NCBI GenBank assembly: GCA_001001705.1
Contig: LCOG01000002.1
Coordinates: 20,056 to 84,055, forward strand
Reading direction: 5' to 3'
Source: Parcubacteria group bacterium GW2011_GWA2_47_26
GTDB lineage: Bacteria; Patescibacteriota; Patescibacteriia; GWA2-47-26
DNA: 64,000 nt
Positions 1-64,000 of this stretch are shown in pieces. How positions within the stretch are numbered: position 1 is the stretch's first letter; every line of letters begins with the position of its first letter. The notes under the pieces are model-generated. The model was not told the origin of the DNA, did no database searches, and saw nothing but the letters and a program-made list of their open reading frames with translations. Position numbers and translations under genes: made by a program.

Positions 1-12
1 GACAATTATAAA

Positions 13-1482
<1,470 letters not shown>

Positions 1483-1521
1483 ATTGTTGATGTAAATTTA
1501 AATATTTAAATATCCAAAAAT

Positions 1522-1923
1522 ATGCCCAACAATAAAACTAGAATTCTCTTGGTTGAGGACGATACATTTCTCGCCGGAATTTACGCTCATAAATTTGAGG
1601 CCGAGGGCTTTGAAGTTCTCCTTGCCACGGATGGCGAGGCGGGCGCTAAAGTCGCCGCCAAAGAATTGCCCAATATAATTCTACTGGATATTCTTCTGCC
1701 TAAAATGGACGGTTTTGAAGTTTTGGAAAAGGTTAAAGGCGATGCAAAAACCAAAAATATACCCGTAATCCTGCTTACTAATCTTGGCCAGAAAGAAGAC
1801 GTTGATAAGGGATTGAAATTAGGGGCTTCAGATTACTTAATTAAGGCACATTTTATGCCCCAGGAAACCGTGGAGAAGGTTAAGAAGGTTCTAGCTGCTA
1901 ATCCTGCAAGGTCTGGGAAATAG
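1522..1923 (+). CDS. CheY-like response regulator receiver domain protein
   Basis: ILLVEDD...LLDILLPKMDGFEV receiver-domain signature (acid pocket D, phospho-accepting D, K near C-terminus); sits between pilB and pilC. Confidence 0.8.
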   Translation: MPNNKTRILLVEDDTFLAGIYAHKFEAEGFEVLLATDGEAGAKVAAKELPNIILLDILLPKMDGFEVLEKVKGDAKTKNIPVILLTNLGQKEDVDKGLKLGASDYLIKAHFMPQETVEKVKKVLAANPARSGK

Positions 1924-1929
1924 ACGGGT

Positions 1930-3126
1930 ATGCCGCTTTTTCGTTATCGCGCGAAAGATGCTCAAGGCAGGATGGTTGAAGGCCGCGTAGAGGCGTCGAC
2001 CCTCATTCTAGCCGAGGCTGCGCTTAAAGATCGCGGTTATGAGATTGTTTTACTTGGAGAGGTAAAACGCAAATTCAGTCTTCCGACTTGGGAGCGGGTT
2101 AAAACCCGCGACCTTGTTATTTTTGCGCGGCAGTTGTCCGTGCTCATTGGGGCTAATGTTCCAATCGTGCAGTCGTTGCGTACAGTTGTGCGTCAAACGC
2201 CCAGCCCAGTTTTAAATAAAATATTGCATCAAGTTGCTGATGAGGTTGAGGCAGGAGCGCGACTGTCGCTTGCCTTTGCTAAACACCCCAAGATTTTTGA
2301 TGAATTTTTTGTGAACATGATAAAAGCGGGCGAGACTGCCGGCCGTTTGAACGAAGTTCTGGGTTATCTTGCTGATCAAAAAGAAAAAGACTACGATCTC
2401 AATTCAAAAATTCGCGGGGCCATGATGTATCCTGCCTTCATAATATTCGGCATGATTGTGGTCGGGATTATCCTGCTGGTTTATATTATTCCGCAATTGA
2501 CCTCCACGCTTCAGGAAGCTGGAGTGGAGCTTCCTTTGACTACGCGGCTTTTAATTGGGGCTTCCAGGGCCGTGAAAGAATACGGCTGGTTAATGCTTAT
2601 TGGTCTTATAGCTCTAGTCGCTGGTCTTCGTTACGGTTTGCGCAATCCTGAATTCCGCGCGGGCTGGGATAAAAATAAACTGCGCTTGCCCGTTGTCGGT
2701 GCGCTGTTTCAGCGCATTTATTTAGCGCGTTTTTCACGCAGTTTGAATACTCTGCTTGCCGGCGGTGTTGACATTGTTGCCAGTTTGAAAGGCGTGGGCA
2801 AGGTTATTGGCAATGCGCACTATGAACGGCTCGTGCGACAAACTGTGCGCGAGGTAGAAGACGGCAATTCAATCATTACCGTATTTAAAGACGATCCTTT
2901 AGTGCCCGCCATGATCTCGCAAATGCTTTCGGTTGGCGAGGAAACTGGCCAGCTTTCCGGAATTTTGGAAAAGCTCACGAATTTTTATACGCGCGAAGTT
3001 GATAATGCCGTTACTGATCTAGTGTCCGTTATTGAACCACTGCTTATGATTGCAATTGGCGTGGGGGTCGGCATGATTGTGGCTTCAATAATTTTGCCCA
3101 TGTACCGTTTGTCCGGACAGTTTTAG
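1930..3126 (+). CDS. pilC: Type IV pilus inner-membrane platform protein PilC (GspF family)
   Basis: GspF-family duplicated domain architecture with TM segments; position after pilB. Confidence 0.9.
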   Translation: MPLFRYRAKDAQGRMVEGRVEASTLILAEAALKDRGYEIVLLGEVKRKFSLPTWERVKTRDLVIFARQLSVLIGANVPIVQSLRTVVRQTPSPVLNKILHQVADEVEAGARLSLAFAKHPKIFDEFFVNMIKAGETAGRLNEVLGYLADQKEKDYDLNSKIRGAMMYPAFIIFGMIVVGIILLVYIIPQLTSTLQEAGVELPLTTRLLIGASRAVKEYGWLMLIGLIALVAGLRYGLRNPEFRAGWDKNKLRLPVVGALFQRIYLARFSRSLNTLLAGGVDIVASLKGVGKVIGNAHYERLVRQTVREVEDGNSIITVFKDDPLVPAMISQMLSVGEETGQLSGILEKLTNFYTREVDNAVTDLVSVIEPLLMIAIGVGVGMIVASIILPMYRLSGQF

Positions 3127-3130
3127 TCTA

Positions 3131-3170
3131 TTTGTGACCTAGTCACATTTTTATGTGGCTAGGTCACAAA
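3131..3170. promoter_or_regulatory. Inverted repeat TTTGTGACCTAGTCACAT-tttt-ATGTGGCTAGGTCACAAA between pilC and the first pilin gene
   Basis: Near-perfect dyad; half-site repeated at 8309. Confidence 0.45.
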
Positions 3171-3258
3171 TCACATCACAAAGGGTCTATCGTAAGTCCA
3201 CTAGATTATGTTATACTAAATATATTCAAGCTATGTGGATAACTGACACCGAAGGTGT

Positions 3259-3335
3259 CAGCCTGACCCCGCCAAAGCGGGGGAAGGATCCCCAGCATAC
3301 AAGAATGAGATTCTTCACTATGTTCAGAATGACAC
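3259..3335. repeat. Family A palindromic element (degenerate copy) upstream of pilin gene
   Basis: GTCAGCCTGA...GGAAGGATCCCC...GATTCTTCACTATGTTCAGAATGACA. Confidence 0.5.
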
Positions 3336-3388
3336 TATCAAAGCGCGGGCCTGCCCACCGAGTGTTACGGGGCGAAGCGCCGAACGGT

Positions 3389-3868
3389 ATGTGCGGCGGG
3401 ACGAGAGGCGGGTTTACTTTAGTGGAGCTCCTTATTGCTATCGCGATTATTGGAATTCTCTCCACCGTGGCAACCGTGTCCTTGACCAAAGCCCGTCGTC
3501 ATGCGCGGGATACAAAACGGGCTTCGGATATCCAGCAGATGCGCAATGCTTTGCTGATTTATTCTAATCAAAAGGCGGGTTATCCAGATGGGTCGGTTAC
3601 AGAATGTACTACTATAGGATGTGTTTTGGGCGAGGGGCAGGCACAATGTCTTGATGATTCCGTGGCCGGATTACATGCGTCCGGTACTTGCGACGGCCTA
3701 ATCATTATGCAGCGGGTTCCTAAAGAAATAGTGGCTACCCACCCGCCATATCGTTATCTGAAAACGGCGACAGGATATACGATTAGTTTTACATTGGAAG
3801 GTGCGGTTGGAGATTTATCGGGCGGCAATTGTATTGCGAAACCGGAAAATATAACATGTAGTCCGTAA
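3389..3868 (+). CDS. Type IV pilin (prepilin with class III signal)
   Basis: Leader MCGGTRGG then mature end FTLVELLIAIAIIGILSTV; ORF track extends 5' to 3155 but the pilin leader starts at ATG 3389. Confidence 0.75.
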   Translation: MCGGTRGGFTLVELLIAIAIIGILSTVATVSLTKARRHARDTKRASDIQQMRNALLIYSNQKAGYPDGSVTECTTIGCVLGEGQAQCLDDSVAGLHASGTCDGLIIMQRVPKEIVATHPPYRYLKTATGYTISFTLEGAVGDLSGGNCIAKPENITCSP

Positions 3869-3942
3869 AGGTCTTTATGTTCTGGCAAAAATTCATGGCT
3901 TAAGCCGATTTTTGCTAGAACAATCAGAAAGGGGGTGAGATA

Positions 3943-4476
3943 ATGAAGAAACAAACATACAAGAAAGGGTTTACTTTGATCGAGCTATTGGTGGTAATTG
4001 CCATTATCGGAATCTTATCAACCTTAGCCGTTATCTCACTGGGTAACGCCAGAACAAAAGCACGTGATTCCAAGAGACTTTCGGATATGCGCAGTGTAGA
4101 GAGTGCTTTGGAAATTTATTACACGGATCAGCAGGCGTATCCAGTAGCCGCCACTACCAATCCATGTCTTATAGCCACGAGCATTGAGAATTGTTGTTTG
4201 AATAATATTTCCGGGGCAGAAGGTGGTTGGAAAACCGCCGGCAACTGCACAGGGGGTTCTACCCTGATAACAGTTCCGAACGATCCTAGAAACACAGGGA
4301 CATGGGATAACTACGTTTATTTGCGACCAGATGCCAATACTTATTCTGTTGAATTTGCTCTAGAAGCGGATCCTGATAGCACTGGTCCACTTGTGATTAC
4401 GTCATCTACCACAACGACAAACTGTCTCTCATCAGGAGGTATGACTGCAAATACAGGCGCGGCAGGATGTCCGTAG
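3943..4476 (+). CDS. Type IV pilin (major pilin candidate)
   Basis: MKKQTYKKG|FTLIELLVVIAIIGILSTLAV classic prepilin N-terminus with Glu at +5; strong GGGTGAG RBS upstream. Confidence 0.85.
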   Translation: MKKQTYKKGFTLIELLVVIAIIGILSTLAVISLGNARTKARDSKRLSDMRSVESALEIYYTDQQAYPVAATTNPCLIATSIENCCLNNISGAEGGWKTAGNCTGGSTLITVPNDPRNTGTWDNYVYLRPDANTYSVEFALEADPDSTGPLVITSSTTTTNCLSSGGMTANTGAAGCP

Positions 4477-4568
4477 TCAGAGTCATAAGATGTATATGTG
4501 AAAGTAAAGGATCGCCCATACACAGGGGCGGTCCTTTTGTGGTACACTACAGATGTAGAACAACTGTT

Positions 4569-5504
4569 ATGAATATAATTTTTGTCATAATACTTGGCCT
4601 TGTCGTGGGCAGTTTTTTGAATGCCTATATTTTTCGTTTGCATAGAAGTACAACTCTTAACCCTTCCCTGCATAACCCCCTCCAACTCCCCCTTATCTTA
4701 AGGGGGAGAGATCGATCACCCCCCCCTCTTAGGATAAGAGGGGGTGAGGGGGAGTTACGAAGTGTCTGGCGCGGCAGGTCATACTGTCCAAAATGTAAAA
4801 AACCCTTAGCCTGGTATGAACTGATTCCAGTTCTGTCGTTTATTTTACAGTTGCGCCGTTGTCGCGGCTGTAAGCAAAGGATTGATTGGCAGTACCCGGT
4901 GGTGGAGTTGAGTACGGCAGTTCTGTTTGTGCTGGCTTATCTAGCACAAAGAATTATGAATCAGGCCGTAATTCATGATTTCCTATTCCTGATTCAACAA
5001 CTGGTAGCCTGGTACTTGCTTTCCGTCCTTGTCATCCTTTTCGTTTTTGATCTCCGCTATGGCCTAGTGCCGGATAGAATGGTGTTGCCTGCGATTGTGA
5101 TAGCGTTTTTTAGCATGGTCATCCTAAATGCAGTGAAGGATCCCATGATTCCCGATATAGACGGGATTCTTCGCTTCGCTCAGAATGGCACAAACCTCTA
5201 CGTTCTCTTAGCCATCGCTGTCGGCGCCGGATTTTTTGCTTTACAATACTACGCTTCAAAAGGCCGCTGGCTTGGCGCTGGCGATATTCGTATTGGCGCT
5301 TTAATGGGAGCAATGTTGGGCTGGCCGCTGATTATTGAGGCACTGGTTCTATCCTACATGATCGGCGGAGTCGTTGGACTGCTATTGATTGCAACAGGTA
5401 AAAAGCGTTTTGGCCAAACTGTGCCTTTAGGAACATTTTTAACTCTGGGCACAGCAATAACTTTTTTATATGGCGAACAAATTTGGCATTGGTATTGGGG
5501 ATAA
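4569..5504 (+). CDS. pilD: Prepilin peptidase PilD (A24 family); carries an in-frame family E palindromic element
   Basis: CPKC...CRGC tetracysteine motif before multiple TM helices, A24 peptidase core; ORF track starts at 4467 but hydrophobic N-terminus MNIIFVIILGLVVGSF starts at ATG 4569. Confidence 0.8.
   Translation: MNIIFVIILGLVVGSFLNAYIFRLHRSTTLNPSLHNPLQLPLILRGRDRSPPPLRIRGGEGELRSVWRGRSYCPKCKKPLAWYELIPVLSFILQLRRCRGCKQRIDWQYPVVELSTAVLFVLAYLAQRIMNQAVIHDFLFLIQQLVAWYLLSVLVILFVFDLRYGLVPDRMVLPAIVIAFFSMVILNAVKDPMIPDIDGILRFAQNGTNLYVLLAIAVGAGFFALQYYASKGRWLGAGDIRIGALMGAMLGWPLIIEALVLSYMIGGVVGLLLIATGKKRFGQTVPLGTFLTLGTAITFLYGEQIWHWYWG
4671..4766. repeat. Family E element (two hairpin units) within pilD
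   Basis: CATAACCCCCTCCAACTCCCCCTTATCTTAAGGGGGAGAG...CCCCCCCTCTTAGGATAAGAGGGGGTGAGGGGGAGTTACGAAGTG. Confidence 0.8.
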
Positions 5505-6144
5505 TGGGCGCGGGCCTGCCCGACTGAAATTTCTGCCGTGCAAAAATTTGGGTGGTTTTACTTTGGCAGAAGTTTTAGTAGCGATGTTTATTTTTACTGT
5601 TATCACAACAGCGGTGGTTGTTAATTATCGAGTGGGCGATCGCAATACTGAATTACGTCTTGCCGCAGAAGAAGTCGCCTCGTTTATTCGCAATGCGCAA
5701 ATTATGGCCCAAGCCGGGCGGACGATAAAATTATGCGTAAGCGGTGGTGTTCAGGACAGAGTATGCGAAGGAGCCGTGGGAGTTTGTAGTGGTGGAACAA
5801 CCTGCAGTGATCAAACGCCACGCGGCGGTTATGGAATATTTTTGCAGGCTGCTAGTACCCCCCCGATATTTTTTGCAAATAGCATAAATCCAGACGAAAG
5901 AAGTTATAATGAAGGCGAAAATGTACCGACTATTAGACTACAACTTCCTTCAAAAATTAGCATCGCATCAATTAATCCGTCGTTACCGCTCACGATCGTC
6001 TTTGCACCGCCACGGCCGCGGACCTGGATAAATAATAACAGTGACATTGTAGAGGCACGCATCATCTTACAGCATGCCGATACTGGTGCGACACGTACCG
6101 TAATTATCAAAAGCGTGAGCGGCAGAATAGAAGTTAATCCGTAA
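5470..6144 (+). CDS. Pseudopilin / minor pilin (GspH/FimT-like); true start possibly TTG at 5539 giving leader MGG|FTLAEVL
   Basis: GGFTLAEVLVAMFIFTVITTAVV prepilin motif. Confidence 0.65.
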   Translation: MANKFGIGIGDNGRGPARLKFLPCKNLGGFTLAEVLVAMFIFTVITTAVVVNYRVGDRNTELRLAAEEVASFIRNAQIMAQAGRTIKLCVSGGVQDRVCEGAVGVCSGGTTCSDQTPRGGYGIFLQAASTPPIFFANSINPDERSYNEGENVPTIRLQLPSKISIASINPSLPLTIVFAPPRPRTWINNNSDIVEARIILQHADTGATRTVIIKSVSGRIEVNP

Positions 6145-6262
6145 TCCCGTTAGAAGCCGCGGTCGCGTTATTATCTGGCACAATATTTATGCAGAGGGTC
6201 AATTTTACCAAAATAAATCTAACCGGCAGGGCGGAGAGACCGCAACCTGCTTCTCACGGGAT
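6144..6262. repeat. Family B hairpin element filling the intergenic junction and ending on the AT of the next start codon
   Basis: ATCCCGTTAGAAGCCGCGGTCGCG ... GAGACCGCAACCTGCTTCTCACGGGAT|G. Confidence 0.75.
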
Positions 6263-6848
6263 GAAAAAAGGACAAGGACTGTTGGAAACCATTGTCGCGC
6301 TTGGCATTATTATGACCGGGCTTATGGCTACGATTACTCTTGTGATTTCTAATTTGCGCGCGCAGCGCGATAGCGCGAGCCGGCTTGTTGCGGTAAATTT
6401 GGCGCGCGAGGGTGTTGAGGTCGTGCGAGCAATTCGGGATACGAATTGGCTTGCTGGGAGTGATACTTGGGCAGGTATTCTGCGGGGTAGCGACACCACG
6501 GCCGTGCTCCAGTTTGAGCCATCGACCTTGAGCTACGAGCTCAACTATGACCCGTCCGGTATAGACAATGTGCAAGCGCAAATTTGTAAATCCAGCGTCG
6601 AAGACCACAGAGGAGTGTATGTTCAGCCGGGGCCATGTGGTCGTCCTGGTTTAGAACCTACGCGATTTCGGCGCCTTCTTAATGTAACGAGTATAAAGTG
6701 CCGTGACGATGGCGCTTTGAGTGTCGCATGTGTTGAACTGGGGTCTGATACTGTAGTGGGTATAACAGTGAATTCTGCTGTGCGATGGGACGAAGGCGGA
6801 CAAACAAAAAATGTGGAAATTATAGAAAAGCTATATGACTGGCGGTAA
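6261..6848 (+). CDS. Pseudopilin (PilV/PilW-like minor pilin)
   Basis: MKKGQG|LLETIVALGIIMTGL prepilin-like N-terminus with Glu+5; ORF track start 6189 lies inside the repeat element, ATG 6261 is the likely start. Confidence 0.6.
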   Translation: MKKGQGLLETIVALGIIMTGLMATITLVISNLRAQRDSASRLVAVNLAREGVEVVRAIRDTNWLAGSDTWAGILRGSDTTAVLQFEPSTLSYELNYDPSGIDNVQAQICKSSVEDHRGVYVQPGPCGRPGLEPTRFRRLLNVTSIKCRDDGALSVACVELGSDTVVGITVNSAVRWDEGGQTKNVEIIEKLYDWR

Positions 6849-7416
6849 AAAAGGATTCACTTTAATGGAGATGCTTGTGGCTTTGGCGATATTTTCTACG
6901 GTGGTGACGATCACTACGGACATCTTTTTTTCCTATCAACGCACCCAGCGCAAAACCGAGGAGCTGCAAAAAGTTGTCAGTACGGCGCGTTTTGTTTCTG
7001 AAGCCATCGTGCGCGAGGTTAAGGAAGGCACGATTGATTATGGATACACCAATTATGTACGTAGCGGTGATGCTCTTAGCAACCCCCAGACTGTTTTAGC
7101 GTTAAAAGACGCCGAAGGTCGCCAAGTAATATTCAGTCAATCAGGTCAGAATGGGTGTCCAGAAGGATCAGATCCATGTATTATTCTGACCCGCGATAGT
7201 GGGTCAGAAAGCATTACACCTAGAGGTGTGCGCGTGAATTCTTTGCAGTTTTATATCTCGCCAGCGCAAGACCCTTATAGTTTTGACATCGGACGCGGTG
7301 CTTTTATGAGTAATGCCCAGCCGCGCGTTACGGTTTTTATGTCGCTCATGGATAGTGAAAGACGCACGCAATACGATTTGCAAACTACAGTGGTAAGTCG
7401 GGCGTATAAACGGTGA
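6835..7416 (+). CDS. Pseudopilin (GspJ/PilW-like)
   Basis: MTGGKKG|FTLMEMLVALAIFSTVV prepilin motif. Confidence 0.7.
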   Translation: MTGGKKGFTLMEMLVALAIFSTVVTITTDIFFSYQRTQRKTEELQKVVSTARFVSEAIVREVKEGTIDYGYTNYVRSGDALSNPQTVLALKDAEGRQVIFSQSGQNGCPEGSDPCIILTRDSGSESITPRGVRVNSLQFYISPAQDPYSFDIGRGAFMSNAQPRVTVFMSLMDSERRTQYDLQTTVVSRAYKR

Positions 7417-7499
7417 GTATGAAATTTATAATGAAGAATATAGAATGTAAAATGGACGGGCCTGCCCGCCGAGTGTTATGGGGCGAAGAACCGAATGGC

Positions 7500-8294
7500 A
7501 TGCGCGGCGGGGCGAGAGGCGGGTACTCTCTGCTTTTGGCTTTGCTCATTACTGCGTCAGTCGCGGCGGCGTCTTCGGCGTTGGCGCGAATTATTGTGGC
7601 GGAAATCCGGCAGACTCGTTTTGTGGATAATGCCATTGTGGCGCAAGCCGCGGCCGAAAGCGGAGGAGAGCTGGGATTATTTCTGTTAAGAAAGACAAAC
7701 TATTTCAATAATCCACTCATTGCCGAGGCTATCTTGTCTCCCATTTCTATTGATACCGCTGGAGGTATCAGAGCAAGTGTAGTGGTTAGACCAACAGAAA
7801 CGCTACCAGTCTTTACCATTAGACAGAATGACTTCATCTCTTTTGCCATCCCTAATACTAGCCGCGCCCCACATCAAATAAACATCGCTTGGCGACCACT
7901 TGATCCAGTGGCCTGTGGTTCTAGTTGGATAGAAGTGGCACAGACGGTCTGGGATCCAGAAGATTTTTCAACTACTTACAATGCATGGCGTCAGCCGTAT
8001 TCCGCTCCTGCGAGAGCCACTGAAACTGTCGCAGTGCCTTTATTTTTAAGATCCAGAGGCGGACCGCGTGCTTTAGCGGTTGAGGAGTTGCGCATCAAGG
8101 CACTTTATTGTGATATTGCAGAATTACGTATCACCCCCTCTGAGCTATCCTCACGTGTTACTATTAATGCAATAGGCGAATATCGCGATTCAAAACAAGC
8201 CTTTAACATCGTCGCTCCCCGCAGTGCGCCTTTAGGCGGGTTGTTTGATTTTGTACTCTTTTCAGAAAGTGAGCTTAAAAAAGGAGTGGACTAA
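7500..8294 (+). CDS. Pilin-like protein with atypical N-terminus (PilX-like candidate)
   Basis: MRGGARGG|YSLLLALLITASVAAA hydrophobic helix after a leader similar to that of the 3389 pilin; conserved upstream nucleotide block. Confidence 0.5.
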   Translation: MRGGARGGYSLLLALLITASVAAASSALARIIVAEIRQTRFVDNAIVAQAAAESGGELGLFLLRKTNYFNNPLIAEAILSPISIDTAGGIRASVVVRPTETLPVFTIRQNDFISFAIPNTSRAPHQINIAWRPLDPVACGSSWIEVAQTVWDPEDFSTTYNAWRQPYSAPARATETVAVPLFLRSRGGPRALAVEELRIKALYCDIAELRITPSELSSRVTINAIGEYRDSKQAFNIVAPRSAPLGGLFDFVLFSESELKKGVD

Positions 8295-8308
8295 ATTATG
8301 GGGTAATG

Positions 8309-10469
<2,161 letters not shown>

Positions 10470-10489
10470 AGTAAGGTGAACACGTCGAA

Positions 10490-12355
10490 GTGATACATAT
10501 TATGCTTTCATCAGTTGATGAAATAAAAATACGACTGGATATTGTTGATTTTATTTCGACGTATGTGCAGTTAAAAAGAGCAGGCGCCAATTTTAAGGCG
10601 CTTTGCCCTTTTCATACTGAAAAAACGCCATCATTCATGATCTCCAAGGCAAAGCAGATGTGGTACTGTTTTGGTTGTAATGAAGGCGGGGATATTTTTA
10701 AGTTTTTAATGAAGATGGAAGGATTGGATTTTCCCGAAGCCCTAAAAATTTTAGCGGATAAGGCCGGGGTGGAGTTGCCCAAATACGACAAGCGGCTTGA
10801 AAGTCAAAAAAATACTCTACTAGAAATTCTGCGGCTAGCAGTAGAATTTTATTCAAAACAGTTGCATGCTCCGGCAGGACAGTCGGCTTTGAATTATTTG
10901 CAAAGGCGCGGTTTATCCGAAAATGTGATCAATCAGTTTGCCTTAGGTTATGCGCCGGATTCTTGGGATGCTCTTACTAACACCTTGCGTGCGCGATTTA
11001 AACCTGAAGACATATTTGCAGCCGGCCTTGTTGTGAAGAAAAATAGGGACGTTTCTAATTTTGCAAAGCAAAATTTAGAGACGTCCCATTTTTCCTCGTA
11101 CTACGACCGTTTTCGTCATCGGATTATGTTTCCCATCCGTGATGTCAACGGCAATGCAGTGGGCTTTACAAGTCGGCTTTTGGACGAGAAACGCGCTGAA
11201 GGCAAGTATATTAATACCCCCGAAACCATGCTCTACAACAAAAGCCGCGTGCTTTATGGGTTGGATTTAGCGCGCCAAGCTATGCGCCAATTGAATTACG
11301 CCGTGATTGTAGAGGGCAATATGGACGTGATTGCCTGCCATCAGTTTGGCATGTCTAATGTGGTGGCCGCCTCCGGCACTGCCATGACCATCGATCATCT
11401 TAGATTGCTCAAACGCTATACAAATAATCTTGCCATTGCCTTTGATGCTGATCCGGCTGGCGTCAGTGCCGCGAAACGCGGTATTGATCTTGCTCTGCAA
11501 GAAGGAATGAGGGTCAAGATTATTACAATTCCCAAAGATTGCGGCAAGGATCCCGATGAATGTATTCGTAAGAATAAAAAGGCTTGGGCCATTGCAGTTG
11601 GTGCGGCTCGCGAAGTCATGGATTATTATTTGGAGCGTGCAACTCGCAATTTTGATATAAAAACCGCAAAGGGTAAATCCGATTTTGCCAATCTCCTAAT
11701 GACCGAAATTAAAAAATTGCCGGATTTGATAGAACAAGATTTTTGGTTGAAAAAAGTTGCCGAGGCCTTGCGCGTTGATGATAAGTTATTGCGGGAGCAG
11801 ATGGCAAGAGTTGGTAACGCCCCTCAACCTCCTCTTAAGTTAAGAAAGGGAGTTACGCGTGAGGTGCCGGCAGAGACTAATATGCGCCCGAGGGCCGAGC
11901 TACTTTCGGAACGACTGCTTGCCCTTTTTCTGGCCGTGCCGCAATACGCGGAAAGCATCATTGAAGCTGTGCTTCCGGAGATGTTTTGTCCCGCGGGCAA
12001 TCAAGACCTTTACACCCAACTTGTGCAATGTTATACTGCTTATAATTCACAAGGCTCCGCTTCGGCGGGGGCTGATTTCAGCCAATTTTGGCATAACTGG
12101 TGCGTAAATCACGCACCAGAACTTTCATCCACAGCCGCTATTCTTGAACTTTATAAAGACAAGGAGTTTGCGGGTTGGGACGACATCCAGTTAAGGCGGG
12201 AAAAAAATTTTTTAACTAAAGAAATTCGGCGCGAATATTTACACAAGCGCCGTTTTGAGCTTACCGAAGCAATGCGCCAAGCCGAGAAAGAGGATGATAA
12301 AGCGCAGGTGGCTGAACTTACCCGCGAATTTGAGGCGCTTGCGGCGCAAGAATAG
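10490..12355 (+). CDS. dnaG: DNA primase DnaG (in-frame family F and E elements)
   Basis: CPFHTEKTPSF...CFGC zinc-binding domain, TOPRIM region. Confidence 0.9.
   Translation: MIHIMLSSVDEIKIRLDIVDFISTYVQLKRAGANFKALCPFHTEKTPSFMISKAKQMWYCFGCNEGGDIFKFLMKMEGLDFPEALKILADKAGVELPKYDKRLESQKNTLLEILRLAVEFYSKQLHAPAGQSALNYLQRRGLSENVINQFALGYAPDSWDALTNTLRARFKPEDIFAAGLVVKKNRDVSNFAKQNLETSHFSSYYDRFRHRIMFPIRDVNGNAVGFTSRLLDEKRAEGKYINTPETMLYNKSRVLYGLDLARQAMRQLNYAVIVEGNMDVIACHQFGMSNVVAASGTAMTIDHLRLLKRYTNNLAIAFDADPAGVSAAKRGIDLALQEGMRVKIITIPKDCGKDPDECIRKNKKAWAIAVGAAREVMDYYLERATRNFDIKTAKGKSDFANLLMTEIKKLPDLIEQDFWLKKVAEALRVDDKLLREQMARVGNAPQPPLKLRKGVTREVPAETNMRPRAELLSERLLALFLAVPQYAESIIEAVLPEMFCPAGNQDLYTQLVQCYTAYNSQGSASAGADFSQFWHNWCVNHAPELSSTAAILELYKDKEFAGWDDIQLRREKNFLTKEIRREYLHKRRFELTEAMRQAEKEDDKAQVAELTREFEALAAQE
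11041..11095. repeat. Family F hairpin element within dnaG
   Basis: AAATAGGGACGTTTCTAATTTTGCAAAGCAAAATTTAGAGACGTCCCATTTTTCC. Confidence 0.75.
11820..11859. repeat. Family E single unit (degenerate) within dnaG
   Basis: CCCCTCAACCTCCTCTTAAGTTAAGAAAGGGAGTTACGCGTG. Confidence 0.55.
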
Positions 12356-12382
12356 GGATGCCTATTATTAAATTCAAAGATC

Positions 12383-13552
12383 ATGCCGAAGAAAAAAATC
12401 AAAGCCAAAACCAAAGTTAAAAAAATCAAACGCAAAAAAATCGTGCGCCGTCCTAAAGTTGCGCCTCCGTCCGAAGAAGCAGTGAACGCTTTATTTCAAA
12501 AAGGGCGCATGCGCGGATTTTTTACAGAAACGGAATTGATGTACGCCTTTCCCGAAGTGGAAGAGCACTTGGATTTTTACGAAAAATTTTTAGACCGCAT
12601 TGAACAAGCTGGTTTGAATGTTGTTGAAACGCGCGAGTCAATTTTAGGGGCTCGACCGCAATATGAAGAAACCCTTAAAAAAGTTAAATCCGCAAAGGAA
12701 GAAGTAAAAAGTGTAGGCATAGGTGAAATCTCTGCGGATTCAGTGCAAATTTATTTGCGTGAGATTGGTAAGATTCCTCTTTTAACTCCGGAGGAAGAAG
12801 TGGCTTTGGCTAAGCGCAAGGAAAGGAATGACAAAGAAGCGGAGAAACGTTTGATTGAGGCAAACTTGCGGCTCGTGGTTTCTATTGCCAAAAAATTCGT
12901 GGGCAAGAGTCTTTCGCTTTTGGATCTTATCCAAGAGGGCAATATCGGGCTTTTCCGCGCTGTAAAAAAATTTGAATATCGCAAAGGGTACAAATTTTCC
13001 ACTTACGCGACATGGTGGATTAGGCAGGCCATCACCCGCGCCATTGCTGATCAGTCGCGCACTATCCGTATTCCCGTGCACATGGTTGAGACCATTAATC
13101 GGTTTCAAACGGTGGAGCGCCGGCTCATTCAAGATTTAGGACGTGAACCATTGCCTGAAGAGATTGCCGCGGAAATGGGCGAGTCGGTTGAGAAAATCAA
13201 TTATATTATCAAGATCGCCCAAGATACGGTCTCGCTAGAAACTTCCGTTGGTGAAGATGAAGAGGATTCTACGCTCATGGATTTCATCGAGGATATCCGC
13301 AGTATTCCGCCCGATCGTGCCGCGGCCCAGCAACTTTTGCGTGAATATGTGCGGGAATCTATAAAGGATCTTAGCCCGCGCGAGCAAAAAATTCTGGAAA
13401 TGCGTTTTGGGCTTGTAGATGGCATTACTCATACTCTTGAAGAAGTGGGGCGAGAATTTGACGTTACCCGCGAGCGCATTCGGCAGATTGAAGCAAAGGC
13501 CCTGGACAAAATTCGCGCCCAGGCTACTATTGAAAAATTGCGGGACTATTGA
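12383..13552 (+). CDS. rpoD: RNA polymerase sigma-70 factor RpoD
   Basis: Regions 1.2-4.2; [28 protein letters not shown] region 2.4/3.0. Confidence 0.9.
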
Positions 13553-13574
13553 TATTATAATTTCTCCGACAGAG

Positions 13575-13646
13575 CTCCGAGGTGGCGCAGCGGTAGCGCA
13601 GGGGACTGTTAATCCCTTGGTCGTGGGTTCGAATCCCACCCTCGGA
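13575..13646 (+). tRNA. tRNA-Asn (GTT)
   Basis: Cloverleaf: acceptor TCCGAGG/CCTCGGA, anticodon loop CTGTTAA, T-arm GTGGGTTCGAATCCCAC; no encoded CCA. Confidence 0.8.
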
Positions 13647-13662
13647 GCTCTGTCGGAATACT

Positions 13663-14217
13663 ATGACTATTACAATGCATCAGTTAGAAAGACTGTTTCT
13701 TTATGTTGGTTTATTTTTTTTAATTACGCCCACATACGCGCAATCTCCAACCGTCTCCATTATTTCTCCAGCTCCTGGCGAGGTTGTTTATGGCGATAGT
13801 ATCACGGCGAATGTAAGGATGCCGGATAATTTTATATTGGGGCAAGATGGTTATTTGTATTTTTGGCTTGATGCGCCGCTTGAGCGCGACAGCTCCAATG
13901 CCGTGATTGTTCCAGAGGCACAACATACTTTTGCGCAAGTTACTTCGGGCTTGCATACGCTTTGGGTTGAGCTTGTAAATCAAAACTATGCTTCTCTTTC
14001 TCCCAAAGTTGAAGCAATGGTGGAGTTTGAAACTGTGGTAGAGGGGCTTGCTGGTCCAGGCGGCGGTCCCGGGCCAGTCCCGCCCCAAACAAGTGGCGGT
14101 TTTTTATCAGTCTCTAGCAATACCGTGGCCGTAATTATTTTGATAGGGGTTGCGATTGTAGTTTTATGGTATTTGTTTGGGCGACATAAAAAGGTGTCGC
14201 CTACTAAGAAAACTTGA
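13663..14217 (+). CDS. Hypothetical cell-surface protein (signal peptide, Pro/Gly linker, C-terminal TM anchor with basic tail)
   Basis: N-terminal signal LFLYVGLFFLITPTYAQS; C-terminal GPGGGPGPVPPQTSGG + TM + GRHKK. Confidence 0.5.
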   Translation: MTITMHQLERLFLYVGLFFLITPTYAQSPTVSIISPAPGEVVYGDSITANVRMPDNFILGQDGYLYFWLDAPLERDSSNAVIVPEAQHTFAQVTSGLHTLWVELVNQNYASLSPKVEAMVEFETVVEGLAGPGGGPGPVPPQTSGGFLSVSSNTVAVIILIGVAIVVLWYLFGRHKKVSPTKKT

Positions 14218-16340
14218 GCGCAGAAGTATTGTGCATGGCAATTAATTATCAACGCGAACTAAACGCCGAGCAGTTGCGTGTAGTCAATGACGGAAACGGT
14301 CCTTGTTTAGTTTTAGCCGGAGCTGGAACAGGCAAGACGCGGACCATTGTGTACCGCGTTGCTTATTTATTGGAACAAGGCATTGATCCGGGCAAGATTT
14401 TGTTGGTTACTTTTACCAATAAAGCCAGCCGCGAGATGTTAAGAAGAGTGGAAATTTTGCTTGGCCACACGCCCGAAGGTCTTTGGGGCGGAACTTTTCA
14501 TCATGTGGGCCATGCAATTTTGCGCCGTTATGGATCGCGCATCGGACTCGCGTCCGGTTTTACTATTTTAGATCAGGATGACAGCATGGAATTGCTAAAA
14601 TCAACTATGGCAGAGCAGGGCCTGTCCACTAAAAAAGATGATAAATCTTTTCTAAAACCCGAAGTATTAGATAACTTAATTAGCTTTTCTGTAAATAGCG
14701 CGCGCGCATTGCCAGAGCTTGTTGAGGAATGGATACCTAAACATGCACATCTAACGCCGGAAATTTTACGCCTCGCAAGCGCCTACGAGCAAAAAAAGCG
14801 CGAACGTAATGTTGTAAGTTTTGATGATTTGCTTTATTTCTGGCTATGCCTTTTGCGTGAGAGGCCCGAGGTGCGCGAGAGTCTAGGCGGTAAGTTTGAT
14901 TATATATTGATTGATGAATATCAGGATACAAATCGTTTGCAAGGTATGATCGTTGAAGAACTTGCTCGTCAAAGTGAAGGCGGTGGGGCTTGTGGTAAAA
15001 ACGTTCTTGTGGTTGGCGATGATGCCCAATCAATCTACGCCTTCCGTGCCGCGACCGTTGAAAATATTATGCGTTTTCCCGAGGTATTTCCCGGCGCAAA
15101 AATTTTCCGTCTTGAACAGAATTATCGCTCTACGCAAGCAATTCTTGATCTGGCGAACGCATGCATCGCTTGCAATCGCCGGCAATTTGAAAAGGAACTT
15201 AAAAGTGCTTGTCATCCTGAGCGAAGCGAAGGATCCCGGCCTAATCGAGAATCACGGGATTCTTCGGCCTCTGGCCTCAGAATGACAGACTATGAGGGCA
15301 CTAGGCCGGAGCTTATTGGGTGCGCTGACGCTACCCAAGAGGCTAGATTTATTGCGGGCAAGGTTTTGGAGTTTCACGACGAAGGCGAATCTCTCCTTGC
15401 AAGCGCTGTACTCTTCCGTGCGGCCTATCAAGCCATGCAGCTTGAACTAGAACTTCAAAAGCGAGGGGTGCCCTATGTTGTTCGGGGCGGTATTCGTTTT
15501 TTTGAACAAGCGCATATCAAAGACGTGGTGGCGTATCTAAAAGTGGTAGCGAATCCAACTGACGAGATTGCTTGGCAGCGTGTGCTAAAAATGGAAGAGG
15601 GAATTGGTGCAAAAACTGCCGCGGTGCTTGCGCAACGCATGATTCATAACTCCCCCCAACCCTCTCTTACCTTAAGAGGTGGTGATATAGTGAATATTCC
15701 TACCCAAAGAGCGCGGGGAAGTGAGGAGGGGTTACAAAAAGTTCTTGCCCGTATTGAAAAATTAAAATCTTTAGATAAGGTCTATAGAATGATTGATTAT
15801 TTATTAGAAGCATTTTACGAAAATTATGCCGAAGCAGTTTTTGAAAACGCGCGAGAGCGGCTTGAAGATTTAAGACAACTCGCGCTTTTTGCCAAAGAGT
15901 ACCAAGAGCTAGAACAATTTTTAGCTGATGCAACCCTTTCAGAAGGCTTTCGCGGGGAAAGAAAAGGGAACGTTTCTAATTTTGTCGAGCAAAATTTAGA
16001 GACGCTCCCTTTTCTTAATGAAGATCAAGAGCATCTAGTGCTCTCTACGATTCATCAAGCTAAAGGCTTGGAGTGGAAAAATGTTTTTGTGGTGGGTCTG
16101 ATTGATGGTCAATTTCCGCATTACAAATCTCACGGTAGCCGCGCAGAGCTCGAAGAAGAACGGCGTCTTTTTTATGTGGCAGTGACGCGCGCCAAAGAGC
16201 AGCTCTTTCTAACCTATCCCGTAACCAGTATGGGCTCGCTTGGCACAGCCGTGCACCAGCCGTCTTTATTTGTCCGCGAACTCAACCCGCATTTGTTTAA
16301 GACCATGCTGGATGACGAAGAAGTCGTCGTTGAAATATAA
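14214..16340 (+). CDS. uvrD: ATP-dependent DNA helicase UvrD/PcrA family (in-frame family A, E and F elements)
   Basis: Walker A AGAGTGKT, helicase motifs through VTRAKEQLFL. Confidence 0.9.
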   Translation: MSAEVLCMAINYQRELNAEQLRVVNDGNGPCLVLAGAGTGKTRTIVYRVAYLLEQGIDPGKILLVTFTNKASREMLRRVEILLGHTPEGLWGGTFHHVGHAILRRYGSRIGLASGFTILDQDDSMELLKSTMAEQGLSTKKDDKSFLKPEVLDNLISFSVNSARALPELVEEWIPKHAHLTPEILRLASAYEQKKRERNVVSFDDLLYFWLCLLRERPEVRESLGGKFDYILIDEYQDTNRLQGMIVEELARQSEGGGACGKNVLVVGDDAQSIYAFRAATVENIMRFPEVFPGAKIFRLEQNYRSTQAILDLANACIACNRRQFEKELKSACHPERSEGSRPNRESRDSSASGLRMTDYEGTRPELIGCADATQEARFIAGKVLEFHDEGESLLASAVLFRAAYQAMQLELELQKRGVPYVVRGGIRFFEQAHIKDVVAYLKVVANPTDEIAWQRVLKMEEGIGAKTAAVLAQRMIHNSPQPSLTLRGGDIVNIPTQRARGSEEGLQKVLARIEKLKSLDKVYRMIDYLLEAFYENYAEAVFENARERLEDLRQLALFAKEYQELEQFLADATLSEGFRGERKGNVSNFVEQNLETLPFLNEDQEHLVLSTIHQAKGLEWKNVFVVGLIDGQFPHYKSHGSRAELEEERRLFYVAVTRAKEQLFLTYPVTSMGSLGTAVHQPSLFVRELNPHLFKTMLDDEEVVVEI
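15211..15287. repeat. Family A element within uvrD (encodes HPERSEGS...)
   Basis: GTCATCCTGAGCGAAGCGAAGGATCCC...GGGATTCTTCGGCCTCTGGCCTCAGAATGAC. Confidence 0.8.
15647..15692. repeat. Family E single unit within uvrD
   Basis: CATAACTCCCCCCAACCCTCTCTTACCTTAAGAGGTGGTGATATAGTG. Confidence 0.6.
15958..16016. repeat. Family F element within uvrD
   Basis: GGAAAGAAAAGGGAACGTTTCTAATTTTGTCGAGCAAAATTTAGAGACGCTCCCTTTTCT. Confidence 0.75.
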
Positions 16341-16402
16341 TGACAAGAAAATAGAGTAAACCATCGCCTCGCTTTCCTTTGATGTTTTTGACGTTAAAGA
16401 AA

Positions 16403-16440
16403 ATTATCACTTTTCATGCGGCCGCATGAAAAGTGATAAT
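16403..16440. promoter_or_regulatory. 38-bp perfect palindrome ATTATCACTTTTCATGCGGCCGCATGAAAAGTGATAAT, candidate operator for the downstream ArsR-family regulator
   Basis: Perfect dyad symmetry, 75 bp upstream of the ArsR-type gene, no T-run after it. Confidence 0.5.
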
Positions 16441-16515
16441 CATACTCAAGGTGGAGTATAGTATTTGACAAGTTTTACCGCCGCCGTTAATATAGATATA
16501 TAGACGCAAATCTAT

Positions 16516-16794
16516 ATGTTACGGAAAAAGAAGCAGTGTGTTAATTGCTTTAATGTGCTGGGCGATCCGACGCGGGCGCGGATATTGGAGGCCATTAAGC
16601 GTCGACCCTTGAATGTGCGCTCTATTTGCGCCTTATTTGATTTGCGCCAGCCAACAATTACCCATCACCTCCAGACCCTGTACGCCGCCGGCTTAATTAC
16701 CCGGCAAAAACACGGTCGAGAAGTTGAATATAGTTTTAATAAAGATTATCCCTGCGGCAAATGCAATATCTTTGCCATCCCATTGCAGTTTTAA
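16516..16794 (+). CDS. ArsR/SmtB-family HTH transcriptional regulator
   Basis: LGDPTRARILEAI...ICALFDLRQPTITHHLQTLYAAGLI winged-helix signature. Confidence 0.75.
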   Translation: MLRKKKQCVNCFNVLGDPTRARILEAIKRRPLNVRSICALFDLRQPTITHHLQTLYAAGLITRQKHGREVEYSFNKDYPCGKCNIFAIPLQF

Positions 16795-16803
16795 AGGTAT
16801 TCG

Positions 16804-16923
16804 TCCCGTTAGAAGCCGCGGTCGCGATACATTGGAGAGCTAAATATTATGCAAAAGGTCTATATTATAACAACAAACATTAACCAGCAGATCGGGAAGA
16901 CCGCGACCTGCTTCTAACGGGAT
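16804..16923. repeat. Family B element between the ArsR-family gene and nifS, ending on nifS ATG
   Basis: TCCCGTTAGAAGCCGCGGTCGCG ... GAAGACCGCGACCTGCTTCTAACGGGAT|G. Confidence 0.8.
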
Positions 16924-18331
16924 GAACGAGAAACGCACAGTATATCTTGATCATGCCGCGGCCACACCTCTTGATCCGCAAGTTAAAGAGGCTATGTTGC
17001 CATATCTGGGCGAACAATATGGCAACCCCTCGGCAATCTATGCGCCGGGGCGCATTGCTCGAGAAGCTTTGGATAATGCGCGCGAGACAGTAGCACAGGC
17101 TTTAAATTGCACCGCCGCCGAAATTATGTTTACCGGTAGCGGCACCGAGTCTGCTAATCTGGCCATTTTCGGCGTCGCACGAGGGTATCGTCGTGACCAA
17201 GTCACTGCCGCAGGCGCAACCCGTGACTTGGTCACAAAAGGCCACATCATCACCACCAACATTGAACATCATGCTGTTTTAAATTCCTGCAAAGCCCTTC
17301 AAAACGACGGTTTTGAAGTTACTTATTTGAAAGTAGATCATGACGGGCTTGTAACAGCCGAGCAATTTAAAGCCGCTATTCGGCCGGACACGATTTTAAT
17401 TTCCATCATGTACGCCAATAACGAGATTGGCACAATTGAGCCGATACATGAACTCACGCGCGCAATGCAAGAGCGCAAAAAAGAACTCGGACGCAAGCCA
17501 AATGACCCCCCATTTTTTCATACTGATGCCTGTCAGGCCGCGGGATATTTAGATATTGATGTGAAGAGCCTCGGGGTGGACCCCGTTAGAGGCAGGTCGC
17601 CCCAAGGTGACCGTAGCACTGCCTCTAGCGGGGTGGCCTCTAGCGGGGTGGATTTAATGACAATCAATGGAAGCAAGATTTATGGGCCCAAAGGCACTGG
17701 TGCTCTTTTTGTGCGCCGTGGCTTGAAACTGCAACCGCTAATTTATGGGGGCGGACAAGAAATGAAATTGCGCTCTGGAACAGAGAATGTGGCTGGTATT
17801 GTGGGGTTGGCCACGGCGCTTAAAATTGCGACGCAACTACGCGATAAAGAGGGGCAGCGCTTAATTGCACTGCGTGATCAACTGCTTACTGGCATTATGG
17901 ATCGCATTCCAAAGGTGGTATTAAATGGACACGCCACCAAACGTTTGCCGAACAATGTTGATGTGTCAATTTTAGACATTGAAGGCGAAGCCATGCTTTT
18001 GTATCTGGATGAGCATGGTATATATGTATCAACCGGCAGCGCTTGTGATTCCCAAGCTCTGGATCCCTCGCATGTGATTTTGGCTCTAGGCAAGCCCTAT
18101 GAATTCGCGCACGGCAGTATCCGGTTTACTTTGGGGCGCGCGACTAGCGCAGCAGATATTGATTATGTATTGGATGTCCTGTCGCAGATTGTAAGCACCC
18201 TGCGCAAAATATCGCCGGTGCGCATAGATGTGAATGCAACCGGTATAACTGCTAAGACCGCGTTTGTTGGGGACGGTCTGCCGCATTTCGTAAAACAGCA
18301 GAGTAATAGAGGAAAAAAGGACCGCCTCTAA
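16922..18331 (+). CDS. nifS: Cysteine desulfurase NifS/IscS (class V aminotransferase) with in-frame family D and C elements; stop codon lies inside a family F element
   Basis: PLP-binding region, TGSGTESANLAI, active-site Cys loop STGSACDS. Confidence 0.9.
   Translation: MNEKRTVYLDHAAATPLDPQVKEAMLPYLGEQYGNPSAIYAPGRIAREALDNARETVAQALNCTAAEIMFTGSGTESANLAIFGVARGYRRDQVTAAGATRDLVTKGHIITTNIEHHAVLNSCKALQNDGFEVTYLKVDHDGLVTAEQFKAAIRPDTILISIMYANNEIGTIEPIHELTRAMQERKKELGRKPNDPPFFHTDACQAAGYLDIDVKSLGVDPVRGRSPQGDRSTASSGVASSGVDLMTINGSKIYGPKGTGALFVRRGLKLQPLIYGGGQEMKLRSGTENVAGIVGLATALKIATQLRDKEGQRLIALRDQLLTGIMDRIPKVVLNGHATKRLPNNVDVSILDIEGEAMLLYLDEHGIYVSTGSACDSQALDPSHVILALGKPYEFAHGSIRFTLGRATSAADIDYVLDVLSQIVSTLRKISPVRIDVNATGITAKTAFVGDGLPHFVKQQSNRGKKDRL
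17192..17235. repeat. Family D element (GTGACCAAGTCAC doublet) within nifS
   Basis: GTGACCAAGTCACTGCCGCAGGCGCAACCCGTGACTTGGTCAC. Confidence 0.8.
17575..17657. repeat. Family C element within nifS (encodes VDPVRGRSPQGDRSTASSGVA)
   Basis: GTGGACCCCGTTAGAGGCAGGTCGCCCCAAGGTGACCGTAGCACTGCCTCTAGCGGGGTGGCC with duplicated terminal arm. Confidence 0.8.
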
Positions 18332-18369
18332 TTTTGCAGAGCAAAATTTAGAAGTGGTCCCTTTTTCCT
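18313..18369. repeat. Family F element containing the nifS stop codon and the iscU ORF 5' end
   Basis: GAAAAAAGGACCGCCTCTAATTTTGCAGAGCAAAATTTAGAAGTGGTCCCTTTTTCC. Confidence 0.8.
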
Positions 18370-19058
18370 TGAATCTGCCTAATCTGTTTATGATTATCAC
18401 ACCATCCGACCTCAAAACCTCTGATGTAGTGCATCCCACGACTGGCCAAAAGTGGGTCTATTCCGATGTTGCACGCGATCACTTTTTTAATCCGCGCAAT
18501 CTAATGCTCAAAGATCCTAAAGACGGCGAATATGACGCCGTGGGCGTAGTTGGGAGTCCGGCCTGCGGTGATGTCATGACCATGTGGCTTAAAATTGACA
18601 AAGCAGACGAGCGCATCTACAAGTTGAAATGGCGGACATTTGGCTGCGGCAGTGCGATTGCGGCAACTTCCATGTTTTCCGCCATGGTTATGGAAAATGG
18701 AGGCAGGACAATTGACGAAGCGCTTAAAATCACTCCTCAAGATATAACCGAGCGTCTTGGCGGTTTACCCGGCCGCAAAATTCATTGTTCTGTGTTGGCG
18801 GATAAGGCCTTTCGAAAAGCTATCAACAATTATTTTCGTACAACTCACCAACATCAGCGCATTGTTGTGGAGGGCGCAAAGGTGATTGATACGGTATTGA
18901 ATATAACTGACCGCGATATTGAAGAGGCTGTGCTTGAAGGCGCGACTACCCTTGAGGAAGTGCAAAATAAACTCAAGGTTGGCGTGGGCTCGCCAGAGTC
19001 AATCCCGGAGCTTGAGCAGTTAATAAGATTTTATAGCGAAAAATATTATGACGGATAG
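18354..19058 (+). CDS. iscU: IscU/NifU-type Fe-S cluster scaffold with C-terminal extension (start uncertain, possibly 18390)
   Basis: YSDVARDHFFNPRN, three conserved Cys (GSPACGD, FGCGSAIA, HCSVLA). Confidence 0.8.
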   Translation: MVPFSLNLPNLFMIITPSDLKTSDVVHPTTGQKWVYSDVARDHFFNPRNLMLKDPKDGEYDAVGVVGSPACGDVMTMWLKIDKADERIYKLKWRTFGCGSAIAATSMFSAMVMENGGRTIDEALKITPQDITERLGGLPGRKIHCSVLADKAFRKAINNYFRTTHQHQRIVVEGAKVIDTVLNITDRDIEEAVLEGATTLEEVQNKLKVGVGSPESIPELEQLIRFYSEKYYDG

Positions 19059-19096
19059 AGAAGAAAAATAATCAATAACTCAATAACTTCAACAAT

Positions 19097-19612
19097 ATGT
19101 TACAAGTCGGAAGAAAAGCCCCAGACTTTACTGCCGAAGCTCTAGTGGGCAAAGAATTTAAAACAATTAATTTAAGCGACTACAAAGGCAAGTGGATAGT
19201 TTTATTTTTCTATCCGCTGGATTTTACTTTCATCTGCCCAACCGAGATTCGTGAGTTCTCCAAAAGGCACGATGAATTTGTAAAACTCAATGGCCAGGTT
19301 ATCGGCGCTTCAACCGATAGCGTATACTCGCACTTGGCTTGGACAAAAGAGCTGGGCGAGCTTAATTATCCCTTGCTCTCCGATAACACCCATGAGATCA
19401 GCCGCAATTACGGGATTCTTCTTGAAGATAAAGGAGTTGCCTTGCGTGGAACATTTATTATTGATCCGGAAGGAGTATTGCGCTATCAATTGGTTCACGA
19501 TCTTTCTGTTGGCCGCAGCGTTTCCGAAACTCTGCGCGTATTGCAAGCTTTGCAAACCGGTGAGCTTTGCGGCATTGAATGGAAACCCGGCGAGCAAACG
19601 CTTGGGAAATAA
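19097..19612 (+). CDS. Peroxiredoxin (AhpC/TSA family)
   Basis: FYPLDFTFICPTEI peroxidatic Cys motif. Confidence 0.9.
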   Translation: MLQVGRKAPDFTAEALVGKEFKTINLSDYKGKWIVLFFYPLDFTFICPTEIREFSKRHDEFVKLNGQVIGASTDSVYSHLAWTKELGELNYPLLSDNTHEISRNYGILLEDKGVALRGTFIIDPEGVLRYQLVHDLSVGRSVSETLRVLQALQTGELCGIEWKPGEQTLGK

Positions 19613-19633
19613 CACGGCAACAGTCCCAAAATT

Positions 19634-20605
19634 ATGACAATAGGGGAGGCTTTGAAGTGGGGCATAAAAAAACTCACTGGCTCTGGGGTGGACCCCGTTA
19701 GAGGCAGGTCGCCTCAAGGTGACCGTAGCACCGCCTTTGGCGGGGCGGCCTCTAACGGGGTAGATTCTCCTGCGCTGGATGCGGAGGTTATTTTAGCGCA
19801 TGTGCTCGGTGTTCCCCGCGCCGAGCTCTATATCCACCCCTTGACCACTCTACTACCGGCAGAAGCGGCGACATATAAAATTTTGATCAAGCGGCGTTTT
19901 AAGCGCGAGCCCGTCGCCTATATTACGGGTCATAAAGAATTTTACGGCATGGATTTCATCGTGGACAAATCTACGCTTATTCCTCGACCGGAAACCGAAA
20001 TGCTCGTGGAGGAAGCGCTAAAGGCGGTTAAGGCTAGGAACACAAAGACATTGTGTGTTGTTGATGTTGGCACTGGTTCGGGTTGTATTATTGTATCCTT
20101 AACTAAAATATTAAACCAAATAAGCCGCCACAAGACCTTGCATTTTTTTGCCACAGAGATCTCACCGCAAGCTCTTAAAATAGCCAAGCTCAACGCCAAA
20201 CGCCATAGTCTTGCTGATAAAATAGTTTTTAGAAAAGGCTATTTGCTCAAACCGATCTTATCCAATCTAGAAAAAACGGTACCGCAATCAAGATTATTGA
20301 TTACGGCAAACTTGCCCTATTTGCCTACAGCCGAGTGGCGGCGCGCCATGGAAGACGTGCATTATGAACCGCGCCAAGCTCTGGATGGCGGTAAAGACGG
20401 ACTAGAATACTACCGGCATTTGTTTGAGCAATTAAAATCCTGGCGCGGCATTAAAAAATTTGCTAACGTGGCCGTGCTCGCTGAAATTGATCCGCATCAG
20501 GTTAATGAATTTACAACTCTGATAAAATCATTTTTCTCGCGAGCCAGTTTATCAATCAAAAAAGATCTGGCCAGCCTTGATCGAGTTGCGATCGCGGTAC
20601 TATGA
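19634..20605 (+). CDS. prmC: Release-factor glutamine methyltransferase PrmC/HemK (in-frame family C element)
   Basis: VVDVGTGSGCI SAM motif, NLPYLP (NPPY-type) motif. Confidence 0.8.
   Translation: MTIGEALKWGIKKLTGSGVDPVRGRSPQGDRSTAFGGAASNGVDSPALDAEVILAHVLGVPRAELYIHPLTTLLPAEAATYKILIKRRFKREPVAYITGHKEFYGMDFIVDKSTLIPRPETEMLVEEALKAVKARNTKTLCVVDVGTGSGCIIVSLTKILNQISRHKTLHFFATEISPQALKIAKLNAKRHSLADKIVFRKGYLLKPILSNLEKTVPQSRLLITANLPYLPTAEWRRAMEDVHYEPRQALDGGKDGLEYYRHLFEQLKSWRGIKKFANVAVLAEIDPHQVNEFTTLIKSFFSRASLSIKKDLASLDRVAIAVL
19687..19762. repeat. Family C element within prmC
   Basis: GGTGGACCCCGTTAGAGGCAGGTCGCCTCAAGGTGACCGTAGCACCGCCTTTGGCGGGGCGGCCTCTAACGGGGTAGA. Confidence 0.8.
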
Positions 20606-20669
20606 GAGCCAAGAGGCTCTTTTTGTTGTGGATATTTGCAGTGGTGTGCTATACTGTAGATAAACAAAT

Positions 20670-23267
20670 ATGGAGCTCCTGATGAAGTTTGTGAGCAGGG
20701 CATGGCGCAAGCTGAAACAGCCTAAGGTTTTAGGCATTGTTTTAGTTGTGGCTTTTGCGGCGTTGATTGTTGCACCAGTGTTGGCACAACCAAGAATAGA
20801 CGTCCCCACTCCCGCCGAACCAACTCTGCCGGACTTTGTTGAAAAGACTATTATAGCTTTAGCTCAAGCTTATTTGCGATTGGTTCAGCCTCTGCTGAAC
20901 TCTTTGATTAGCCAAGTAGTTTGGGTCTCTGGCTATAGCGATTTTGTCAATTCTCTGCCGGTCGTGACTGGTTGGGTAATTGTGCGCGATATTGCCAACA
21001 TGTTCTTTATTATTGTGCTTTTAATCGTGGCATTTGGCACAATTTTAGGGCAAGAACAGTACCATTACAAAAAACTTTTGCCAAAACTTTTGCTTTTGGC
21101 CATACTGGTAAATTTCTCGCGCACCATTGTCGGAGTTTTTACTGACGCGGCGCAAGTAGTCATGCTGACTTTTGTTAATGGTTATTCTGCCTCGGCCGGC
21201 GGCAATTTCGCCCAAATGTTTGGAATTACAGAACTGCTCAAAGCGGACGCCTCGTGTCTTCAGCTTACCGCGGGCGGCGCCTTGAATGTTCAAACGCAAA
21301 CAGTCGGATTTTTATTAGCCGCAATTTTGGTAACCATCTCTGTAATTACGGTATTTGTTGTTTTGGCCGTGCTGATTTTACGCGTGATAATGCTCTGGCT
21401 TTTGACTATTTTATCACCAATTGCTTTTTTAACCGGGACTTTTCCGCAAGGGCAAAAATATTATGCGCAGTGGTGGAAGGAATTTACTGATCAGGCCGTG
21501 GTTGGGCCAATGCTGGCGTTTTTCCTGTGGTTGTCTTTGGTTACGGCTGGCGGAGGAAACGCCTATACTATCATCAATACTTCCAACGCCGTGCAATTAG
21601 ATGCTGCCCAGAGCGCGCCAACCGGCTGTACTTCCGCAGGCACAGCTCCCGCCCTCGCCTCCTTTATCATCAGCATCATGATGCTTTTGGCCGGCGTGCA
21701 AATGTCCCAGCAAATGGGCGGGGCCATCTCCGGAGTCGCCGGCCGGGCCAAAGGTTTTGCCACCAAATTCGCCAAATCAGGGTTTGGAGCGCGGTACGCT
21801 TGGAAATATGGGGGCAAACAGACGGCCGGGTTCCTTGATCGCCAGCAAGGACGTTTCACCGGTATTCAGTTTGCCAAGATTCCGGGAAGATTTAAGGAAG
21901 CCTTGAAAGAAAGGCGCGAGAAAAACGAACAGGCCATAAAGGATAGGGGTTATAGATTGGCCGGAGCGGCCCAAAAATATGTGGGAGCATTACCTATTGC
22001 AGGGCGTCCTTTGGCCGGAATATATGGAGCTTTGGCAGCACCTGATGTTTTGGTCAAGAGTTTTTTGACCAGAGGAATTATGGCGCGGACGGCCCGAGGA
22101 TTACAAGGCAGCGCATTGTATAAATTCCGGCATGCTGACAAAGCAGAAAAAGAGCGGAAGCAAGCAGGGGTCATTGATGAAGGTTTGGCAACTGAAAAAA
22201 CACAATATGAAATCAATAAGTCAAATTTAGATGTGCTTGCACAAAATAGAGCTCGGTATGCGGTACTTTCTTCAAGGGCTACGGCTGGTACCGCCCTCAC
22301 CCCTGCAGAGCTAGTAGAACAAGCGGAGTTAACCGCTGCGATTACAGCGGCGGCACCTGATGAAATAAGATGGCGGACAGATACAGGCACATATGAAGAT
22401 ATTTCAGCAGAAAATAGCCGCGCCACAAGCAGGCAAAAATCAGCTCGGCTCAACGCAAGCGCTGCAAAATCAGAAGGAAAATACGCGCGCGGAGAGGTGC
22501 GCTATGATGTGGCGCGTGAAAATGTGCAGTTTCGACAAGAAAGCGAAGCGCAAAAGACCGTAGATCTTACCAGATCCACTAATGAACTGATAGGAGATCT
22601 TGAGCGTGCAGTTGCAAAACGCGACCAGGCTACTGCCGCATTGCTTTCTAAAACAATTGCCCAGCGCGGAGATACTGGAGATATGCTGAAGCGTTTTGGA
22701 ATTACCGCTACCGGCGTAGCGGGTTTGCATGAATATAAAAACAATGTTTTGCGCAAGCAAGCAGGCCTTGATCAATCATACGCTGATAAAACAGCAGTAC
22801 GTATGTCTGAACACGCCTGGAAAGCTGGGGATATGGATTATGGCAATGCCTATAGAGTTGATCCAATTACCAATGAAGTGAAAGAACAATCGGGCGATGA
22901 AGCGGCTAATATTTCTGCAAAGCGCATGGAGGGCAAGAGCATCTCGTCTATTCTTTCTTCGATTAAACCAGGAGCGTTGAGCGAAACTACTTCAGATGGC
23001 AAGGAACGCATGTCCGGAGTAGCCGCGGCATTGCTTGCGCGCACCAACTCCGAATCGCCAAGAGTCTTGGCCGATCTTTTGCGGCGCGGATTATTCCCCG
23101 CGGAAATTATGAGAGTTATGAAAGGGCAATTGGGAGTATTGGAGACATTGGCTAGCGCGGGCACGCTTAGGCCCGAAATTGTAGAGGGAATTAGAACTGC
23201 ACCGGTCGCCCCGCCTGGACTTTCAACCGAAAATATTGTATCGGAAATTTTAAGGGTAAGGTCGTGA
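20670..23267 (+). CDS. Large polytopic membrane protein with long hydrophilic C-terminal domain; VirB6/TrbL-like candidate
   Basis: Signal/TM then at least 5 TM helices, Ala/Lys-rich coiled C-terminus; neighbourhood with VirB4. Confidence 0.4.
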   Translation: MELLMKFVSRAWRKLKQPKVLGIVLVVAFAALIVAPVLAQPRIDVPTPAEPTLPDFVEKTIIALAQAYLRLVQPLLNSLISQVVWVSGYSDFVNSLPVVTGWVIVRDIANMFFIIVLLIVAFGTILGQEQYHYKKLLPKLLLLAILVNFSRTIVGVFTDAAQVVMLTFVNGYSASAGGNFAQMFGITELLKADASCLQLTAGGALNVQTQTVGFLLAAILVTISVITVFVVLAVLILRVIMLWLLTILSPIAFLTGTFPQGQKYYAQWWKEFTDQAVVGPMLAFFLWLSLVTAGGGNAYTIINTSNAVQLDAAQSAPTGCTSAGTAPALASFIISIMMLLAGVQMSQQMGGAISGVAGRAKGFATKFAKSGFGARYAWKYGGKQTAGFLDRQQGRFTGIQFAKIPGRFKEALKERREKNEQAIKDRGYRLAGAAQKYVGALPIAGRPLAGIYGALAAPDVLVKSFLTRGIMARTARGLQGSALYKFRHADKAEKERKQAGVIDEGLATEKTQYEINKSNLDVLAQNRARYAVLSSRATAGTALTPAELVEQAELTAAITAAAPDEIRWRTDTGTYEDISAENSRATSRQKSARLNASAAKSEGKYARGEVRYDVARENVQFRQESEAQKTVDLTRSTNELIGDLERAVAKRDQATAALLSKTIAQRGDTGDMLKRFGITATGVAGLHEYKNNVLRKQAGLDQSYADKTAVRMSEHAWKAGDMDYGNAYRVDPITNEVKEQSGDEAANISAKRMEGKSISSILSSIKPGALSETTSDGKERMSGVAAALLARTNSESPRVLADLLRRGLFPAEIMRVMKGQLGVLETLASAGTLRPEIVEGIRTAPVAPPGLSTENIVSEILRVRS

Positions 23268-23300
23268 TAAGGCGATCCGAAAGACGATCATATTAATTAT

Positions 23301-24512
23301 ATGCCCAACATGCAAAGAATAAATTCAAAAGAATATGCAGAACAAGTAAAAACGACGGCGCGCAACCTAGCTATATTTGGCGATCGTGCCGGCGCGTTTG
23401 AGTTTGCGCGCGCGATTCAAGAATTATTAAAAAATCCGGAGCTAAACGCGGAGGTGCGCCCACTGTACGAAGATGCGGAGCGGGACGCCTTATTTGCCGC
23501 GATTCCTGTGCTTCCGGATCGTGAAGTTTTGCAAGGGCTGGAAAAACATCTTGCGTATTATCTTGGGCAAGAAAATTATGATTTGCTCTCGGTCATAAAA
23601 AGCAAGCTTTCAGGCATTGATATTGTTGAAGAACGTGATGCGTTCCGCGCGATGTTACGCGATTCTTTAATGAACGCGGACGGCAAAATTTCCGAAAAGA
23701 TTGAGTTGCTGGATGGAAGTCAGGAGGGATCCCCGCGTAATTGGCTGTCATATTATTTGCAAACTGTTGGCGGCGTAATTCCCGACACGTTTAAGCGCAC
23801 AGAGTTTATTGCCAGCCGTCCGGTTGAGCATGCAAAACCAGTAGAACAAGCGCGGCTTAAGCGATTGATTGAGTTGTTTGATTACTTGCGGCTTTCCTCG
23901 GCTACGGGCGCGGGTTTTGAGGAGGAATTAGTGGCGGATTTTGACGAGCGGATCATGATTTTGCAAGATGGCAAAGTCACGCAAATTGATCCCAAAACCG
24001 ATGAAATTATGAGCAAGACTATGCCGGCAATGCTCACGGCGTTAAAGCAAGCATGGGCCAGACAAGCCGCGCAGCCGACTGATTTAGAAAAAGAAGCGCG
24101 GGAGCAGGCCAAAAGCCTTAATCCCGCTCAAAGCCAGCAAACAATCGCGGAGATTTTTACAGCCAAGAGTTCTAAAGATCAAAAAAACGGATTAGCGGCT
24201 TTATATGGCGCGATTGGCGGCGGTTTGGATATATTTCTCAAACAGATTTTGCCGACTTTACAAGCTCATCTTAAAGATGCGCCTGAAGCAGAGCGGAGCG
24301 CTTCGCTTTTGCAAAGCGGACTGATTACTCCAGCGGTGGCCAAAATATTCTTGCGGATTTATTTGGAAAAACTTTTGGGTTTTTCTATGGACCATGCCGC
24401 GGCTTTGGTTGGGCGCATGTTGGGCACTTTGTCTCCGGCAGAGCGCGACAAATACTTCAAGGTTGCTTATTACGATTTTGAAAAAGGCTGGTTTGTTTGG
24501 GGCGAAGTTTAA
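23301..24512 (+). CDS. Hypothetical protein
   Basis: Long ORF, no recognisable motif. Confidence 0.55.
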   Translation: MPNMQRINSKEYAEQVKTTARNLAIFGDRAGAFEFARAIQELLKNPELNAEVRPLYEDAERDALFAAIPVLPDREVLQGLEKHLAYYLGQENYDLLSVIKSKLSGIDIVEERDAFRAMLRDSLMNADGKISEKIELLDGSQEGSPRNWLSYYLQTVGGVIPDTFKRTEFIASRPVEHAKPVEQARLKRLIELFDYLRLSSATGAGFEEELVADFDERIMILQDGKVTQIDPKTDEIMSKTMPAMLTALKQAWARQAAQPTDLEKEAREQAKSLNPAQSQQTIAEIFTAKSSKDQKNGLAALYGAIGGGLDIFLKQILPTLQAHLKDAPEAERSASLLQSGLITPAVAKIFLRIYLEKLLGFSMDHAAALVGRMLGTLSPAERDKYFKVAYYDFEKGWFVWGEV

Positions 24513-24619
24513 TTCCATTCAAGGTGCCTCGTTGATTATGTCCGATGAAATTTTAATCAAAGGTACCGATGGCCCGCCTACGTTTCTGCTCCGTTTTAAT
24601 TCCGAGCAATAAAAAAAGA

Positions 24620-24643
24620 CTAGCATACTCGCTAGTATGCTAG
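24620..24643. promoter_or_regulatory. Inverted repeat CTAGCATACT-cgct-AGTATGCTAG upstream of the TrpR/YerC-like gene
   Basis: 10-bp arms; same arms recur at 25305. Confidence 0.5.
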
Positions 24644-24690
24644 GACCATATTTCTAGCGTGTCATCAGATGTGCGCTTAGACTATAGCCT

Positions 24691-25308
24691 ATGGCAAAAT
24701 TTAGTTCCCGACAAAGACTGGACCATAAACAGCGGCAAAAGGTATTGCTCGAGCTTTGCCATGCGTTAGTTGTGGTCAAGAAATTGGATGAAGCCGCTAA
24801 AGTGCTTGGCGATTTATTATCTGACCAAGAAATTGAAATGATTGCTAAGCGTTTGCAAATTGCAAAATTCTTGCTTCAGGACAAGAAGTACGAGGAAATT
24901 ATGGAGCAGTTAAAAGTTAGTGCTACTACTATTGCCCGAGTAAACCTTTGGCTCCAACAGGCCGGTGATGGGTTTCGGATGGTGATGTCCCGTGGGCTCG
25001 CTAAGAACAGTGTCAAGATTCCGGAGTGGCAGCCTCCGGCACGCAAAAGCGAAATGGCACGACGTTTCCCGCTTTATTATTGGCTGCAGGGATTGCTGGA
25101 AGGCATTATCCGCGCCGCAAATAATCGTCAGCGTGCAAAGATGCTGGAGACGCTCAAAGTGTTGAGGGTTTCTGGTAAAGGCAAGCGCGAAGTGTTTCGC
25201 TATGTGGAAGAGCTGATTCATAATCAGCAACGGAGCCCAAATCCGCGTCGTTTGCGGTCACTTGAGCTTGAAAAGGAAATGCAATTGGAGAAAGTAAAAC
25301 AATACTAG
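24691..25308 (+). CDS. TrpR/YerC/YecD-like DNA-binding protein
   Basis: LSDQEIEMIAKRLQIAKFLLQDKKYEEIMEQLKVSATTIARV helix-turn-helix resembling the Trp-repressor-like YerC family. Confidence 0.55.
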   Translation: MAKFSSRQRLDHKQRQKVLLELCHALVVVKKLDEAAKVLGDLLSDQEIEMIAKRLQIAKFLLQDKKYEEIMEQLKVSATTIARVNLWLQQAGDGFRMVMSRGLAKNSVKIPEWQPPARKSEMARRFPLYYWLQGLLEGIIRAANNRQRAKMLETLKVLRVSGKGKREVFRYVEELIHNQQRSPNPRRLRSLELEKEMQLEKVKQY

Positions 25309-25328
25309 CATACTAGCTAGTATGCTAG
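25305..25328. promoter_or_regulatory. Perfect palindrome CTAGCATACTAGCTAGTATGCTAG overlapping the stop codon of the TrpR-like gene
   Basis: Second copy of the same dyad; extends to a 30-bp perfect palindrome. Confidence 0.5.
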
Positions 25329-25472
25329 TATTAGCCAGATCAGATTCGGATCTTGCAAATCTTGTAAAAAAAGGACGGGATCACAAAAAGGCCCTTGCGG
25401 GCCCTTCGGATGAATTATCTATAATTTATAATAACACATGGGGTATAATTGTCAAGGATGGGGTGTGGATAG

Positions 25473-26807
25473 GTGAACACTATGCAAGATGAAATTTTAG
25501 TTAAAGGCACAGATGGGAAGTGGTATCTTCTGCAAGGGGAGGAGTTGGTGCCGTATGGGGCAGGTACGCAGGGACCAGATAAGCAGGCGGCAGGCGTGAA
25601 ACAAGAGTTGCCTAAAGGGGTGACAGAAGAGAGGCATAAAAAATTGGAAAAGGTGACCAAAGCGGTAGAGGAGCCACATGTGGCAAAAGAAATTTTCTTG
25701 CCAGCCGTAGCTACTCCGCCCCTTCCGGCTGTTTCTGCTCCCGCGCTTCGTGACTTGGTCACTGCCGCAGGCGCAACACGTGACCAAGTCACAGCTCCGG
25801 CCTATATTCCGCCGGAGTTGCCCGAATTAGTCGCGCCTGCTTTGGGGCCGGTAACACACGAAGGACATCCTTTATATAAGGAATTGCAGGAGCTTGTGGA
25901 TCAGGTGGTAAGTGAGAGCGCCGAAATAATTCGCGCTCAAGCGCCAGCTTGGGACGAAATTTTGCAAAAACGTTTCCGGTTCGTGATCTCGGCACGTTTG
26001 CGGGATATGCGGGACGCGGCAGAAACCAAAGCCTTGATATTGCGTGATCAGAAGATTGGTGGTTTAGGTTTGCGCGAGGCAGACGCGCAAAAGGTCACGG
26101 AGTTTACCGAGCGCGTTTTTCAAGAATTTCAAAAAAAGTGGCAAGAGTTTGAGGCAAAGCGCATTGAAGAATGGAAGCGCAAGAAGCGCGAAGAAGCGGC
26201 TCATAGCGAAGAAGTTTGCAAGAAAAAAGAAGAGCAGGAGATGGAGGAGAGATACGCCCGCCTTACAGGCGAGGTTGCAAAAGTGGCAGAGGTGGCAAAT
26301 GAGCCAAAGATTAAGGTACCCAAACCTCAAACCTCAAACCTCAAACCTCAAACAGCCCCAAATATTAAAGCTCAAAAGCCAAGGATAATAGAGCAATCCA
26401 GAACATCTGTCACTTCTGAAACATTTGCAACATCTGTGACTTTGCCGCGAAGCAGCAAAGTCACAGATGTCCGTACCCCGCCGAAACTCTTGGGACCGGT
26501 GGAGGAACTGCAAAGCATAAGCCCCCAAGATTTTAGACGGCTGGGCGCGCCTGGCGAGGCAACTGCAAAAATCAAGGCCAAAGTAGATTTTTTGGCGCAA
26601 GAATCATTTACAAAATACAGAAATGGAATCAAGGCTTGGCAAAGTTCGCCACTGCACAGACTGTATTTATTCATTAGCGGAATATCCTTACGGGAACGCA
26701 AGAGTATTGAGCAAGTTATAGGTGATTTACAGGTGCAAAACAAAGACACACTCACACCTGACGAATTTCATGCTATAATGGAGTTGAATAAACAATTGAG
26801 GTTTTAA
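25473..26807 (+). CDS. Hypothetical K/E-rich coiled-coil protein with PQTSNLK repeats
   Basis: Long ORF; contains an in-frame family D element and a 7-nt tandem repeat. Confidence 0.55.
   Translation: MNTMQDEILVKGTDGKWYLLQGEELVPYGAGTQGPDKQAAGVKQELPKGVTEERHKKLEKVTKAVEEPHVAKEIFLPAVATPPLPAVSAPALRDLVTAAGATRDQVTAPAYIPPELPELVAPALGPVTHEGHPLYKELQELVDQVVSESAEIIRAQAPAWDEILQKRFRFVISARLRDMRDAAETKALILRDQKIGGLGLREADAQKVTEFTERVFQEFQKKWQEFEAKRIEEWKRKKREEAAHSEEVCKKKEEQEMEERYARLTGEVAKVAEVANEPKIKVPKPQTSNLKPQTAPNIKAQKPRIIEQSRTSVTSETFATSVTLPRSSKVTDVRTPPKLLGPVEELQSISPQDFRRLGAPGEATAKIKAKVDFLAQESFTKYRNGIKAWQSSPLHRLYLFISGISLRERKSIEQVIGDLQVQNKDTLTPDEFHAIMELNKQLRF
25750..25791. repeat. Family D element within the 25473 gene
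   Basis: GTGACTTGGTCACTGCCGCAGGCGCAACACGTGACCAAGTCAC. Confidence 0.8.
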
Positions 26808-26816
26808 GGTATGCAA

Positions 26817-27020
26817 TCCCGTTAGAAGCCGCGGTCGTTGGTTTGTGGAGTAGATAATATTCATATGCAGAAAGGTCAAATGGTTTTAATAAATAACCTC
26901 GCAGGGCGGGCGACCGCGACCTGTCCCGTTAGAAGTGTTGTTCTAACGGGTAATCAATCAGGAGTCTGGGGAGTGTTCAGTATTATGGGCACTTCTAACG
27001 GGACCTGCTTCTAACGGGAT
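26817..27020. repeat. Family B element (expanded/composite) ending on the ATG of the PrgI-like gene
   Basis: ATCCCGTTAGAAGCCGCGGTCG ... GGCGACCGCGACCTGTCCCGTTAGAAGTGTTGTTCTAACGGG ... ACTTCTAACGGGACCTGCTTCTAACGGGAT|G. Confidence 0.75.
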
Positions 27021-27444
27021 GCAACAATTCGTCGTCCCCCAATTCATTGATGTTGAGGATAAGATCATCGGCCCGATTACCACGCGGCAGTTTATTATTA
27101 TGCTTGTCGTGGGACTGGCAATTTTTATCTTCTATAAAATACTGGCCTTTATTCCTTTTGTAATCTCGGCAATCCTTTTGTTCGGTGCCGGAGGAGTAAT
27201 TGCATTCTTGCGCATTAATGGTCAACCCTTTCATTTTTTTCTGCTTAACGTCTTTCAGACTTCGCGCCGGCCAAAATTAAAAGTTTGGAACAAAGAACTG
27301 ACTGACGCGGAATTAAGAGAAAGATTAACTGCTCCACTGCCGCCGCATCCACTGCCGCCGCCGCGCAAAGAATTGTTGACCACTTCACGGCTGAACGAGA
27401 TAGCGCTGGTCGTGGACACTGGCGGTGTTTATACGCCGGAATAA
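27019..27444 (+). CDS. PrgI/VirB3-like small membrane protein (T4SS component candidate)
   Basis: 141 aa, two hydrophobic helices, immediately upstream of and overlapping VirB4. Confidence 0.5.
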   Translation: MQQFVVPQFIDVEDKIIGPITTRQFIIMLVVGLAIFIFYKILAFIPFVISAILLFGAGGVIAFLRINGQPFHFFLLNVFQTSRRPKLKVWNKELTDAELRERLTAPLPPHPLPPPRKELLTTSRLNEIALVVDTGGVYTPE

Positions 27445-28147
27445 TATGCCCGAAATGCAATCAAAAAAATTAGCCGGAGCCAAACCCGGGCCCGCAGTCC
27501 AGCAGTATCTTGATATTGCGGAAATAAAAGAAGATGTAGTGGTTTTAAAAGATGGAACCCTGCGGGCCGTGCTCGCGGTTGCTTCAGTAAATTTCGGTTT
27601 AAAGTCCGAAGATGAACAAAATGCCACCATCTCCGCCTATGTGCAATTTATCAATGCTCTAGAGCATCCTTTGCAGATCGTGATTCAGTCCCGCAAGCTT
27701 AATATTGATGAGTATATAAATCGCCTGGAGCGCGCGGAGCATGAGCAGACCAATGATCTTCTGCGTCTGCAGATTACAAACTACCGCTCTTTTATTAAAG
27801 AATTGGTTGAACTCGGCGAAATAATGTCTAAACGTTTTTTTCTTGTTGTGCCATACTCGCCATTATCCGATAAACGCAAAGGGTTTTGGTCTAGGTTTTC
27901 AGAGCTTTTGCGTCCGCTAGTTACCGTGCGCATTCGAGAAGAGCGTTTTCGCGCTCATCGCGGAGCTCTTTTGCAAAGAGTCTCACATGTGCAAAACGGG
28001 CTGTCTTCCATTGGGCTGAAATCACAAGCGCTGGATACCCAAGCTTTGATTGAGTTGTACTACAGGGTTTATAATCCTGATATCGCTGAAGTGGAAAAAT
28101 TGCAGGATCTGGCTAAGATTAAGACTGAAGAGTCGTACGCGGTCTGA
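27425..28147 (+). CDS. virB4: VirB4/TrsE/PrgJ-family ATPase, N-terminal portion (split gene)
   Basis: N-terminal domain typical of Gram-positive VirB4 homologues; ends at TGA directly before a family G element. Confidence 0.65.
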   Translation: MFIRRNNMPEMQSKKLAGAKPGPAVQQYLDIAEIKEDVVVLKDGTLRAVLAVASVNFGLKSEDEQNATISAYVQFINALEHPLQIVIQSRKLNIDEYINRLERAEHEQTNDLLRLQITNYRSFIKELVELGEIMSKRFFLVVPYSPLSDKRKGFWSRFSELLRPLVTVRIREERFRAHRGALLQRVSHVQNGLSSIGLKSQALDTQALIELYYRVYNPDIAEVEKLQDLAKIKTEESYAV

Positions 28148-28149
28148 TT

Positions 28150-28235
28150 ATGTAGCATGTAGCCTGTAACATATAACACAAGATTGAAATTGAGTACGCT
28201 CTTGGGTTACATGCTACATGTTATAAGTTTACATG
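28150..28235. repeat. Family G hairpin element separating the two virB4 ORFs
   Basis: ATGTAGCATGTAGCCTGTAACATATAACACAAG...TTACATGCTACATGTTATAAGTTTACA. Confidence 0.7.
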
Positions 28236-28239
28236 ATTT

Positions 28240-30114
28240 ATGCCTTTACTCGGTAAGAAAAAACCCCCGATAGCTATCGGGGCGCCCCAGGTGACTGTGG
28301 CGGCGCAAAAAGCCAAAGCGGCCGAAGAGCGCATCGTGCTTGAAGAAGAGCGCGTATATCGGCGCGGTGTAGTTTCAGTGCGCGATATTATAGCGCCGGC
28401 TTCCATGCAGCTGACGCCTTCTTTTGTGAAGCTGGGCGATGTTTTTGTGCGCACCATTTTTGTCGTTTCTTATCCTCGCTATATCGCAGTGGGTTGGTTT
28501 ACGCCCATTGTTAATTTGCCGGTAACTTTGGATATTGGTATGTTTTTCTATCCGGTTAAGTCCGATGTTATTTTGAAGCAATTGAAGAAGAAAGTCGGCA
28601 CGCTTGAGGCCCAAGTTATTGCTGATTCGGAAAAAGGCGCTCCGCGCGATCCGATTCGCGAGACCGCCTTGCGCGATATTGAAAAGTTGCGCGACGATTT
28701 GACCCAAGGGACAGAAAAGTTTTTCCAGTTCGCTCTTTATGCGACAATTTACGCAAAAGACAAAGCCGAGCTGGAAAAGCTGACCGAGGATATAGAAGCG
28801 CTCTTCGGCAGCAAATTGATTTATTCTAAAAAAGTATTTTTCCAGGCGGAGCAAGGCTTTAATTCCACAATTCCGTTAGGCAATGACGAACTCATGATTG
28901 CCTTTAACATGAATTCCTCCCCGATTGCCTCTTCGTTTCCGTTTATCTCCGCGGATTTAACCTCGGATAACGGCATTCTCTACGGCATTAACCGTCACAA
29001 CAATAGCCTCATCCTGTTTGATCGTTTTTCTCTGCAGAATGCCAATTTCGTGGTCTTTGCCACCTCTGGCGCCGGTAAAAGCTATACCATGAAATTGGAA
29101 ATTTTGCGCTCTTTAATGCTTGGCACAGACGTAATTGTGATTGACCCGGAAATGGAATACAAGCATTTATCCGACGCGGTTGGCGGCACCTATATAAATA
29201 TTTCCCTGGCGGGCGAGGCCAAAGTAAATCCTTTTGATCTTTCGCGCCCGGTTGGCGAAGAGGTTAAGACCGAAGATATAATCCGTTCCGCGGTTATCAC
29301 GATTAAAGGATTGTTAAAAATAATGCTTGGTCAATTTACCCATGAAGAAGATGCCCTGATGGATCGCGCGCTTATTGAGACTTATGCGAAAAAAGACATT
29401 ACCGCCACCTCTGATCTTTCTAAAGTGGAGGCGCCAATTATGTCTGATTTGCAAGAAGTGCTGGAGGGCATGGAAGGCGGGGCTTCTTTGGCCGAGCGGC
29501 TGAAAAAATATACGACTGGAACATTTGGCAGTCTTATCAATAGCCCGACCAATGTTGATATGCGCAACCAGTTAGTGGTTTTCTCTGTTCGCGATTTGGA
29601 GGACGAGTTGCGGCCGATTGCCATTTACTCGTTAGTCAATTATATCTGGAATGTGGTGCGCTCGGAGCGCAAGAAAAGAATTTTGACCATTGATGAGGCT
29701 TGGTGGCTTATGCAAAATGAGGATTCGGCAAAATTCATTTTTGCGCTTGTTAAACGCGCGCGAAAATATTATCTTGGAGTAACAACCATTACGCAGGATG
29801 TAAACGACTTCCTGCTTAATCCTTACGGTAAAGCGATTGTAACCAACTCCGCCCTCCAGTTGCTTTTGAAGCAATCGCCCGCCGCTATCGATCTAGTCCA
29901 GCAGACCTTTATGCTTACTGAAGGGGAGAAATATTTACTTTTGGAATGTGCGGTTGGAGAAGGCATCTTTTTTGCCGGCGCAAAACACGCCGCTATAAAA
30001 GTCGTGGCTTCCTACGCCGAAGATCAGCTTGTTACGACCGACCCTCGCCAACTGCTTGAGCTGGAGGCGGCTAAGAAAGAATTTGAGGAACAAATGATGC
30101 CTAAGGGCCTATGA
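28240..30114 (+). CDS. virB4: VirB4/TrsE/PrgJ-family ATPase, C-terminal ATPase portion (split gene)
   Basis: Walker A FATSGAGKSYTM, Walker B ILTIDEAWWLM, conserved C-terminal motifs. Confidence 0.85.
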   Translation: MPLLGKKKPPIAIGAPQVTVAAQKAKAAEERIVLEEERVYRRGVVSVRDIIAPASMQLTPSFVKLGDVFVRTIFVVSYPRYIAVGWFTPIVNLPVTLDIGMFFYPVKSDVILKQLKKKVGTLEAQVIADSEKGAPRDPIRETALRDIEKLRDDLTQGTEKFFQFALYATIYAKDKAELEKLTEDIEALFGSKLIYSKKVFFQAEQGFNSTIPLGNDELMIAFNMNSSPIASSFPFISADLTSDNGILYGINRHNNSLILFDRFSLQNANFVVFATSGAGKSYTMKLEILRSLMLGTDVIVIDPEMEYKHLSDAVGGTYINISLAGEAKVNPFDLSRPVGEEVKTEDIIRSAVITIKGLLKIMLGQFTHEEDALMDRALIETYAKKDITATSDLSKVEAPIMSDLQEVLEGMEGGASLAERLKKYTTGTFGSLINSPTNVDMRNQLVVFSVRDLEDELRPIAIYSLVNYIWNVVRSERKKRILTIDEAWWLMQNEDSAKFIFALVKRARKYYLGVTTITQDVNDFLLNPYGKAIVTNSALQLLLKQSPAAIDLVQQTFMLTEGEKYLLLECAVGEGIFFAGAKHAAIKVVASYAEDQLVTTDPRQLLELEAAKKEFEEQMMPKGL

Positions 30115-30178
30115 CATGTAGCCTGTAACATGTAGCTCAAGGTCTTGTGTTATATGTTACAAGTTATAAGTTACAAAA
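30112..30178. repeat. Family G element after virB4
   Basis: ATGACATGTAGCCTGTAACATGTAGCTCAAGGTCTTGTGTTATATGTTACAAGTTATAAGTTACA. Confidence 0.7.
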
Positions 30179-30184
30179 ACCCAT

Positions 30185-30781
30185 ATGTCTCGCCGCACTA
30201 AAATAATCCTCGTAAGCGTTATAGTGATAATTATTTTGATTATACTTTTCTGGTTGATTTGGATAGGGCCGCAAATGTTGCGGCGCAATACAACAAATGT
30301 GCCCGCGCCACCACTAGAAACTCAAGGCGGGCTTGCCTTGCCTCTGTCGCCCGCAACTCCTCTCGGCGCGGCGCCGCAGACCGCCGAAGTCGGCGCGGAA
30401 GTGGCCCAGGCCTCGCTTGAAGCTTTTGCGCGCTCCTTTATTGAACGCTACGGCAGTTATTCCAACCAAAGCAATTATGACAATCTTGAAGATTTATATC
30501 CTTTTATGACTAAAAATCTTCAGCAATCAACTCAAGATTTTGTGCAAAGTGAACGGGCTAAAATGCGGACGCAAACACCAGCTTATTTTGGCATTACTAC
30601 GCGAGTATTATCTAGCATGGTGTCTCTATTGAATGATGATCGCGCCGGACTAGTTATTAAGACGCAACGGCGCGAGTCTGGCTCTGACCCGAACGCTTCG
30701 CGGCTCTATTATCAAGATGTAGAACTGAAACTAGTAATGGTGGGGGAGCAATGGAAAGTTGATGTGGCGGAATGGCAATAA
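30185..30781 (+). CDS. Bitopic membrane protein, VirB8-like (NTF2-like) candidate
   Basis: Short cytoplasmic N-term, one TM, ~150-aa external domain; position after VirB4. Confidence 0.35.
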   Translation: MSRRTKIILVSVIVIIILIILFWLIWIGPQMLRRNTTNVPAPPLETQGGLALPLSPATPLGAAPQTAEVGAEVAQASLEAFARSFIERYGSYSNQSNYDNLEDLYPFMTKNLQQSTQDFVQSERAKMRTQTPAYFGITTRVLSSMVSLLNDDRAGLVIKTQRRESGSDPNASRLYYQDVELKLVMVGEQWKVDVAEWQ

Positions 30782-31502
30782 AATGGTACGGCTTATGCTG
30801 TTTCAGAGGTGCATAAACTTTACCATTGATACCCTTTTCCCCATCGAATGCCTGGGATGTAAAAAAGAAGGCGAGTGGTTATGTCAGGACTGTTTGGCAA
30901 AAATTCCCATTGAAACCAAGGAGGACTGTTTTGTTTGCAAAAAACCGTCCGCCGGCGGTAAAACTTGTTTTTCCTGTCAACGCAATTTTTCACTTCAAAG
31001 CGTGGCATGGTTAACAGATTACGACAATGCCTTAGTGCACCGGGCGCTTCATATAGCCAAATATGGATATGTTAAGGCAGTATTAGTCGCGCTTCTCAAT
31101 AGTTTAGTGCCGCATCTATCTCATAAGTTTAGATTTTTTGATCTTGATCCGCGGGCGGTCATGTTTATACCCGTTCCCTTGCATCTGCGTCGTTTGCGGG
31201 ATCGCGGATTTAATCAGGCGCAAATTGTAGCCGAGTCATTTGCTCGCGCGACTAATGGCATTTGCGTAAACGCATTGACGCGGAGACGTTTTACAATACC
31301 GCAGGTTAAGCTTGACGAGGCGGATCGGGCGAGAAATATTAAAGGAGTTTTCAAATGCCTAGATCAAGCAACCGTCGCCGATCACTATGTGTTTATTGTA
31401 GATGATGTGGCAACAAGCGGAGCAACACTCAATGCTTGCGGCGAAGAGCTACAAAAAGCCGGAGCGCGAGGAGTATTTGGATTGGTAATTGCGAAGGGTT
31501 GA
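30759..31502 (+). CDS. comFC: Competence protein ComFC (phosphoribosyltransferase-domain DNA-uptake protein)
   Basis: N-terminal double CxxC zinc finger, C-terminal PRTase motif VFIVDDVATSGATL. Confidence 0.8.
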   Translation: MMWRNGNKMVRLMLFQRCINFTIDTLFPIECLGCKKEGEWLCQDCLAKIPIETKEDCFVCKKPSAGGKTCFSCQRNFSLQSVAWLTDYDNALVHRALHIAKYGYVKAVLVALLNSLVPHLSHKFRFFDLDPRAVMFIPVPLHLRRLRDRGFNQAQIVAESFARATNGICVNALTRRRFTIPQVKLDEADRARNIKGVFKCLDQATVADHYVFIVDDVATSGATLNACGEELQKAGARGVFGLVIAKG

Positions 31503-31513
31503 AAACAAAAAAA

Positions 31514-31597
31514 CGGAAGGGGTGGGACTCGAACCCACAAGCCCTTGCGGGCGCCGGTTTTCAAGACCGGTTCCTTAGCCATTCGGAGCACCCTTCC
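31514..31597 (-). tRNA. tRNA-Ser (TGA)
   Basis: Reverse complement folds: GGAAGGG acceptor, anticodon loop CTTGAAA, long variable arm, T-arm GTGGGTTCGAGTCCCAC. Confidence 0.75.
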
Positions 31598-31598
31598 A

Positions 31599-31685
31599 CG
31601 GAGAGGGTGGGATTTGAACCCACGAGCCCCCTTACGGGGGCAGAGTTTAGCAAACTCTTGCCTTGGACCACTCGGCCACCTCTCC
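31599..31685 (-). tRNA. tRNA-Ser (GCT)
   Basis: Reverse complement GGAGAGGTGGCCGAGTGGTCCAAGGC..., anticodon loop TTGCTAA, long variable arm, T-arm GTGGGTTCAAATCCCAC. Confidence 0.75.
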
Positions 31686-31733
31686 AATAAATCACATTTT
31701 ACCAGTAAAATACATTGTGGTCAATAATAAGCT

Positions 31734-32243
31734 GTGGTATACTTTAATACTATGCCAGAGACAGAAACTAAACAATACGGTAAAGAACTTTTATCCTGGG
31801 AAGCGGATGAATACAGTCAAGGACACAAGGGTCTTTTGTGGTATTTTATGGCGACCATCGCGGCCGTTGCTTTTCTTATCTGGGCAGTGGCCACTCGCAA
31901 TTTTTTATTCGCTTTCATCGTAATCATGTTCGCGGTAATTACCGCAACCCATGCCCTGCGTCCGCCAATGCGCTATCGTATCGGCCTTTTTGAGCGCGGA
32001 TTAGTTTTTGGAACCAGGCTCTATCTATGGAAAGATATAAAAAACTTCTGGATTGTCTACGAACCGCCAGAAGTAAAAACGCTTTACTTTGATTTTGGGG
32101 GCTTGCGTCCGCGTTTGCCTGTGCCACTTATAGACACTGACCCCAATCGCGTACGCAAAACTTTACAGGAATTTTTGATGGAAGACGTTGAACGGATCGA
32201 AGAACCTTTGTCTGATTGGGTTGCGCGGGTGCTGAAGTTATAA
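31734..32243 (+). CDS. Hypothetical membrane protein (two TM helices)
   Basis: ORF with hydrophobic segments; no motif recognised. Confidence 0.5.
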   Translation: MVYFNTMPETETKQYGKELLSWEADEYSQGHKGLLWYFMATIAAVAFLIWAVATRNFLFAFIVIMFAVITATHALRPPMRYRIGLFERGLVFGTRLYLWKDIKNFWIVYEPPEVKTLYFDFGGLRPRLPVPLIDTDPNRVRKTLQEFLMEDVERIEEPLSDWVARVLKL

Positions 32244-32408
32244 TGGGACTGTTGCTAAATACGCTTTCGTAACGAAAGGTAAGAATTTTGAGCGAGACGA
32301 AGTGAAACATTTGAAGCATATACGGCGTATATGTTGAGATCCGCAAGCTCGCATTCTATCCGTTGAACTACGGGCGCAAAAGGCGCTGGATTCTTTATTG
32401 TATTCTAC

Positions 32409-34697
32409 ATGATCCGCTATAACTTATCAAGTCCAGTAAGTGCACTATCGCATATTGGCCGCACCGTGGAGACTCAACTGCGACACCTAGGAGTTCTCAC
32501 CATACAGGATCTCCTTTTTTATTTTCCGGTTCGCTACGACGATTTGCGCAATATCACCGAGATTAAAGATTTAAAAATCGGCGAAAGGGCAGTAGTGCGT
32601 GGAAAAATTGAGCTTATTCAAAGCCGCCGCAGCAAATATAGAAAGAAACTCCTTACCGAGGCCATTGTCTCTGATGCGACGGGCAGTTTAAAAATACTTT
32701 GGTTTGGCCAGCCTTGGCTAATTAAAATGTTTAAAACCGGCGATGAGCTGTATTTGGTTGGCGAAGTTAAAGACGATGGCTCCGGCGCGTATATGTCCTC
32801 GCCAAGCTATGAGCGCGCAAGCGGGCACGCGACAATTCATACGGGCCGCATTGTGCCAGTTTACGCTTTGACCGAAAAGCTTTCTCAAAAACAAGTGCGT
32901 TTTTTAATGAGTCGCGCTTTTCCGCTCGCTTCGAGCATAGTTGATTGGCTGTCTCAAGATTTGAGGACAAGATACAAATTATTGGATTTAAAACGCGCTA
33001 TTTCTTTTGTGCATTTTCCGCCGGATAATCAAAAAATGGAAGCGGCCCGGCGGCGTTTGAAATTTGATGAATTGCTGCGCTTGCAGATTTTTGCCGCTAA
33101 AGTAAAACAGGAACTCAAAAAATTACCCGCCCCGAAAGCGGTATTTAATGAGAAGGCGACAAAGCAATTTGTACAAGGCTTGCCTTTTGAGTTAACCGAG
33201 GCGCAACGCAAAGCGGCCTGGGAAATTGTCAAAGATATTAGTCGGCCGCGCCCAATGAATCGTTTGCTGGAGGGCGATGTTGGATCGGGAAAGACTGTCG
33301 TGGTTGCGATTGCGGCATTGAATGCGGTTGGTGTTTGTGACCATGTCACCGCGGCTAGTGACCTGGTCACAAACAAAGGTCAGGTGGCCATTATGGCGCC
33401 GACCGAAATTTTGGCGCGTCAACATTTCAAAACATTTTCAAAATTACTTGGACCCCATGGTGTGCAAGTAGAGTTACGCACCAGCAGTGAAAAAGGTAAA
33501 AAGGGGATTATAGACAGCAATGTAGTTGTGGGAACACATGCTTTAATACAAGACAGTGTAAAGTTCAAAGATTTGGTGCTCGCGGTTGTTGATGAACAGC
33601 ACCGTTTTGGCGTGCGTCAACGGCAAGCGCTCAAGGATAAGCGCGAGGATGGAAAAATGCCCCATCTGCTTACTTTGACCGCCACGCCAATCCCGCGTAG
33701 TTTGGCTTTAGTATTTTATGGCGATCTTGATCTCTCCGTGCTTAATGAAATGCCCAAGGGGCGGCAGAGAATTGAAACCGTGTTGGTAAGTAACGCTTCC
33801 CAACCCCCTCCTCATAAACCCACCCACCCTCCCCTTAAGTTAAGGGGAGGAGGCGAAAAAGGGACCGCCTCTAATTTTGCAAAGCAAAACTTAGAAGTGG
33901 TCCCTTTTTCGCGGGAACAGGCCTATCAATTTATCCGTACTGAAGTTGCCGCCGGCCACCAAGTCTTTTGGACATGCCCGATTATTGATCCTTCCGACAC
34001 GCTTGGTGTAAGAGCCGCGACCGAAGTATTTGAGCATTTGCGCACCGAAATTTTTTCTGATCTGCGCATTGGACTCTTACACGGGCGCATGAAGTCAAAA
34101 GAAAGAGAAAAAGTGATGGAAGCGTTTGTAGGCCCATCTTGTCATCATGAGCGTAGCGAAGGATCTCGGGATTCTTCGCCTGCGGTTCAGAATGACAGAG
34201 GACACACGATTGATATTCTCGTAGCCACGCCGGTTATTGAAGTTGGTATTGATGTGCCTAATGCTACAGTCATGGTTATTGAAGGAGCACAGCGTTTTGG
34301 CTTAGCCCAGCTTCATCAATTTCGCGGACGCGTTGGCCGGGGCGAGGCGAAATCGTATTGTTTGTTGATGGTGGAAGAAAAAGGGACCGCCTCTAATTTT
34401 GCTGCGCAAAATTTAGAAGTGGTCCCTTTTTCTGCGCGTATCAAGGCATTTTTAGAGTGCGACAATGGTTTTGAACTCGCCGAGCGCGATTTGACGCTTC
34501 GCGGTCCTGGCGATACTTATGGCATTGCCCAATCCGGTTTTCCGGAATTCAAAATCGCGAGTTTCGCGGATGTTGAAATTGCCAAAGAGGCCAAAGAAGC
34601 GGCGGAGGTGATTTTAACGCGCGATCCGGAACTTACGAACTATTCCGAGCTCAAACAGGCGATACTTGATAAAGAAGGCCGGACGCATTTAGAATAA
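32409..34697 (+). CDS. recG: ATP-dependent DNA helicase RecG carrying five in-frame palindromic elements
   Basis: Wedge domain, Walker A GDVGSGKT, DEQH box, helicase C motifs QFRGRVGR. Confidence 0.9.
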   Translation: MIRYNLSSPVSALSHIGRTVETQLRHLGVLTIQDLLFYFPVRYDDLRNITEIKDLKIGERAVVRGKIELIQSRRSKYRKKLLTEAIVSDATGSLKILWFGQPWLIKMFKTGDELYLVGEVKDDGSGAYMSSPSYERASGHATIHTGRIVPVYALTEKLSQKQVRFLMSRAFPLASSIVDWLSQDLRTRYKLLDLKRAISFVHFPPDNQKMEAARRRLKFDELLRLQIFAAKVKQELKKLPAPKAVFNEKATKQFVQGLPFELTEAQRKAAWEIVKDISRPRPMNRLLEGDVGSGKTVVVAIAALNAVGVCDHVTAASDLVTNKGQVAIMAPTEILARQHFKTFSKLLGPHGVQVELRTSSEKGKKGIIDSNVVVGTHALIQDSVKFKDLVLAVVDEQHRFGVRQRQALKDKREDGKMPHLLTLTATPIPRSLALVFYGDLDLSVLNEMPKGRQRIETVLVSNASQPPPHKPTHPPLKLRGGGEKGTASNFAKQNLEVVPFSREQAYQFIRTEVAAGHQVFWTCPIIDPSDTLGVRAATEVFEHLRTEIFSDLRIGLLHGRMKSKEREKVMEAFVGPSCHHERSEGSRDSSPAVQNDRGHTIDILVATPVIEVGIDVPNATVMVIEGAQRFGLAQLHQFRGRVGRGEAKSYCLLMVEEKGTASNFAAQNLEVVPFSARIKAFLECDNGFELAERDLTLRGPGDTYGIAQSGFPEFKIASFADVEIAKEAKEAAEVILTRDPELTNYSELKQAILDKEGRTHLE
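33337..33370. repeat. Family D short element within recG
   Basis: GTGACCATGTCACCGCGGCTAGTGACCTGGTCAC. Confidence 0.65.
33793..33854. repeat. Family E unit within recG, directly abutting a family F element
   Basis: CCCAACCCCCTCCTCATAAACCCACCCACCCTCCCCTTAAGTTAAGGGGAGGAGGCG. Confidence 0.65.
33855..33910. repeat. Family F element within recG (copy 1)
   Basis: GAAAAAGGGACCGCCTCTAATTTTGCAAAGCAAAACTTAGAAGTGGTCCCTTTTTC. Confidence 0.8.
34141..34197. repeat. Family A element (short form) within recG
   Basis: GTCATCATGAGCGTAGCGAAGGATCTCGGGATTCTTCGCCTGCGGTTCAGAATGAC. Confidence 0.8.
34376..34432. repeat. Family F element within recG (copy 2)
   Basis: GAAAAAGGGACCGCCTCTAATTTTGCTGCGCAAAATTTAGAAGTGGTCCCTTTTTCT. 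Confidence 0.8.
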
Positions 34698-34698
34698 G

Positions 34699-34775
34699 GA
34701 AAAGAGAACGCCTCTAGTAAAAAAGAGAACGCCTCTAATTTTGCTGCGCAAAATTTAGAAGTGGTCCCTTTTTCT
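34699..34775. repeat. Family F element with partial left-arm duplication, just after recG stop
   Basis: AAAAGAGAACGCCTCTAGTAAAAAAGAGAACGCCTCTAATTTTGCTGCGCAAAATTTAGAAGTGGTCCCTTTTTC. Confidence 0.75.
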
Positions 34776-34873
34776 GCCCAGCCGGTATATATGCCCCGTG
34801 TCAAATCATCTAATCATGACACCGAACCGTACACTTGGGTATACGGAGAGTGCCACAATATGCTTTCCAAAAC

Positions 34874-34909
34874 GTCCCGTGTTTGGCTCGATCGAGCCAA
34901 ACACGGGAC
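34874..34909. repeat. 36-bp perfect palindrome GTCCCGTGTTTGGCTCGATCGAGCCAAACACGGGAC
   Basis: Direct reading; followed by tandem GAAACGTCATAGG x2 at 34922..34950. Confidence 0.7.
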
Positions 34910-35254
34910 GAGTAGCGTTAAGGAAACGTCATAGGGAAACGTCATAGGGAACTAGGGTATAATTTTAGATGATTTAATTTATGACAATTTAATTTGTGCA
35001 CTTGACGCAGGATGGCCTGCTATTGTAGTATGTCAAAATTACCGCGTTGGTCAGGGGTTTTAAGTAAATGAGCCCCCTCACTAGCGCGGTAATAAATTAG
35101 CGTAAACACAGTGAACACATGGGCTGCCCACCCAAGCCGGGTGTTGTGCCAACCTTTTGATGGAGGAGCGGGGCGAATTAGCTGACACGATCCGCCACTA
35201 CGCGGGGGGTCACGAAGTACAAGCAACCTCGGACCGAAGAGGGGATCTGCAACA

Positions 35255-35516
35255 AATGAGTACGAACAACGGCAACGGTCAGAGCGGTGGGAACGGCCAC
35301 CATGGCAAGTTCCAGTCGTGCAACAACGACTTCTGCCTCCGCAATGGAGGCGTGATCGCGCCCGGCGAGTCGTGCCAGCGCGTGGGGAGCGAGCTCTTCC
35401 ACGCGGGCTGCTACCAGCTCTGGCAGCAGCACGTGGCGGAGCGTCAACGCCGTTTCGGTGGCGACGCCTCGATCCGCCACCGCACGCGCGCGGCGGTCAA
35501 CACCCTCGTCCCGTAG
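35255..35516 (+). CDS. Small Cys-containing protein encoded in a high-GC segment (start uncertain; ORF track 35157)
   Basis: GC3 about 90% in this frame versus about 50% in flanking genes; followed by a hairpin terminator. Confidence 0.3.
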
Positions 35517-35640
35517 CCCGCCAACCCCCTCACTTTTTGCTCCTTCCGTAGGCTCCTCCGCCTAAACCGCTGGCGGAGTTCGCAGCCGCAAACCCGCCCC
35601 GACACCTCGCGTGCCGGGGCCTTTTCTTTTTTGCATACAT

Positions 35641-35667
35641 AAAAAGCTCCCACATGGGGAGCCTTTT
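35641..35667. terminator. Rho-independent terminator-like hairpin AAAAAGCTCCCACATGGGGAGCCTTTT (bidirectional)
   Basis: GC stem GCTCCC/GGGAGC flanked by A-run and T-run. Confidence 0.6.
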
Positions 35668-35752
35668 GATGGGGTCCGATCACGGTGACTCGTGAGAAGC
35701 CTTATCAACAATTTAATCGTACTTGGATTCAAAAATTTAGAGCAACAATTAT

Positions 35753-35795
35753 TTCCCCTCTTAAGATAAGAGGGGATTAAGGGGAGTTATGAAGT
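35753..35795. repeat. Family E unit, intergenic
   Basis: ATTTCCCCTCTTAAGATAAGAGGGGATTAAGGGGAGTTATGAAGT. Confidence 0.6.
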
Positions 35796-35883
35796 ATGAA
35801 GAGAGTCATATATTTAACATTAGTTTCATAACCCCTCCCGCAGCACCTCGGACGCGGGTTGTTTTTTATCTACAAGCTATACT

Positions 35884-37458
35884 TTATGGACATGGTCTGC
35901 TTTCCAGGCCTTTGATCAAATTTGTGGGATCCAGTAGTGACGGTGGTTTTGTAATTAGAAATTCTCGCGCACATTTGTTAGTGCCGATAGTACTCTGCCC
36001 CGGGGGGGGATTCCATCTAAAATTTCTTCGTGCCCGTCCTGGATAAGCTTCAAGGTGTAACATATCACAAAATGTGGCTTTTCCAAGAGTTTGTCCTTTA
36101 GTCACAGTGGCTCGCGCTCTTATACTGGATGGAACCGTTCCGCTATTTATCTCTCCGTATACTACCGTGATGTTGAGTTTTGGATGAAATACAAGTACAG
36201 CTACGCTTTGTCCCCCGCTGCATGGATAAAAATTATAAGTGTTAACAACCTCACCGCTGTCCAGCGCTACTACTTCGCCATCGCCTTGAGTATAAAGGTC
36301 AATCCCGGCGTGGCATCTCGCCCCTTGGGCACGGTCATCGCCCCAATTCCAAGAGATTTGTTGTAGACTGCCGGTCTTTATTGGGAGACATTGGTCCGTG
36401 ATGTTGTAGTTTGTAGCCCCGGTGGTCCATGTCCCAGTTTCTCGAATTTCCTCACCTGCTCCCGGGGGCTCAAGCTCTATCTTTTCTATTTGCTCTACTC
36501 GCAACGGCTGAAAAACCACCAAATCTGGATTTATAATCATCAAAATTATGTACGATCCCAAAACCAGTATAAGTCCAACCGAGGCATCCGCGATTTTGCG
36601 TTTGGCGTCGCTTATTTTATCCGGACTGCCGCCGGCGGTGAGCCATTTGAATCCGGCGTAAACAATCATTATTCCCGCGATTACCCCCACCACGGAAACC
36701 AAAAATTTATATACTGCGGCCAGGTATTGAGCGAGAAAATCAATGATCAGAAATTCTCTATCGCCTTCAGTTGTTCTAAATGGCACGGTAAAAGGTTGCA
36801 GTGTAACGAGCGGAATTTGCAAGCGGGGAAGAGCGATTTGAGCTGGGGGGAGTTCGGAGGTTGGAACGCATTGAGAGACAAATGTGCGTGTGGCCCGATG
36901 CCCCTCTTCTCTGATCTGACATCTAAACCCACTTGCGCAATCAGCATCTGTACCACACCCCTCACTTGCTGCTGTTAAAACACATCTCTCACTTTGACAT
37001 TGTAAGTTTGGCGAAGAAGAAGATACACATTGACTATTATTATTACAAGGGCATCCAATGGGCATGAACCCGTTGTGCCCCGGCCCTCTCGGCGCCATGA
37101 TGTCAGAAAAAGACATGCATGCATTGCGTGGCGAAACCCAAGCCTGACCCGCCGAGCATCGTCGATCGTTACAGTTTATAGTTTCAGCTGTTCCTTCGCC
37201 GCCTTGACATACGCGTAAACTCGTATTACATATTCCACCTCTTCCACAATCTGAATTACTTAAACATGCGCCCCCGCTATGAAAATATGCGGTTTGCATG
37301 CATTGCCTTGCGGCGAACTGGCAGAGATGGGGAGGGGCAAGACTAGCGCAATCGGAATCTTGGGTACAAGGTGTTGCTTGCGAGGTTAGCGGTAACATGA
37401 ATAATAGCAATGAAATAATGCTGAGCACTAAAAGCAATTGTTTTTGCGACCGTAACAT
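35884..37458 (-). CDS. Secreted Cys-rich protein with central TM hairpin (TrbC/VirB2-like) and C-terminal M23 (LytM) peptidase domain
   Basis: Signal peptide; repeated C-x-x-D-x-D-C motifs; two TM helices separated by a charged loop; M23 signatures HAGIDL...G.V.A...G.V and HLH (MLHLEAY). Confidence 0.7.
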   Translation of the reverse strand: MLRSQKQLLLVLSIISLLLFMLPLTSQATPCTQDSDCASLAPPHLCQFAARQCMQTAYFHSGGACLSNSDCGRGGICNTSLRVCQGGEGTAETINCNDRRCSAGQAWVSPRNACMSFSDIMAPRGPGHNGFMPIGCPCNNNSQCVSSSSPNLQCQSERCVLTAASEGCGTDADCASGFRCQIREEGHRATRTFVSQCVPTSELPPAQIALPRLQIPLVTLQPFTVPFRTTEGDREFLIIDFLAQYLAAVYKFLVSVVGVIAGIMIVYAGFKWLTAGGSPDKISDAKRKIADASVGLILVLGSYIILMIINPDLVVFQPLRVEQIEKIELEPPGAGEEIRETGTWTTGATNYNITDQCLPIKTGSLQQISWNWGDDRAQGARCHAGIDLYTQGDGEVVALDSGEVVNTYNFYPCSGGQSVAVLVFHPKLNITVVYGEINSGTVPSSIRARATVTKGQTLGKATFCDMLHLEAYPGRARRNFRWNPPPGQSTIGTNKCAREFLITKPPSLLDPTNLIKGLESRPCP

Positions 37459-37461
37459 ATT

Positions 37462-38163
37462 TTAGCGTAATAATTCCTGTATAGATTGGTTTACAGTATT
37501 TTGATCAATTGCTCCTGAAAATTTCCTCTCGCCAATGAAGAAATACGGCGTGGCGTCAACGCGCAAAAGTATGGCCTCGTTGAAGTTGCGCGCGACAAGA
37601 TCTTTGGTGCGTTCGGTTTTAAGGCAGTCTTCAAAGGTGGCTGTGTTTAAGCGAAGCTCCTGCGCTAGCGGGATAAAACTGGTTTCAGCTAATTCAGTTT
37701 GCCGTTCAAACAAAAGATCATGATATTCCCAGAATTTTCCTTGCTCCTCGGCGCATCGTGCGGCCTGCGCCGCTTTTTCCGCCAAAGGATGCAAACGCGT
37801 ATTCGGCAGATCTTTCCAAACTAATTTTACGCGGCCGCTGTACTGTTCAAGCACGCTTTTCAAAGTGGCCTCCACTTCCGCGCAAGAAGGACAGAAAAAA
37901 TCCCCGAACTCTACAATTGCAATAGCTGTGACCAAGTCACTTTCCGTTGTGGCTTGGTCACGGCCCGCGGGATCTCCGCGTACCGGATCAGTGGAGCGGA
38001 TAATGGGGCGGGAAGGCAGTGCGATCGTTGTGACCAAGTCACTTTCCGTTGTGACTTGGTCACGGTCGTCCGGCGGTATAAATGTATAATACGCCACAAT
38101 ACCAACAAAACCCGCCAAAAGTAGAGCGACAATTACGATAATGATGAAAGAAGGAGTACGCAT
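37462..38163 (-). CDS. dsbA: Membrane-anchored DsbA-like thiol:disulfide oxidoreductase (two in-frame family D elements)
   Basis: N-terminal TM, thioredoxin CPSC active site, DsbA-like helical insert. Confidence 0.7.
   Translation of the reverse strand: MRTPSFIIIVIVALLLAGFVGIVAYYTFIPPDDRDQVTTESDLVTTIALPSRPIIRSTDPVRGDPAGRDQATTESDLVTAIAIVEFGDFFCPSCAEVEATLKSVLEQYSGRVKLVWKDLPNTRLHPLAEKAAQAARCAEEQGKFWEYHDLLFERQTELAETSFIPLAQELRLNTATFEDCLKTERTKDLVARNFNEAILLRVDATPYFFIGERKFSGAIDQNTVNQSIQELLR
37928..37961. repeat. Family D variant within dsbA (copy 1)
   Basis: GTGACCAAGTCACTTTCCGTTGTGGCTTGGTCAC. Confidence 0.75.
38030..38063. repeat. Family D variant within dsbA (copy 2)
   Basis: GTGACCAAGTCACTTTCCGTTGTGACTTGGTCAC. 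Confidence 0.75.
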
Positions 38164-38187
38164 GTTGATTGGACCGTAGTCGGTAGT

Positions 38188-39405
38188 CTACCGTAAATTA
38201 ACCCTATACAACTGCCCGGAAATGCTGTCTGTAAAATAGAGAATCCGTTCGTCGTCAGATACAACAATATTATTGATGGTGTGATCTTCAGAAGGAATCG
38301 CGATTAAAGAGCGCTCGCCGGTGCGAAGATTTACGCGATAAAGATTGTCCGGGGTATTGCCGACTGCAGTCGGATACAAGCCGGCTCCGCGGGGAAGTTC
38401 AGTCGGTACGGCGCAATAGATTATTTCATCGGATCCAAAAGTGCATTTATCCACCCAAGTGTTAAGTCCGAGCGGGGTTTTGCCTTGCCCAATAGTGTCC
38501 GGCGTGGCCCCTGCAATCCAAAGCAAGGGTTTCCAATCCTCATCTCCGGAGGTAGCCGAGTAGAGTAGGCGCTCCCCGTCGGGCGAAAAGCGTCCGCGGA
38601 AACCAATGCCATTGGCGACCAAAGCGGGAAAATTTTCGCCTTGCTTTCCAACCATGAGTATTTCTTGTTCATTAAGCCCGCGCGGCGTACCCGTGCGCGA
38701 GAAGGCAATGATTTGGTCATTAGGCGACCAAGCTACCTGCACTTTATCAGCATTATTGCCCAAAGGTTCAATCGGCCTGGTACCCGAGCCGTCATTATTA
38801 GCGGTAGCCAGCCACCTGGAATCCTCATCAATACCAACAGACAAAAACGCCAAAGCCTCCGAGCGGGGAGAAAAATTAAATTGTTGCCAGTGGCTGGGAA
38901 GGGTCGTAGCCCGTTCAGTTTCAAAATTATATACGATATTTGATCCGTCAGGATATTCAAGCACAGCCTGATTGCGGTCCGGCGCCCAAGTAACATTGGA
39001 GACATTAAAGAACACGCGATCCGAAAGCGGCTCCAAAGTCCCATCAGGTCGGATGCGGTAGAACTTGCCGTCAGAACGATTGTAGTAGTTTACCGAGGAG
39101 CCGTCCGATGATATAGACGGCGTCAGTGTGGCAAAGGTGGTAAGCGCGGTGGTCTGCGTTAGTCCGCCTGTGGCAAGGGGTGAAGGCTGGAGTGTCGCGG
39201 CAGGTGTAACAACAGTTGGACGAGGTGGAGCAGGCAAGGCCGGAGGAAGCCCTACAGTAGGCGGCACAGCGGGCGGAACTGCTTCCGGTGCCGCCGGCGG
39301 CGCTATGATTGGTCTAAAAAAGAACCACCAAATGCCAAAGCCAATCGCGGTAGAGATAATTATAAAGCCTATGATGAGGATGATGCGTTTAATGCGTTCT
39401 TGCAT
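38188..39405 (-). CDS. Membrane-anchored TolB-like beta-propeller (PD40/WD40-like) protein with Pro/Ala-rich linker
   Basis: N-terminal TM, PAAPEAVPPAVPP linker, repeated SPDG/SPND beta-propeller blades. Confidence 0.5.
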   Translation of the reverse strand: MQERIKRIILIIGFIIISTAIGFGIWWFFFRPIIAPPAAPEAVPPAVPPTVGLPPALPAPPRPTVVTPAATLQPSPLATGGLTQTTALTTFATLTPSISSDGSSVNYYNRSDGKFYRIRPDGTLEPLSDRVFFNVSNVTWAPDRNQAVLEYPDGSNIVYNFETERATTLPSHWQQFNFSPRSEALAFLSVGIDEDSRWLATANNDGSGTRPIEPLGNNADKVQVAWSPNDQIIAFSRTGTPRGLNEQEILMVGKQGENFPALVANGIGFRGRFSPDGERLLYSATSGDEDWKPLLWIAGATPDTIGQGKTPLGLNTWVDKCTFGSDEIIYCAVPTELPRGAGLYPTAVGNTPDNLYRVNLRTGERSLIAIPSEDHTINNIVVSDDERILYFTDSISGQLYRVNLR

Positions 39406-39443
39406 ATTCGTCTCTATTATATTTTAACCGATTTAAGACGAAA

Positions 39444-40124
39444 TTAGAAATTACAGTCTATGCCAATTTTATAACGAGTAATATATTTGAGCGTTCCACT
39501 TACAGAAATGTCGGATTCACACAAAACAGCGATTGAAGCGGCGATAACCAAAATAGTTCCTAGGACAAATAAACCAATTCCCATAATCAATAAAAAGCGG
39601 TACAATTGCGGCGGTAATTTTATAAGTCCAAATAATTCTTTGGGTTTGTCAGCGCCTTGAAATGATTGCAAGATAGGGAGGCGTACGCCTTCTCCGCCAT
39701 GAGCCGATTCTGTTTGTGGTTTTTTTGTGCCAAGTTCTTTATGAATTGCTTTAGCTTCGCTGGAAGCGGCAACTTCTTCTCGTCTGGCTGCTAAACGAGC
39801 GGCCAGCTCTAGTGGAACGCGTATCACTTTGATTATTATGCGAGCAAGAGCAAAAAGCAAACGAAAGACAATTCCGATCCAAGGAATAGCGCCCAAGAGT
39901 GTCCCGCAACCTTTAGCCAATAGCTCGCCCTTTTTCATTATGCCGACCGAGACAGAGGGAGTCTCGGCAGTTTCCCTTTCATGCGCGCGTTTAGCTTGCT
40001 CTTCCAGGGCCTTGGCTCGTTTTTTTTTCATCTGCTGGCTTTCTTTTTCAAATTCAACTTGCCGATCCTGCTCATCCACCGATTCTTGTTCGTCATTCTC
40101 TGAAACTTGTAGAATCCAGAACAT
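39444..40124 (-). CDS. Hypothetical membrane protein with acidic N-terminus
   Basis: ORF with several hydrophobic helices. Confidence 0.5.
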   Translation of the reverse strand: MFWILQVSENDEQESVDEQDRQVEFEKESQQMKKKRAKALEEQAKRAHERETAETPSVSVGIMKKGELLAKGCGTLLGAIPWIGIVFRLLFALARIIIKVIRVPLELAARLAARREEVAASSEAKAIHKELGTKKPQTESAHGGEGVRLPILQSFQGADKPKELFGLIKLPPQLYRFLLIMGIGLFVLGTILVIAASIAVLCESDISVSGTLKYITRYKIGIDCNF

Positions 40125-40140
40125 AGTTTTTATTTAGTTC

Positions 40141-40228
40141 TCCCCCTTAGGTTAAGGGGGAGTGAAAGGGGGTTACGAGACGCTCATAACCCTCCCCAGC
40201 CCTCCCTTAACTTAAGGGAGGGAGAAAG
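40141..40228. repeat. Family E double unit, intergenic upstream of htpX
   Basis: TCCCCCTTAGGTTAAGGGGGAGTGAAAGGGGGTTACGAG...CATAACCCTCCCCAGCCCTCCCTTAACTTAAGGGAGGGAG. Confidence 0.7.
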
Positions 40229-40234
40229 ATTCAC

Positions 40235-41119
40235 CTATGCCATCGATCTCAACACCTTTATTCTATCTCCAATCGGCGGATGCGTGGAAAAAAGAGTAGT
40301 CAGCCATTTGCGCGTGCCACCAAAAGGATTGGCAATATAAAGATGGGCCGTAGCTTCATTGGCGCGGGCAAGCGGCCGGTTTTCACGGCCAATTTTTTCT
40401 AGCGCACGCGCCAGTCCTTCCGGAAAGCGCGTCATAAGCGCACCAGACGCGTCCGCCAGATATTCGCGTCGGCGCGAAACAGCAAATTGTATAAGCTGCG
40501 CGATAAGCGGCGCTAAAATCATGAGAACAATGCCGACTACTAGTAGCATGGGGTGTAGACCACGATCCCGATCATCCCGGCGGCCGCCAAAGAGGTGCGC
40601 ACGGAGCATCCAATTTGATAGCAGGGCGATGATTCCCACAAGCACAATCACCATCGTCATAATGCGAATGTCATAATTTTTTATGTGTGACAGCTCATGG
40701 GCAAGTACCCCTTCCAATTCCTCATTTTCCAGTTTTTCAATTGCGCCGGTGGTAACCGCGATTGAGGCATGTTTGGGATCTCGGCCAGTCGCAAAAGCGT
40801 TTATCGCGGGGTCTTGGATTATATGCAGGTGCGGCATGGGCATTCCCTGTGAAATGCAAAGATTTTCTATCATACGCCAAAGATACGCGTTTTGTTCTTT
40901 GTTTATTTGCTTGGCTCCCGAAACCGCAAGTGCGAGCTTATCGCCCTTATAGTATGAAATGAGCGCCATGAAAAACGATATAAAAGCCGCAAATACAAGC
41001 CCGCCCGAGCCATGACCGTATAGATAATCGTAAAGATACCCAAGGCCGAGCACTACGGCGACAAAGATTATAATAAGCGCCCATGTCCTGCGCTTATTGG
41101 CCGTGATTTGATTGTACAT
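40235..41119 (-). CDS. htpX: Zinc metalloprotease HtpX (M48 family)
   Basis: HELSH motif, TM topology. Confidence 0.85.
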   Translation of the reverse strand: MYNQITANKRRTWALIIIFVAVVLGLGYLYDYLYGHGSGGLVFAAFISFFMALISYYKGDKLALAVSGAKQINKEQNAYLWRMIENLCISQGMPMPHLHIIQDPAINAFATGRDPKHASIAVTTGAIEKLENEELEGVLAHELSHIKNYDIRIMTMVIVLVGIIALLSNWMLRAHLFGGRRDDRDRGLHPMLLVVGIVLMILAPLIAQLIQFAVSRRREYLADASGALMTRFPEGLARALEKIGRENRPLARANEATAHLYIANPFGGTRKWLTTLFSTHPPIGDRIKVLRSMA

Positions 41120-41204
41120 ACCTGTTTTGAATCACTAAGCGAATCAAACTAATTTTGTTCGAATGATTCGTTTATCATTAGTGCGAATTCGCTTAGCGAT
41201 CAAT

Positions 41205-41762
41205 TTAGAATTTCACCTTTACCGCTTCTCTCATTCTAGCCTCTTCTACCTCAAAAAATTCTCGTGCTGTAAAACTAAACATACCTGCTACTATATTAGA
41301 AGGGAAGCTCTGGATCCGGGTGTTTAAGTCCATGACATTTTGATTGTAGAAACGTCGGGCCGCTTGGATTTTATTTTCCGTGTCAGAAAGCTCATCTTGG
41401 AGTTGTAGGAAGTTCTGCGAGGCCTTTAGATCCGGATAGTTTTCCGCGACTGCGAATAGCGATTTAAGAGTTTCCGTAAGCATGTTTTCCGCTTTGGCAT
41501 GCTCGGCCATGGTTCGGGCTCCCATTGCCGCGGTGCGCGCGGCTGTGACTTTCTCCAAAGTTTCCCGCTCATGGGTCATATAGCCCTTGACTGATTCAAC
41601 TAGATTGGGGATAAGGTCGTACCGCCGCTTTAATTGTACATCAATATCGGACCATGACTCTTGCGCGCGGTTGCGGCGGACAATTAACCCGTTGTAGGTG
41701 GCAATAAGCCAAAGAATTAAGAGAGCCGCGGCGACAATAATAATCCAAGCGTAAGTAGGCAT
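41205..41762 (-). CDS. lemA: LemA family protein (ORF track extends to 41954; likely start at 41762)
   Basis: N-terminal [20 protein letters not shown] then LemA core; LemA-HtpX pairing is common. Confidence 0.75.
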
Positions 41763-41835
41763 ATGTTTGATAGTTGTTAAGTTTATGCATATATTGTACA
41801 ATAATATACCTAATAAACGCAACCACAACTTTAAT

Positions 41836-43227
41836 ATGCGTCTTGAGCCAACAATGTTTAGAAAATACGATATCCGCGGCCGGGTCTCCGATGCGGAATT
41901 TAACGAAAAAAGCGTGGAGGCTATCGCGAAAGGCTTTGGAACCATGTTGCGCAAAAGGGGAGTAGAAACTTGCGTTTGCGCTTATGATAATCGAGCCTAT
42001 TCCAAAGGGTTGACCGAAGTAGCCATGGCCGGTCTCGCTTCAACTGGTGTGTCCGTACGCAATATTGGCCTGGCCACTGTGCCAGTGGCGTACTGGGCCC
42101 AATACTTTTTAAAGATCAAGGGGGTATGTATGGGCACAGCTTCGCATAATCCCAATGGCTGGTTTGGGTTAAAACTGGGTTTTGATTATACCTCTACTCT
42201 TGTGGAAGAGGAGATTCGCGAGCTATATAGCATTATTGAGCGCGAAGAATTTCAAGTTGGTCAGGGCGCGATTGAAACTGTGGATGGCGTGATCGAGGCC
42301 TATCAGGAAGATGTGGTCGGCCGTGCCACTTTGCACCGCCCTCTGACAGTCGTAGTAAATTGCGGAAACGGCACAGCCGGCCCTATCAATGTTCCAGTCT
42401 TAGAAAAGCTAGGTGTCAAAGTCATCGGACAATTTATTGAGTCTGATCCGACCTTTCCTAATCATGAGCCTAATCCGAGTTTAGTGGAGTTTCAACGCGC
42501 GCTTTCTTCTAAAGTGCTGGAAACCAAAGCGGATTTAGGAATCGGCTTTGATGCCGATGGAGACCGCCTAGGCTTGATTGATAATTTAGGCCAATCATTT
42601 TTTTCAGATAAAGCTTTTATTCTGCTCACGCGTCTGGCTTTGGAAAAAGAACCAGGCGCTAAAATAGTCTTTGATGTCAAAAGCACGCAAGCTTTGATTG
42701 ATGACATAAAAGCCCATGGCGGCGTGCCAGTCATGTGGAAAACAGGCCATTCGTTTATCAAGGCCAAAGCCAAAGAAGTTGACGCGGCGCTCGGAGGGGA
42801 ACGCAGTGGGCATATTTTTGTGCGGCGCGGTTATTATGGCTATGATGATGCGCTTATGGCCGCTTTGAAATTTTTGGAATATGTAAGCGGACAATCCAAG
42901 ACTGTGGCGGAGCTACACGACGAGGTTTCCACTTATGCGGCTTCGCCGGAAATTAAAGCGCATTGCGCCGATGAAATCAAGGAACAAGTGGTAGCGCGCA
43001 TCGTGCAAGAATTAAAACAGGAGTTTGGGCCAGAGCGCGTCATAGATATTGATGGCGCAAGAGTAGATTTTGGAGACGGCTGGGGGCTGGTGCGCTATTC
43101 TTCCAACCTACCCGAGTTGGTACTCGTGTTTGAGGCTAAGACCAAAGAGCGGATGCGGGAAATCAAGGAATTATTTCGCGCGCGATTGCAAAAGCACCCG
43201 GAAGTCGGCCCATTTGAGAACGAATAA
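41836..43227 (+). CDS. Phosphoglucomutase/phosphomannomutase (alpha-D-phosphohexomutase family)
   Basis: Active-site GTASHNP, Mg-binding FDADGDR, sugar-binding GERSGH. Confidence 0.85.
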
Positions 43228-43303
43228 GTCTCCAATCACTAAGCGAATGTTGGCGAATGATGAACGAATAGCGCATTAGCTCTGATTAGTTTTAATTAGT
43301 TCA

Positions 43304-44140
43304 GTGATTTGTGAGAATATGACCATTGGCATTTTTGATTCAGGGCTGGGTGGGCTTACAGTAGCAAAAGAGATCATGCGGGTTTTACCCGTGCAGAAGA
43401 TCGTTTATTTTGGCGATACTGCCCGTGCGCCTTATGGCGGTAAAAGCCCGCAGGAGGTTGCCAAGTACGCCCTGGAAAATACGCAATTTTTGCTCAAGAA
43501 AAAAGCTAAGACGATTGTTATAGGTTGTAATACCGCTTCAGCCGTGGCCGGGGAGATTCTGCGCAAGAAATTTTCAGATGTTCCAATTCTTGAAGTTATA
43601 ACCCCCGCAGTGCGAGAGGCTTTGAGACTTACACGAACTGGTAGGGTTGGCGTTATCGGTACGCGCACTACAATTCAAAGCGGCGCATATCAACGCTGGT
43701 GTTCTATTTATACGCGAGCCTGTCCTTTATTTGTTCCACTGGTTGAAGCTGGTCACCTTGATCATCCGGCAACACAAAATGTAGCTTACCGGTATTTAAA
43801 ACCATTGAAAGACGCGCGTATTGATACCCTGATTCTTGGCTGTACGCATTATCCCTTTCTAAAATCCGTTATCTCGCGTATTATGGGTAGTAATGTACAA
43901 CTGGTAGATTCCGCGCAGACAGTGGCAAAGGAAGTTGTTGCGTTCATAACCCCTCCCACCTCCCCTTATCTTAAGGGGAGGAGTCTAGTTGGTTCCTCTC
44001 TTAAGTTAAGAGGGGCAGGGGGAGTTATGAAAGTGCCAAAACACGAGTTCTACGTGAGTCAAATTACGCCCAAATTCCGTGAGCTTGCGGAAAAATGGCT
44101 AGGGCAAGAGATAATGCTTAAGATTGCTAAGAGAGTGTAG
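43304..44140 (+). CDS. murI: Glutamate racemase MurI (in-frame family E element near C-terminus)
   Basis: IGIFDSGLGGLTV, GDTARAPYG, GCTHYP motifs. Confidence 0.9.
   Translation: MICENMTIGIFDSGLGGLTVAKEIMRVLPVQKIVYFGDTARAPYGGKSPQEVAKYALENTQFLLKKKAKTIVIGCNTASAVAGEILRKKFSDVPILEVITPAVREALRLTRTGRVGVIGTRTTIQSGAYQRWCSIYTRACPLFVPLVEAGHLDHPATQNVAYRYLKPLKDARIDTLILGCTHYPFLKSVISRIMGSNVQLVDSAQTVAKEVVAFITPPTSPYLKGRSLVGSSLKLRGAGGVMKVPKHEFYVSQITPKFRELAEKWLGQEIMLKIAKRV
43945..44034. repeat. Family E double unit within murI
   Basis: CATAACCCCTCCCACCTCCCCTTATCTTAAGGGGAGGAG...CCTCTCTTAAGTTAAGAGGGGCAGGGGGAGTTATGAAAGTG. Confidence 0.8.
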
Positions 44141-44218
44141 TCCATACGAAAGTACGAAATATTACGAAAGATACGAAAAATTTTCGTATCTTTCGTAGCG
44201 CAGTTTTCGTAATTTCGT

Positions 44219-45544
44219 ATGATTACTCTATTTATCTTTCTCGCCGTTCTATCTGTCCTTGTTTTTGTCCACGAATTTGGACATTTTTTTGTGGCAAAAA
44301 AGGCCCGATTGCGTGTTGATGAGTTTGGCATAGGTTTTCCTCCGCGGCTTATTGGAATCCGTAAAAAAAATGTCATCCTGAGGGAGTCCCGCGCCTGCGG
44401 GACGACGAAGGATACCGCACATAAAAGAACGGGATTCTTCACTGCGTTCAGAATGACGAATTGGGAGGTTGTTTGGGGCCACCCCGTTAGAGGTAAGACG
44501 CCAGAGGCGTCTGCCGATGCCCTCGGGCATCGGACCTCTAACGGGGTTGACCCGCACGCGGGCGGAACGCTTTATTCTATCAACCTGTTTCCTTTCGGCG
44601 GTTTTGTGAGAATCAAGGGAGAGTCTGGAAATGAGCGACTGGATCAGGATAGTTTTGCCAGCCGCGGCGCCGGAGTCAGAATTATGATTGCCGCGGCCGG
44701 AGTATTGATGAACGCGCTTTTGGCAGTGGTGCTCATTGCCGCGGGTTATAGACTAGGCTTTCCCCAAGCTATCTCGGATCAACCGTCAAAGTACGCGCAA
44801 ATCTCTGATCAGCATATTGAAGTCATGGGAGTCTTGCCAGATAGTCCCGCGGCGCAATCCGGTCTTAATGTTGGCGATCGTATTTTGGCAGTCGGTGTAG
44901 CGTCAGAGACAGCCGCTTTGCGTGAGCTTCAGAACTCCGAGGACTTTCGCAATGTTACAAAGGAGTTAGTCGGAGAGTCGGTAACGCTTGTTGTTGAATC
45001 TGATAAAGTGCGGCGAGAAATTCAAGTGACCCCTAAAATTTTAGAGCAAACTGGCAAGGCCGGAATAGGCGTGGCTATCGTTGATGCCGCAATAGTCCGC
45101 TATCCTTTATGGGTGGCATTGCCCAAAGCTTTTGAAACCGTGGGGATTTTAGCGAAAACGATTGTCGTAGCTTTTGCCGATATTGTCCGCGATGCTCTGC
45201 TTGGTCGGCCAGTTACGGCTGAACTGGCTGGTCCGGTTGGTATTGCCGTACTCACTGGTCAGGCCGCACGCATGGGTTTTGTATTTTTATTGCAATTTAT
45301 TGCGATCCTGTCCATTAACTTGGCCATTCTTAATGTTCTGCCGATTCCCGCGCTGGATGGCGGCCGCATCCTGTTTATTCTGATTGAAAAGCTAAGGCGT
45401 CGTCCTGTCGCGGTAAAAGTGGAAATGATGATTCAGCAGATCAGTTTTGTTTTGCTTCTGCTCCTGATTATTTTTGTGACCTATCGCGATCTCGGCCGCT
45501 ACGGCGGACGAATTACTGAATTTTTTAAGAACATGGTACAATAG
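44219..45544 (+). CDS. rseP: RseP-like site-2 protease (M50) with PDZ domain; adjacent in-frame family A and family C elements inside the first loop
   Basis: HEFGHF zinc motif, PDZ GLNVGDRILAVG, LDGG motif. Confidence 0.9.
   Translation: MITLFIFLAVLSVLVFVHEFGHFFVAKKARLRVDEFGIGFPPRLIGIRKKNVILRESRACGTTKDTAHKRTGFFTAFRMTNWEVVWGHPVRGKTPEASADALGHRTSNGVDPHAGGTLYSINLFPFGGFVRIKGESGNERLDQDSFASRGAGVRIMIAAAGVLMNALLAVVLIAAGYRLGFPQAISDQPSKYAQISDQHIEVMGVLPDSPAAQSGLNVGDRILAVGVASETAALRELQNSEDFRNVTKELVGESVTLVVESDKVRREIQVTPKILEQTGKAGIGVAIVDAAIVRYPLWVALPKAFETVGILAKTIVVAFADIVRDALLGRPVTAELAGPVGIAVLTGQAARMGFVFLLQFIAILSINLAILNVLPIPALDGGRILFILIEKLRRRPVAVKVEMMIQQISFVLLLLLIIFVTYRDLGRYGGRITEFFKNMVQ
44372..44457. repeat. 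Family A element within rseP (GAGGAGTCCCGC subfamily)
   Basis: GTCATCCTGAGGGAGTCCCGCGCCTGCGGGACGACGAAGGAT...GGGATTCTTCACTGCGTTCAGAATGAC. Confidence 0.8.
44478..44550. repeat. Family C-like element within rseP, directly after the family A copy
   Basis: CCACCCCGTTAGAGGTAAGACGCCAGAGGCGTCTGCCGATGCCCTCGGGCATCGGACCTCTAACGGGGTTGACC. Confidence 0.7.
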
Positions 45545-45576
45545 AATAACCATGAACCCATAGCAGGTTTTTCCGT

Positions 45577-45654
45577 TGTCATTCTGAGCGAAGCGAAGAA
45601 TCCCGTGGAAAATGAACGGGATCCTTCACTACGCTACGCTCCGTTCAGGATGAC
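45577..45654. repeat. Family A element, intergenic rseP-pheS
   Basis: GTCATTCTGAGCGAAGCGAAGAATCCCGTGG...GGGATCCTTCACTACGCTACGCTCCGTTCAGGATGAC. Confidence 0.8.
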
Positions 45655-45687
45655 AAAAAAGATTAAAGGAAATCCATCGCCAGTTTT

Positions 45688-46821
45688 ATGGAGCTATCTA
45701 AATTAAAAGATAAAGCTCTGCGCGACATTGCGAAAATAGATAGTGTTGAGCGGCTGGAGGCATTGCGCATTCACTATCTTGGCCGCAAAGGAGAAGTGAC
45801 CAAACTTTTTACAACCCTGCCTAAATTAAACGAGGAGGAGCGCAAAATACGCGGGCAAGAGTTGAATGTGCTCAAGCGGGAGATTGAAAAAGTGCTATTG
45901 GCACGTGGCAAAACCCTAGAGCATGAGAAATTAGGCACGCTTGTCAAGGCCGAAAAATTGGATGTGACGCTTCCGGGTGCGCGGCCGTCGCTCGGGCATC
46001 TGCATATTACAAGTCAAGCCATAGAAGAGATCAGCCGTATTTTTGCGCAAATTGGTTTTAACCGCGTGCGCTATCCTGAAATTGACTGGGATTATTATGC
46101 GTTTGAAAGTTTAAATATGCCCAAAGGGCATCCCGCGCGCGATGAGTGGGAGACGTTTTTCATGCCATGGGAACATCCGCGCTTGGGGCGTATGGTCTTG
46201 ACTCCGCATACATCTAATGGCCAAGTGCGTGAAATGGAGAGGAGAAAGCCGCCAATTCGCATGACCAATATTGCGAAATGCTATCGCCGCCAGTCCGATA
46301 TATCGCACGTGCCCATGTTTCATCAATTTGAAGGTTTGCTTGTAGATCGCGCGGTGTCCGTGGCTAACTTAAAGGGTACTCTTGATTACTTTGCGTGCGC
46401 GTTTTTTGGTCCGGATCGCAAAATCCGTTTGCGGCCATTTCATTTTCGTTTCACAGAACCGTCATTTGAGGTGGATGTATCGTGCGGCGTGTGCGGTGGA
46501 ACCGGATTTGTTTTTAACCCCTCCCAACCTCCCCTTAACCTAAGGGGAGAAGAGCAATCGGAACCCCCTCTTAGATTAAGAGGGGGCGTGGGGGAGTTAC
46601 AAGAGCGGTGTAGACTTTGCAAATCCGGCTGGCTTGAGCTGGGCGGCGCTGGCATGGTGCATCCCAATGTGTTAAAAGCTGGCGGGCTTGATCCTAAAGA
46701 GTGGCGCGGTTTTGCGTTTGGCTGGGGTGTGGAGCGCACTTATATGATGAAAGCGGGATTGAGGATAGATGACATTCGGGTTTTGTATAGCAATGACTTG
46801 AGTTTTTTAGAACAATTCTGA
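45688..46821 (+). CDS. pheS: Phenylalanyl-tRNA synthetase alpha subunit (in-frame family E element)
   Basis: Class II aaRS motifs 2 and 3 (FRFTEPSFEVDV, GFAFGWGVERT). Confidence 0.9.
   Translation: MELSKLKDKALRDIAKIDSVERLEALRIHYLGRKGEVTKLFTTLPKLNEEERKIRGQELNVLKREIEKVLLARGKTLEHEKLGTLVKAEKLDVTLPGARPSLGHLHITSQAIEEISRIFAQIGFNRVRYPEIDWDYYAFESLNMPKGHPARDEWETFFMPWEHPRLGRMVLTPHTSNGQVREMERRKPPIRMTNIAKCYRRQSDISHVPMFHQFEGLLVDRAVSVANLKGTLDYFACAFFGPDRKIRLRPFHFRFTEPSFEVDVSCGVCGGTGFVFNPSQPPLNLRGEEQSEPPLRLRGGVGELQERCRLCKSGWLELGGAGMVHPNVLKAGGLDPKEWRGFAFGWGVERTYMMKAGLRIDDIRVLYSNDLSFLEQF
46516..46602. repeat. Family E double unit within pheS
   Basis: AACCCCTCCCAACCTCCCCTTAACCTAAGGGGAGAAG...CCCCCTCTTAGATTAAGAGGGGGCGTGGGGGAGTTACAAGAG. 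Confidence 0.8.
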
Positions 46822-46828
46822 CACAAAG

Positions 46829-46884
46829 TGTCATCCCCGACCGCGATCGGGGATCCGTGGATTTCCGCTTTCGCGGGAATGACA
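46829..46884. repeat. Family A-like short element, intergenic pheS-pheT
   Basis: GTCATCCCCGACCGCGATCGGGGATCCGTGGATTTCCGCTTTCGCGGGAATGAC. Confidence 0.6.
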
Positions 46885-46894
46885 ATAAAGAATT

Positions 46895-49609
46895 ATGAAC
46901 TTATCGGTTTCCTACAAATGGTTAAAAGAATATTTGCCCGGACTTAAGGCTGACCCGGAAGAGGTGGCGGCCAAATTGTCCCTGCATTCTTTTTCTGTTG
47001 AACGCTGGCAGAGAACGGGAGAAGGACTTAATGAGCGTATTGTGGTTGGAAAAATTAAAAAAATCGAACAACATCCCAATGCGGATAAGTTGAAAGTTGC
47101 GCATGTGCAAGTCAGTCCACAGTCGACAATCGACAGTTCACAGAAAATTGTTTGTGGCGGTACGAATATCCGCGAGGGACAGCTCGTGGCTTTGGCATTG
47201 TCGGGCGCAAAGGTGCGTTGGCACGGGGAAGGGGAGTTGATTGAACTCAAGCCCACAGAGATTCGCGGAGTCCGAAGCGAAGGCATGATTTGCGCGGCTA
47301 ATGAAATTGGTTTATTTGAAATGTTCCCGCATAAGGAGAGGGAAATTTTGGATTTAACCGCGACCGGTGCGCAAGTTGGCGTGCCGCTTGCCAAAGCGCT
47401 TGGGTTAGATGACACGATTTTTGAGGTTGAAGTAACTACCAATCGTCCTGATGCAATGGGGATAGTGGGCTTGGCAAGAGAGGTAGGGGCGATTTTTGGC
47501 GTGCCGTTGAAGTTGCCGCAGATTAAGCAGATTAAGCAGATTAAGCAGATTAAGCAGATTAAGCAGTTGGAGGTGCGCATAGAGACTTCCAAACTTTGCC
47601 CGCGCTATATCGCCGTCATGATGGAAGGCATTAAAGTAGCGCCTTCGCCTTGGTGGCTGCAGAGAAAATTAATTGCAAGCGGAATTAGGCCGATAAATAA
47701 TTTGGTGGATATTACAAACTATGTTCTTTTAGAATATGGCCAGCCGTGTCATGCGTTTGATGCGGGGAAATTGAGCGACGGAAGTGACCATGCCACTGCC
47801 GTAGGCGCAACACGTGGCCTGGTCACGGAGAGCTGTTCCATTGTAGTCCGCATGGCTAGGAAAGGAGAAAAGATTTTAGCATTGGATGGAAATACGTATG
47901 GTCTTGACGAAAATATTTTGGTGATTGCTGATGCAAAGCGACCAGTGGCGATTGCAGGAATTATGGGAGGAGAGGAAACAGGCGTACATGCAGATACAAC
48001 GCGCATTGTGTATGAGATTGCGAATTTTGATCCGATTACGGTGCGCAAGGGTGAGCATCAATTGGCGCTTACCAGTGATTCTTCCGCGCGGTTTAATAAA
48101 GGTTTGCCAGTGAAGTTATCAGAATATGCCGCGGCGAGGTTGATTGAACTAACCAAAGAGGTGGTGGGTGGTGAAGTCATGGGTGTGGTTGACAAGAAAT
48201 CTCTACGCCGTCATCCTGAATGCAGTGAAGGATCCCGTGGAAGTAAGAACGGGATTCCTCGCGGAGTGCAACCCCGCACCGAACTCCGTTCTGGTGCGTG
48301 GGCTCGGAATGACAAGCTAGTTGTAGCTGTGTCTCCGCAAGATGTGGCGCAAAACATCGGCATTGATATTCCAAGAGCGCAAATGAAAAAATATCTTACT
48401 GCTTTAGGATTTAAGGTTAGCGGTTCAGCTAAAAAATGGTCAGTTGCGTTTCCTTACTGGCGCACAGTTGAGGCTGATGGAGTGGCTGATATCTCTGAAG
48501 AAGTAGCGCGGATGTATGGGTATCATAATCTGCCAAGTGTTTTGCCAGCAGGCACTTTGCCAGACGAGGCGCCCAATCCGGATTTTGCCCATGAGCAAAC
48601 AGTCAAAGATATACTGCGCGGCGCAGGCTTTACCGAGTTATATACTTACTCATTTGTCTCATCTGACGATATAATCAAAGCTGGCCTTGACGCAGGTGAG
48701 GACGCCGCAGCAATTGCTAATCCGCTCACTTCGGAGCTTACGCACATGCGGCCATGGCTTGGCATTTCTATATTGCGCGCGATTGAGAAAAATCAGACGA
48801 TGGCTGATGTGCTTAAGTTTTTTGAATTATCAAATGAATACCATCCCCGTCATAGCGGTCATTCCGAGCCCGCGCACCAGAGCGAAGCTCGGTGCGGGGT
48901 TTTACTCCGCGAGGAATCCCGTGCTTTACAGAACGGGATCCTTCGTCGCATTGCTCCTCAGGATGACACTGCGTGTCAACTGCCTGAAGAACGTCAAAAA
49001 CTTATCGTGGCGGGAGCGGGCAAGGAAGAACACGACGGAGAAAATTTTTATATTATAAAAGGTTTAGCCGAATATTTGGCCGTAACTCTAGGCTTGCCAA
49101 AATTGAGCTTTGTGCCAGCCCCAAAAAGCTCCGCGCTGTATAAATGGTTCCATCCGGCGCGGGTTATATGGTGTAAAGCAGGCGAAGATTTTCTGGGCCC
49201 GTTGGGCGAGGCGCACCCGACACTGCTTAAGGCCTTTGGCATCACGCGCCGTGTGGCTTTTCTAGACTGGGAAATTAAAGCGCTTTTTCCCTTGATTGGC
49301 AAAGGGCGTGTCTATAAATCTCCTCTAGCATATCCGCCAGTCAAACGCGATGTTGCGTTTATTGTGTCTAAATCTGTACAATATGCAAGTATCTTGGAGA
49401 CTATAGTAAAGCTTGATCCACTGATTTATGAAGTTGAGCTTTTTGACCAATACGAAGGCAAAGGCGTACCTGCGGATTCCAGAAGTTTAGCTTTTCACAT
49501 AACCTATGCCAGTTATGAACGCACCCTGACTGCGGAAGAAGCAGAACGTGTGCATGACAAGCTCACGAAAATTTTAAAGGAAAAATTTGACGCAAAAGTG
49601 CGCGAGTAA
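46895..49609 (+). CDS. pheT: Phenylalanyl-tRNA synthetase beta subunit (tandem QIK repeat, family D and two family A elements in frame)
   Basis: N-terminal tRNA-binding OB fold, B3/B4, FDX-ACB C-terminal domain. Confidence 0.9.
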   Translation: MNLSVSYKWLKEYLPGLKADPEEVAAKLSLHSFSVERWQRTGEGLNERIVVGKIKKIEQHPNADKLKVAHVQVSPQSTIDSSQKIVCGGTNIREGQLVALALSGAKVRWHGEGELIELKPTEIRGVRSEGMICAANEIGLFEMFPHKEREILDLTATGAQVGVPLAKALGLDDTIFEVEVTTNRPDAMGIVGLAREVGAIFGVPLKLPQIKQIKQIKQIKQIKQLEVRIETSKLCPRYIAVMMEGIKVAPSPWWLQRKLIASGIRPINNLVDITNYVLLEYGQPCHAFDAGKLSDGSDHATAVGATRGLVTESCSIVVRMARKGEKILALDGNTYGLDENILVIADAKRPVAIAGIMGGEETGVHADTTRIVYEIANFDPITVRKGEHQLALTSDSSARFNKGLPVKLSEYAAARLIELTKEVVGGEVMGVVDKKSLRRHPECSEGSRGSKNGIPRGVQPRTELRSGAWARNDKLVVAVSPQDVAQNIGIDIPRAQMKKYLTALGFKVSGSAKKWSVAFPYWRTVEADGVADISEEVARMYGYHNLPSVLPAGTLPDEAPNPDFAHEQTVKDILRGAGFTELYTYSFVSSDDIIKAGLDAGEDAAAIANPLTSELTHMRPWLGISILRAIEKNQTMADVLKFFELSNEYHPRHSGHSEPAHQSEARCGVLLREESRALQNGILRRIAPQDDTACQLPEERQKLIVAGAGKEEHDGENFYIIKGLAEYLAVTLGLPKLSFVPAPKSSALYKWFHPARVIWCKAGEDFLGPLGEAHPTLLKAFGITRRVAFLDWEIKALFPLIGKGRVYKSPLAYPPVKRDVAFIVSKSVQYASILETIVKLDPLIYEVELFDQYEGKGVPADSRSLAFHITYASYERTLTAEEAERVHDKLTKILKEKFDAKVRE
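47518..47566 (+). repeat. Tandem 9-nt repeat (CAGATTAAG x5) inside pheT encoding QIKQIKQIKQIKQIK
   Basis: Direct reading of sequence; motif shared with family H hairpins. Confidence 0.85.
47784..47826. repeat. Family D element within pheT
   Basis: GTGACCATGCCACTGCCGTAGGCGCAACACGTGGCCTGGTCAC. Confidence 0.75.
48210..48313. repeat. Family A element within pheT (copy 1)
   Basis: GTCATCCTGAATGCAGTGAAGGATCCCGTGG...GGGATTCCTCGCGGAG...CGGAATGAC. Confidence 0.75.
48859..48968. repeat. Family A element within pheT (copy 2)
   Basis: GTCATTCCGAGCCCGCGCACCAGAGCGAAGCTCGG...GGGATCCTTCGTCGCATTGCTCCTCAGGATGAC. Confidence 0.7.
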
Positions 49610-49647
49610 TATTTAACAAATGTATTTTAAAAAATTAATGCACTAAT

Positions 49648-50004
49648 ATGATCACCGAAACAAAAGATATATTTTATTTAGTACTGGCTTTTTGCGTGCT
49701 CTGGTTTACAATTTTTGTCTGCTGGCTTCTGTACTATTTTATCGCGATTATGCGGGATGCGCGCGGTATGGTTCGCGATGTGCGTGAAAAAATTAGCCGC
49801 ATTGAAGAGGTAGCCCATCTGGTTAAAGATAAAATTGAAAAGTCCCTCTCAATTTTCGTGGTTTTAGCCGATGGTTTTAAATATATCTTACAATTTCTTG
49901 GTGAGCGCGGTCGTTTTAATGGGCGTAAGACTAGAAAACGCAAAAGTGAAGAGACCAGAGATGAAGCTAGAGAAGAGCACGAAGAACACTTGACAGAAAA
50001 ATGA
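49648..50004 (+). CDS. Hypothetical small membrane protein
   Basis: One TM helix, charged C-terminus. Confidence 0.4.
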   Translation: MITETKDIFYLVLAFCVLWFTIFVCWLLYYFIAIMRDARGMVRDVREKISRIEEVAHLVKDKIEKSLSIFVVLADGFKYILQFLGERGRFNGRKTRKRKSEETRDEAREEHEEHLTEK

Positions 50005-50044
50005 TAGTAATGTTAAAGTAACATACTGCCACAGACCACAGGCA

Positions 50045-50160
50045 TATTAAGCCCTGTGCAGGCGTAATCCATGCAACTTGTAACATATAGCATGAAACCC
50101 GAGAGCATAGTCAATTGCAATCTTGTGTTTCATGTTACAGGCTACATGTTGTGTGTATCA
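50045..50160. repeat. Family G-related element upstream of rplJ
   Basis: ...CTTGTAACATATAGCATGAAAC...CTTGTGTTTCATGTTACAGGCTACATGTTGTG shares the TGTAACAT / CAGGCTACATG motifs. Confidence 0.55.
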
Positions 50161-50267
50161 TTTGTCTGTGGCCTAAAGGTCGCAGTTTTTTTGTAACTTT
50201 CCCGGAAAGTTACAACCCGCCGAGCATGCGCGATGAACCGATAGGCGGGTGTATTCACTGAAGTATT

Positions 50268-50801
50268 ATGGCTAAAACACGAGCACAAAAAGAGCAAACC
50301 GTTGCAGAGTTGACGGATAAGTTGGAAAAAATGAAGGGCGCGGTGGTTGTTGACTTTCAAGGTCTTAAAGTTAAGGATGCCCAGAAAATTCGCGTGAGGT
50401 CTTGGCAAGAAGTCGTAGATTATGAGGTTGTGAAAAAAAGCCTCTTAAAACTGGCTTTGCAAAATTCCGCGCTTGGCGGAGCAGTGGACACTAAAATGCT
50501 TCAAGGCAATATAGGTATTTTCATTGCCTACAAAGACGAGATTGAGGCCGCAAAATTTGCCGCGCAATCGGCAAAAGATTTTGATGCAGTGAAGATATTG
50601 GGCGGATTTTCAGAGGGCCGATTTGTTGATGCGTCGGCTATCAAAGCCTTGGCCAGTTTGCCGGGTCGCACTGAACTCCTAGCTAAGCTAGTTGGCTCAA
50701 TCAAATCTCCAATATCCGGTTTTGTCAATGTACTGGCTGGCAATCTGCGCGGATTAGTCCAAGTGCTTAAGGCAATAAAGGAATTTAAATCTGCAGAATA
50801 A
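50268..50801 (+). CDS. rplJ: 50S ribosomal protein L10
   Basis: MAKTRAQKEQTVAEL... L10 signature; followed by rplL. Confidence 0.9.
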   Translation: MAKTRAQKEQTVAELTDKLEKMKGAVVVDFQGLKVKDAQKIRVRSWQEVVDYEVVKKSLLKLALQNSALGGAVDTKMLQGNIGIFIAYKDEIEAAKFAAQSAKDFDAVKILGGFSEGRFVDASAIKALASLPGRTELLAKLVGSIKSPISGFVNVLAGNLRGLVQVLKAIKEFKSAE

Positions 50802-50807
50802 GCAATA

Positions 50808-50845
50808 AGCAGATTAAGCAATTGCTTACTCTGCCTAATCTGCTA
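50808..50845. repeat. Family H hairpin AAGCAGATTAAGCAATTGCTTACTCTGCCTAATCTGCT after rplJ
   Basis: AGCAGATTAG/CTAATCTGCT stem. Confidence 0.6.
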
Positions 50846-50862
50846 ATTCACTAATCAAAAGT

Positions 50863-51267
50863 ATGTCTGATGAACAAAAAAATATTGAGGTCCCTGAAAA
50901 ATTTAAGGGACTCGTAGAGCAGATTGAGAAGCTTTCCGTTCTTGATCTCTCGGAATTAGTAAAAGTTCTAGAAGATAAATTCGGAGTTTCTGCCGCAGCT
51001 CCGGTAATGGCTGTGGCCGCCGGCGCTCCAGCCGCCGCCCCCCCCGCTGAAGAGCAAACCGTCTTCAATGTGGAGCTTACGGAGTCGGGCGCCAATAAGA
51101 TCGGCGTGATTAAAGTCTTGCGCGAACTAACCCAGCTTGGCCTTAAAGATGCCAAGGACTTGGTTGATGCCGCGCCGAAGATGGTAAAGGAAGGGGTTGG
51201 CAAGGCTGAAGCCGAAACCATGAAAAAGAAGCTAGAAGAAGCCGGTGCCAAAGCGACCTTGAAGTAA
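50863..51267 (+). CDS. rplL: 50S ribosomal protein L7/L12
   Basis: Ala-rich hinge, C-terminal [23 protein letters not shown]. Confidence 0.9.
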
Positions 51268-51288
51268 AGGCCAATATAGCTAAAACTA

Positions 51289-51317
51289 AAACTCGCCGGA
51301 TACACCGGCGAGTTTTT
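51289..51317 (+). terminator. Rho-independent terminator after rplL
   Basis: CTCGCCGG-ataca-CCGGCGAG followed by TTTTT. Confidence 0.7.
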
Positions 51318-51336
51318 GATGTGTGTGTGTTGAATA

Positions 51337-52395
51337 ATGAATCTATGTAGGGTATACTGTATAACTAGTATGACTCTAGAATCGCTCGCCCCGTATTTAG
51401 TAATTGCAGGTATTATTCTGCTTCTTTTTTGGACGCAGAAAAGCAAGCTTAAGGGCGTATTCGGCGCAGGAACGCCGATTTTGAATAGTTACACCACGGA
51501 TTTTACACTGCTCGCCAAAGAAGGAAAGCTCAAACCCGTTATAGATCGGATTAATGAGCATGCGCGGATAATCCAAATTTTATCACGCAAGGAAAAGAAT
51601 AATCCGATTCTTTTAGGCGAAGCAGGCGTAGGAAAGACCGCTATTGTTGATGGGTTGGCGCAAAGCATCATTGCCAGCGAAGTGCCTTCTTCTTTACTTG
51701 ACAAGCGCGTCCTGGGCCTTAATGTTTCAGCTTTAATTGCGGGAACAAAATACCGCGGCGAATTTGAACAGCGTTTGAAAAAAATCGTGGAGGAAATTCA
51801 GCGTGCTGGCCGGAGCGTTATTTTGTTTATTGATGAGATTCATCTGCTTGTTCAGGCCAAGGGGTCAGAGGGCGCACTAGACCCGACCGATATTTTAAAA
51901 CCCGCGTTGGCTCGCGGAGATCTTCAAGCTATTGGCGCTTGCACCATGGAGGAATATAACCAGTATATCAAGCCTGATTCAGCTTTAGAACGCCGGTTTC
52001 AGCCGGTTTTTGTTGGCGAGCCTTCAGTAAAAATGACCATTGAAATTTTAAAGGGCGTGAAAAAAGTATATGAAGATCATCATCATGTGCGCATTACTGA
52101 TGAAGCCGTTAAAACCGCGGCCGAGCTTTCGCACGAATATATCAAAAAACGCTTTTTGCCGGATAAGGCCATTGATTTAATTGACGAAGCATCCGCAAAA
52201 GTGCGTTTGGAAACCATCGAGATACCTAGACGCATTGAAACGCTCAAGACTTCTTCCAATAAAAAGTTGGAAATTGTGCATCTGCAAAAAATGTGGGATG
52301 ATGATAAAAATGGCATATTGCCAGCGGTTGAACCCGAGCAAATTCGGGAAATTATCACTATGTCAACCGGTCTGCCGGTGAGGAAGTTAAAGTAG
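51337..52395 (+). CDS. Clp/Hsp100-family AAA+ ATPase, membrane-anchored, first nucleotide-binding domain only (truncated or naturally single-domain)
   Basis: N-terminal TM; Walker A GEAGVGKT, Walker B ILFIDEIH, ends at the TGLPV motif that normally precedes the second nucleotide-binding domain; stop abuts the poly-G repeat. Confidence 0.7.
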   Translation: MNLCRVYCITSMTLESLAPYLVIAGIILLLFWTQKSKLKGVFGAGTPILNSYTTDFTLLAKEGKLKPVIDRINEHARIIQILSRKEKNNPILLGEAGVGKTAIVDGLAQSIIASEVPSSLLDKRVLGLNVSALIAGTKYRGEFEQRLKKIVEEIQRAGRSVILFIDEIHLLVQAKGSEGALDPTDILKPALARGDLQAIGACTMEEYNQYIKPDSALERRFQPVFVGEPSVKMTIEILKGVKKVYEDHHHVRITDEAVKTAAELSHEYIKKRFLPDKAIDLIDEASAKVRLETIEIPRRIETLKTSSNKKLEIVHLQKMWDDDKNGILPAVEPEQIREIITMSTGLPVRKLK

Positions 52396-52396
52396 A

Positions 52397-52440
52397 AGTT
52401 ATCCACATGAGATATTGCGCAAAATCGTGGGGGGGGGGGG
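52397..52440 (+). repeat. 44-bp direct repeat AGTTATCCACATGAGATATTGCGCAAAATCGTG(G)12, copy 1, abutting the clp-like stop
   Basis: Identical to copy at 53669 including 12-G homopolymer. Confidence 0.8.
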
Positions 52441-52479
52441 AGACTAGAGGAATGACATTAGCACTTAAAAAATAAGGGT

Positions 52480-52872
52480 ATGCTAGATAACGAAGTCACC
52501 AACAATGAAATCATGGAGTTTCTAAAAGAAACAGTAGCGACCAAAGAAGATCTTAAAGCCTTCGCCACGAAAGATGATCTTAAATCTTTTGCCACCAAGG
52601 AGGATCTGAAGGCCTTTGCGACCAAAGAAGATTTGAAAGCCTTTGCCACGAAGGAGGATTTGTACAGGGCCAAAGACGAGATTTTAGCGCGTTTGGCAGA
52701 ATTTCAGTTTGAGCTTGAAGAGATTAAAAAACGGCTGGAGAAAATTGAAAAGACGCTTAAGGAAGATACAGATGCACTAGTTATGGAGGTAGAACAATTG
52801 AAAGAACGGGTTGCAGTATTAGAAGTGCATCTTGGAATTCAAAAAATGGCCGCAGTAAGCAATAATTTATAG
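52480..52872 (+). CDS. Hypothetical coiled-coil protein with five ATKEDLKAF tandem repeats
   Basis: 27-nt tandem coding repeats. Confidence 0.5.
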   Translation: MLDNEVTNNEIMEFLKETVATKEDLKAFATKDDLKSFATKEDLKAFATKEDLKAFATKEDLYRAKDEILARLAEFQFELEEIKKRLEKIEKTLKEDTDALVMEVEQLKERVAVLEVHLGIQKMAAVSNNL

Positions 52873-52900
52873 AAAACAAAAGGGCAGATTAAGCCTTGAG

Positions 52901-53641
52901 TTGTCGACTAAATATCCAAAACCTATGTTGTCGCAGACATCTAAAATAATTATTGCCATTGCTATTACGGCTATTGTCGCGGGTGGGGCAATATTTTTGT
53001 GGCAGGGCCGTATTCAACAATCAAGACAACCTGAAAATTTTCAAATAGAACAAATAGAACAATCTAAACAACTTCTTGAGACAACGCCGTCATCAGCGGC
53101 AAAACAGCAGCAATATGATTTTTTCTGCTACCCAAAAGGACAAGCGCCCCAACAGGTCAAAATTATATTAAATCCTCTTCTTGATCGCGCGGGTTGGCGT
53201 AATGCTGATGGCGGTGCAAGGGTTTGTCTTGATACAAGCGGGTCTTTTAGACGCGCACTTGTCCTGACCAATGACTGTCATCCTACCGATGATGTGGCCA
53301 ACCCCGCTGAACCATGTCGAACGACAGCTATAGTACTTATTGACCTTGTGACAGGGTCAATACGGTCTCTTGTAAGTCAAACGATTACTGATGAATTTTA
53401 TGGTACGCGTCCCTTTACCGAAATTCTAAGTTGGGCATCCGACTCTGTGGCATATCGTGCACTTCCAATACGTGGCGCTGGTGAATACGGTGATATAGAA
53501 TGTGTGCCGCAGGATATTAAAAAATATTACGCGTATCAAGACCGCGTGCTTACCATCGCCGATGGTCAATCTCGTGTTTTGCAAACGTGTTATAATGTCT
53601 CCTGTTCTGATTTGAGCGAGCTGGAATGTGTGCCACAGTGA
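52901..53641 (+). CDS. Hypothetical secreted Cys-containing protein (ECVPQ motif twice)
   Basis: N-terminal TM/signal, 8 Cys. Confidence 0.5.
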   Translation: MSTKYPKPMLSQTSKIIIAIAITAIVAGGAIFLWQGRIQQSRQPENFQIEQIEQSKQLLETTPSSAAKQQQYDFFCYPKGQAPQQVKIILNPLLDRAGWRNADGGARVCLDTSGSFRRALVLTNDCHPTDDVANPAEPCRTTAIVLIDLVTGSIRSLVSQTITDEFYGTRPFTEILSWASDSVAYRALPIRGAGEYGDIECVPQDIKKYYAYQDRVLTIADGQSRVLQTCYNVSCSDLSELECVPQ

Positions 53642-53668
53642 TAGTGGTTGAAATAGGAGAGAGGTTTC

Positions 53669-53712
53669 AGTTATCCACATGAGATATTGCGCAAAATCGT
53701 GGGGGGGGGGGG
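53669..53712 (+). repeat. 44-bp direct repeat with 12-G tract, copy 2
   Basis: Identical to 52397..52440. Confidence 0.8.
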
Positions 53713-53826
53713 TAAACTGGATGCAAACACTGTTTTGTATTGTGATGAAAGTAGGTCTAGCAATAAGCAATATCAATAATACTTAACACTAGTGAATATT
53801 TAACTAAATGATTTTTAACCCACTAT

Positions 53827-54204
53827 ATGTTAAAAAGGATCACAAAATCGGCAGTATTTGCATTATTAGGTCTTAATCTGGTAACGATTACAAATCAACT
53901 GGTTCTTGCCCAGTCAAGATGTGTTCTCAATGGACAAGAAGTCCCTTGTGAAGAATTGGCTGAATCAGCAAAAGGAATGATAGGCTGGGGCATAGGTTTA
54001 CTTGCCGTGATATTTGTTGTTGGGATAGCGGCGACAATTTTTTGGCTTTTGATGATAGTGCATGCCGCCTCTCACCCTATTGAGAATAGAGCGATGTGGA
54101 TTATCTTGATGGTGTTAACAGGCGTAGTCGGCGCGTTGATTTATTATTTTGTTGTTAAGCGAAAATTCAATGGACAACTGTCACAGCCCACTGTAACGCG
54201 GTAA
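53827..54204 (+). CDS. PLD-nuclease N-terminal (PLDc_N) domain small membrane protein
   Basis: WGIGLLAVIFVVG...WIILMVLTGVVGALIYYF pattern. Confidence 0.55.
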   Translation: MLKRITKSAVFALLGLNLVTITNQLVLAQSRCVLNGQEVPCEELAESAKGMIGWGIGLLAVIFVVGIAATIFWLLMIVHAASHPIENRAMWIILMVLTGVVGALIYYFVVKRKFNGQLSQPTVTR

Positions 54205-54231
54205 CACATAATATATATTTGCCATAATTTT

Positions 54232-55323
54232 ATGGAGACACAAAATATGCCACCCGTAACAACTCAAACCAAAACCAAAGTCGGAGTCGGAACAAAAGTC
54301 GCCGTAGCCCTGCTTATTGTAGGCGGAGCCGTAGCCGCGGCTTTTGCGATACCTAGGATTATAAACAAACCCATGTTTTTGGTACGCTTGCTAGATCTTA
54401 CCGTGACAAGTATCAGCCCGGACTTAACTACGAAGAGAACAACTGTCCGTGTGCAGAATATTGGTTCAGGACCTATCAGCAGTGCTCCGTCTGGACCTAG
54501 TGCTTCAAGATTAAAGCTAGAAGCGGTTGACGCGGATGGCATGATAATTGGATCTTCTGTAACCACAGTTGATCTTCCGCCCAGTATTGCGGCTGGATCA
54601 GAATGGGTGGCAGCGATTGACCTTTTTCCTGCCGGTTATTCTGGCCCCGAGTCTATAGTGGACTATCCTGTCGGAATGGTTGCTTTTCGTGCTACCGTAG
54701 ACTATGACAATGTCATCAGGGAAAGCAACGAAGATAATAACATTTTAAAACTGGCTTGGTCTCCACCTGCGCCTGTGGCACCCGTTGCATCCCGTTTATC
54801 ATTTACCCTTGCGCCGACATCGCCCTCTGGCGCAGGAGTCGGAGTGAATGAGGTGTTGCGATTTAATGTTACGAATGAGTCACCGGTTGATGCCGCTCTT
54901 ATAGATATGCATTTTGATGGCGCTGGCACTGATAATGCGGGGTCAAGATGGCCTGAAACCGGGCCACTAATGCGCAGTTGGAGATTATATGATCAAACGG
55001 ATTTATCTACCGCGCTCGGAGATTTACTGACAGTTCCTAGAGTACTACGCTGGGATGGTGCAAATTGGAATACTACAGATGCAGAAATAGAATTTAGTGG
55101 CCCCGGTTTCCTTTTGATATCAGCCGGCACTACTAGGACCTTGATTTTGAAAGTTGATACCATAGGAGCGAGTGCGGTTAGGGATGATCTGGTGCGCTTT
55201 GACTTAATGAGAGTAACTTGGGTGAATGCAGGCACGACGGGTCCACTGTCTGGGGCAGGTTCTCCTTTTGAACCAGGCGTAGTTGGCACACCGCTTGTGA
55301 CAGGCAATACGCTTAGCTATTAA
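54232..55323 (+). CDS. Secreted CARDB-like (cell-adhesion related) domain protein
   Basis: N-terminal anchor, CARDB-like block DLTVTSISP...VDYDNVIRESNEDNN. Confidence 0.5.
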   Translation: METQNMPPVTTQTKTKVGVGTKVAVALLIVGGAVAAAFAIPRIINKPMFLVRLLDLTVTSISPDLTTKRTTVRVQNIGSGPISSAPSGPSASRLKLEAVDADGMIIGSSVTTVDLPPSIAAGSEWVAAIDLFPAGYSGPESIVDYPVGMVAFRATVDYDNVIRESNEDNNILKLAWSPPAPVAPVASRLSFTLAPTSPSGAGVGVNEVLRFNVTNESPVDAALIDMHFDGAGTDNAGSRWPETGPLMRSWRLYDQTDLSTALGDLLTVPRVLRWDGANWNTTDAEIEFSGPGFLLISAGTTRTLILKVDTIGASAVRDDLVRFDLMRVTWVNAGTTGPLSGAGSPFEPGVVGTPLVTGNTLSY

Positions 55324-55407
55324 TTAGAGGTGGTAAAATTACACAAAAGCAGTCCCGCAACCGCGGGACTGCTTTTGTGTTGGAAGAATAAGGGACCGTT
55401 GCCGAAT

Positions 55408-55480
55408 GTCATCCTGAGCGCAGCGAAGGATCCCGAGCATCTAAAAAATAACGGGATTCTTCACTTCATTCAGAATGACA
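55408..55480. repeat. Family A element, intergenic
   Basis: GTCATCCTGAGCGCAGCGAAGGATCCCGAG...GGGATTCTTCACTTCATTCAGAATGAC. Confidence 0.8.
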
Positions 55481-55595
55481 ATGGAAAAAATTATATTCGG
55501 CAACAGTCCCATTAAGACAAGACGAAGCAAGCTCTAAAACTCTCGTTCCGAAATTGACACGATCGTGTCAATTTCGGGATAGCCTGCGGGACCGA

Positions 55596-55660
55596 AAAAG
55601 AGAACACTTCTAAATTTTGCAAAGCAAAATTAGAGGCGTTCTCTTTTTCGGCGTTCTCTT
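55596..55660. repeat. Family F element with right-arm duplication, intergenic
   Basis: GAAAAAGAGAACACTTCTAAATTTTGCAAAGCAAAATTAGAGGCGTTCTCTTTTTCGGCGTTCTCTTTTTCC. Confidence 0.7.
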
Positions 55661-55666
55661 TTTCCA

Positions 55667-57967
55667 CTATTTTTTCAGGTGGGGCATTGTGAAAGATATA
55701 ACGTCAGCGCCTCTTAGTATGTACGCGATTTTCTGCCCTTCGTTTATCGCAAAGTCTTTGAGGTTAGTGAAAGTTTGGCTTGTATATTGCGCTTTTAGTG
55801 TGCCATTATCTTTGTTAAAAACAACGAGTCGATTTCCGCTCTGGTTTAATATGTAAAGATATTGTGAGGCTTCGTTAGTCCACAGTTTCGTGGCTTGCGT
55901 AAGCACCGGGTCAATATTTTTAAGCGCAAAATTTGTTTTTAGACCTTTGCGAAATTCTGTTACATTGCCTGATTCATCAAGAACATAGGCTGTGCCGTCC
56001 ACCGTCAGCGCCAAAGCAGTGTTAATTGCGGTTCTATCTTTTATCCAGGCCGCGCCGGAGTTAAAACCCTGCGCCATGGGCTCGTACTTATAAATCTGAT
56101 TCTCACTCGGGTGCAATGTATAAAGCCGACGATTGTATATGGTCGCATCGCGCGCTCCACTGCGTAGTGTTCTAGGTTCACCTAGCTTATTCTCTGCGTA
56201 ATTATAAATATAAGCTCTGTCACTGTTAATTAATAGGAGTGCGTTACGCTGGGGATGAGCAAGCATTACGTTCAATGCGGTTATATTTTCTGGTGTAAAT
56301 TTTTGTGTTACATTATTTTGCGACCAGACTAACGCATTTGTGCTATAAGCAAAAAGCGCATTATCTTTCAAAAAAATCCCTTTGGCCTCTGGCAGTAGCT
56401 CGCGAAGATCAAGTACTGTTGTTGGATTTTCTATAACGATAATGTGGCGCAGCCGTTCTTCTACGCCCTGCAAGGCAGCAACCAACATGCTGGTTTCGTT
56501 TTCGTCTGCCGCTGATTTTAAATAACGCAAAGGAATATTTGCCGTTACTTGTCTTTTAAACGCGGATAAATTTTGCAAGCGCGCTTTTGCTTCTTCAATT
56601 TGCAAGCGCGCTTGTTCCTCGTTATTGTAAATTAGTGATGCGCTCGCCGTATCTATTAGGGTTTGTATGCCCGTAATCTCGGTTTGCAGTTGATTTTCTG
56701 CCGATCTTATTATCCCTCTGCGGTTGGCAAAAAGCACGCTCTCGCTAAAAACGAAAATTAGGGTAAGAAGGGCAATGAAGATTATTTTGCTTTTAAGCGA
56801 AAGGCCGTTGAATTTATTGGCTAGATAGTTTACTTTTGTTCTGAAAAGAAAGAGCAGTTTCTGTTTGAGCAGTTTCATGTCTGTAGCGCGCGCAAACCGC
56901 GCCAAAATTTTCTGGCGAAAACTTGTGTTGGCAATTGAAACACGTGTCCTTTGTATAATCTGCGCCGCCTTTTGCGGGTATTTGGCAAGGCGGATAAAAT
57001 ACGAAGATATTGTTCTATGTTTTAAGGGTGTCGTTGGAATAGGTGGAGCCGTTGTAGCTATGGCTTTACGCGTCTCTTTAATTGGAATGGCTATTGTGTT
57101 TTTAATAGTCTTTAATTTATTCCCGAATTTATTATTAAAGTGATCAAAAAAAACTGTCAAGGTTTTCTGGGTTTGATGTACAGAGGCTTGTATTGATTGT
57201 AGAAATGGTTTTAAAAGCGGCGGCGAGAGCATTTCTTCAGTGCGAGCTTCGGTTTTAAGCAGAGTAGCGATAGATGACCCCGTTGATTCAGTTGGGCGCA
57301 GAACTTGCGGTTTTGCCTCCAATAAAACAGCCCGGAAAATTGGCGGCTGTACATTCCGCGTTTCAATGCTTCGCCTAATAGAGGCGAGTTTATTTTCGGA
57401 ACTGCGTGAACGCGCGATCTCTTTTAAGTCGTTGGATTTTAAAAGGGGAGACAGATGTTTGGAAACCACAAGCAGATAAGCATGCGGCGCCAAAACTCCA
57501 TTATGAAAATTGCTGAAATGAAGCGGCCCGCTTGCCCCCATTTCTCCAAAATTGCTGATTGCATTGCCGCTGACGTGGAGTACGGCTATCTCGCCGGAGC
57601 TCGTGAAAAACAATTGTGTTCCCGAAACGATGCCAAGACTGGCATGGATGCGCGGCAGGTCGTGGGCTCGTTCTTTAATTTTATTTTCAAAAATGGCAAG
57701 TTTTTTTTCAAAAAATTGTTCGGCTTGTGTACGATCTACTGGAATATACTCAAAAGCCGTTGCCAGACGCAAAGCGTAGTCAAAGAGATCGTTGGCCGCT
57801 TCGCGATCTTGTGAGGATAGTGCCTCCAGCTCGGCGTCGTTGAAACCGAAAAGTCCAAAGAATTGAGTCTCCGTTGAGAATTTTCCGCGGCGCACTACCG
57901 ACGTCCACGCCGAGAAGGCGCGATGGTGTATTGTGGTCTCAATGTGGATAGTTAATCTTTGGTTCAT
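55667..57967 (-). CDS. Hypothetical bitopic membrane protein (766 aa)
   Basis: Long ORF with central TM; start codon abuts a family B element. Confidence 0.5.
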   Translation of the reverse strand: MNQRLTIHIETTIHHRAFSAWTSVVRRGKFSTETQFFGLFGFNDAELEALSSQDREAANDLFDYALRLATAFEYIPVDRTQAEQFFEKKLAIFENKIKERAHDLPRIHASLGIVSGTQLFFTSSGEIAVLHVSGNAISNFGEMGASGPLHFSNFHNGVLAPHAYLLVVSKHLSPLLKSNDLKEIARSRSSENKLASIRRSIETRNVQPPIFRAVLLEAKPQVLRPTESTGSSIATLLKTEARTEEMLSPPLLKPFLQSIQASVHQTQKTLTVFFDHFNNKFGNKLKTIKNTIAIPIKETRKAIATTAPPIPTTPLKHRTISSYFIRLAKYPQKAAQIIQRTRVSIANTSFRQKILARFARATDMKLLKQKLLFLFRTKVNYLANKFNGLSLKSKIIFIALLTLIFVFSESVLFANRRGIIRSAENQLQTEITGIQTLIDTASASLIYNNEEQARLQIEEAKARLQNLSAFKRQVTANIPLRYLKSAADENETSMLVAALQGVEERLRHIIVIENPTTVLDLRELLPEAKGIFLKDNALFAYSTNALVWSQNNVTQKFTPENITALNVMLAHPQRNALLLINSDRAYIYNYAENKLGEPRTLRSGARDATIYNRRLYTLHPSENQIYKYEPMAQGFNSGAAWIKDRTAINTALALTVDGTAYVLDESGNVTEFRKGLKTNFALKNIDPVLTQATKLWTNEASQYLYILNQSGNRLVVFNKDNGTLKAQYTSQTFTNLKDFAINEGQKIAYILRGADVISFTMPHLKK

Positions 57968-58075
57968 CCCGTTAGAAGTTTAAGAATAATTTTCTTTTAA
58001 GTACCCGCTAGACGTCAGTCGGCTTCGCCTACTGTTTTTCGTATACGAATGTCGTGCTTAAACTTCTAACGGGAT
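57966..58075. repeat. Family B-like divergent element abutting the start codon of the minus-strand 766-aa gene
   Basis: CAT|CCCGTTAGAAGTT ... CTTAAACTTCTAACGGGAT; reverse complement reads CTTCTAACGGGATGAAC exactly as at nifS. Confidence 0.6.
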
Positions 58076-58130
58076 TGACGCGACTGTATTTTTAGTATAC
58101 TATAGATGAAGATATTGTAAAGATAAGCCT

Positions 58131-58766
58131 ATGCGCAAGCGCGCGTCACTCGAACAAATTTTTGGCTCAAGGGTCCGTGTGAGACTGCTCAAGCTTTTTT
58201 TAGAGCATCCCGATGATCGTTTCTATGTCCGTGAGATAACGCGGCTGACACGGTCGCATATTCATTCAGTACGGCGCGAACTTGCGAATCTGTCCAAGGT
58301 TGGACTGGTGCGGATTTACATTGATAAAAATGCAAACGGCGGCATTACTTACAAAAACAGCGCAAATAATTTACAGCGCAAATATTATGAAGTTAATCCC
58401 GAGTGTGTAATTTTTAACGAGCTACGATTACTGTTAATCAAAGGACAGCTTTTGCTCCAAGAAGAACTTGCGAGGCAACTGTCTGCGGCGGGCGCGGTTA
58501 ATTACTTAGCCTTGACTGGATTTTTTGCCGATCTTCAAGGATTGCCAACTGATCTGCTTTTAATAGGCCGCGTTAGTAAAAAGAAATGCGCGAAATCAAT
58601 AGAAGATTTTGAAGAAGAATTCGGGCGCACCATTAATTATACGATTTTGACCTTGAAAGAATTTTTGGAGCGCAAGGAAATGACCGATCGCTTTCTTTAT
58701 ACGCTGCTGGAGTCAAAAAAAATTGTTCTTGTAGATAAACTGCCCGTCTCGTCGCGCATTGGCTGA
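58131..58766 (+). CDS. Putative winged-helix transcriptional regulator
   Basis: N-terminal wHTH-like region (VRVRLLKLFLEHPDDRFYVREITRLT). Confidence 0.4.
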   Translation: MRKRASLEQIFGSRVRVRLLKLFLEHPDDRFYVREITRLTRSHIHSVRRELANLSKVGLVRIYIDKNANGGITYKNSANNLQRKYYEVNPECVIFNELRLLLIKGQLLLQEELARQLSAAGAVNYLALTGFFADLQGLPTDLLLIGRVSKKKCAKSIEDFEEEFGRTINYTILTLKEFLERKEMTDRFLYTLLESKKIVLVDKLPVSSRIG

Positions 58767-58781
58767 TTGTGTTGAAGTGCC

Positions 58782-58933
58782 GTCATTCTGAGGAGTCCCG
58801 CAGGCGCGGGACGACGAAGAATTTCGCACGAATCCCGTTAGAGATCGCGGACGCAGTCCGCGTCCTATCTCTAAACGGGACGAATGTGCGGAATCTCGCA
58901 TACGCGAGAGATCCTTCACTGCGTTCAGGATGA
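58782..58933. repeat. Composite element: family A termini enclosing a CCGTTAGAG...CTCTAAACGG hairpin (family C-like)
   Basis: GTCATTCTGAGGAGTCCCGCAGGCGCGGGACGACGAAGAAT...CCCGTTAGAGATCGCGGACGCAGTCCGCGTCCTATCTCTAAACGGGACG...GATCCTTCACTGCGTTCAGGATGAC. Confidence 0.7.
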
Positions 58934-58942
58934 CTACTAATT

Positions 58943-59260
58943 ATGTCCACCACTACCTTACAAATTGTGATTAAAAATAAACGCGCCTTGCTTAAAAGTG
59001 GCGTAAAAAAAATAGAGTTCAACTTGGATGAGAAGCCATTGCTATGGGGTATTGCTAAAATGCTCCGCCGCCTCCGCGACTTACAAGGTTTGAGTGTAGA
59101 CATGGAAGAAACGTCTTTTAGTGGAACTCGCGAGGCAGTCGCCGTGGTTAATACCATAGCTTGGGCGCTCAAAATAAAAGTCAACGGGCAGGCGCAACTC
59201 CGACCGACTTATCAGCGTGAGCCCAATATTACCAAACCCAAACATGACACCACGCACTAA
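58943..59260 (+). CDS. Hypothetical protein
   Basis: ORF only. Confidence 0.35.
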   Translation: MSTTTLQIVIKNKRALLKSGVKKIEFNLDEKPLLWGIAKMLRRLRDLQGLSVDMEETSFSGTREAVAVVNTIAWALKIKVNGQAQLRPTYQREPNITKPKHDTTH

Positions 59261-60770
59261 ATTATATCGTTTATTAGAAATAATACCCGGAGCGCTAATC
59301 TGGACGACTTTGATCGGCGCGATTATTTTTTCAATTGTTAAACCAATTTGGGCCTTATACTTTATTTTAATCTTCGACGTTTATTGGCTGTTTCGCGTAG
59401 TTTACTTTGTTTTTTATTTGATGATTTCCTGGCGCAGGTTAAAAGTGGATTCCCGTGTTGATTGGCTTGATAAGTTAAAGCGGGAGAAACCAGATTGGAC
59501 GCGGATTTGGCATTTAATTTTTCTGCCCACTTCTAAAGAAGATATCGAAATTTTAAGAGCGACGCTTGCCTCGCTTTCTAAATCCAGATACGAGGCAAAA
59601 CGTTTTATTATTGTGCTCTCCGGAGAAGAGCGCGGCGGCGGAGAGCGATTTTTGCGCGATGCCGAAATATTGCAAACCGAATTTCAGAACTCTTTTGGCC
59701 ATTTTTTAACCATCCTGCATCCGGAAAATTTGCCGGATGAGATTCCGGGCAAAGGCTCAAATCTTAATTTTGCCGGTCATCGCGTGCGTGAGTTTATTGA
59801 CGGCTTGAAAATTCCCTATCCGGATATTATCGTTTCCGCTTTTGACATTGATACAATTACTCACCCGCAATATTTTGCCTACTTGAGTTATAAATATCTG
59901 ACCGTGCCTGATCCCTTGCATTCTTCTTATCAGCCCATTGCCTTGTATAATAATAATATCTGGGAAGCCCCGGCTTTAATCCAAATCGCTTCTTTGGGCA
60001 CTACTTTTTGGCTCATGACTGAATTACCGCGTCCCGAGCGGCTCTTTACTTTTTCCTCGCACAGCATGCCTTGGACTGCGCTCACGGAGGTTGGTTTTTG
60101 GCAAAAGGATATTGTAACTGAAGACTCCCGGATATTTTTACAATGCTTTCTTCATTACAATGGCGACTATCGGGTTACCCCGCTTTATCTGCCGGTTTCC
60201 ATGGATACGGTTACGGGCGCAAATTATCTGCAGAGCCTGGTTGCCCTTTATAAACAGCAAAGGCGCTGGGCTTGGGGCATTGAACATTTTCCGTACATGG
60301 TTTGGCATTTTTTTCAACGCCGGGCAATTCCTTTGCGCAAAAAAATCAAATTTATCTGGAATCTTGGCGAGGGGATGTATTCTTGGGCTACTGCGCCTAT
60401 CTTAATTTTTATTCTAGGACGCCTGCCTTTTATCGCCGGAGATAGTTTTCTTGGTGTCTCGGTTTTTTTTCAGCTCACGCCTCTGATGCTCCAATGGCTA
60501 ATGCGCGCCGCTATGGTTGGAATCTTAGTCTCGGCAATATTGACTTCCAAACTTTTACCGCCTCTGCCCTCGACAACTTCTTCTTATCGCCGACTGCTCG
60601 TGATACTGCAATGGCTGCTTCTTCCGCTCACGTTAATTATATTTGGTTCAATCCCAGCCTTTGACGCCCAAACTCGGCTAATGCTCGGAAAGTATTTAGG
60701 ATTTAACGTTACGGAAAAATATAGACAAAAACTATCCAGCAGGACATTGGATGTAGTGGCAAAAATATGA
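59217..60770 (+). CDS. Membrane glycosyltransferase family 2 (processive, QxxRW type)
   Basis: DxD (FDIDT), QQRRW motif, N- and C-terminal TM helices. Confidence 0.75.
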   Translation: MSPILPNPNMTPRTKLYRLLEIIPGALIWTTLIGAIIFSIVKPIWALYFILIFDVYWLFRVVYFVFYLMISWRRLKVDSRVDWLDKLKREKPDWTRIWHLIFLPTSKEDIEILRATLASLSKSRYEAKRFIIVLSGEERGGGERFLRDAEILQTEFQNSFGHFLTILHPENLPDEIPGKGSNLNFAGHRVREFIDGLKIPYPDIIVSAFDIDTITHPQYFAYLSYKYLTVPDPLHSSYQPIALYNNNIWEAPALIQIASLGTTFWLMTELPRPERLFTFSSHSMPWTALTEVGFWQKDIVTEDSRIFLQCFLHYNGDYRVTPLYLPVSMDTVTGANYLQSLVALYKQQRRWAWGIEHFPYMVWHFFQRRAIPLRKKIKFIWNLGEGMYSWATAPILIFILGRLPFIAGDSFLGVSVFFQLTPLMLQWLMRAAMVGILVSAILTSKLLPPLPSTTSSYRRLLVILQWLLLPLTLIIFGSIPAFDAQTRLMLGKYLGFNVTEKYRQKLSSRTLDVVAKI

Positions 60771-62707
60771 CAAAAGTACGTTCATCTCGGCGAAAATTAT
60801 TCTACGCCGTTATCGTATTTACGGTTTTAACTCTGTCCGTGTTAGCGGTTTTTTCTTACAGTTCGCTAAATAGCGCGCGAATAAATGTTCTCGCCGCAAA
60901 GAATGCCGCTCTGTCTGCCAAAGATGCCTTGCTTACAGAACGCGATCCCCGCGCTGCACAAAACTTTTTAAATGAGTCAAAAAAATATTTTGATGAAGCC
61001 GCGTTTAAGATACAGCGCGTGCGTTTTCTCAAATTTGTTCCATGGGTTGGTGCGCAATGGAAAGCCGTGGATGCTGGCCTGCGCGCCGCCTCAATAGCCT
61101 CGGGCGCTCTTTCCAAGGCCGCGGCTCTCGGGGCAGATATTTTAGGGCCATTGGCTCGCTTGGAAAATGTGCAGATCGGCGAGATTCCAATTGCGGAGCG
61201 CCAGCGAATTTTGAAAAATATGTTTGAAAGCGCGCCGCAGATGACTGGCATTAAAGCCGAGATTGAACTTTCCCGATATCTCATTGATTCTGCGCTGCGG
61301 CCCGGGGTTTTGCCAGTAGTCCGCGAAAATTTGGATTTACTGCGCGGCAACCTGAATACAGTGCAAACGGTTTTAGAAGACAGCGCTGCGCTTGTCCATT
61401 TCGCGCCGCTCTTTCTCGGTTATGCCAGTCCAAAAACTTATCTTTTTGTGCTTGAAAATAGCGACGAGCTTCGGCCAACAGGCGGTTTTATCGGAACCTA
61501 TGGCCTGCTCACTCTTGAAGCAGGGCATATTGCCAATTTTTTTACTGATGATGTTTACAACCTAGATCGTTTTGCGCCGGGAGCAAAACGTCCGCCGTCC
61601 CCGCCGGAATTGCAGCAATATTTGCAGCAGCCGCGTTTTTATTTGCGCGATGCCAATTGGGCGCCGGATTTTCGCGAATCAGCAAAAACAATTTTGCAAT
61701 TTTATAAAGATGAGGCGATGTATGTTAGGAACCCTCCGTCCTCCGTCCTCCGTCCTTCGTCATCCGAACTTGACGGTGTCATTGCCGTCATGCCCTCGGC
61801 TATTAAGCCGTTATTTGAATTAACAGGACCTATTACTGTAGAAGGCCAAACCTTTACCGCTCAAAATTTAACCGAGGCCCTGGAATTTGAAGTGGAGATT
61901 GGTTTTCAGGAGCGCGCTATCCCGCGGCCGCAACGCAAAGCTATAATTGCCGAGCTTACCCGCGCTTTGATTGCTAAGATTTTTGCTCTCCCATGCTCAA
62001 AGTGGCCGCAAGTCCTGCATATCTTGCGCATGGCCTTGGACGAAAAACACATTTTGCTTTATGCTAATGACCCTGTAGCCCATGGAATTATTGAGGAAGA
62101 AAATTGGGCCGGCAGTATAAGCGCGGCAGGCGGAGACTATTTGGCGATTTTTGACGCCAACATGTTTGCCCTGAAAACCGATCCTTACATTGAGCGCGCG
62201 ATTTTCTACAATGTTAGTAAAGAAAATGACGCGTTTATTGGAAACGCGGAAATAGTTTATAGTTATCCAAAAGCCGGGCCGGCTTGGAAGACCAAAGGTT
62301 ATCGAACATACACCCGCGTTTATGTGCCGCAGGGCAGTGTGCTTTTGGAATCCTCGGGCGCCATGAAAGAAGAAGGCTCGCGAGAGTCCGGTCAAGTAAA
62401 AATAGGACAGGAATACGATAAAACCGTCTTCGGCGCATTTCTGGCGGTACAAGTTGGCGAAGTTAAACGGTTGAGATTTAAATACCGCTTGCCCGATAGT
62501 GTGGCCGAGATAATTAATGCGGGCGCTTATTCCTTGCAAGTTCAAAAACAGCCCGGGACGCTCGGACACACTTTGACAACGGTAGTTGATACTGATAAGA
62601 TACCCCAGTCCTGGAGTCCGACTGGCCTTAACGTTAGTCGTGATGGCTCACGGTTGAATTGGCAGACCAGTTTGCGGAAGGATCAAGAGTTTAGAATTCA
62701 GCTCTAA
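60767..62707 (+). CDS. DUF4012-like secreted protein
   Basis: ELRPTGGFIGTYG motif characteristic of DUF4012; N-terminal TM anchor. Confidence 0.55.
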   Translation: MTKVRSSRRKLFYAVIVFTVLTLSVLAVFSYSSLNSARINVLAAKNAALSAKDALLTERDPRAAQNFLNESKKYFDEAAFKIQRVRFLKFVPWVGAQWKAVDAGLRAASIASGALSKAAALGADILGPLARLENVQIGEIPIAERQRILKNMFESAPQMTGIKAEIELSRYLIDSALRPGVLPVVRENLDLLRGNLNTVQTVLEDSAALVHFAPLFLGYASPKTYLFVLENSDELRPTGGFIGTYGLLTLEAGHIANFFTDDVYNLDRFAPGAKRPPSPPELQQYLQQPRFYLRDANWAPDFRESAKTILQFYKDEAMYVRNPPSSVLRPSSSELDGVIAVMPSAIKPLFELTGPITVEGQTFTAQNLTEALEFEVEIGFQERAIPRPQRKAIIAELTRALIAKIFALPCSKWPQVLHILRMALDEKHILLYANDPVAHGIIEEENWAGSISAAGGDYLAIFDANMFALKTDPYIERAIFYNVSKENDAFIGNAEIVYSYPKAGPAWKTKGYRTYTRVYVPQGSVLLESSGAMKEEGSRESGQVKIGQEYDKTVFGAFLAVQVGEVKRLRFKYRLPDSVAEIINAGAYSLQVQKQPGTLGHTLTTVVDTDKIPQSWSPTGLNVSRDGSRLNWQTSLRKDQEFRIQL

Positions 62708-62793
62708 GCAGATTAAGTACTAAGCAGAGTAAGCAATTGTTGATTGCCTAATCTGCTTACTCTGCCTAATCTGCTTACTCTGCCTAATCTGCT
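62706..62793. repeat. Family H repeat cluster (AGCAGATTAAG / CTTACTCTGCCTAATCTG x3) between DUF4012 gene and mreB
   Basis: Three tandem CTGCTTACTCTGCCTAAT units plus the inverted AGCAGATTAAG. Confidence 0.6.
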
Positions 62794-63801
62794 ATGTTTA
62801 TCAAAAAAATCGGCATTGATCTAGGCACGACAAATGTGCGTGTTTATGTTCCAAAAAAGGGGATTATTATCAATGAGCCCTCGGTTGTAGCCATCTCTAC
62901 CCTGGACAAGAAAATTTTAGCTGTAGGAAGGGACGCCAAAGAAATGTTGGGACGCACCCCCGATACGATTGTCGCTTCTCGGCCAATGAAAGACGGAGTC
63001 ATTGCGGATTACAAAACAACCGAGGCCATGCTCCGTTATTTCATCAACAAAGCTTTGGGTGGCGTTAAACTATTTCGCCCCGAAGTCATGGTCGCGGTTC
63101 CCGGCGGCATAACTTCAACCGAACGCCGTGCCGTTATTGACGCAACAATTGCGGCTGGCGCCAAAGCCGCCTACATTATTAAAGAGCCGATTGTCGCCGC
63201 GATTGGGGCGGATATTCCAATTGGCAGTCCTTCTGGTTATATGATTATTGAAATTGGCGGCGGAACCATGGAAGCCGCGGTGCTTTCCTTGGGTGGAATT
63301 GTCTCGTCGGCCTCGGTGCGCGTGGGCGGCAATCGTTTGGATGCGGCCATTGCTGAACATGTGCGGCGAAGGTACAATGTTGCGGTAGGTGAGCGCACGG
63401 CCGAGGATATAAAAATACAAATCGGTTCCGCGCTTTATTTAAATGATCAGCTTTCCATGGAAGTCACAGGTAGGGATATGATTCAAGGTTTGCCCAAGAG
63501 GATTACGGTTACCTCGCACGATGTTACTGAAGCCATTGGCAACGCGCTGGAGCAAATGGTTACAACCATTAAAGAAGTTTTGCACGAAACTCCGCCCGAA
63601 CTTTCCGCGGATGTCATGGAAAAAGGCATGGTCGTCTCCGGCGGAACATCCCAACTGCGCAATTTAGCCGAATTATTTTCCGAAGCAACCGGCGTTCCGG
63701 CTATGGTCGCGGAAGAACCCGCGCTATGCGTAGCAAAAGGCACCGGCGTTGCGCTTGAAAACCTGGAGTCCTACAAACGCAGCATCCTCGCCTCGCGGTA
63801 A
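62794..63801 (+). CDS. mreB: Rod shape-determining protein MreB
   Basis: IGIDLGTTN phosphate-1 motif, actin fold motifs. Confidence 0.9.
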   Translation: MFIKKIGIDLGTTNVRVYVPKKGIIINEPSVVAISTLDKKILAVGRDAKEMLGRTPDTIVASRPMKDGVIADYKTTEAMLRYFINKALGGVKLFRPEVMVAVPGGITSTERRAVIDATIAAGAKAAYIIKEPIVAAIGADIPIGSPSGYMIIEIGGGTMEAAVLSLGGIVSSASVRVGGNRLDAAIAEHVRRRYNVAVGERTAEDIKIQIGSALYLNDQLSMEVTGRDMIQGLPKRITVTSHDVTEAIGNALEQMVTTIKEVLHETPPELSADVMEKGMVVSGGTSQLRNLAELFSEATGVPAMVAEEPALCVAKGTGVALENLESYKRSILASR

Positions 63802-64000
63802 AACTAAAAGACAGTGCAATTTTCCGTTGTGGATACGTGCCGTGTCAACTCATATTAGGATGACACCGTAGCGCCCCTCGGTTGGGTCATCAAAAAAGAC
63901 ACCGTAGCGGGCATTAATTTTTTCAATGGTTTAAGCTTTGGTTCGACCTTTTGTGCTGACGTTTGTTTGGCTTGATATGCCTTGTACAGAAGATTCAATG

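What the first reader, a model, noticed from the sequence alone, without database searches (positions are those of the whole stretch)
27425..30178. virB4 split into two ORFs exactly at a family G hairpin element
The N-terminal domain (27425 to 28147, 240 aa) ends at a TGA. The Walker A/B ATPase part restarts 92 nt later at 28240. The gap is filled by an imperfect inverted repeat (ATGTAGCATGTAGCCTGTAACAT...ATGTTATAAGTTTACA). A near-identical copy (30112 to 30178) follows the gene's stop and a related one precedes rplJ. The gene may therefore be a recent pseudogene, a functional two-piece VirB4, or expressed by readthrough or reinitiation.
Basis: seen in the sequence. Interest (0 to 1): 0.65.

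Follow-up and report, generated by a model that had tools for sequence, protein, structure and literature searches.

The report
Normal two-gene VirB4 with inserted hairpin
The "split" secretion-system ATPase gene is the normal, ancient two-gene arrangement (TrsD plus VirB4) found across this group of tiny bacteria, and the hairpin repeat only sits in the spacer that was already between the two genes.

Summary
The sequence facts hold. A 230-240 aa ORF ends at TGA 28145-28147, and a 624 aa P-loop ATPase ORF starts at 28240. The 92-nt gap is an imperfect hairpin with related copies at 30112-30178 and 50065-50160.

The element did not split the gene.
- All 120 best homologues of ORF1 (of 4,669) are stand-alone proteins of 216-251 aa.
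- All 76 species-level Patescibacteria loci that carry both genes have a stop codon at the same place. The ATPase gene then starts with a conserved M-A-F/I. Spacers are 1-204 nt (median 11) and all three relative frames occur. None is fused.
- The nearest relatives (79% and 76% identity) have the junction TAA-TT-ATG with no element.
- Three independent assemblies are identical across the junction.
- Both genes are under strong purifying selection.

A 2025 paper (PMC12102498) already describes this protein, TrsD. It is a remote homologue of the VirB4 N-terminus and the most abundant type IV secretion component in Patescibacteria, usually next to virB4.

So this is a functional two-piece VirB4, already known. 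The hairpin is a dispersed repeat that entered a pre-existing spacer later.

One side observation may be new: Patescibacteria spacers often carry genome-specific hairpins built from inverted arrays of 7-8-nt repeats.

The parts
27019..27444 (+). prgI (VirB3-like) gene. Its stop TAA at 27442-27444 lies one base before ATG 27446.
   Evidence: Pfam PF12666 PrgI, E = 5.8e-8, 33.6 bits against a cutoff of 27. Sequence read.
27446..28147 (+). trsD-like gene (Pfam 'TraC-like' PF26593). It encodes a stand-alone protein homologous to the first part of the VirB4 N-terminal region. The mechanical ORF starts at GTG 27425; the likely start is ATG 27446 or ATG 27455.
   Evidence: All 120 best homologues are 216-251 aa. 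NCBIfam matches: VirB4_plasma positions 111-233/894 (E = 5.8e-10), TrsD/TraD positions 17-142/201 (E = 5.4e-7), CD1110-type VirB4 positions 2-96/752 (E = 1e-4). The 13 best Foldseek PDB matches to the AF2 model are all TrwK/VirB4. pN 0.14 against pS 0.77.
28148..28239 (+). Family-G hairpin copy c1, which fills the trsD-virB4 spacer. The 5' arm is the heptads ATGTAGC ATGTAGC CTGTAAC ATATAAC, the loop is about 27 nt, and the 3' arm is complementary. The base of the stem pairs the GA of the stop codon with the UU that lies one base before the AUG.
   Evidence: The element is absent from the same junction in the closest relatives L084 and L087, and a related element is present in L085.
28240..30114 (+). 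virB4 ATPase gene (TrsE/CD1110 type). It encodes the second part of the N-terminal region plus the complete P-loop C-terminal domain.
   Evidence: NF045971, 335.1 bits against a cutoff of 325, model positions 172-729/752. PF19044, E = 1e-27. 4AG5 VirB4 C-terminal domain, E = 1.7e-48, with Walker A GAGKS and Walker B DEAW aligned. The N-terminus MPL... matches the conserved M-[AP]-[FIL] start of the orthologues.
28265..28282 (.). Perfect 18-nt palindrome CCCCGATAGCTATCGGGG inside the variable N-terminal codons of virB4. It is an in-frame insertion relative to close relatives.
30112..30178 (+). Family-G hairpin copy c2. It starts on the virB4 stop codon and ends 7 nt before the next ATG. Its 3' arm (GTTATAT/GTTACAA heptads) pairs with the 5' arm largely through G:U.
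   Evidence: RNA fold -29.5 kcal/mol, z = -4.1 on the + strand, against -17.5 and z = -1.1 on the - strand..
30185..30781 (+). Next gene of the cluster, a membrane protein with a weak TcpC-like match.
   Evidence: PF12642, E = 0.0032, below the cutoff. An orthologous small membrane gene follows virB4 in the other loci.
50065..50160 (-). Family-G hairpin copy c3, in the spacer upstream of rplJ (50268-50801). It is in inverted orientation and is the closest copy to c1.
   Evidence: 88% identity over 74 nt to c1, including the loop. ORF context. No Rfam family matches here.

Best explanation
The two ORFs are two ordinary, ancestral, separately translated genes of the Patescibacteria type IV secretion cluster.
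- trsD encodes a protein of about 230 aa that is homologous to the first part of the VirB4 N-terminal region.
- virB4 encodes the rest of the N-terminal region plus the P-loop ATPase domain.

Together they do the job that a single VirB4 polypeptide of about 750-820 aa does in other systems. By inference, TrsD supplies in trans the part that docks the ATPase to PrgI/VirB3 at the membrane.

In most relatives the two genes are 1-12 nt apart, often as stop-N-ATG, which suggests translational coupling. In this genome a copy of a dispersed hairpin repeat ('family G', built from TGTARC heptads) has entered that existing spacer. Another copy has entered the spacer after virB4. The coding sequences were not touched.

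The stem closes right at the stop codon and one base before the start codon. The insertion can therefore loop out and leave stop and start next to each other.

Shown: the two-gene layout is ancestral, both genes are under purifying selection, the element varies in presence among relatives, and ORF1 is homologous to the VirB4 N-terminus. Inferred: the docking role of TrsD, translational coupling, and the loop-out tolerance of the hairpin.
For: -: 4,669 homologues of ORF1, and the best 120 are all 216-251 aa.
- in 76 of 76 species-representative loci with both genes, the trsD orthologue (224-246 aa) ends in a stop and virB4 starts M-A-F/I. Spacers are 1-204 nt with a median of 11; 31 are 5 nt or less and 11 are exactly 1 nt. 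Relative frames are 20/33/23. There are no fusions.
- the closest relatives (75-79% aa identity) have spacers of 2, 2, 46, 77 and 112 nt. The empty site reads TAA-TT-ATG.
- three assemblies from three samples are 100% identical over 28100-28300.
- ORF1 has pN 0.14-0.15 against a saturated pS of 0.77-0.83. ORF2 has dN/dS of about 0.05.
- ORF1 residues 16-107 match CD1110-VirB4 model positions 2-96, and ORF2 residues 31-581 match positions 172-729 (335 bits, cutoff 325). ORF1 also matches TrsD/TraD.
- the AF2 model of ORF1 has TrwK/VirB4 chains as its 13 best PDB matches (probability up to 0.97).
- PMC12102498 reports 2,272 TrsD homologues in Patescibacteria, 1,664 of them next to virB4, and reports that TrsD is essential in Ca. 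Southlakia epibionticum.
- the element is a multi-copy dispersed repeat.
- the geometry of the stem base.
Against: - The homology of ORF1 to VirB4 and TrsD is remote. The NCBIfam scores are far below the curated cutoffs. The AF2 model has a mean pLDDT of only 66, and the Foldseek match is weak (E = 0.019, TM-score 0.40).
- No expression or protein data exist for this organism.
- The arm sequence of the element is conserved between genomes whose synonymous sites are saturated. This holds for the window against L085 at this junction, and for the window against L016 at the virB4 3' end. A purely neutral passenger would not be expected to behave this way, so the element may have a function of its own.
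- Whether the 92-nt hairpin changes virB4 translation is unknown.
Confidence: 0.88

Rival explanations
1. The hairpin is a functional cis-element at the RNA or DNA level, not a passive insertion. It would tune the relative output of trsD and virB4, and of virB4 and the next gene. Possible routes are mRNA processing or stabilisation, as with REP/BIME hairpins inside E. coli operons, or modulation of translational coupling. This reading is compatible with the ancestral two-gene layout.
For: - Copy c2 folds much better on the sense strand, through G:U pairs (-29.5 kcal/mol, z = -4.1, against -17.5, z = -1.1).
- Heptads of the same family lie directly after the virB4 stop in the distant L016 and in the trsD-virB4 gap of L085, although synonymous sites are saturated.
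- About a quarter of orthologous junctions in other genomes carry analogous hairpins.
Against: - Across genomes there is no consistent sense-strand folding advantage. About half of the hairpins fold better on the antisense strand.
- The closest relatives do well without any element.
- The repeat unit differs from genome to genome.
- There is no terminator-like U-run and no Rfam family.
Confidence: 0.25
2. virB4 is a recent pseudogene, broken by insertion of the hairpin element into a formerly continuous gene.
For: Only the superficial picture supports this: two adjacent ORFs that together resemble a full-length VirB4, with a repeat between them.
Against: - None of 76 orthologous loci has a continuous gene, and the stop and start positions are conserved.
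- The empty-site relatives already have stop-TT-start.
- Both ORFs are intact, keep all invariant residues and the Walker motifs, and show strong purifying selection.
Confidence: 0.02
3. A single VirB4 polypeptide is made from both ORFs by stop-codon readthrough, frameshifting or ribosomal bypass of the hairpin, as in phage T4 gene 60.
For: The hairpin begins at the stop codon and brings stop and start together.
Against: - A second in-frame stop, TGA at 28234-28236, lies in the ORF2 frame just before the ATG.
- In the orthologues the two genes are in all three relative frames and often 1-5 nt apart, so no conserved recoding signal can exist.
- The stand-alone protein is the family norm.
Confidence: 0.02
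4. The stop codon and the gap are an assembly or sequencing artefact.
For: None was found.
Against: Three independently assembled contigs from three samples are identical to the window over 201 nt across the junction.
Confidence: 0.01

Closest known systems
TrsD + VirB4 of the Patescibacteria type IV secretion system (MPF_FATA-related), described in PMC12102498 (Microb Genom 2025)
   Same: - A stand-alone protein of about 230 aa, remotely homologous to the VirB4 N-terminus, is encoded immediately upstream of virB4.
- PrgI/VirB3 lies just before it.
- The cluster is chromosomal and sits among housekeeping genes.
- The layout is widespread across the phylum.
   Different: Nothing essential differs. 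This genome additionally has hairpin repeats in the trsD-virB4 spacer and in the spacer between virB4 and the next gene. The paper's passages that I read do not discuss such repeats.
TrsD/TraD + TrsE/TraE of staphylococcal conjugative plasmids of the pGO1/pSK41 type (NCBIfam NF041427)
   Same: The architecture has the same two genes. ORF1 matches the TrsD/TraD model over positions 17-142 of 201 (E = 5.4e-7). The paper names pGO1 as the only MPF_FATA prototype with TrsD.
   Different: The score of 29.6 bits is far below the curated cutoff of 200, so ORF1 is a distant relative and not a member of that subfamily. The context is chromosomal in an episymbiont lineage, not a conjugative plasmid.
Full-length VirB4 ATPases: the CD1110 family NF045971, TrwK of R388 (PDB 7O41, 8RTB) and the T. 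pseudethanolicus VirB4 C-terminal domain (4AG5)
   Same: ORF2 passes the CD1110 family cutoff and aligns to 4AG5 at E = 1.7e-48. ORF1 and ORF2 together cover model positions 2-96 and 172-729 of 752. The ORF1 model's best structural matches are TrwK.
   Different: Those proteins are single polypeptides, whereas here the first part is a separate gene product.
REP/BIME and MITE-like intergenic palindromic repeats, and intergenic heptanucleotide repeats (TAACTGA repeats of Beggiatoaceae, PMC4679880; GTAG-tagged REPs, PMC3733652)
   Same: These are short, imperfectly palindromic, multi-copy and intergenic, and they lie between co-directional genes. The repeat unit is 7 nt. Family G heptads contain GTAG.
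   Different: - The arms here are themselves tandem heptad arrays placed in inverted orientation.
- The unit sequence is genome-specific.
- No target-site duplication could be established.
- No associated transposase was looked for.
- The Beggiatoaceae repeats are almost all direct, with one inverted case.

Membership tests
VirB4-type T4SS ATPase (NCBIfam NF045971, CD1110 family; Pfam PF19044/AAA_10) | Whole-protein HMM score above the curated cutoff | tested here: met
   ORF2 scores 335.1 bits against a cutoff of 325. PF19044 scores 97.2 bits against a cutoff of 25.8.
VirB4-type T4SS ATPase (NCBIfam NF045971, CD1110 family; Pfam PF19044/AAA_10) | P-loop C-terminal domain with Walker A and Walker B motifs | tested here: met
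   The alignment to 4AG5 (E = 1.7e-48) shows GAGKS and DEAW aligned.
VirB4-type T4SS ATPase (NCBIfam NF045971, CD1110 family; Pfam PF19044/AAA_10) | Complete N-terminal region in the same polypeptide | tested here: not met
   ORF2 covers only model positions 172-729 of 752. Positions 2-96 are matched by ORF1. This is the normal state in Patescibacteria.
VirB4-type T4SS ATPase (NCBIfam NF045971, CD1110 family; Pfam PF19044/AAA_10) | Encoded among other T4SS components | tested here: met
   PrgI/VirB3 lies upstream and a weak TcpC-like gene lies downstream. The same gene order is seen in relatives.
TrsD / 'TraC-like' (PF26593; NF041427) | Stand-alone protein of about 200-250 aa | tested here: met
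   The best 120 homologues are 216-251 aa. The orthologues are 224-246 aa.
TrsD / 'TraC-like' (PF26593; NF041427) | Profile match | tested here: inconclusive
   PF26593 is precomputed on the 100%-identical protein P0001 and on all 120 listed homologues. The local Pfam copy did not return it. NF041427 TrsD gives E = 5.4e-7 but 29.6 bits against a cutoff of 200.
TrsD / 'TraC-like' (PF26593; NF041427) | Remote homology to the N-terminal part of VirB4 | tested here: met
   NF045975 gives E = 5.8e-10 and NF045971 gives E = 1e-4. The 13 best Foldseek matches are TrwK/VirB4 chains, with probability up to 0.97.
TrsD / 'TraC-like' (PF26593; NF041427) | Encoded immediately upstream of virB4 | tested here: met
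   True in the window and in 76 of the 77 loci that hold enough downstream sequence. The exception is L037.
Pseudogene / recently disrupted gene | Relatives have one intact ORF where this genome has fragments | tested here: not met
   None of 76 loci is fused.
Pseudogene / recently disrupted gene | Relaxed selection or degenerative changes | tested here: not met
   ORF1 has pN/pS of about 0.18 and ORF2 has dN/dS of about 0.05, with no internal stops. All invariant columns of the family alignment are kept.
Programmed readthrough / bypass (T4 gene 60-like) | The two parts form one protein in relatives, with a conserved recoding signal | tested here: not met
   The relative frames are 0, 1 and 2 in 20, 33 and 23 loci, and spacers are as short as 1 nt. 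A second in-frame stop lies at 28234-28236.
Intrinsic terminator | GC-rich stem followed by a U-run | tested here: not met
   The terminator scan reports nothing at 28148-28239 or at 30112-30178 on the + strand. The stems are AT-rich (GC 0.33).
REP/MITE-like dispersed palindromic repeat | Several similar copies in intergenic DNA of one genome | tested here: met
   There are three copies in 64 kb, all intergenic. c1 and c3 are 88% identical over 74 nt.
REP/MITE-like dispersed palindromic repeat | Target-site duplication or an associated transposase (RAYT or other) | tested here: inconclusive
   TGATTATG (28145-28152) and TGATTTATG (28234-28242) flank c1 and resemble the empty site TAA-TT-ATG. 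However, they are also part of the inverted repeat, and c2 shows no such duplication. No transposase search was made.

The most novel reading that the evidence does not exclude
The family-G element belongs to a class that has not been described. These are hairpins whose two arms are inverted arrays of 3-5 tandem 7-nt (sometimes 8-nt) units. The unit sequence is specific to a genome or clade. They repeatedly occupy the tight stop-start junctions of Patescibacteria operons, including trsD-virB4 and virB4-next gene. They persist at orthologous junctions beyond synonymous-site saturation. That would imply either a dedicated mechanism that spreads them or a function in operon expression.
Probability: 0.25. 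Interest if true: 0.5.

Novelty: already known. Interest (0 to 1): 0.15.

Why it matters
For the finding as stated, it matters mainly as a caution for annotation. In Patescibacteria, a virB4 that looks split into a gene of about 230 aa and a gene of about 620 aa is the native TrsD + VirB4 pair. It should not be flagged as a pseudogene, a frameshift or a recoding event. A repeat lying between two ORFs does not show that the repeat split them.

The T4SS is thought to be central to the episymbiotic lifestyle of these bacteria, and TrsD is reported as essential in the one species tested (PMC12102498). How a VirB4 supplied in two pieces assembles is therefore a fair structural question, but it is not new.

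The recurrent heptad-array hairpins in operon spacers could be worth a dedicated survey.

Tried and rejected
- Metagenome scan with the 15-mer TGTAGCCTGTAACAT.
- Rfam at gathering thresholds. It found only three tRNAs and no family at any element, including the one upstream of rplJ.
- phmmer of ORF1 against PDB sequences. There were no hits, so a structure model and Foldseek were needed.
- My first gap script. It suggested three fused or odd loci (L058, L039, L054). Inspection showed that tblastn alignments had run across the stop codon. The corrected script gives no fusions.
- Lack of a Shine-Dalgarno motif before ORF2 as evidence for coupling. I rejected this because only 1 of 48 long ORFs in the window has such a motif.
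- Sense-strand G:U asymmetry as evidence for an RNA function. It is true for c2 but not consistent across genomes.
- Target-site duplication around c1. It is ambiguous and is not seen at c2.
- Terminator or promoter role. The consensus scans give counts close to those in shuffled sequence and report nothing at the elements.
Full report
**What is in the sequence**

An ORF at 27425-28147 ends in TGA. A 624-aa ORF runs from 28240 to 30114. The 92 nt between them form an imperfect inverted repeat.

As RNA, 28141-28245 folds at -30 kcal/mol with z = -3.2. The outermost pairs join the G and A of the stop codon to the two U's that lie one base before the AUG. The element therefore fills the spacer exactly.

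The 16-mer ATGTAGCCTGTAACAT recurs exactly at 30116 and, on the minus strand, at 50132. With up to 3 mismatches there are 6 matches against 0.35 expected. The double heptad TGTARCNTGTARC gives 15 matches with up to 1 mismatch against 0.52 expected, and 14 of them lie in the three elements.

- **Start of ORF1.** The likely start is ATG 27446, one base after the TAA of the upstream prgI gene, or ATG 27455. It is probably not GTG 27425.
- **Closest copy.** The nearest copy of the gap element is the one upstream of rplJ (88% over 74 nt, loop included, inverted orientation). The copy after the gene's stop shares only the arm heptads and has a different, short loop.
- **Position of the break.** It lies inside the VirB4 N-terminal region, not between that region and the ATPase domain. 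ORF2 keeps about 240 residues ahead of the part that aligns with the solved C-terminal domain 4AG5.

**What the two proteins are**

ORF2 is a VirB4-type ATPase.
- PF19044 matches at E = 1e-27.
- The NCBIfam CD1110 family scores 335 bits against a cutoff of 325. The match covers only model positions 172-729 of 752.
- 4AG5 matches at E = 1.7e-48, with the Walker A and B motifs aligned.

ORF1 matches the beginning of full-length VirB4 models and a stand-alone family.
- CD1110 family, positions 2-96, E = 1e-4.
- Mycoplasma-type VirB4, positions 111-233, E = 5.8e-10.
- The stand-alone TrsD/TraD family of pGO1/pSK41-type plasmids, E = 5.4e-7.

An AlphaFold2 model of ORF1 was built from 40 homologues (mean pLDDT 66). 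All 13 of its best PDB matches are TrwK/VirB4 chains of the R388 system. The matches are weak but consistent (E = 0.019, probability 0.97, TM-score 0.40).

The upstream gene is PrgI/VirB3-like. In the evolutionary sense the pair does look like a VirB4 in two pieces.

**Is the split recent, and did the element cause it? No.**

- **Homologue lengths.** ORF1 has 4,669 homologues. The best 120 are all stand-alone proteins of 216-251 aa from Patescibacteria (Uhrbacteria and relatives), and all carry Pfam PF26593 'TraC-like'.
- **Orthologous loci.** I fetched 80 species-representative loci and located both genes in each. In all 76 loci that hold both, the ORF1 orthologue (224-246 aa) ends in a stop codon. 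The ATPase gene follows and starts with a conserved M-A-F/I. The window's MPL... fits that pattern.
- **Spacers and frames.** Spacers run from 1 to 204 nt with a median of 11. Thirty-one are 5 nt or less, and 11 are exactly one base (TGAtATG or TAAtATG). The two genes stand in all three relative frames (20, 33 and 23 loci). None is fused. Three apparent exceptions in my first script were artefacts.
- **Closest relatives.** At 79% and 76% aa identity, the junction is TAA-TT-ATG with no element. Other close relatives have spacers of 46, 77 and 112 nt.
- **Assembly.** Three independent assemblies from three samples are identical to the window across the junction.
- **Selection.** Both genes are under strong purifying selection. 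ORF1 has pN 0.14-0.15 against a saturated pS of 0.77-0.83. ORF2 has dN/dS of about 0.05.

**It is already in the literature**

PMC12102498 (Microb Genom 2025) describes the type IV secretion system of Patescibacteria.
- TrsD is the most abundant T4SS component found: 2,272 homologues, of which 1,664 lie next to virB4.
- Outside this phylum, the paper finds TrsD only in the pGO1 subclass of the monoderm MPF_FATA systems.
- It lists TrsD as essential in Ca. Southlakia epibionticum.

The window's order prgI-trsD-virB4, set among housekeeping genes (a ComFC-like gene, tRNAs and RecG), fits that description.

**How it most likely works**

TrsD and VirB4 are made as two proteins. By inference from the R388 structures, TrsD supplies in trans the membrane-proximal first part of the VirB4 N-terminal region and helps dock the ATPase to PrgI/VirB3.

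The short stop-N-start junctions in relatives suggest translational coupling. This is an inference. In this genome the prgI-trsD junction still has that form (TAAtATG). The trsD-virB4 spacer and the spacer between virB4 and the next gene have each received a family-G hairpin flush with the stop codon.

Because the stem closes at the stop and start codons, the insertion can loop out. That may be why it is tolerated. The absence of a Shine-Dalgarno motif before ORF2 says nothing, because only 1 of 48 long ORFs in the window has one. The hairpins are not intrinsic terminators and match no Rfam family.

**What the element is**

It is a dispersed repeat whose arms are tandem heptads.
- 5' arm: ATGTAGC / CTGTAAC / ATATAAC.
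- 3' arm: the complement, partly through G:U wobble, as in the GTTATAT heptads of c2.

Copies c1 and c3 also share the loop, which points to copying rather than local growth.

Related elements occur at two orthologous positions in other genomes:
- in the same trsD-virB4 gap in L085, a relative with 77% aa identity;
- directly after the virB4 stop in the distant L016.

Synonymous sites are saturated at these distances. The family is therefore either mobile, maintained by concerted evolution, or under constraint. I could not decide between these.

A possible 8-9-nt target duplication around c1 is confounded with the palindrome, and none is seen at c2. There is no consistent sense-strand folding advantage across genomes.

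**A wider pattern seen on the way**

In other Patescibacteria, long trsD-virB4 spacers and long spacers between virB4 and the next gene are very often hairpins made of inverted arrays of 7- or 8-nt units. The unit differs from genome to genome. Examples:
- (CAGCTTC)4 / (GAAGCTG)4 in L052;
- CCCTAAA and AAATTCT in L035;
- ATTACGA in L043 and L071;
- GTCATAAC / GTTAAGAC in L041.

Counts of tandem arrays with 2.8 or more copies:

| Set | Size | Period-7 arrays | Period-7 with inverted partner within 100 nt | Period-8 arrays | Period-8 with inverted partner |
|---|---|---|---|---|---|
| Patescibacteria loci | 0.91 Mb | 79 | 15 | 21 | 7 |
| First-order Markov control of the same loci | 0.91 Mb | 5 | 0 | 4 | 0 |
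| Unrelated metagenome contigs | 0.81 Mb | 21 | 1 | 5 | 0 |

In the Patescibacteria set, period 6 gave 19 arrays with no inverted partners, and period 9 gave 23 arrays with 2. Forty-six of the 79 period-7 arrays lie outside long ORFs, although long ORFs cover 88% of the bases.

Heptanucleotide repeats as such are known in bacteria (PMC4679880). I found no description of inverted heptad-array hairpins in this phylum. The library search is not exhaustive.

**Verdict**

The implied causal role of the element and the pseudogene and readthrough options are refuted.

The arrangement is already known, so interest is low. The only part with some novelty potential is the class of heptad-array hairpins that occupy operon junctions.

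Noticed in passing
L052:6716-6781; L035:5914-5988, 6731-6763 and the virB4 3' spacer; L043:6693-6720; L071:876-907; L041:8644-8719; L026, L049, L016, L063, L079, L075 spacers: Many Patescibacteria intergenic spacers at operon junctions are hairpins whose arms are inverted arrays of tandem 7-nt or 8-nt units, and the unit differs between genomes. Period 7 is the commonest short tandem period (79 arrays in 0.91 Mb, against 5 in a Markov control and 21 in 0.81 Mb of unrelated contigs). Fifteen period-7 and 7 period-8 arrays have an inverted partner, against 0-1 in the controls.
   Followed up: partly
L016:4748-4825 and 5497-5590: A distant relative (70% VirB4 identity) has CATGTAGCATGTAGC...GTTATAA directly after the virB4 stop. 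This is the same heptad family at the same place as window copy c2. It has another copy after the next gene. Synonymous sites are saturated at this distance.
   Followed up: partly
window 15959-16016, 18310-18369, 33853-33912, 34365-34444, 55592-55651: Five copies of a different hairpin family of about 60 nt (AAAAAGGGACCGCCTCTAATTTT / AAATTAGAAGTGGTCCCTTTTT, 8-nt loop), with 85-88% complementary arms.
   Followed up: no
window 44143-44221; 50797-50837 and 62705-62759; 24620-24643 and 25300-25333; 3130-3171 and 33332-33375: Further hairpin families are present: TACGAAA heptad arrays in inverted orientation, TAAGCAG/ATTAAGC heptads, CTAGCATACTAG palindromes, and TGTGACC-nn-GTCACA palindromes.
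   Followed up: no
window, all long ORFs: Only 1 of 48 ORFs of 150 aa or more has a Shine-Dalgarno-like motif 6-16 nt upstream of its ATG. This organism appears to initiate translation largely without SD pairing.
   Followed up: partly
window 28265-28282: A perfect 18-nt palindrome, CCCCGATAGCTATCGGGG, lies inside the variable N-terminal codons of virB4. It is an in-frame insertion relative to the closest relatives. On the minus strand it scores as terminator-like.
   Followed up: partly
window 46895-49609: The 904-aa ORF, which I take to be the phenylalanyl-tRNA synthetase beta subunit (not searched), contains a KQIKQIKQIKQIKQ run. It also contains two odd low-complexity stretches (...HPECSEGSRGSKNGIPRGVQPRTELRSGAWARNDK... 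and ...HSGHSEPAHQSEARCGVLLREESRALQNGILRRIAPQDD...). These look like in-frame insertions, possibly of repeat elements.
   Followed up: no
window 27442-27448; 11 of the 76 loci: Recurrent stop-N-ATG junctions (TAAtATG, TGAtATG, TAGtATG) occur between prgI and trsD in the window, and between trsD and virB4 in 11 of 76 genomes. This suggests termination-reinitiation coupling along the T4SS operon.
   Followed up: partly
window 30762-31502, 31514-31685 (-), 32409-34697: The T4SS cluster is followed by a ComFC-like gene (double zinc ribbon plus a phosphoribosyltransferase domain), two tRNA genes on the opposite strand, and recG. This is a chromosomal, housekeeping context.
   Followed up: no
L037:6001-6800: This is the one genome in which the trsD orthologue is not followed by virB4 within 4 kb. 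A heptad-type hairpin and then an unrelated gene follow instead.
   Followed up: no
L064:59-116: A pure tandem array of eight CATGTAG/CATGTAA heptads (the family-G unit) without an inverted partner, in a Parcubacteria genome.
   Followed up: no

Follow-up and report, generated by a model that had tools for sequence, protein, structure and literature searches.

A segment of high G+C content lies between recG and a convergent T4SS-pilin/cell-wall-hydrolase gene in the window, i.e., the whole 64-kb stretch of DNA that was analyzed, and extends from about position 35100 to about 35640. Measured per 200 nt the G+C content rises from 0.405 (34900–35099) to 0.585 (35100–35299) and 0.69–0.695 (35300–35599) and then falls to 0.435 (35600–35799), and the abrupt edges pointed out in the initial annotation are therefore real. 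The 500 nt from position 35101 have the highest G+C content in the window, 0.642 compared to a mean of 0.468 (sd 0.033), which is more than 5 sd above the mean, and the runner-up island reaches 0.556 in 500-nt windows. An open frame on the + strand spans 35157..35516, and its first ATG (35256–35258) opens a gene of 86 codons (35256..35516) with the product MSTNNGNGQSGGNGHHGKFQSCNNDFCLRNGGVIAPGESCQRVGSELFHAGCYQLWQQHVAERQRRFGGDASIRHRTRAAVNTLVP, which includes the peptides FQSCNNDFCLR and VGSELFHAGCYQLWQQHVAER. The frame start at 35157 and the end at 35516 had been placed correctly, but the alternative start given as 35255 was off by one. One assembly (L001) has one more G in the run at 35204–35209, which breaks the longer reading from TTG at 35157, and the ATG is therefore the likely start. 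The G+C content at the three codon positions of the 86-codon ORF is 0.64, 0.50, and 0.88, with A at just 2% and T at 9% of third positions, which bears out the earlier estimate of a GC3 near 90%; the 56 ORFs of at least 150 aa in the window have a GC3 of 0.46 ± 0.05 and a maximum of 0.62. By composition the segment is thus as atypical as an acquired genomic islet.

The small ORF carries the marks of genuine coding sequence, as had been proposed. It has a three-base periodicity, a conserved Cys/His motif and matches to the islands of relatives by tblastn, and in pairs of orthologues every indel preserves the frame and the C-termini still align. It is also surrounded by the sequence patterns of an ordinary monocistronic gene, i.e., a promoter, a ribosome-binding site and an intrinsic terminator around a periodic ORF, all of which keep their position in relatives. 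From these patterns the 86-codon ORF is a real gene with its own predicted promoter. The promoter-like stretch noted previously was recovered in a consensus scan as a near-consensus sigma-70-type site, TTGACG-18 nt-TAGTAT (35002..35031, + strand; a pattern match only). A TTGAC-N16–18-TANNNT pattern was found between recG and the small ORF at 10 of 11 loci scanned, a promoter-like site could be read by eye at the L051 locus as well, and in most relatives the promoter lies within ~45 nt of the end of recG. Further upstream are a palindrome that is perfect, as described, but measures 38 bp rather than 36 bp (34873–34910; 19-nt arms, 100% complementary), and the tandem 13-mers, which are present at 34919–34944 with a partial third copy up to 34953. 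Both are unique in the window and absent from all loci of relatives that were compared; being specific to this genome, they fall outside the conserved unit.

The predicted transcript begins with a hairpin (35038..35093, + strand; 20-nt arms, 85% complementary, 16-nt loop), which was found in an inverted-repeat search and is also part of the minimum-free-energy fold. Hairpins of different sequence directly follow the promoter in relatives, and the hairpin of the window may serve to stabilize the mRNA. A second element of the leader is a short inverted repeat, GGGCTGCCCACCC (35121..35133, + strand), located 135 nt upstream of the ATG, for which the family consensus is GGGYTGCCMWCCC (GGGYUGCCMWCCC). 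In 11 of 12 species it occurs on the + strand, 120–190 nt 5′ of the ATG, and for most species a short hairpin is obtained on folding. The 64-kb window has a single match to it, and the fetched loci that were scanned have no other copy. The leader is ~220 nt in the window and 150–560 nt across relatives, and because the distance between promoter and inverted repeat is variable an RNA element fits better than an operator. The hairpin loop, UUGCCAA, equals the anticodon loop of Escherichia coli tRNA-Gly(GCC), so that tRNA mimicry would be conceivable as a lead only; the motif can equally form a stem of 5 bp that is capped by a GCC triloop. A Shine–Dalgarno-like sequence, GAAGAGGGGA (35236..35245, + strand), read from the sequence 10 nt before the ATG, has counterparts in purine-rich GGAG or GGGG stretches ahead of the start codon in relatives, and the start context CAACAA[AG]TG is common to L019 and the window.

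Downstream of the ORF follows a GC-rich 3′ untranslated region (35517..35634, + strand; 70% G+C), which ends in a terminator-like hairpin (35605–35619) followed by TTTTCTTTTTT. The initial annotation had placed a single hairpin terminator at the end of the segment; a terminator is indeed present there, but two were found, the second being GCTCCCACATGGGGAGC (35646..35668, + strand), with the hairpin at 35646–35662 followed by CTTTTGA. This second hairpin has an A-run on its 5′ side and a T-run on its 3′ side and could therefore terminate transcription of either strand. The terminator formed by CCCCGnnnnCCTCGCGnGCCGGGG and a T-run resembles those of L013, L044, and L051, and GC-rich hairpins with T-runs are likewise found behind the small ORFs of relatives.

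The 86-aa product has four Cys residues (C22, C27, C41, and C52) and no family in Pfam, NCBIfam, PHROGs, or PADLOC, in line with the initial description. A putative zinc-finger core spans residues 21–52 (35316..35411, + strand) and reads S-C-x4-C-x2-N-GGVI-x-PG … F-H-x2-C, with C22, C27, H49, and C52 as candidate zinc ligands. The ORFs of relatives share the N-terminal motif S-C-x4-C-x2-N-GG-[VI]-I-x-PG…[YF]-H-x2-C, of which the S, the two Cys, the N, a G, and the last Cys are invariant in alignments of six core sequences; the first Cys pair is spaced C-x4-C in the core family and C-x2-C in types A′ and C. The tails that follow the motif are variable, basic, little conserved, and rich in Arg, Ala, and Pro or Gly. 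The best match in a PDB profile search was the first finger of PINCH LIM1, at a marginal E of 0.025–0.039 and with the second Cys and the H-x2-C in register; a full-length PDB profile search returned nothing. The likeness to LIM (PINCH LIM1; PDB 3f6q, 2kbx, 1g47) lies in the arrangement Cys…Cys-(~17–21 residues)-His-x2-Cys and in the local sequence, GGF-AP-EK-IV-NSNGELYHEQC in LIM1 compared to GGVI-PGDE-VVVDEGGxPYHRAC in the small protein. In contrast to the eukaryotic LIM domain, which has two contiguous fingers (C-x2-C-x16–23-H-x2-C and C-x2-C-x16–21-C-x2-C/H/D), the family has one, as no further Cys/His cluster follows H49-x2-C52, the first Cys pair of its core members is spaced x4 and not x2, and its members are bacterial and carry the basic tail; Pfam LIM (PF00412) matched no member at E up to 10.

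Other short treble-clef-like Cys/His modules were also considered. The "I-x-PG … V..D.G" of the small protein is similar by eye to L24e, but a TRASH/L24e identity (C-x2-C-x19–22-C-x3-C) was not supported (hhalign probability 0.6%, E 0.094, against one L24e sequence), and Pfam YHS, L24e, and zf-FCS matched none of the members. Prok-RING_1 (PF14446) was likewise not supported, since it matched two of nine members below the gathering threshold (best E 0.0069) and did not match the window protein. AlphaFold2, run on the window sequence with no alignment, gave two discordant models of low confidence, a beta-hairpin with a helix (pLDDT 52) and an all-helical fold (pLDDT 68), from which no structural conclusion is drawn and for which Foldseek returned no structural match. 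From its sequence the product thus appears to be a small protein with one C-C-H-C zinc-finger-like module, marginally closest to the first finger of LIM, that probably binds zinc. A small one-domain zinc-finger protein is known in prokaryotes from Halobacterium salinarum, where Brz (PMC2253796) is comparable by description in that it is short, has one zinc-binding motif, and is encoded by a separate small gene, of a type often left unannotated, beside possible targets. It differs in that the H. salinarum genome is uniformly GC-rich and shows no compositional anomaly. The product described here may be a small nucleic-acid- or protein-binding regulator, and it is tempting to speculate that it feeds back on its own leader hairpin.

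Relatives of the locus were found by a RecG search and are groundwater bacteria, Uhrbacteria-like Parcubacteria with RecG proteins 58–73% identical, whereas the pilin/M23 protein used as query in the species genomes recovered no relatives. Eleven related species had readable sequence, which together with the window makes 12, and in all 12 a GC island directly follows recG. In 11 of the 11 relatives it contains a small + strand zinc-knuckle ORF with a high GC3 (0.63–0.94) in the same slot, and the gene order hyp163–recG–GC island–pilin–DsbA–PD40 is kept as far as the contigs reach. The island is missing from more distant loci with a RecG C-terminal identity of ~50% or less. At least four of the relatives' ORFs are detectably homologous to the window ORF by tblastn (L047, E 3.6e-6; L046, 7.7e-6; L049, 1.7e-4; L045, 3e-3), and the leader hairpin and terminator are common to different ORF subtypes. 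L020 and L043 have a second unit (b), which also holds a small ORF with a high GC3. In these two close relatives the leader and 3′ UTR can be aligned and the flanks of the first ORF (a) are 75–85% identical, but ORF a itself cannot be aligned, a pattern to be expected from replacement or from very fast divergence no less than from relaxed constraint. Gene callers treat the locus inconsistently across assemblies, in that the gene is missed, called as 86 or 118 aa, or placed on the wrong strand, and a literature search found neither the gene nor the phenomenon described. Taken at the level of sequence, this is an unnamed family of small, putatively zinc-finger-like proteins that is confined to Uhrbacteria-like Parcubacteria.

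The high G+C content is a property of the unit and not of its surroundings. The slot has 65–74% G+C compared to 47–55% for the surrounding genomes, and GC3 is 0.63–0.94 in all units compared to 0.36–0.61 in RecG, IF3, L20, L35, and other neighbors, so that the codon preference of highly expressed genes is no explanation. The locus and the leader each average 0.50 G+C; the ORF averages 0.68 and the 3′ UTR 0.62. Standard dN/dS is uninformative here because a GC3 near 0.9 saturates pS at a low value, and pS and pN were instead judged against neighboring genes. When L047 is compared with L049, none of the seven genes has a lower pS than the small ORF (0.21; the others 0.35–0.79), whose pN is high (0.21, compared to 0.03–0.28). 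For unit b pN is 0.09 and pS 0.29, which speaks for a coding sequence. A compositional constraint follows from the low pS and is compatible with selection or with a biased process; as the synonymous sites are tightly kept while the protein diverges fast, something holds the G+C content high. Compared to shuffles of synonymous codons the native ORFs have the more stable fold (mean z −1.15 for 13 units; −2.35 for the window), although the excess is uneven, with z near 0 or above in 6 of the 13 units.

We consider it likely that these observations are, as a whole, best explained by an ancestral monocistronic unit with a zinc-finger-like product, in which the G+C content is kept by selection at the level of the mRNA. 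The unit would go back to the ancestor of a clade of Uhrbacteria-like Parcubacteria and be fixed in the slot after recG, and every lineage maintains a high G+C content over the ORF and 3′ UTR and not over the leader. The preferred cause would be selection for a GC-rich, strongly folded, and long-lived mRNA, a reading with which the hairpins at the 5′ end and the double terminators agree. As the protein outside the finger appears almost free to vary, the pressure on G+C would become visible both at third positions and as an enrichment in Gly, Ala, Arg, and Pro. It is possible, if rather doubtful, that the nucleic acid itself is selected independently of the protein, or that an unusually strong and sharply bounded GC-biased gene conversion acts on it; if the nucleic acid is selected, the slot may hold an mRNA that is highly stable, structured, or dual in function, or else a feature of the DNA itself beside recG.

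GC-biased gene conversion, or local GC-biased mutation, at a recombination-prone, fast-evolving slot would account for the composition with no selection on RNA and would also accelerate the change of the protein. It would explain why all codon positions and also the non-coding 3′ UTR have an elevated G+C content, why the proteins are rich in Ala, Arg, Gly, and Pro, why pN/pS is ~1 between L047 and L049, and why ORF a of L020 and L043 diverged beyond alignment between similar flanks. Recombining bacterial genes tend to have a higher GC3, and the local GC3 rise seen here, coupled to quicker amino-acid replacement and a pN/pS close to 1, is the likeness to bacterial GC-biased gene conversion (Lassalle et al., 2015, PMC4450053). 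On the other hand, the enrichment is here limited to ~500 nt and ends at the boundaries of the transcription unit, with leaders at a mean of 0.50, the spacer between units a and b of L020 unenriched (0.45–0.53 in places), and the flanking recG and pilin genes ordinary in GC3, its magnitude is far above that of bacterial reports, and the sampled population shows no variation in the island. The effects reported for bacteria amount to a few percent of GC3 and not to a change from 0.45 to 0.9. Mouse Fxy after its move into the pseudoautosomal region is a comparable case of a local rise in GC3 with accelerated protein change. Given the sharp boundaries and the magnitude we regard biased conversion or mutation as unlikely.

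The initial annotation offered a horizontal acquisition, for example from a high-GC host or phage. For a recent import of this kind, with a plasmid as a further possible source, the sharp jump in composition, the G- and C-ending codons like those of a high-GC organism, and the orphan status of the gene in databases would speak. It was not supported. No homologue was found among 5.8 billion cluster representatives, among 1.84 billion representatives of ~15 billion proteins, in phage and plasmid records (blastn, tblastn), or in viral and metagenome contigs, and thus none in any high-GC organism, phage, or plasmid searched; two candidates of the representative search (P0002 and P0003) are long repeat proteins and were taken as noise. 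The locus resembles a genomic islet in its sharp local deviation in G+C and GC3 and in its orphan gene, but differs in that twelve species keep the anomaly at one slot and have its regulatory ends, i.e., promoter, leader hairpin, and terminator, in common, and no donor homologue, mobility gene, or empty site in relatives was found. The borders, moreover, are without direct repeats, integrase, or tRNA. Since all eleven related species with readable sequence have a GC3-rich ORF in this slot, the high G+C content is an old and maintained property of it, and a recent import is very improbable.

Equally hard to sustain is a structured non-coding or dual-function RNA to which the ORF would be secondary; a structured RNA had also been raised initially. 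On both strands the fold of the 636-nt region is more stable than that of dinucleotide shuffles (z −4.7 and −4.2), although the z-scores of this long region are inflated by the mixing of its AT-rich and GC-rich parts on shuffling, and the unusual conservation of synonymous sites, the on average negative codon-shuffle z, and the conserved hairpin would also suit an RNA. That hairpin, however, sits in the leader and not in the ORF, and as the ORF nucleotides are barely alignable between species no conserved RNA fold is visible there. The three-base periodicity, the conserved Cys/His residues, and the frame-preserving indels are unexpected for a non-coding RNA, and the Rfam check was empty, in that only three tRNAs elsewhere in the window passed the gathering thresholds and nothing credible was found in 34700–36000 at E up to 10. 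Less probable still is that the antisense ORF (35178–35480, − strand; 100 aa) is the real gene. A long antisense ORF is found in every species and is picked by gene callers in several assemblies and in L049, but this frame is open automatically because the sense strand avoids A-ending codons (TTA, CTA, TCA), its GC1 would be 0.72–0.93, which is not protein-like, and the promoter, Shine–Dalgarno sequence, terminators, and conserved Cys/His motif all belong to the + strand. The suspected assembly chimera, together with a hypermutation target of a diversity-generating retroelement (DGR), can be dismissed almost entirely. The sharp composition break, the Asn-rich N-terminus with its AAC codons, and the fast protein divergence between species might suggest them, but at least six independent assemblies, made from different samples, span both junctions of the segment at 100% identity, the 64-kb window has no further copy of the island that could act as a template, and no reverse transcriptase is called in the 22 kb that span the slot. 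Between assemblies the island differs by a single SNP and a single homopolymer indel, i.e., there is no ongoing diversification.

What appeared as a textbook case of horizontal transfer is thus an old, vertically kept gene, and island finders that go by anomalies in G+C and GC3 alone can be misled, above all in genomes of the Candidate Phyla Radiation (CPR). The gene adjoins the T4SS-pilin/cell-wall-hydrolase cluster, which may serve in contacts with other cells. As its synonymous sites are kept better than its non-synonymous sites and the enrichment is confined to the ORF and 3′ UTR, the slot provides a compact natural test case for selection on mRNA composition versus biased gene conversion in bacteria.

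Base composition changes between recG and the T4SS-pilin gene as abruptly as the initial annotation had described. Measured over 200-nt segments, G+C rises from 0.405 (34900–35099) to 0.69–0.695 (35300–35599) and returns to 0.435 (35600–35799), and the richest 500 nt of the 64-kb window begin at 35101 (0.642, against 0.468 ± 0.033 and a second-highest value of 0.556). The plus-strand frame 35157–35516 proposed there holds, as does its GC3 near 90%: read from its ATG, the 86-codon ORF (35256–35516, +) shows coding periodicity, with 0.64, 0.50 and 0.88 G+C at the three codon positions and third-position A/T nearly absent, compared with a GC3 of 0.46 ± 0.05 (maximum 0.62) in the 56 other window ORFs of at least 150 aa. 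The ATG lies at 35256, one base from where it had been placed, and is favoured as the start because in one assembly an additional G in the run at 35204–35209 breaks the longer reading from the TTG at 35157. The promoter-like stretch expected upstream is present as a pattern match (TTGACG-18-TAGTAT, 35002–35031, +), and the sequence pattern downstream contains two terminator-like hairpins (35605–35619 and 35646–35662, both +) rather than the single one reported.

An assembly chimera had been considered, but among the independent assemblies retrieved from ENA, JGI, NCBI and Logan by exact look-up of flanking proteins, all from one groundwater population (Parcubacteria group bacterium GW2011_GWA2_47_26 / GWC2_45_7), six cover recG, the entire island and the pilin gene with 100% identity (99.9% in one) over 34600–35839, which rules it out. 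Differences between assemblies fall outside the island: one assembly has a 42-nt deletion (35740–35781), and all that span 35838/35839 carry there a 106-nt insertion absent from the window. The polymorphic area 35740–35840, which adjoins the island, holds a small dispersed palindrome (CCCCTCTTAAGATAAGAGGGG with variants), which recurs at 4722–4744 and 43994–44016, and the insertion carries another palindrome of this type. Short-read contigs often end at the slot edges, L050 at 90 nt past recG and the contigs L006, L007 and L008 at 35741–35755; these breaks may reflect strain-level indels involving these small palindromes, or thin read coverage of the GC-rich sequence.

A known RNA gene can likewise be discarded, as the only Rfam matches in the window are three tRNAs outside this segment, and no credible match was obtained over 34700–36000 with E up to 10. 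Recent import fares little better. The in-frame protein matched only itself among 5.8 billion cluster representatives and, genuinely, in an exhaustive phmmer search of 1.84 billion (two further matches, to long repeat proteins, were rejected as homologues); tblastn against phage and plasmid records and scans of viral and metagenome contigs gave no match, and Pfam, NCBIfam, PHROGs and PADLOC assign it to no family. With coding signals and no family or database homologue, the segment is a genuine orphan-like gene, and a GC-rich counterpart occupies the same slot in eleven other species, which speaks against import.

These counterparts were found by fetching syntenic loci from genomes and metagenome contigs with RecG as anchor. 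In a clade whose RecG is 58–73% identical to that of the window, and whose named members are Candidatus Uhrbacteria, the gene order as far as contigs extend is a 163-aa hypothetical protein, recG (+), a gap, a T4SS-pilin/cell-wall hydrolase fusion (−), DsbA (−) and a PD40 protein (−). All 11 other species with a readable gap have an island in it, peaking at 0.62–0.81 G+C per 100–200 nt where locus means are 0.47–0.55, and each island has a small plus-strand ORF with a GC3 of 0.63–0.94 (RecG of the same genomes, 0.37–0.59). The distant loci L021–L027 (RecG C-terminal identity about 46–50%) have no island, and neither do those of the next-best full-length RecG proteins, from Falkowbacteria and others, with an identity of 47% or less; as far as read, recG is followed by different genes in these loci. 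The small gene is genuine and clade-specific; it occupies a conserved slot and has regulatory signals of its own. The palindrome (34873–34910, 38 bp rather than the 36 reported) and tandem 13-mers (34919–34953) noted upstream do exist but lie outside the conserved unit, as they are confined to some 300 additional nt that only in the window separate recG from the promoter. The same stretch holds one of five window copies of a roughly 55-nt palindromic repeat (AAAAAGGGACCGCCTCTAATTTTGC..CAAAATTTAGAAGTGGTCCCTTTTT; 34720–34777, 18323–18367, 55594–55648 on the minus strand, and 33856–33910 and 34378–34435, both in frame within recG and encoding the peptides KGTASNFAKQNLEVVPFS and KGTASNFAAQNLEVVPFS). 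Near those positions RecG of relatives has different inserts, e.g., ..SPTRGEGVKTNPPPLVGGVRGGGQ.., with two in L014 and one in L013. The repeat resembles the Rickettsia palindromic elements, which insert in frame into genes.

The ends of the unit are shared as well. A promoter (TTGAC-N16-18-TANNNT) lies between recG and the small ORF in 10 of 11 scanned loci, in relatives mostly no more than about 45 nt past the recG stop codon, and was also seen by eye in L051. The leader is purine-rich over its final 150 nt. Eleven of 12 species have in it a 13-nt inverted repeat, GGGYTGCCMWCCC, 120–190 nt 5' of the ATG (35121–35133, +, in the window; equivalents in L013, L014, L020, L043–L047, L049 and L051); the scanned loci contain no further copy. 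Its commonest form, GGGTTGCCAACCC, can be read as a 3-bp stem with the 7-nt loop UUGCCAA, or may fold into a 5-bp stem capped by a GCC triloop. The 7-nt loop equals the anticodon loop of E. coli tRNA-Gly(GCC); the motif may mimic a tRNA, bind a protein or resemble that loop by chance. Shine-Dalgarno sites and start contexts are similar among relatives, and the GC-rich 3' UTRs end in related terminators.

Several features argue for translation: strong codon periodicity with GC-rich third and near-0.5 second positions, Cys, His, Asn and Gly columns conserved amid diverging sequence, a conserved Shine-Dalgarno site, and indels that in every orthologue pair preserve the frame so that C-termini still align ('RRDWA' and 'RRGWV' in L047 and L049). 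A long antisense ORF, called as a gene by some pipelines, would have 72–93% G+C at its first codon position and is an automatic consequence of a sense strand that avoids A-ending codons. In L020 (5508–6040) and L043 (5366–5890) a second GC-rich unit stands in tandem in the slot with its own promoter and terminator; in L020, G+C dips to 0.45–0.53 in places between the units. Its ORF (107–111 aa, MDPVRIDCLACPEPH..., GC3 0.78–0.81) is 82% identical between the two and under clear purifying selection (pN 0.09, pS 0.29), and is a constrained protein of a separate unnamed family.

As the species compared differ at 27–42% of RecG residues, a foreign composition should have decayed; the persistent, sharply bounded anomaly is maintained rather than donor-derived, by some force constant across lineages. 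Of seven genes compared between L047 and L049, the small ORF differs least at synonymous sites (pS 0.21; neighbours 0.35–0.79) and has a pN among the highest (0.21; neighbours 0.03–0.28), and at conserved residues of four-fold boxes third positions differ in 8 of 49 cases (RecG, 124 of 321). The GC3 of IF3 and ribosomal protein genes at these loci (0.36–0.61) rules out the codon preference typical of high expression as the cause. A local GC-biased process, e.g., biased gene conversion (PMC4450053), competes seriously as an explanation and would account for the Gly/Ala/Arg/Pro enrichment, for a pN/pS near 1 and for the first ORF being unalignable between L020 and L043 while leaders and 3' UTRs align. 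Selection on the mRNA, which would keep the G+C of the unit high, is favoured, because the enrichment tracks the unit boundaries and is accompanied by 5' hairpins and double terminators. Mean G+C is 0.68 in the ORF, 0.62 in the 3' UTR and 0.50 in both leader and locus, leaving the leader unenriched. Compared with synonymous-codon shuffles, native ORFs fold somewhat more stably (mean z −1.15 over 13 units, −2.35 in the window, near zero in about half).

The small gene encodes a Cys/His module. By tblastn among the islands, the window ORF matches those of L047 (E 3.6e-6), L046 (7.7e-6), L049 (1.7e-4) and L045 (3e-3), and the alignment gives an N-terminal 'GNG' followed by S-C-x4-C-x2-N-GG-[VI]-I-x-PG-[DE]-x(9-13)-[YF]-H-x2-C and an unalignable Ala/Arg/Gly/Pro-rich tail. 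Variant ORFs elsewhere (type A' in L013 and L044, type C in L014 and L043, a further one in L019) share a Cys pair early in the sequence and a His/Cys further on. The best PDB match of the core profile is the first zinc finger of PINCH LIM1, with a marginal E of 0.025–0.039; the second Cys, GG-hydrophobic, P and YH-x2-C are common to both in register. Lacking a second finger and a Pfam LIM match, the family is LIM-half-like and not a LIM domain. Testing gave no support for a resemblance to TRASH/L24e. Structure prediction from the window sequence alone gave two low-confidence, mutually contradictory models, and Foldseek gave no match.

Immediately upstream of recG is a conjugation-like T4SS set (PrgI-like, TraC-like and a VirB4/TraG-type ATPase; 28240–30114 and upstream, from the L009 gene list), which places the GC-rich gene within a T4SS/pilin neighbourhood. 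The domain fused to the adjacent T4SS-pilin-like protein (35884–37458, −) varies by species, being M23 in the window, SLT in L043, L044 and L046, NlpC/P60 in L045 (a faint match) and a C39-like peptidase in L047, and looks like domain swapping at a cell-surface or cell-contact interface. The small protein is predicted to bind zinc. A role in regulation or binding is suggested by its basic tail, its small size, the adjacent T4SS-pilin/hydrolase cluster and the conserved hairpin in the leader, which might be the protein's own target. The gene is a new addition to the broad class of small prokaryotic zinc-finger proteins.

Follow-up and report, generated by a model that had tools for sequence, protein, structure and literature searches.

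A Parcubacterial protein combining a VirB2-like pilin hairpin with a LytM/M23-like domain: locus, family and possible role in the cell envelope

The locus and its gene order

The window analysed here, a 64-kb stretch of DNA from a groundwater "ultra-small" bacterium of the Patescibacteria, carries a gene in which a pilin-type helical hairpin and an M23-like domain are joined in a single polypeptide. An earlier note on this DNA had described a minus-strand protein of 524 aa, and the open reading frame at 35884..37458 encodes exactly this product. The identical protein is present on eight public contigs and is deposited as a 'hypothetical protein' of Parcubacteria group bacterium GW2011_GWC2_45_7. 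The features of the locus, with residue numbers (res) referring to the fusion protein, are the following:

27019-27444, plus strand: PrgI (VirB3-like); PF12666 / PF26593 set on the near-identical contig L002
27425-28147, plus strand: TraC-like gene; PF12666 / PF26593 set on the same contig
28240..30114, plus strand: VirB4-like ATPase, 5.8 kb from the fusion gene; DUF87/AAA_10/P-loop_TraG on a near-identical contig, NCBI 'VirB4 component-like'
30185..30781, plus strand: small anchored protein, weakly similar to TcpC (VirB8-like); PF12642 matches at E 0.0032, below cut-off
35754..35776, minus strand: terminator-like hairpin from a consensus scan, about 108 nt past the stop codon of the fusion gene
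35884..37458, minus strand: fusion gene (KKU13770.1), 524 aa, pilin hairpin and M23-like domain; from the ORF list and the identical public protein
35887..36393, minus strand: LytM/M23-fold domain, res 356-524, six conserved Cys
36394..36516, minus strand: acidic flexible linker, res 315-355; pLDDT <50 at res 334-348, length variable in alignment A4
36517..36738, minus strand: VirB2/T4SS-pilin-type helical hairpin, res 241-314, with TM1, loop KWLTAGGSPDKISDAKRKIADAS, TM2 and N-P-x-L-V-x-F (Pfam PF18895, AF2)
36739..36858, minus strand: linker with a P-x-L-Q-I-P-L motif and a short beta-hairpin, res 201-240 (alignments A1, A2, A4)
36859..37374, minus strand: Cys-rich region, res 29-200, 20 Cys in about five modules (Cys positions)
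37375..37458, minus strand: signal peptide, res 1-28, with n-region R3/K6, a hydrophobic core and ...TSQA|TP (hydropathy)
37462..38163, minus strand: membrane-anchored DsbA-like thiol oxidase, FCPSC (Thioredoxin_4 E 2.4e-25, DSBA E 3.2e-16)
38188..39405, minus strand: membrane-anchored PD40 beta-propeller with a Pro-rich stalk (PD40 30.1 bits, cut-off 20.9)

Rfam searches of the complete 64 kb and, at a relaxed threshold, of the 1.2-kb spacer that follows the fusion gene returned only tRNAs and matches at chance level.

The two neighbours on the same strand are those announced earlier, a membrane-anchored DsbA with a CPSC motif and a membrane-anchored propeller. The DsbA gene lies directly upstream of the fusion gene in the direction of transcription, with a gap of 3 bp, and its product combines an N-terminal TM segment with a thioredoxin-type domain (Thioredoxin_4 90.1 bits, DSBA 60.1 bits), while the propeller gene, whose TM-anchored product returned only designed propellers and trefoils from the PDB sequences, is found 24 bp upstream of dsbA. 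The order propeller-DsbA-fusion recurs in three relatives (L014, L015 and L019) at 32-45% identity, with a propeller orthologue 45-47% identical in the equivalent position. DsbA adjacency is kept in these loci and in L009, where DsbA stands ahead of a four-gene array of pilin fusions with no propeller match. The link of the fusion gene with DsbA and propeller is one of conserved synteny and not of chance.

Domains of the fusion protein

The N-terminus is hydrophobic at res 4-29 (hydropathy windows >1.6), in agreement with the signal peptide proposed earlier, and its cleavage would probably occur at ...TSQA|TP. The region that follows is predicted to lie outside the cell. The protein contains 26 Cys, 20 of them in res 29-200, none in res 201-330 and six in the C-terminal domain, so that the figure of more than 30 given in the earlier note was too high. 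Its repeated C-x-x-D-x-D-C-like modules hold in a looser sense: the exact pattern occurs twice and, if variants such as CLSNSDC and CNNNSQC are admitted, about four to five modules starting with C-x5-C can be recognised (further examples are CTQDSDC and CGTDADC). The region matches the TIGR04201 Cys-rich repeat weakly (E 0.003, below cut-off), has no confident fold in the AF2 model (pLDDT <50) and, searched alone, gave no homologues.

Upstream of the helical hairpin all family members carry the linker with the P-x-L-Q-I-P-L motif and the short beta-hairpin, whose strands fall at res 227-231 and 234-239 in the predicted model. The TM pair with a short charged loop noticed earlier is evident from both hydropathy and AF2, with two hydrophobic helices at about res 241-274 and 279-309 (pLDDT >90) and a K/R-rich loop between them. 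Its ascription to the TrbC/VirB2 pattern is borne out at the level of Pfam families, in which PF18895 (T4SS_pilin) matches res 245-300 with 33.8 bits (cut-off 26.6, E 3.7e-8) and TrbC (PF04956) scores as high as 144.6 bits in multi-hairpin relatives. Direct comparison by hhalign of the hairpin profile with an alignment of annotated Agrobacterium/Sinorhizobium/Mesorhizobium/Acetobacter VirB2 gave a probability of 1.4%, which is not significant, and the same profile had no match among PDB sequences. An export signal in front, two hydrophobic helices and a short basic loop are the traits of pilin-type proteins and are all present here, whereas the size of stand-alone small pilins (about 70-190 aa) is largely exceeded, since large domains flank the hairpin in a protein of 524 aa. 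On these sequence grounds, the assignment of the hairpin to a Patescibacterial VirB2-like pilin family is supported. A family hairpin HMM run on all six-frame ORFs of the window matched the fusion protein only, and no stand-alone pilin gene was found there.

The C-terminal domain had been described as an M23 metallopeptidase with an HLH motif. The domain has the LytM/M23 fold. Its family profile matches PDB M23 chains at E 2e-4, whereas Pfam M23 (PF01551) scores the protein at 21.7 bits, below its cut-off of 28.7. The HxxxD motif is kept as well; HLH, instead, is M466-L-H468-L-E470. The zinc ligands H383, D387 and H468 are conserved and invariant in 60 family sequences, while E436 and M466 sit where M23 enzymes have their two auxiliary catalytic His, so that the first His of HxH is replaced by Met and the third catalytic His by Glu. 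Neither substitution has an exception in alignment A4 (32 sequences); in alignment A3 (60 sequences) E436 is invariant and M466 nearly so. A domain search of the fusion protein for SLT/muramidase or CHAP domains found none.

The invariance of the three ligands and of E436 points to an active site under constraint and not to decay and, with HxxxD kept and the auxiliary His replaced, peptidase activity is plausible as a prediction. Glu436 might act as a substitute general base; other zinc peptidases, such as thermolysin, carboxypeptidase A and VanX, normally use a carboxylate in this role. The replacement of two catalytic His by an invariant Glu and an invariant Met would represent a testable variant of the well-studied M23 mechanism. 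However, an altered site can leave a LytM domain inactive, examples being PrgK, EnvC, DipM and LECT2; this counts against catalysis, and the structural neighbours of the domain include inactive EnvC, DipM, SpoIIQ, LECT2 and PrgK-LytM. The domain might thus bind peptidoglycan without cutting it, serving either as a host-wall adhesin or to regulate or scaffold a second hydrolase, a reading that we consider unlikely. It would account for the loss of the two His and has precedents in EnvC and DipM, in the degenerate, regulatory LytM domain of PrgK and in inactive VirB1 homologues, which have been proposed as adhesins (PMC12857230). Yet the PrgK domain lacks both HxxxD and HxH, while in the fusion protein all three zinc ligands are invariant and the replacing Glu is invariant too; furthermore, sister fusions carry SLT, NlpC/P60 and M15 Pfam domains that are intact and above cut-off. 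The regulatory LytM domains of EnvC and NlpD are likewise not known to have the zinc ligands.

A modular family and its genomic setting

Across a large Patescibacterial family the same hairpin is found, often in tandem arrays, fused to SLT, M15/VanY, NlpC/P60, C39-like, amidase, 3D or M23-like domains. Among the 151 best cluster representatives, 40 show the order pilin plus M23-like and 72 more join the hairpin to another partner: SLT (9), C39_2 (9), VanY (8) and Peptidase_M15 (6), with overlapping matches in the same proteins, then NlpC/P60 (3) and, one each, amidase_2, amidase_5, 3D, GDSL and canonical M23. Conservation is concentrated in the hairpin, which is 59-71% identical to that of fusions with unrelated other domains, loop and flanking motifs included. 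Within the tandem arrays (L009-L012 and L017) the hairpins share 34-66% identity, as against 14-28% for the unrelated C-terminal domains; the genes are mostly 1-95 bp apart or overlapping, with larger gaps of 172 bp (L012) and 326 bp (L009). There are also relatives with 3-11 tandem hairpins per polypeptide, and one paralogue, P0006, is located among ribosomal-protein genes.

The combination of pilin anchor and hydrolase, presented earlier as novel, is thus real as a fusion of pilin and M23 fold but is not a one-off, since it belongs to a large modular family. No description of pilin-hydrolase fusions was found in the literature covered, in which most subscription journals were not included, and the family is apparently undescribed. 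On the whole, the earlier observations stood for the ORF, the signal, the hairpin and the neighbours and fell for the Cys count and HLH, and the interpretation built on them stood for the pilin family, the LytM/M23 fold and the synteny, but not for HxH. A constant N-terminal carrier, variable C-terminal enzymes and arrays of paralogues are traits of polymorphic toxins that recur in this family; a classical toxin-immunity arrangement was nevertheless rejected because no intervening ORF, and hence no cognate immunity gene, was seen between the array genes.

Co-occurrence with virB4, suggested earlier as a check, gave a divided answer. The virB4 of the window falls inside the range of +/-20 CDS by which association with virB4 is defined in PMC12102498, in the supplements of which neither the fusion protein nor its genome was found. 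The fusion gene is nonetheless no part of the virB4 operon, being 5.8 kb off and oppositely oriented, and a comF-like gene, tRNAs and recG, of housekeeping type, lie in between. The scanned ORFs of the VirB4/PrgI/TraC-like cluster gave no match to a Pfam hydrolase domain. As ten related loci, searched over +/-10 kb, yielded no virB4, PrgI or TraC-like gene, tight operonic linkage of the fusion gene with virB4 was rejected.

This setting bears on a second alternative, a housekeeping autolysin whose hairpin is a mere anchor of pilin ancestry and which remodels the cell's own wall during growth or division with no secretion system involved. The fusion gene stands among the housekeeping genes LemA, HtpX, phosphoglucomutase and RecG, with synteny kept in L014, L015 and L019, and both the absence of virB4 from the surroundings of the ten related loci and the position of P0006 speak in the same direction. 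On the other hand, the conservation of the hairpin, loop and motifs included, exceeds the need of a generic anchor, and arrays of three to four paralogues with different bond specificities would be unusual for such autolysins in genomes of about 1 Mb, so that we regard this explanation as improbable, with a real though minor chance of being correct.

The motifs P-x-L-Q-I-P-L/G and I-N-P-x-L-V-x-F-K-x-L, placed directly before and after the hairpin regardless of the fusion partner, could be processing sites of a precursor polyprotein, from which a mature T4SS pilin (about 80 aa) and, in soluble form, the Cys-rich domain and the hydrolase would be set free. In canonical TrbC and VirB2 pilins both ends are trimmed on maturation, the multi-hairpin relatives resemble poly-pilin precursors, and no separate pilin gene was found in the window; but this reading is quite improbable, because cleavage is putative and deduced from the motifs, which may equally be membrane-interface or packing elements, and no TraF-like maturation protease was recognised near the gene, HtpX, two genes upstream, being a general quality-control protease.

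Proposed function and known systems

The best reading of the data is a disulfide-stabilised wall enzyme on a pilin module, with a possible VirB1-like or host-wall-cutting role. In this reading, which we hold to be somewhat better than even in its full form, the fusion is a Sec-exported, two-headed envelope protein, a pilin-tethered peptidoglycan endopeptidase in which a VirB2-like carrier performs a VirB1-like job. After Sec export and removal of the signal peptide, the hairpin would stay embedded in the membrane, its K/R-rich loop facing the cytoplasm, and would hold two external domains, the 170-aa array of Cys-rich modules and the LytM/M23-fold zinc domain, in which DsbA, encoded 3 bp upstream, could form 10 + 3 disulfides. 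Such a topology is consistent with the charges of the loop, the absence of Cys from the hairpin and the even number of Cys in both domains. The M23-like domain would then cut peptide cross-links beside a type IV secretion apparatus, in the cell's own wall and/or in that of an attached host cell.

A broader reading, speculative and rather unlikely, takes hairpin pilins as carriers of a swappable arsenal of wall hydrolases. The T4SS would take in the fusion proteins, and a pilus-like structure extending to the host cell would display or release them. Each hairpin would bring its own bond-specific enzyme (endopeptidase, carboxypeptidase, amidase or lytic transglycosylase), with which the host wall could be breached or harvested. 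If true, the T4SS would here deliver effectors in a new way, and there would be a role for the pilin arrays that are reported to be essential in Southlakia epibionticum, the only system tested, in which T4SS genes and the pilin array are needed for epibiotic growth. 

Against the endopeptidase reading it counts that no T4SS pilus has been reported in any Patescibacterium, so that the literature, too, only infers the name 'pilin'. By the logic of fusion, a pilin hairpin carrying a wall hydrolase ties these pilins to peptidoglycan cleavage, and the fusions offer concrete, expressible candidates for passage through the own or the host wall in a group that accounts for a large share of bacterial diversity.

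[quoted passage not shown] Among these hydrolases (PrgK of pCF10, TraG of pIP501, TcpG, CwlT), PrgK has a single TM anchor unrelated to pilins and an inactive LytM domain without zinc motifs, the work being done by SLT and CHAP; the fusion protein has instead a pilin hairpin, conserved zinc ligands and neither SLT nor CHAP, although SLT is present in nine sister fusions. Compared with M23/LytM endopeptidases such as LytM, lysostaphin, Csd3, ShyA and StM23, its domain differs in the invariant Glu and Met for two His, in six conserved Cys, in a C-terminal extension of about 60 aa and in the Pfam score below cut-off.

The T6SS spike protein VgrG-3 of Vibrio cholerae reportedly carries a lysozyme-like domain, and the X-T4SS of Xanthomonas has peptidoglycan-hydrolase effectors. 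Machine and carrier are different, no immunity genes lie between array members here, and delivery to other cells would be by analogy; what may be shared is the concept of a constant carrier part with variable C-terminal 'warheads'.

Another close comparison is with the PF18895 pilins of S. epibionticum (SEML1_0014-0019), which share with the fusion the Pfam family, the two hydrophobic helices, the short basic loop and the Sec signal, as well as a genome setting with an MPF-FATA-like VirB4/PrgI cluster and, in relatives of the fusion, multi-gene arrays. The fusion gene, however, stands apart from the virB4 operon. The pilins of S. epibionticum measure 127-190 aa and have no enzymatic domain, whereas in the Parcubacterial protein a Cys-rich region of 200 aa precedes the hairpin and a LytM/M23 domain of 170 aa follows it. 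In S. epibionticum pilins and separate lysozyme-like and DD-peptidase (M15-like) hydrolases are encoded next to virB4; in the Parcubacterial protein pilin and hydrolase modules are fused.

Domain composition of the fusion protein

The gene at 35884-37458 on the minus strand appears in the ORF list of the window with a product of 524 aa. Eight public contigs of Rifle-type groundwater metagenomes encode a 100% identical protein, which is deposited as KKU13770.1 ('hypothetical protein UX17_C0009G0010', Parcubacteria group bacterium GW2011_GWC2_45_7); the gene is real and conserved. Sequence inspection reveals a typical Sec signal, in which a basic n-region is followed by a hydrophobic core (residues 4-29) and the site ...TSQA/TP. 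Counting the Cys positions gave a total of 26 instead of the more than 30 claimed by the earlier note: 20 in residues 29-200, none in residues 201-330 and six in the C-terminal domain, an even number in both Cys-bearing parts. The repeated modules are present, with fewer Cys than had been noted; there are about five, four of which start with C-x5-C (CTQDSDC, CLSNSDC, CNNNSQC and CGTDADC), the intervening residues being polar or acidic.

Downstream, two hydrophobic helices are separated by the segment KWLTAGGSPDKISDAKRKIADAS, which has a net positive charge and acidic flanks on both sides; the positive-inside rule predicts a cytoplasmic loop, with the Cys-rich and M23-like domains outside. The hairpin falls in the family of Patescibacterial VirB2-like pilins: PF18895 (T4SS_pilin) matches residues 245-300 with 33.8 bits against a Pfam cut-off of 26.6, while the match to the NCBIfam family of Mycoplasma ICE pilin-like proteins is below threshold. 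A full-length AlphaFold2 model from an alignment of 75 sequences places helices at 241-274 and 279-309 (pLDDT above 90), with a short beta-hairpin ahead of the pair, and gives no confident inter-domain packing (pTM 0.43). The hairpin profile found no match among PDB sequences, and its comparison with aligned annotated VirB2 proteins gave a probability of only 1.4%, which does not establish direct homology to a pilin known from experiment. The link to VirB2 is transitive, since relatives with 5-11 tandem hairpins match both the fusion hairpin (~1e-29) and PF04956 (TrbC/VirB2, up to 144.6 bits). PF18895 proteins are the 'VirB2-like pilins' of the Patescibacterial type IV secretion system (T4SS), which are essential in Southlakia epibionticum and for which a pilus has never been observed (PMC12102498, PMC10633639, PMC12857230). 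Poly-pilins retrieved in the family search (P0053, P0071, P0074, P0088, P0092, P0101) contain 5-11 tandem T4SS_pilin hairpins per polypeptide, with lengths up to 1147 aa, and some match Pfam TrbC/VirB2 strongly; they might be cut into single pilins or function as polytopic proteins.

The predicted structure of residues 341-524, which rests on a 60-sequence alignment, has a pLDDT of 94.9, and the top ranks of a Foldseek search against the PDB are solely M23/LytM proteins (Csd3, E 4e-6, followed by ShyA, DipM, LytM and lysostaphin). The M23 assignment of the earlier note is therefore borne out by the fold, but not by Pfam M23, which scores 21.7 bits, under its cut-off of 28.7. With residue correspondence set by profile-to-PDB alignment, the HxxxD zinc motif is H383-x-x-x-D387, within the HAGID already recognised; the supposed HLH is in fact M466-L-H468-L-E470, whose M466-L-H468-L-E aligns with the canonical 'H-L-H-F-E', and 'Y-G-E436-I' aligns with the 'Y-x-H-L' of M23 enzymes. 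All three zinc ligands (H383, D387, H468) are thus kept and invariant; in HxH the second His is kept and the first is Met466. Glu436 and Met466 occupy the places of the two auxiliary catalytic His, the former invariant in both family alignments (32 and 60 sequences), the latter invariant among the 32 and nearly so among the 60. The domain has six conserved Cys. With both auxiliary His replaced, the domain might be a non-catalytic binding module, and in regulatory LytM domains, e.g., that of PrgK, the zinc motifs are lost entirely (PMC11323569); here, unlike in PrgK, they are retained, and we regard a binding module as unlikely. The domain is probably an active variant, in which a carboxylate would act as the base.

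A modular family of hairpin-enzyme fusions

With residues 205-524 as query, exhaustive HMMER searching retrieved 23,593 cluster representatives under a threshold of E <= 1e-3, of which 75 reached E <= 1e-30. Among the 151 best representatives, 40 carry the hairpin and an M23-like domain in the same order as the fusion protein, 72 combine the hairpin with other parts, and 39 have the M23-like domain alone. The usual build of the 72 is a signal peptide, a variable Cys-rich region, the hairpin and a C-terminal domain of 190-300 aa, recognised by Pfam in a large minority: SLT (nine), Peptidase_C39_2 (nine), VanY (eight) and Peptidase_M15 (six), these last two counts overlapping through matches on the same proteins, NlpC/P60 (three), and Amidase_2, Amidase_5, 3D, GDSL lipase and canonical M23 (one each). 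It is firmly shown that the pilin-type hairpin, with its conserved flanking motifs, is the constant part of the family and the cell-wall enzyme the variable one.

A locus scan sampling one genome per species yielded ten loci, seven of which have a Patescibacterial/CPR name (Parcubacteria, Uhrbacteria, two Buchananbacteria, Magasanikiibacteriota, a Patescibacteria-group MAG) or the synteny of the window; the other three are two MAGs labelled 'Gammaproteobacteria' and a Woesearchaeota-labelled MAG with the M23-like domain only. The MAG records of loci L009, L014 and L017 are titled 'uncultured Gammaproteobacteria bacterium'. For L014 this label is probably wrong, because it shares the LemA-HtpX-propeller-DsbA-fusion-RecG synteny with the Parcubacterial window.

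In several loci three or four fusion genes form tandem arrays, with gaps mostly below 100 bp, the two larger ones measuring 172 and 326 bp. Hairpins from one array share 34-66% identity and N-terminal parts up to 70%, but the C-terminal domains have no relation to one another: they are M23-like, C39-like, NlpC/P60, 3D, M15_4 and, by a weak match, glucosaminidase. In a 923-aa relative from L014, an esterase-like N-terminal domain is joined to the hairpin, an M23-like domain and, as judged by eye, an SLT-like tail; of these parts, only the hairpin and the M23-like domain were recognised by Pfam. A domain with a GHSxGG serine-hydrolase-type motif is joined to the M23-like domain in the homologues P0007, P0016, P0020, P0023 and P0042 and in L014:9017-11788, either ahead of the hairpin or past the M23-like domain; this domain could be an esterase with modified peptidoglycan as its substrate.

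Gene neighbourhood

On the minus strand, the order of transcription is LemA, HtpX, a 226-aa protein, the propeller, DsbA and the fusion gene, followed by a terminator-like hairpin.

Genes adjoining the fusion gene
38188-39405, minus strand, PD40 propeller, PD40 cut-off passed
37462-38163, minus strand, DsbA, clear Thioredoxin_4/DSBA match, FCPSC motif, TM anchor

Both neighbours are as first described, a membrane-anchored CPSC-type DsbA and, next to it, a beta-propeller. The gaps are 38 bp between the 226-aa gene and the propeller, 24 bp between propeller and DsbA, and 3 bp between DsbA and the fusion gene. The same order (propeller, DsbA, fusion gene, RecG) is found again in L014, L015 and L019, where identity to the window is only 32-45% for the fusion protein and 45-47% for the propeller; in L009 a DsbA gene precedes four pilin-fusion genes. 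DsbA also adjoins P0002, a homologue whose N-terminal part has zero Cys, an arrangement in keeping with the presence of six conserved Cys in the M23-like domain. The DsbA linker, within 37860-38060, contains a direct duplication (DQVTTESDLVTTIALPS / DQATTESDLVTAIAIVE), and the DNA repeat GTGACCAAGTCAC occurs in the gene at 37928 and 38030.

T4SS genes of the window
20670-23267, 865-aa polytopic protein, VirB6-like candidate without Pfam match
27019-27444, plus strand, PrgI
27425-28147, plus strand, TraC-like
28240-30114, plus strand, VirB4
30185-30781, plus strand, TcpC-like, weak match

The cluster (20670-30781) also encodes two proteins without annotation (403 and 444 aa) and, in its middle, a Trp-repressor-like HTH protein; no hydrolase domain was recognisable in its scanned ORFs. 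The fusion gene is the sole match of the hairpin HMM among the six-frame ORFs of the entire 64-kb window. Co-occurrence with virB4, which the earlier note suggested checking, is seen in the window, at a distance of 5.8 kb on opposite strands, with a comF-like gene, two tRNA genes, a 169-aa ORF and recG in between; in ten related loci, virB4 is absent within 10 kb of the fusion gene. A type IV pilus (T4P) cluster at 13-8294 encodes a PilB-type ATPase, a PilC-type platform protein, a PilD-type prepilin peptidase and four proteins bearing the pilin N-methylation motif, so that the window holds both T4P and T4SS clusters.

A palindromic element of ~55 nt (AAAAGAGAACGCCTCTAATTTTGCnnnGCAAAATTTAGAAGTGGTCCCTTTTTC) has five copies in the window, against zero expected by chance.

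Copies of the palindromic element
18327-18358, plus strand
33870-33901, plus strand
34392-34423, plus strand
34734-34765, plus strand
55603-55634, minus strand

Two copies lie in frame in recG, encoding ...KGTASNFA(K/A)QNLEVVPFS..., and the remaining ones at gene ends; the RNA would form a long hairpin (-21.7 kcal/mol, z -2.3). The element looks REP/MITE-like and tolerated within coding sequence. The recG and fusion genes are separated by a 1.2-kb spacer, whose length varies by ~106 bp among near-identical contigs. It contains a GC-rich island (35100-35650; up to 73% GC against ~47% in the genome) with a possible plus-strand ORF of 86-119 aa (35157/35257..35516) and terminator-like hairpins at 35605-35619 and 35646-35662; predicted folding is stronger than that of shuffled sequences for both strands (z -3.8 and -4.3), and there was no Rfam match. 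A perfect 18-bp inverted repeat in the same spacer (34874-34909, GTCCCGTGTTTGGCTCGA/TCGAGCCAAACACGGGAC) was picked up solely through a chance-level miRNA match.

Function and comparison with known systems

The hairpin is conserved beyond the needs of a mere anchor, which argues that it contacts something specific; further copies of the hairpin or T4SS components are possible partners. Gram-positive VirB1 homologues are all tethered to the membrane (PMC12857230) and, together with the conservation of the hairpin, this makes a VirB1-type function on a VirB2-type module the most economical reading of the fusion protein. A housekeeping autolysin with a pilin-derived anchor, for which the related loci lacking virB4 within 10 kb leave room, would call for no such conservation, and we consider it rather improbable; a precursor cut into a pilin and a soluble enzyme is less probable still. 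For the VirB1-type enzyme on its VirB2-type carrier, the spread of bond specificities and the arrays exceed what channel assembly needs and fit an action on the host wall.

Patescibacterial VirB2-like pilins and tethered T4SS hydrolases are already known. No description of a pilin-hydrolase fusion or of the modular family was found in the full-text literature, of which coverage was incomplete; domain-architecture databases will list the fusions without comment. The family is of real interest for researchers on Patescibacteria and on T4SS. The pilins of S. epibionticum are small, stand-alone proteins, and its hydrolases, lysozyme-like or DD-peptidases (M15-like), have their own genes beside virB4, whereas in the lineages considered here the same kinds of parts are fused.
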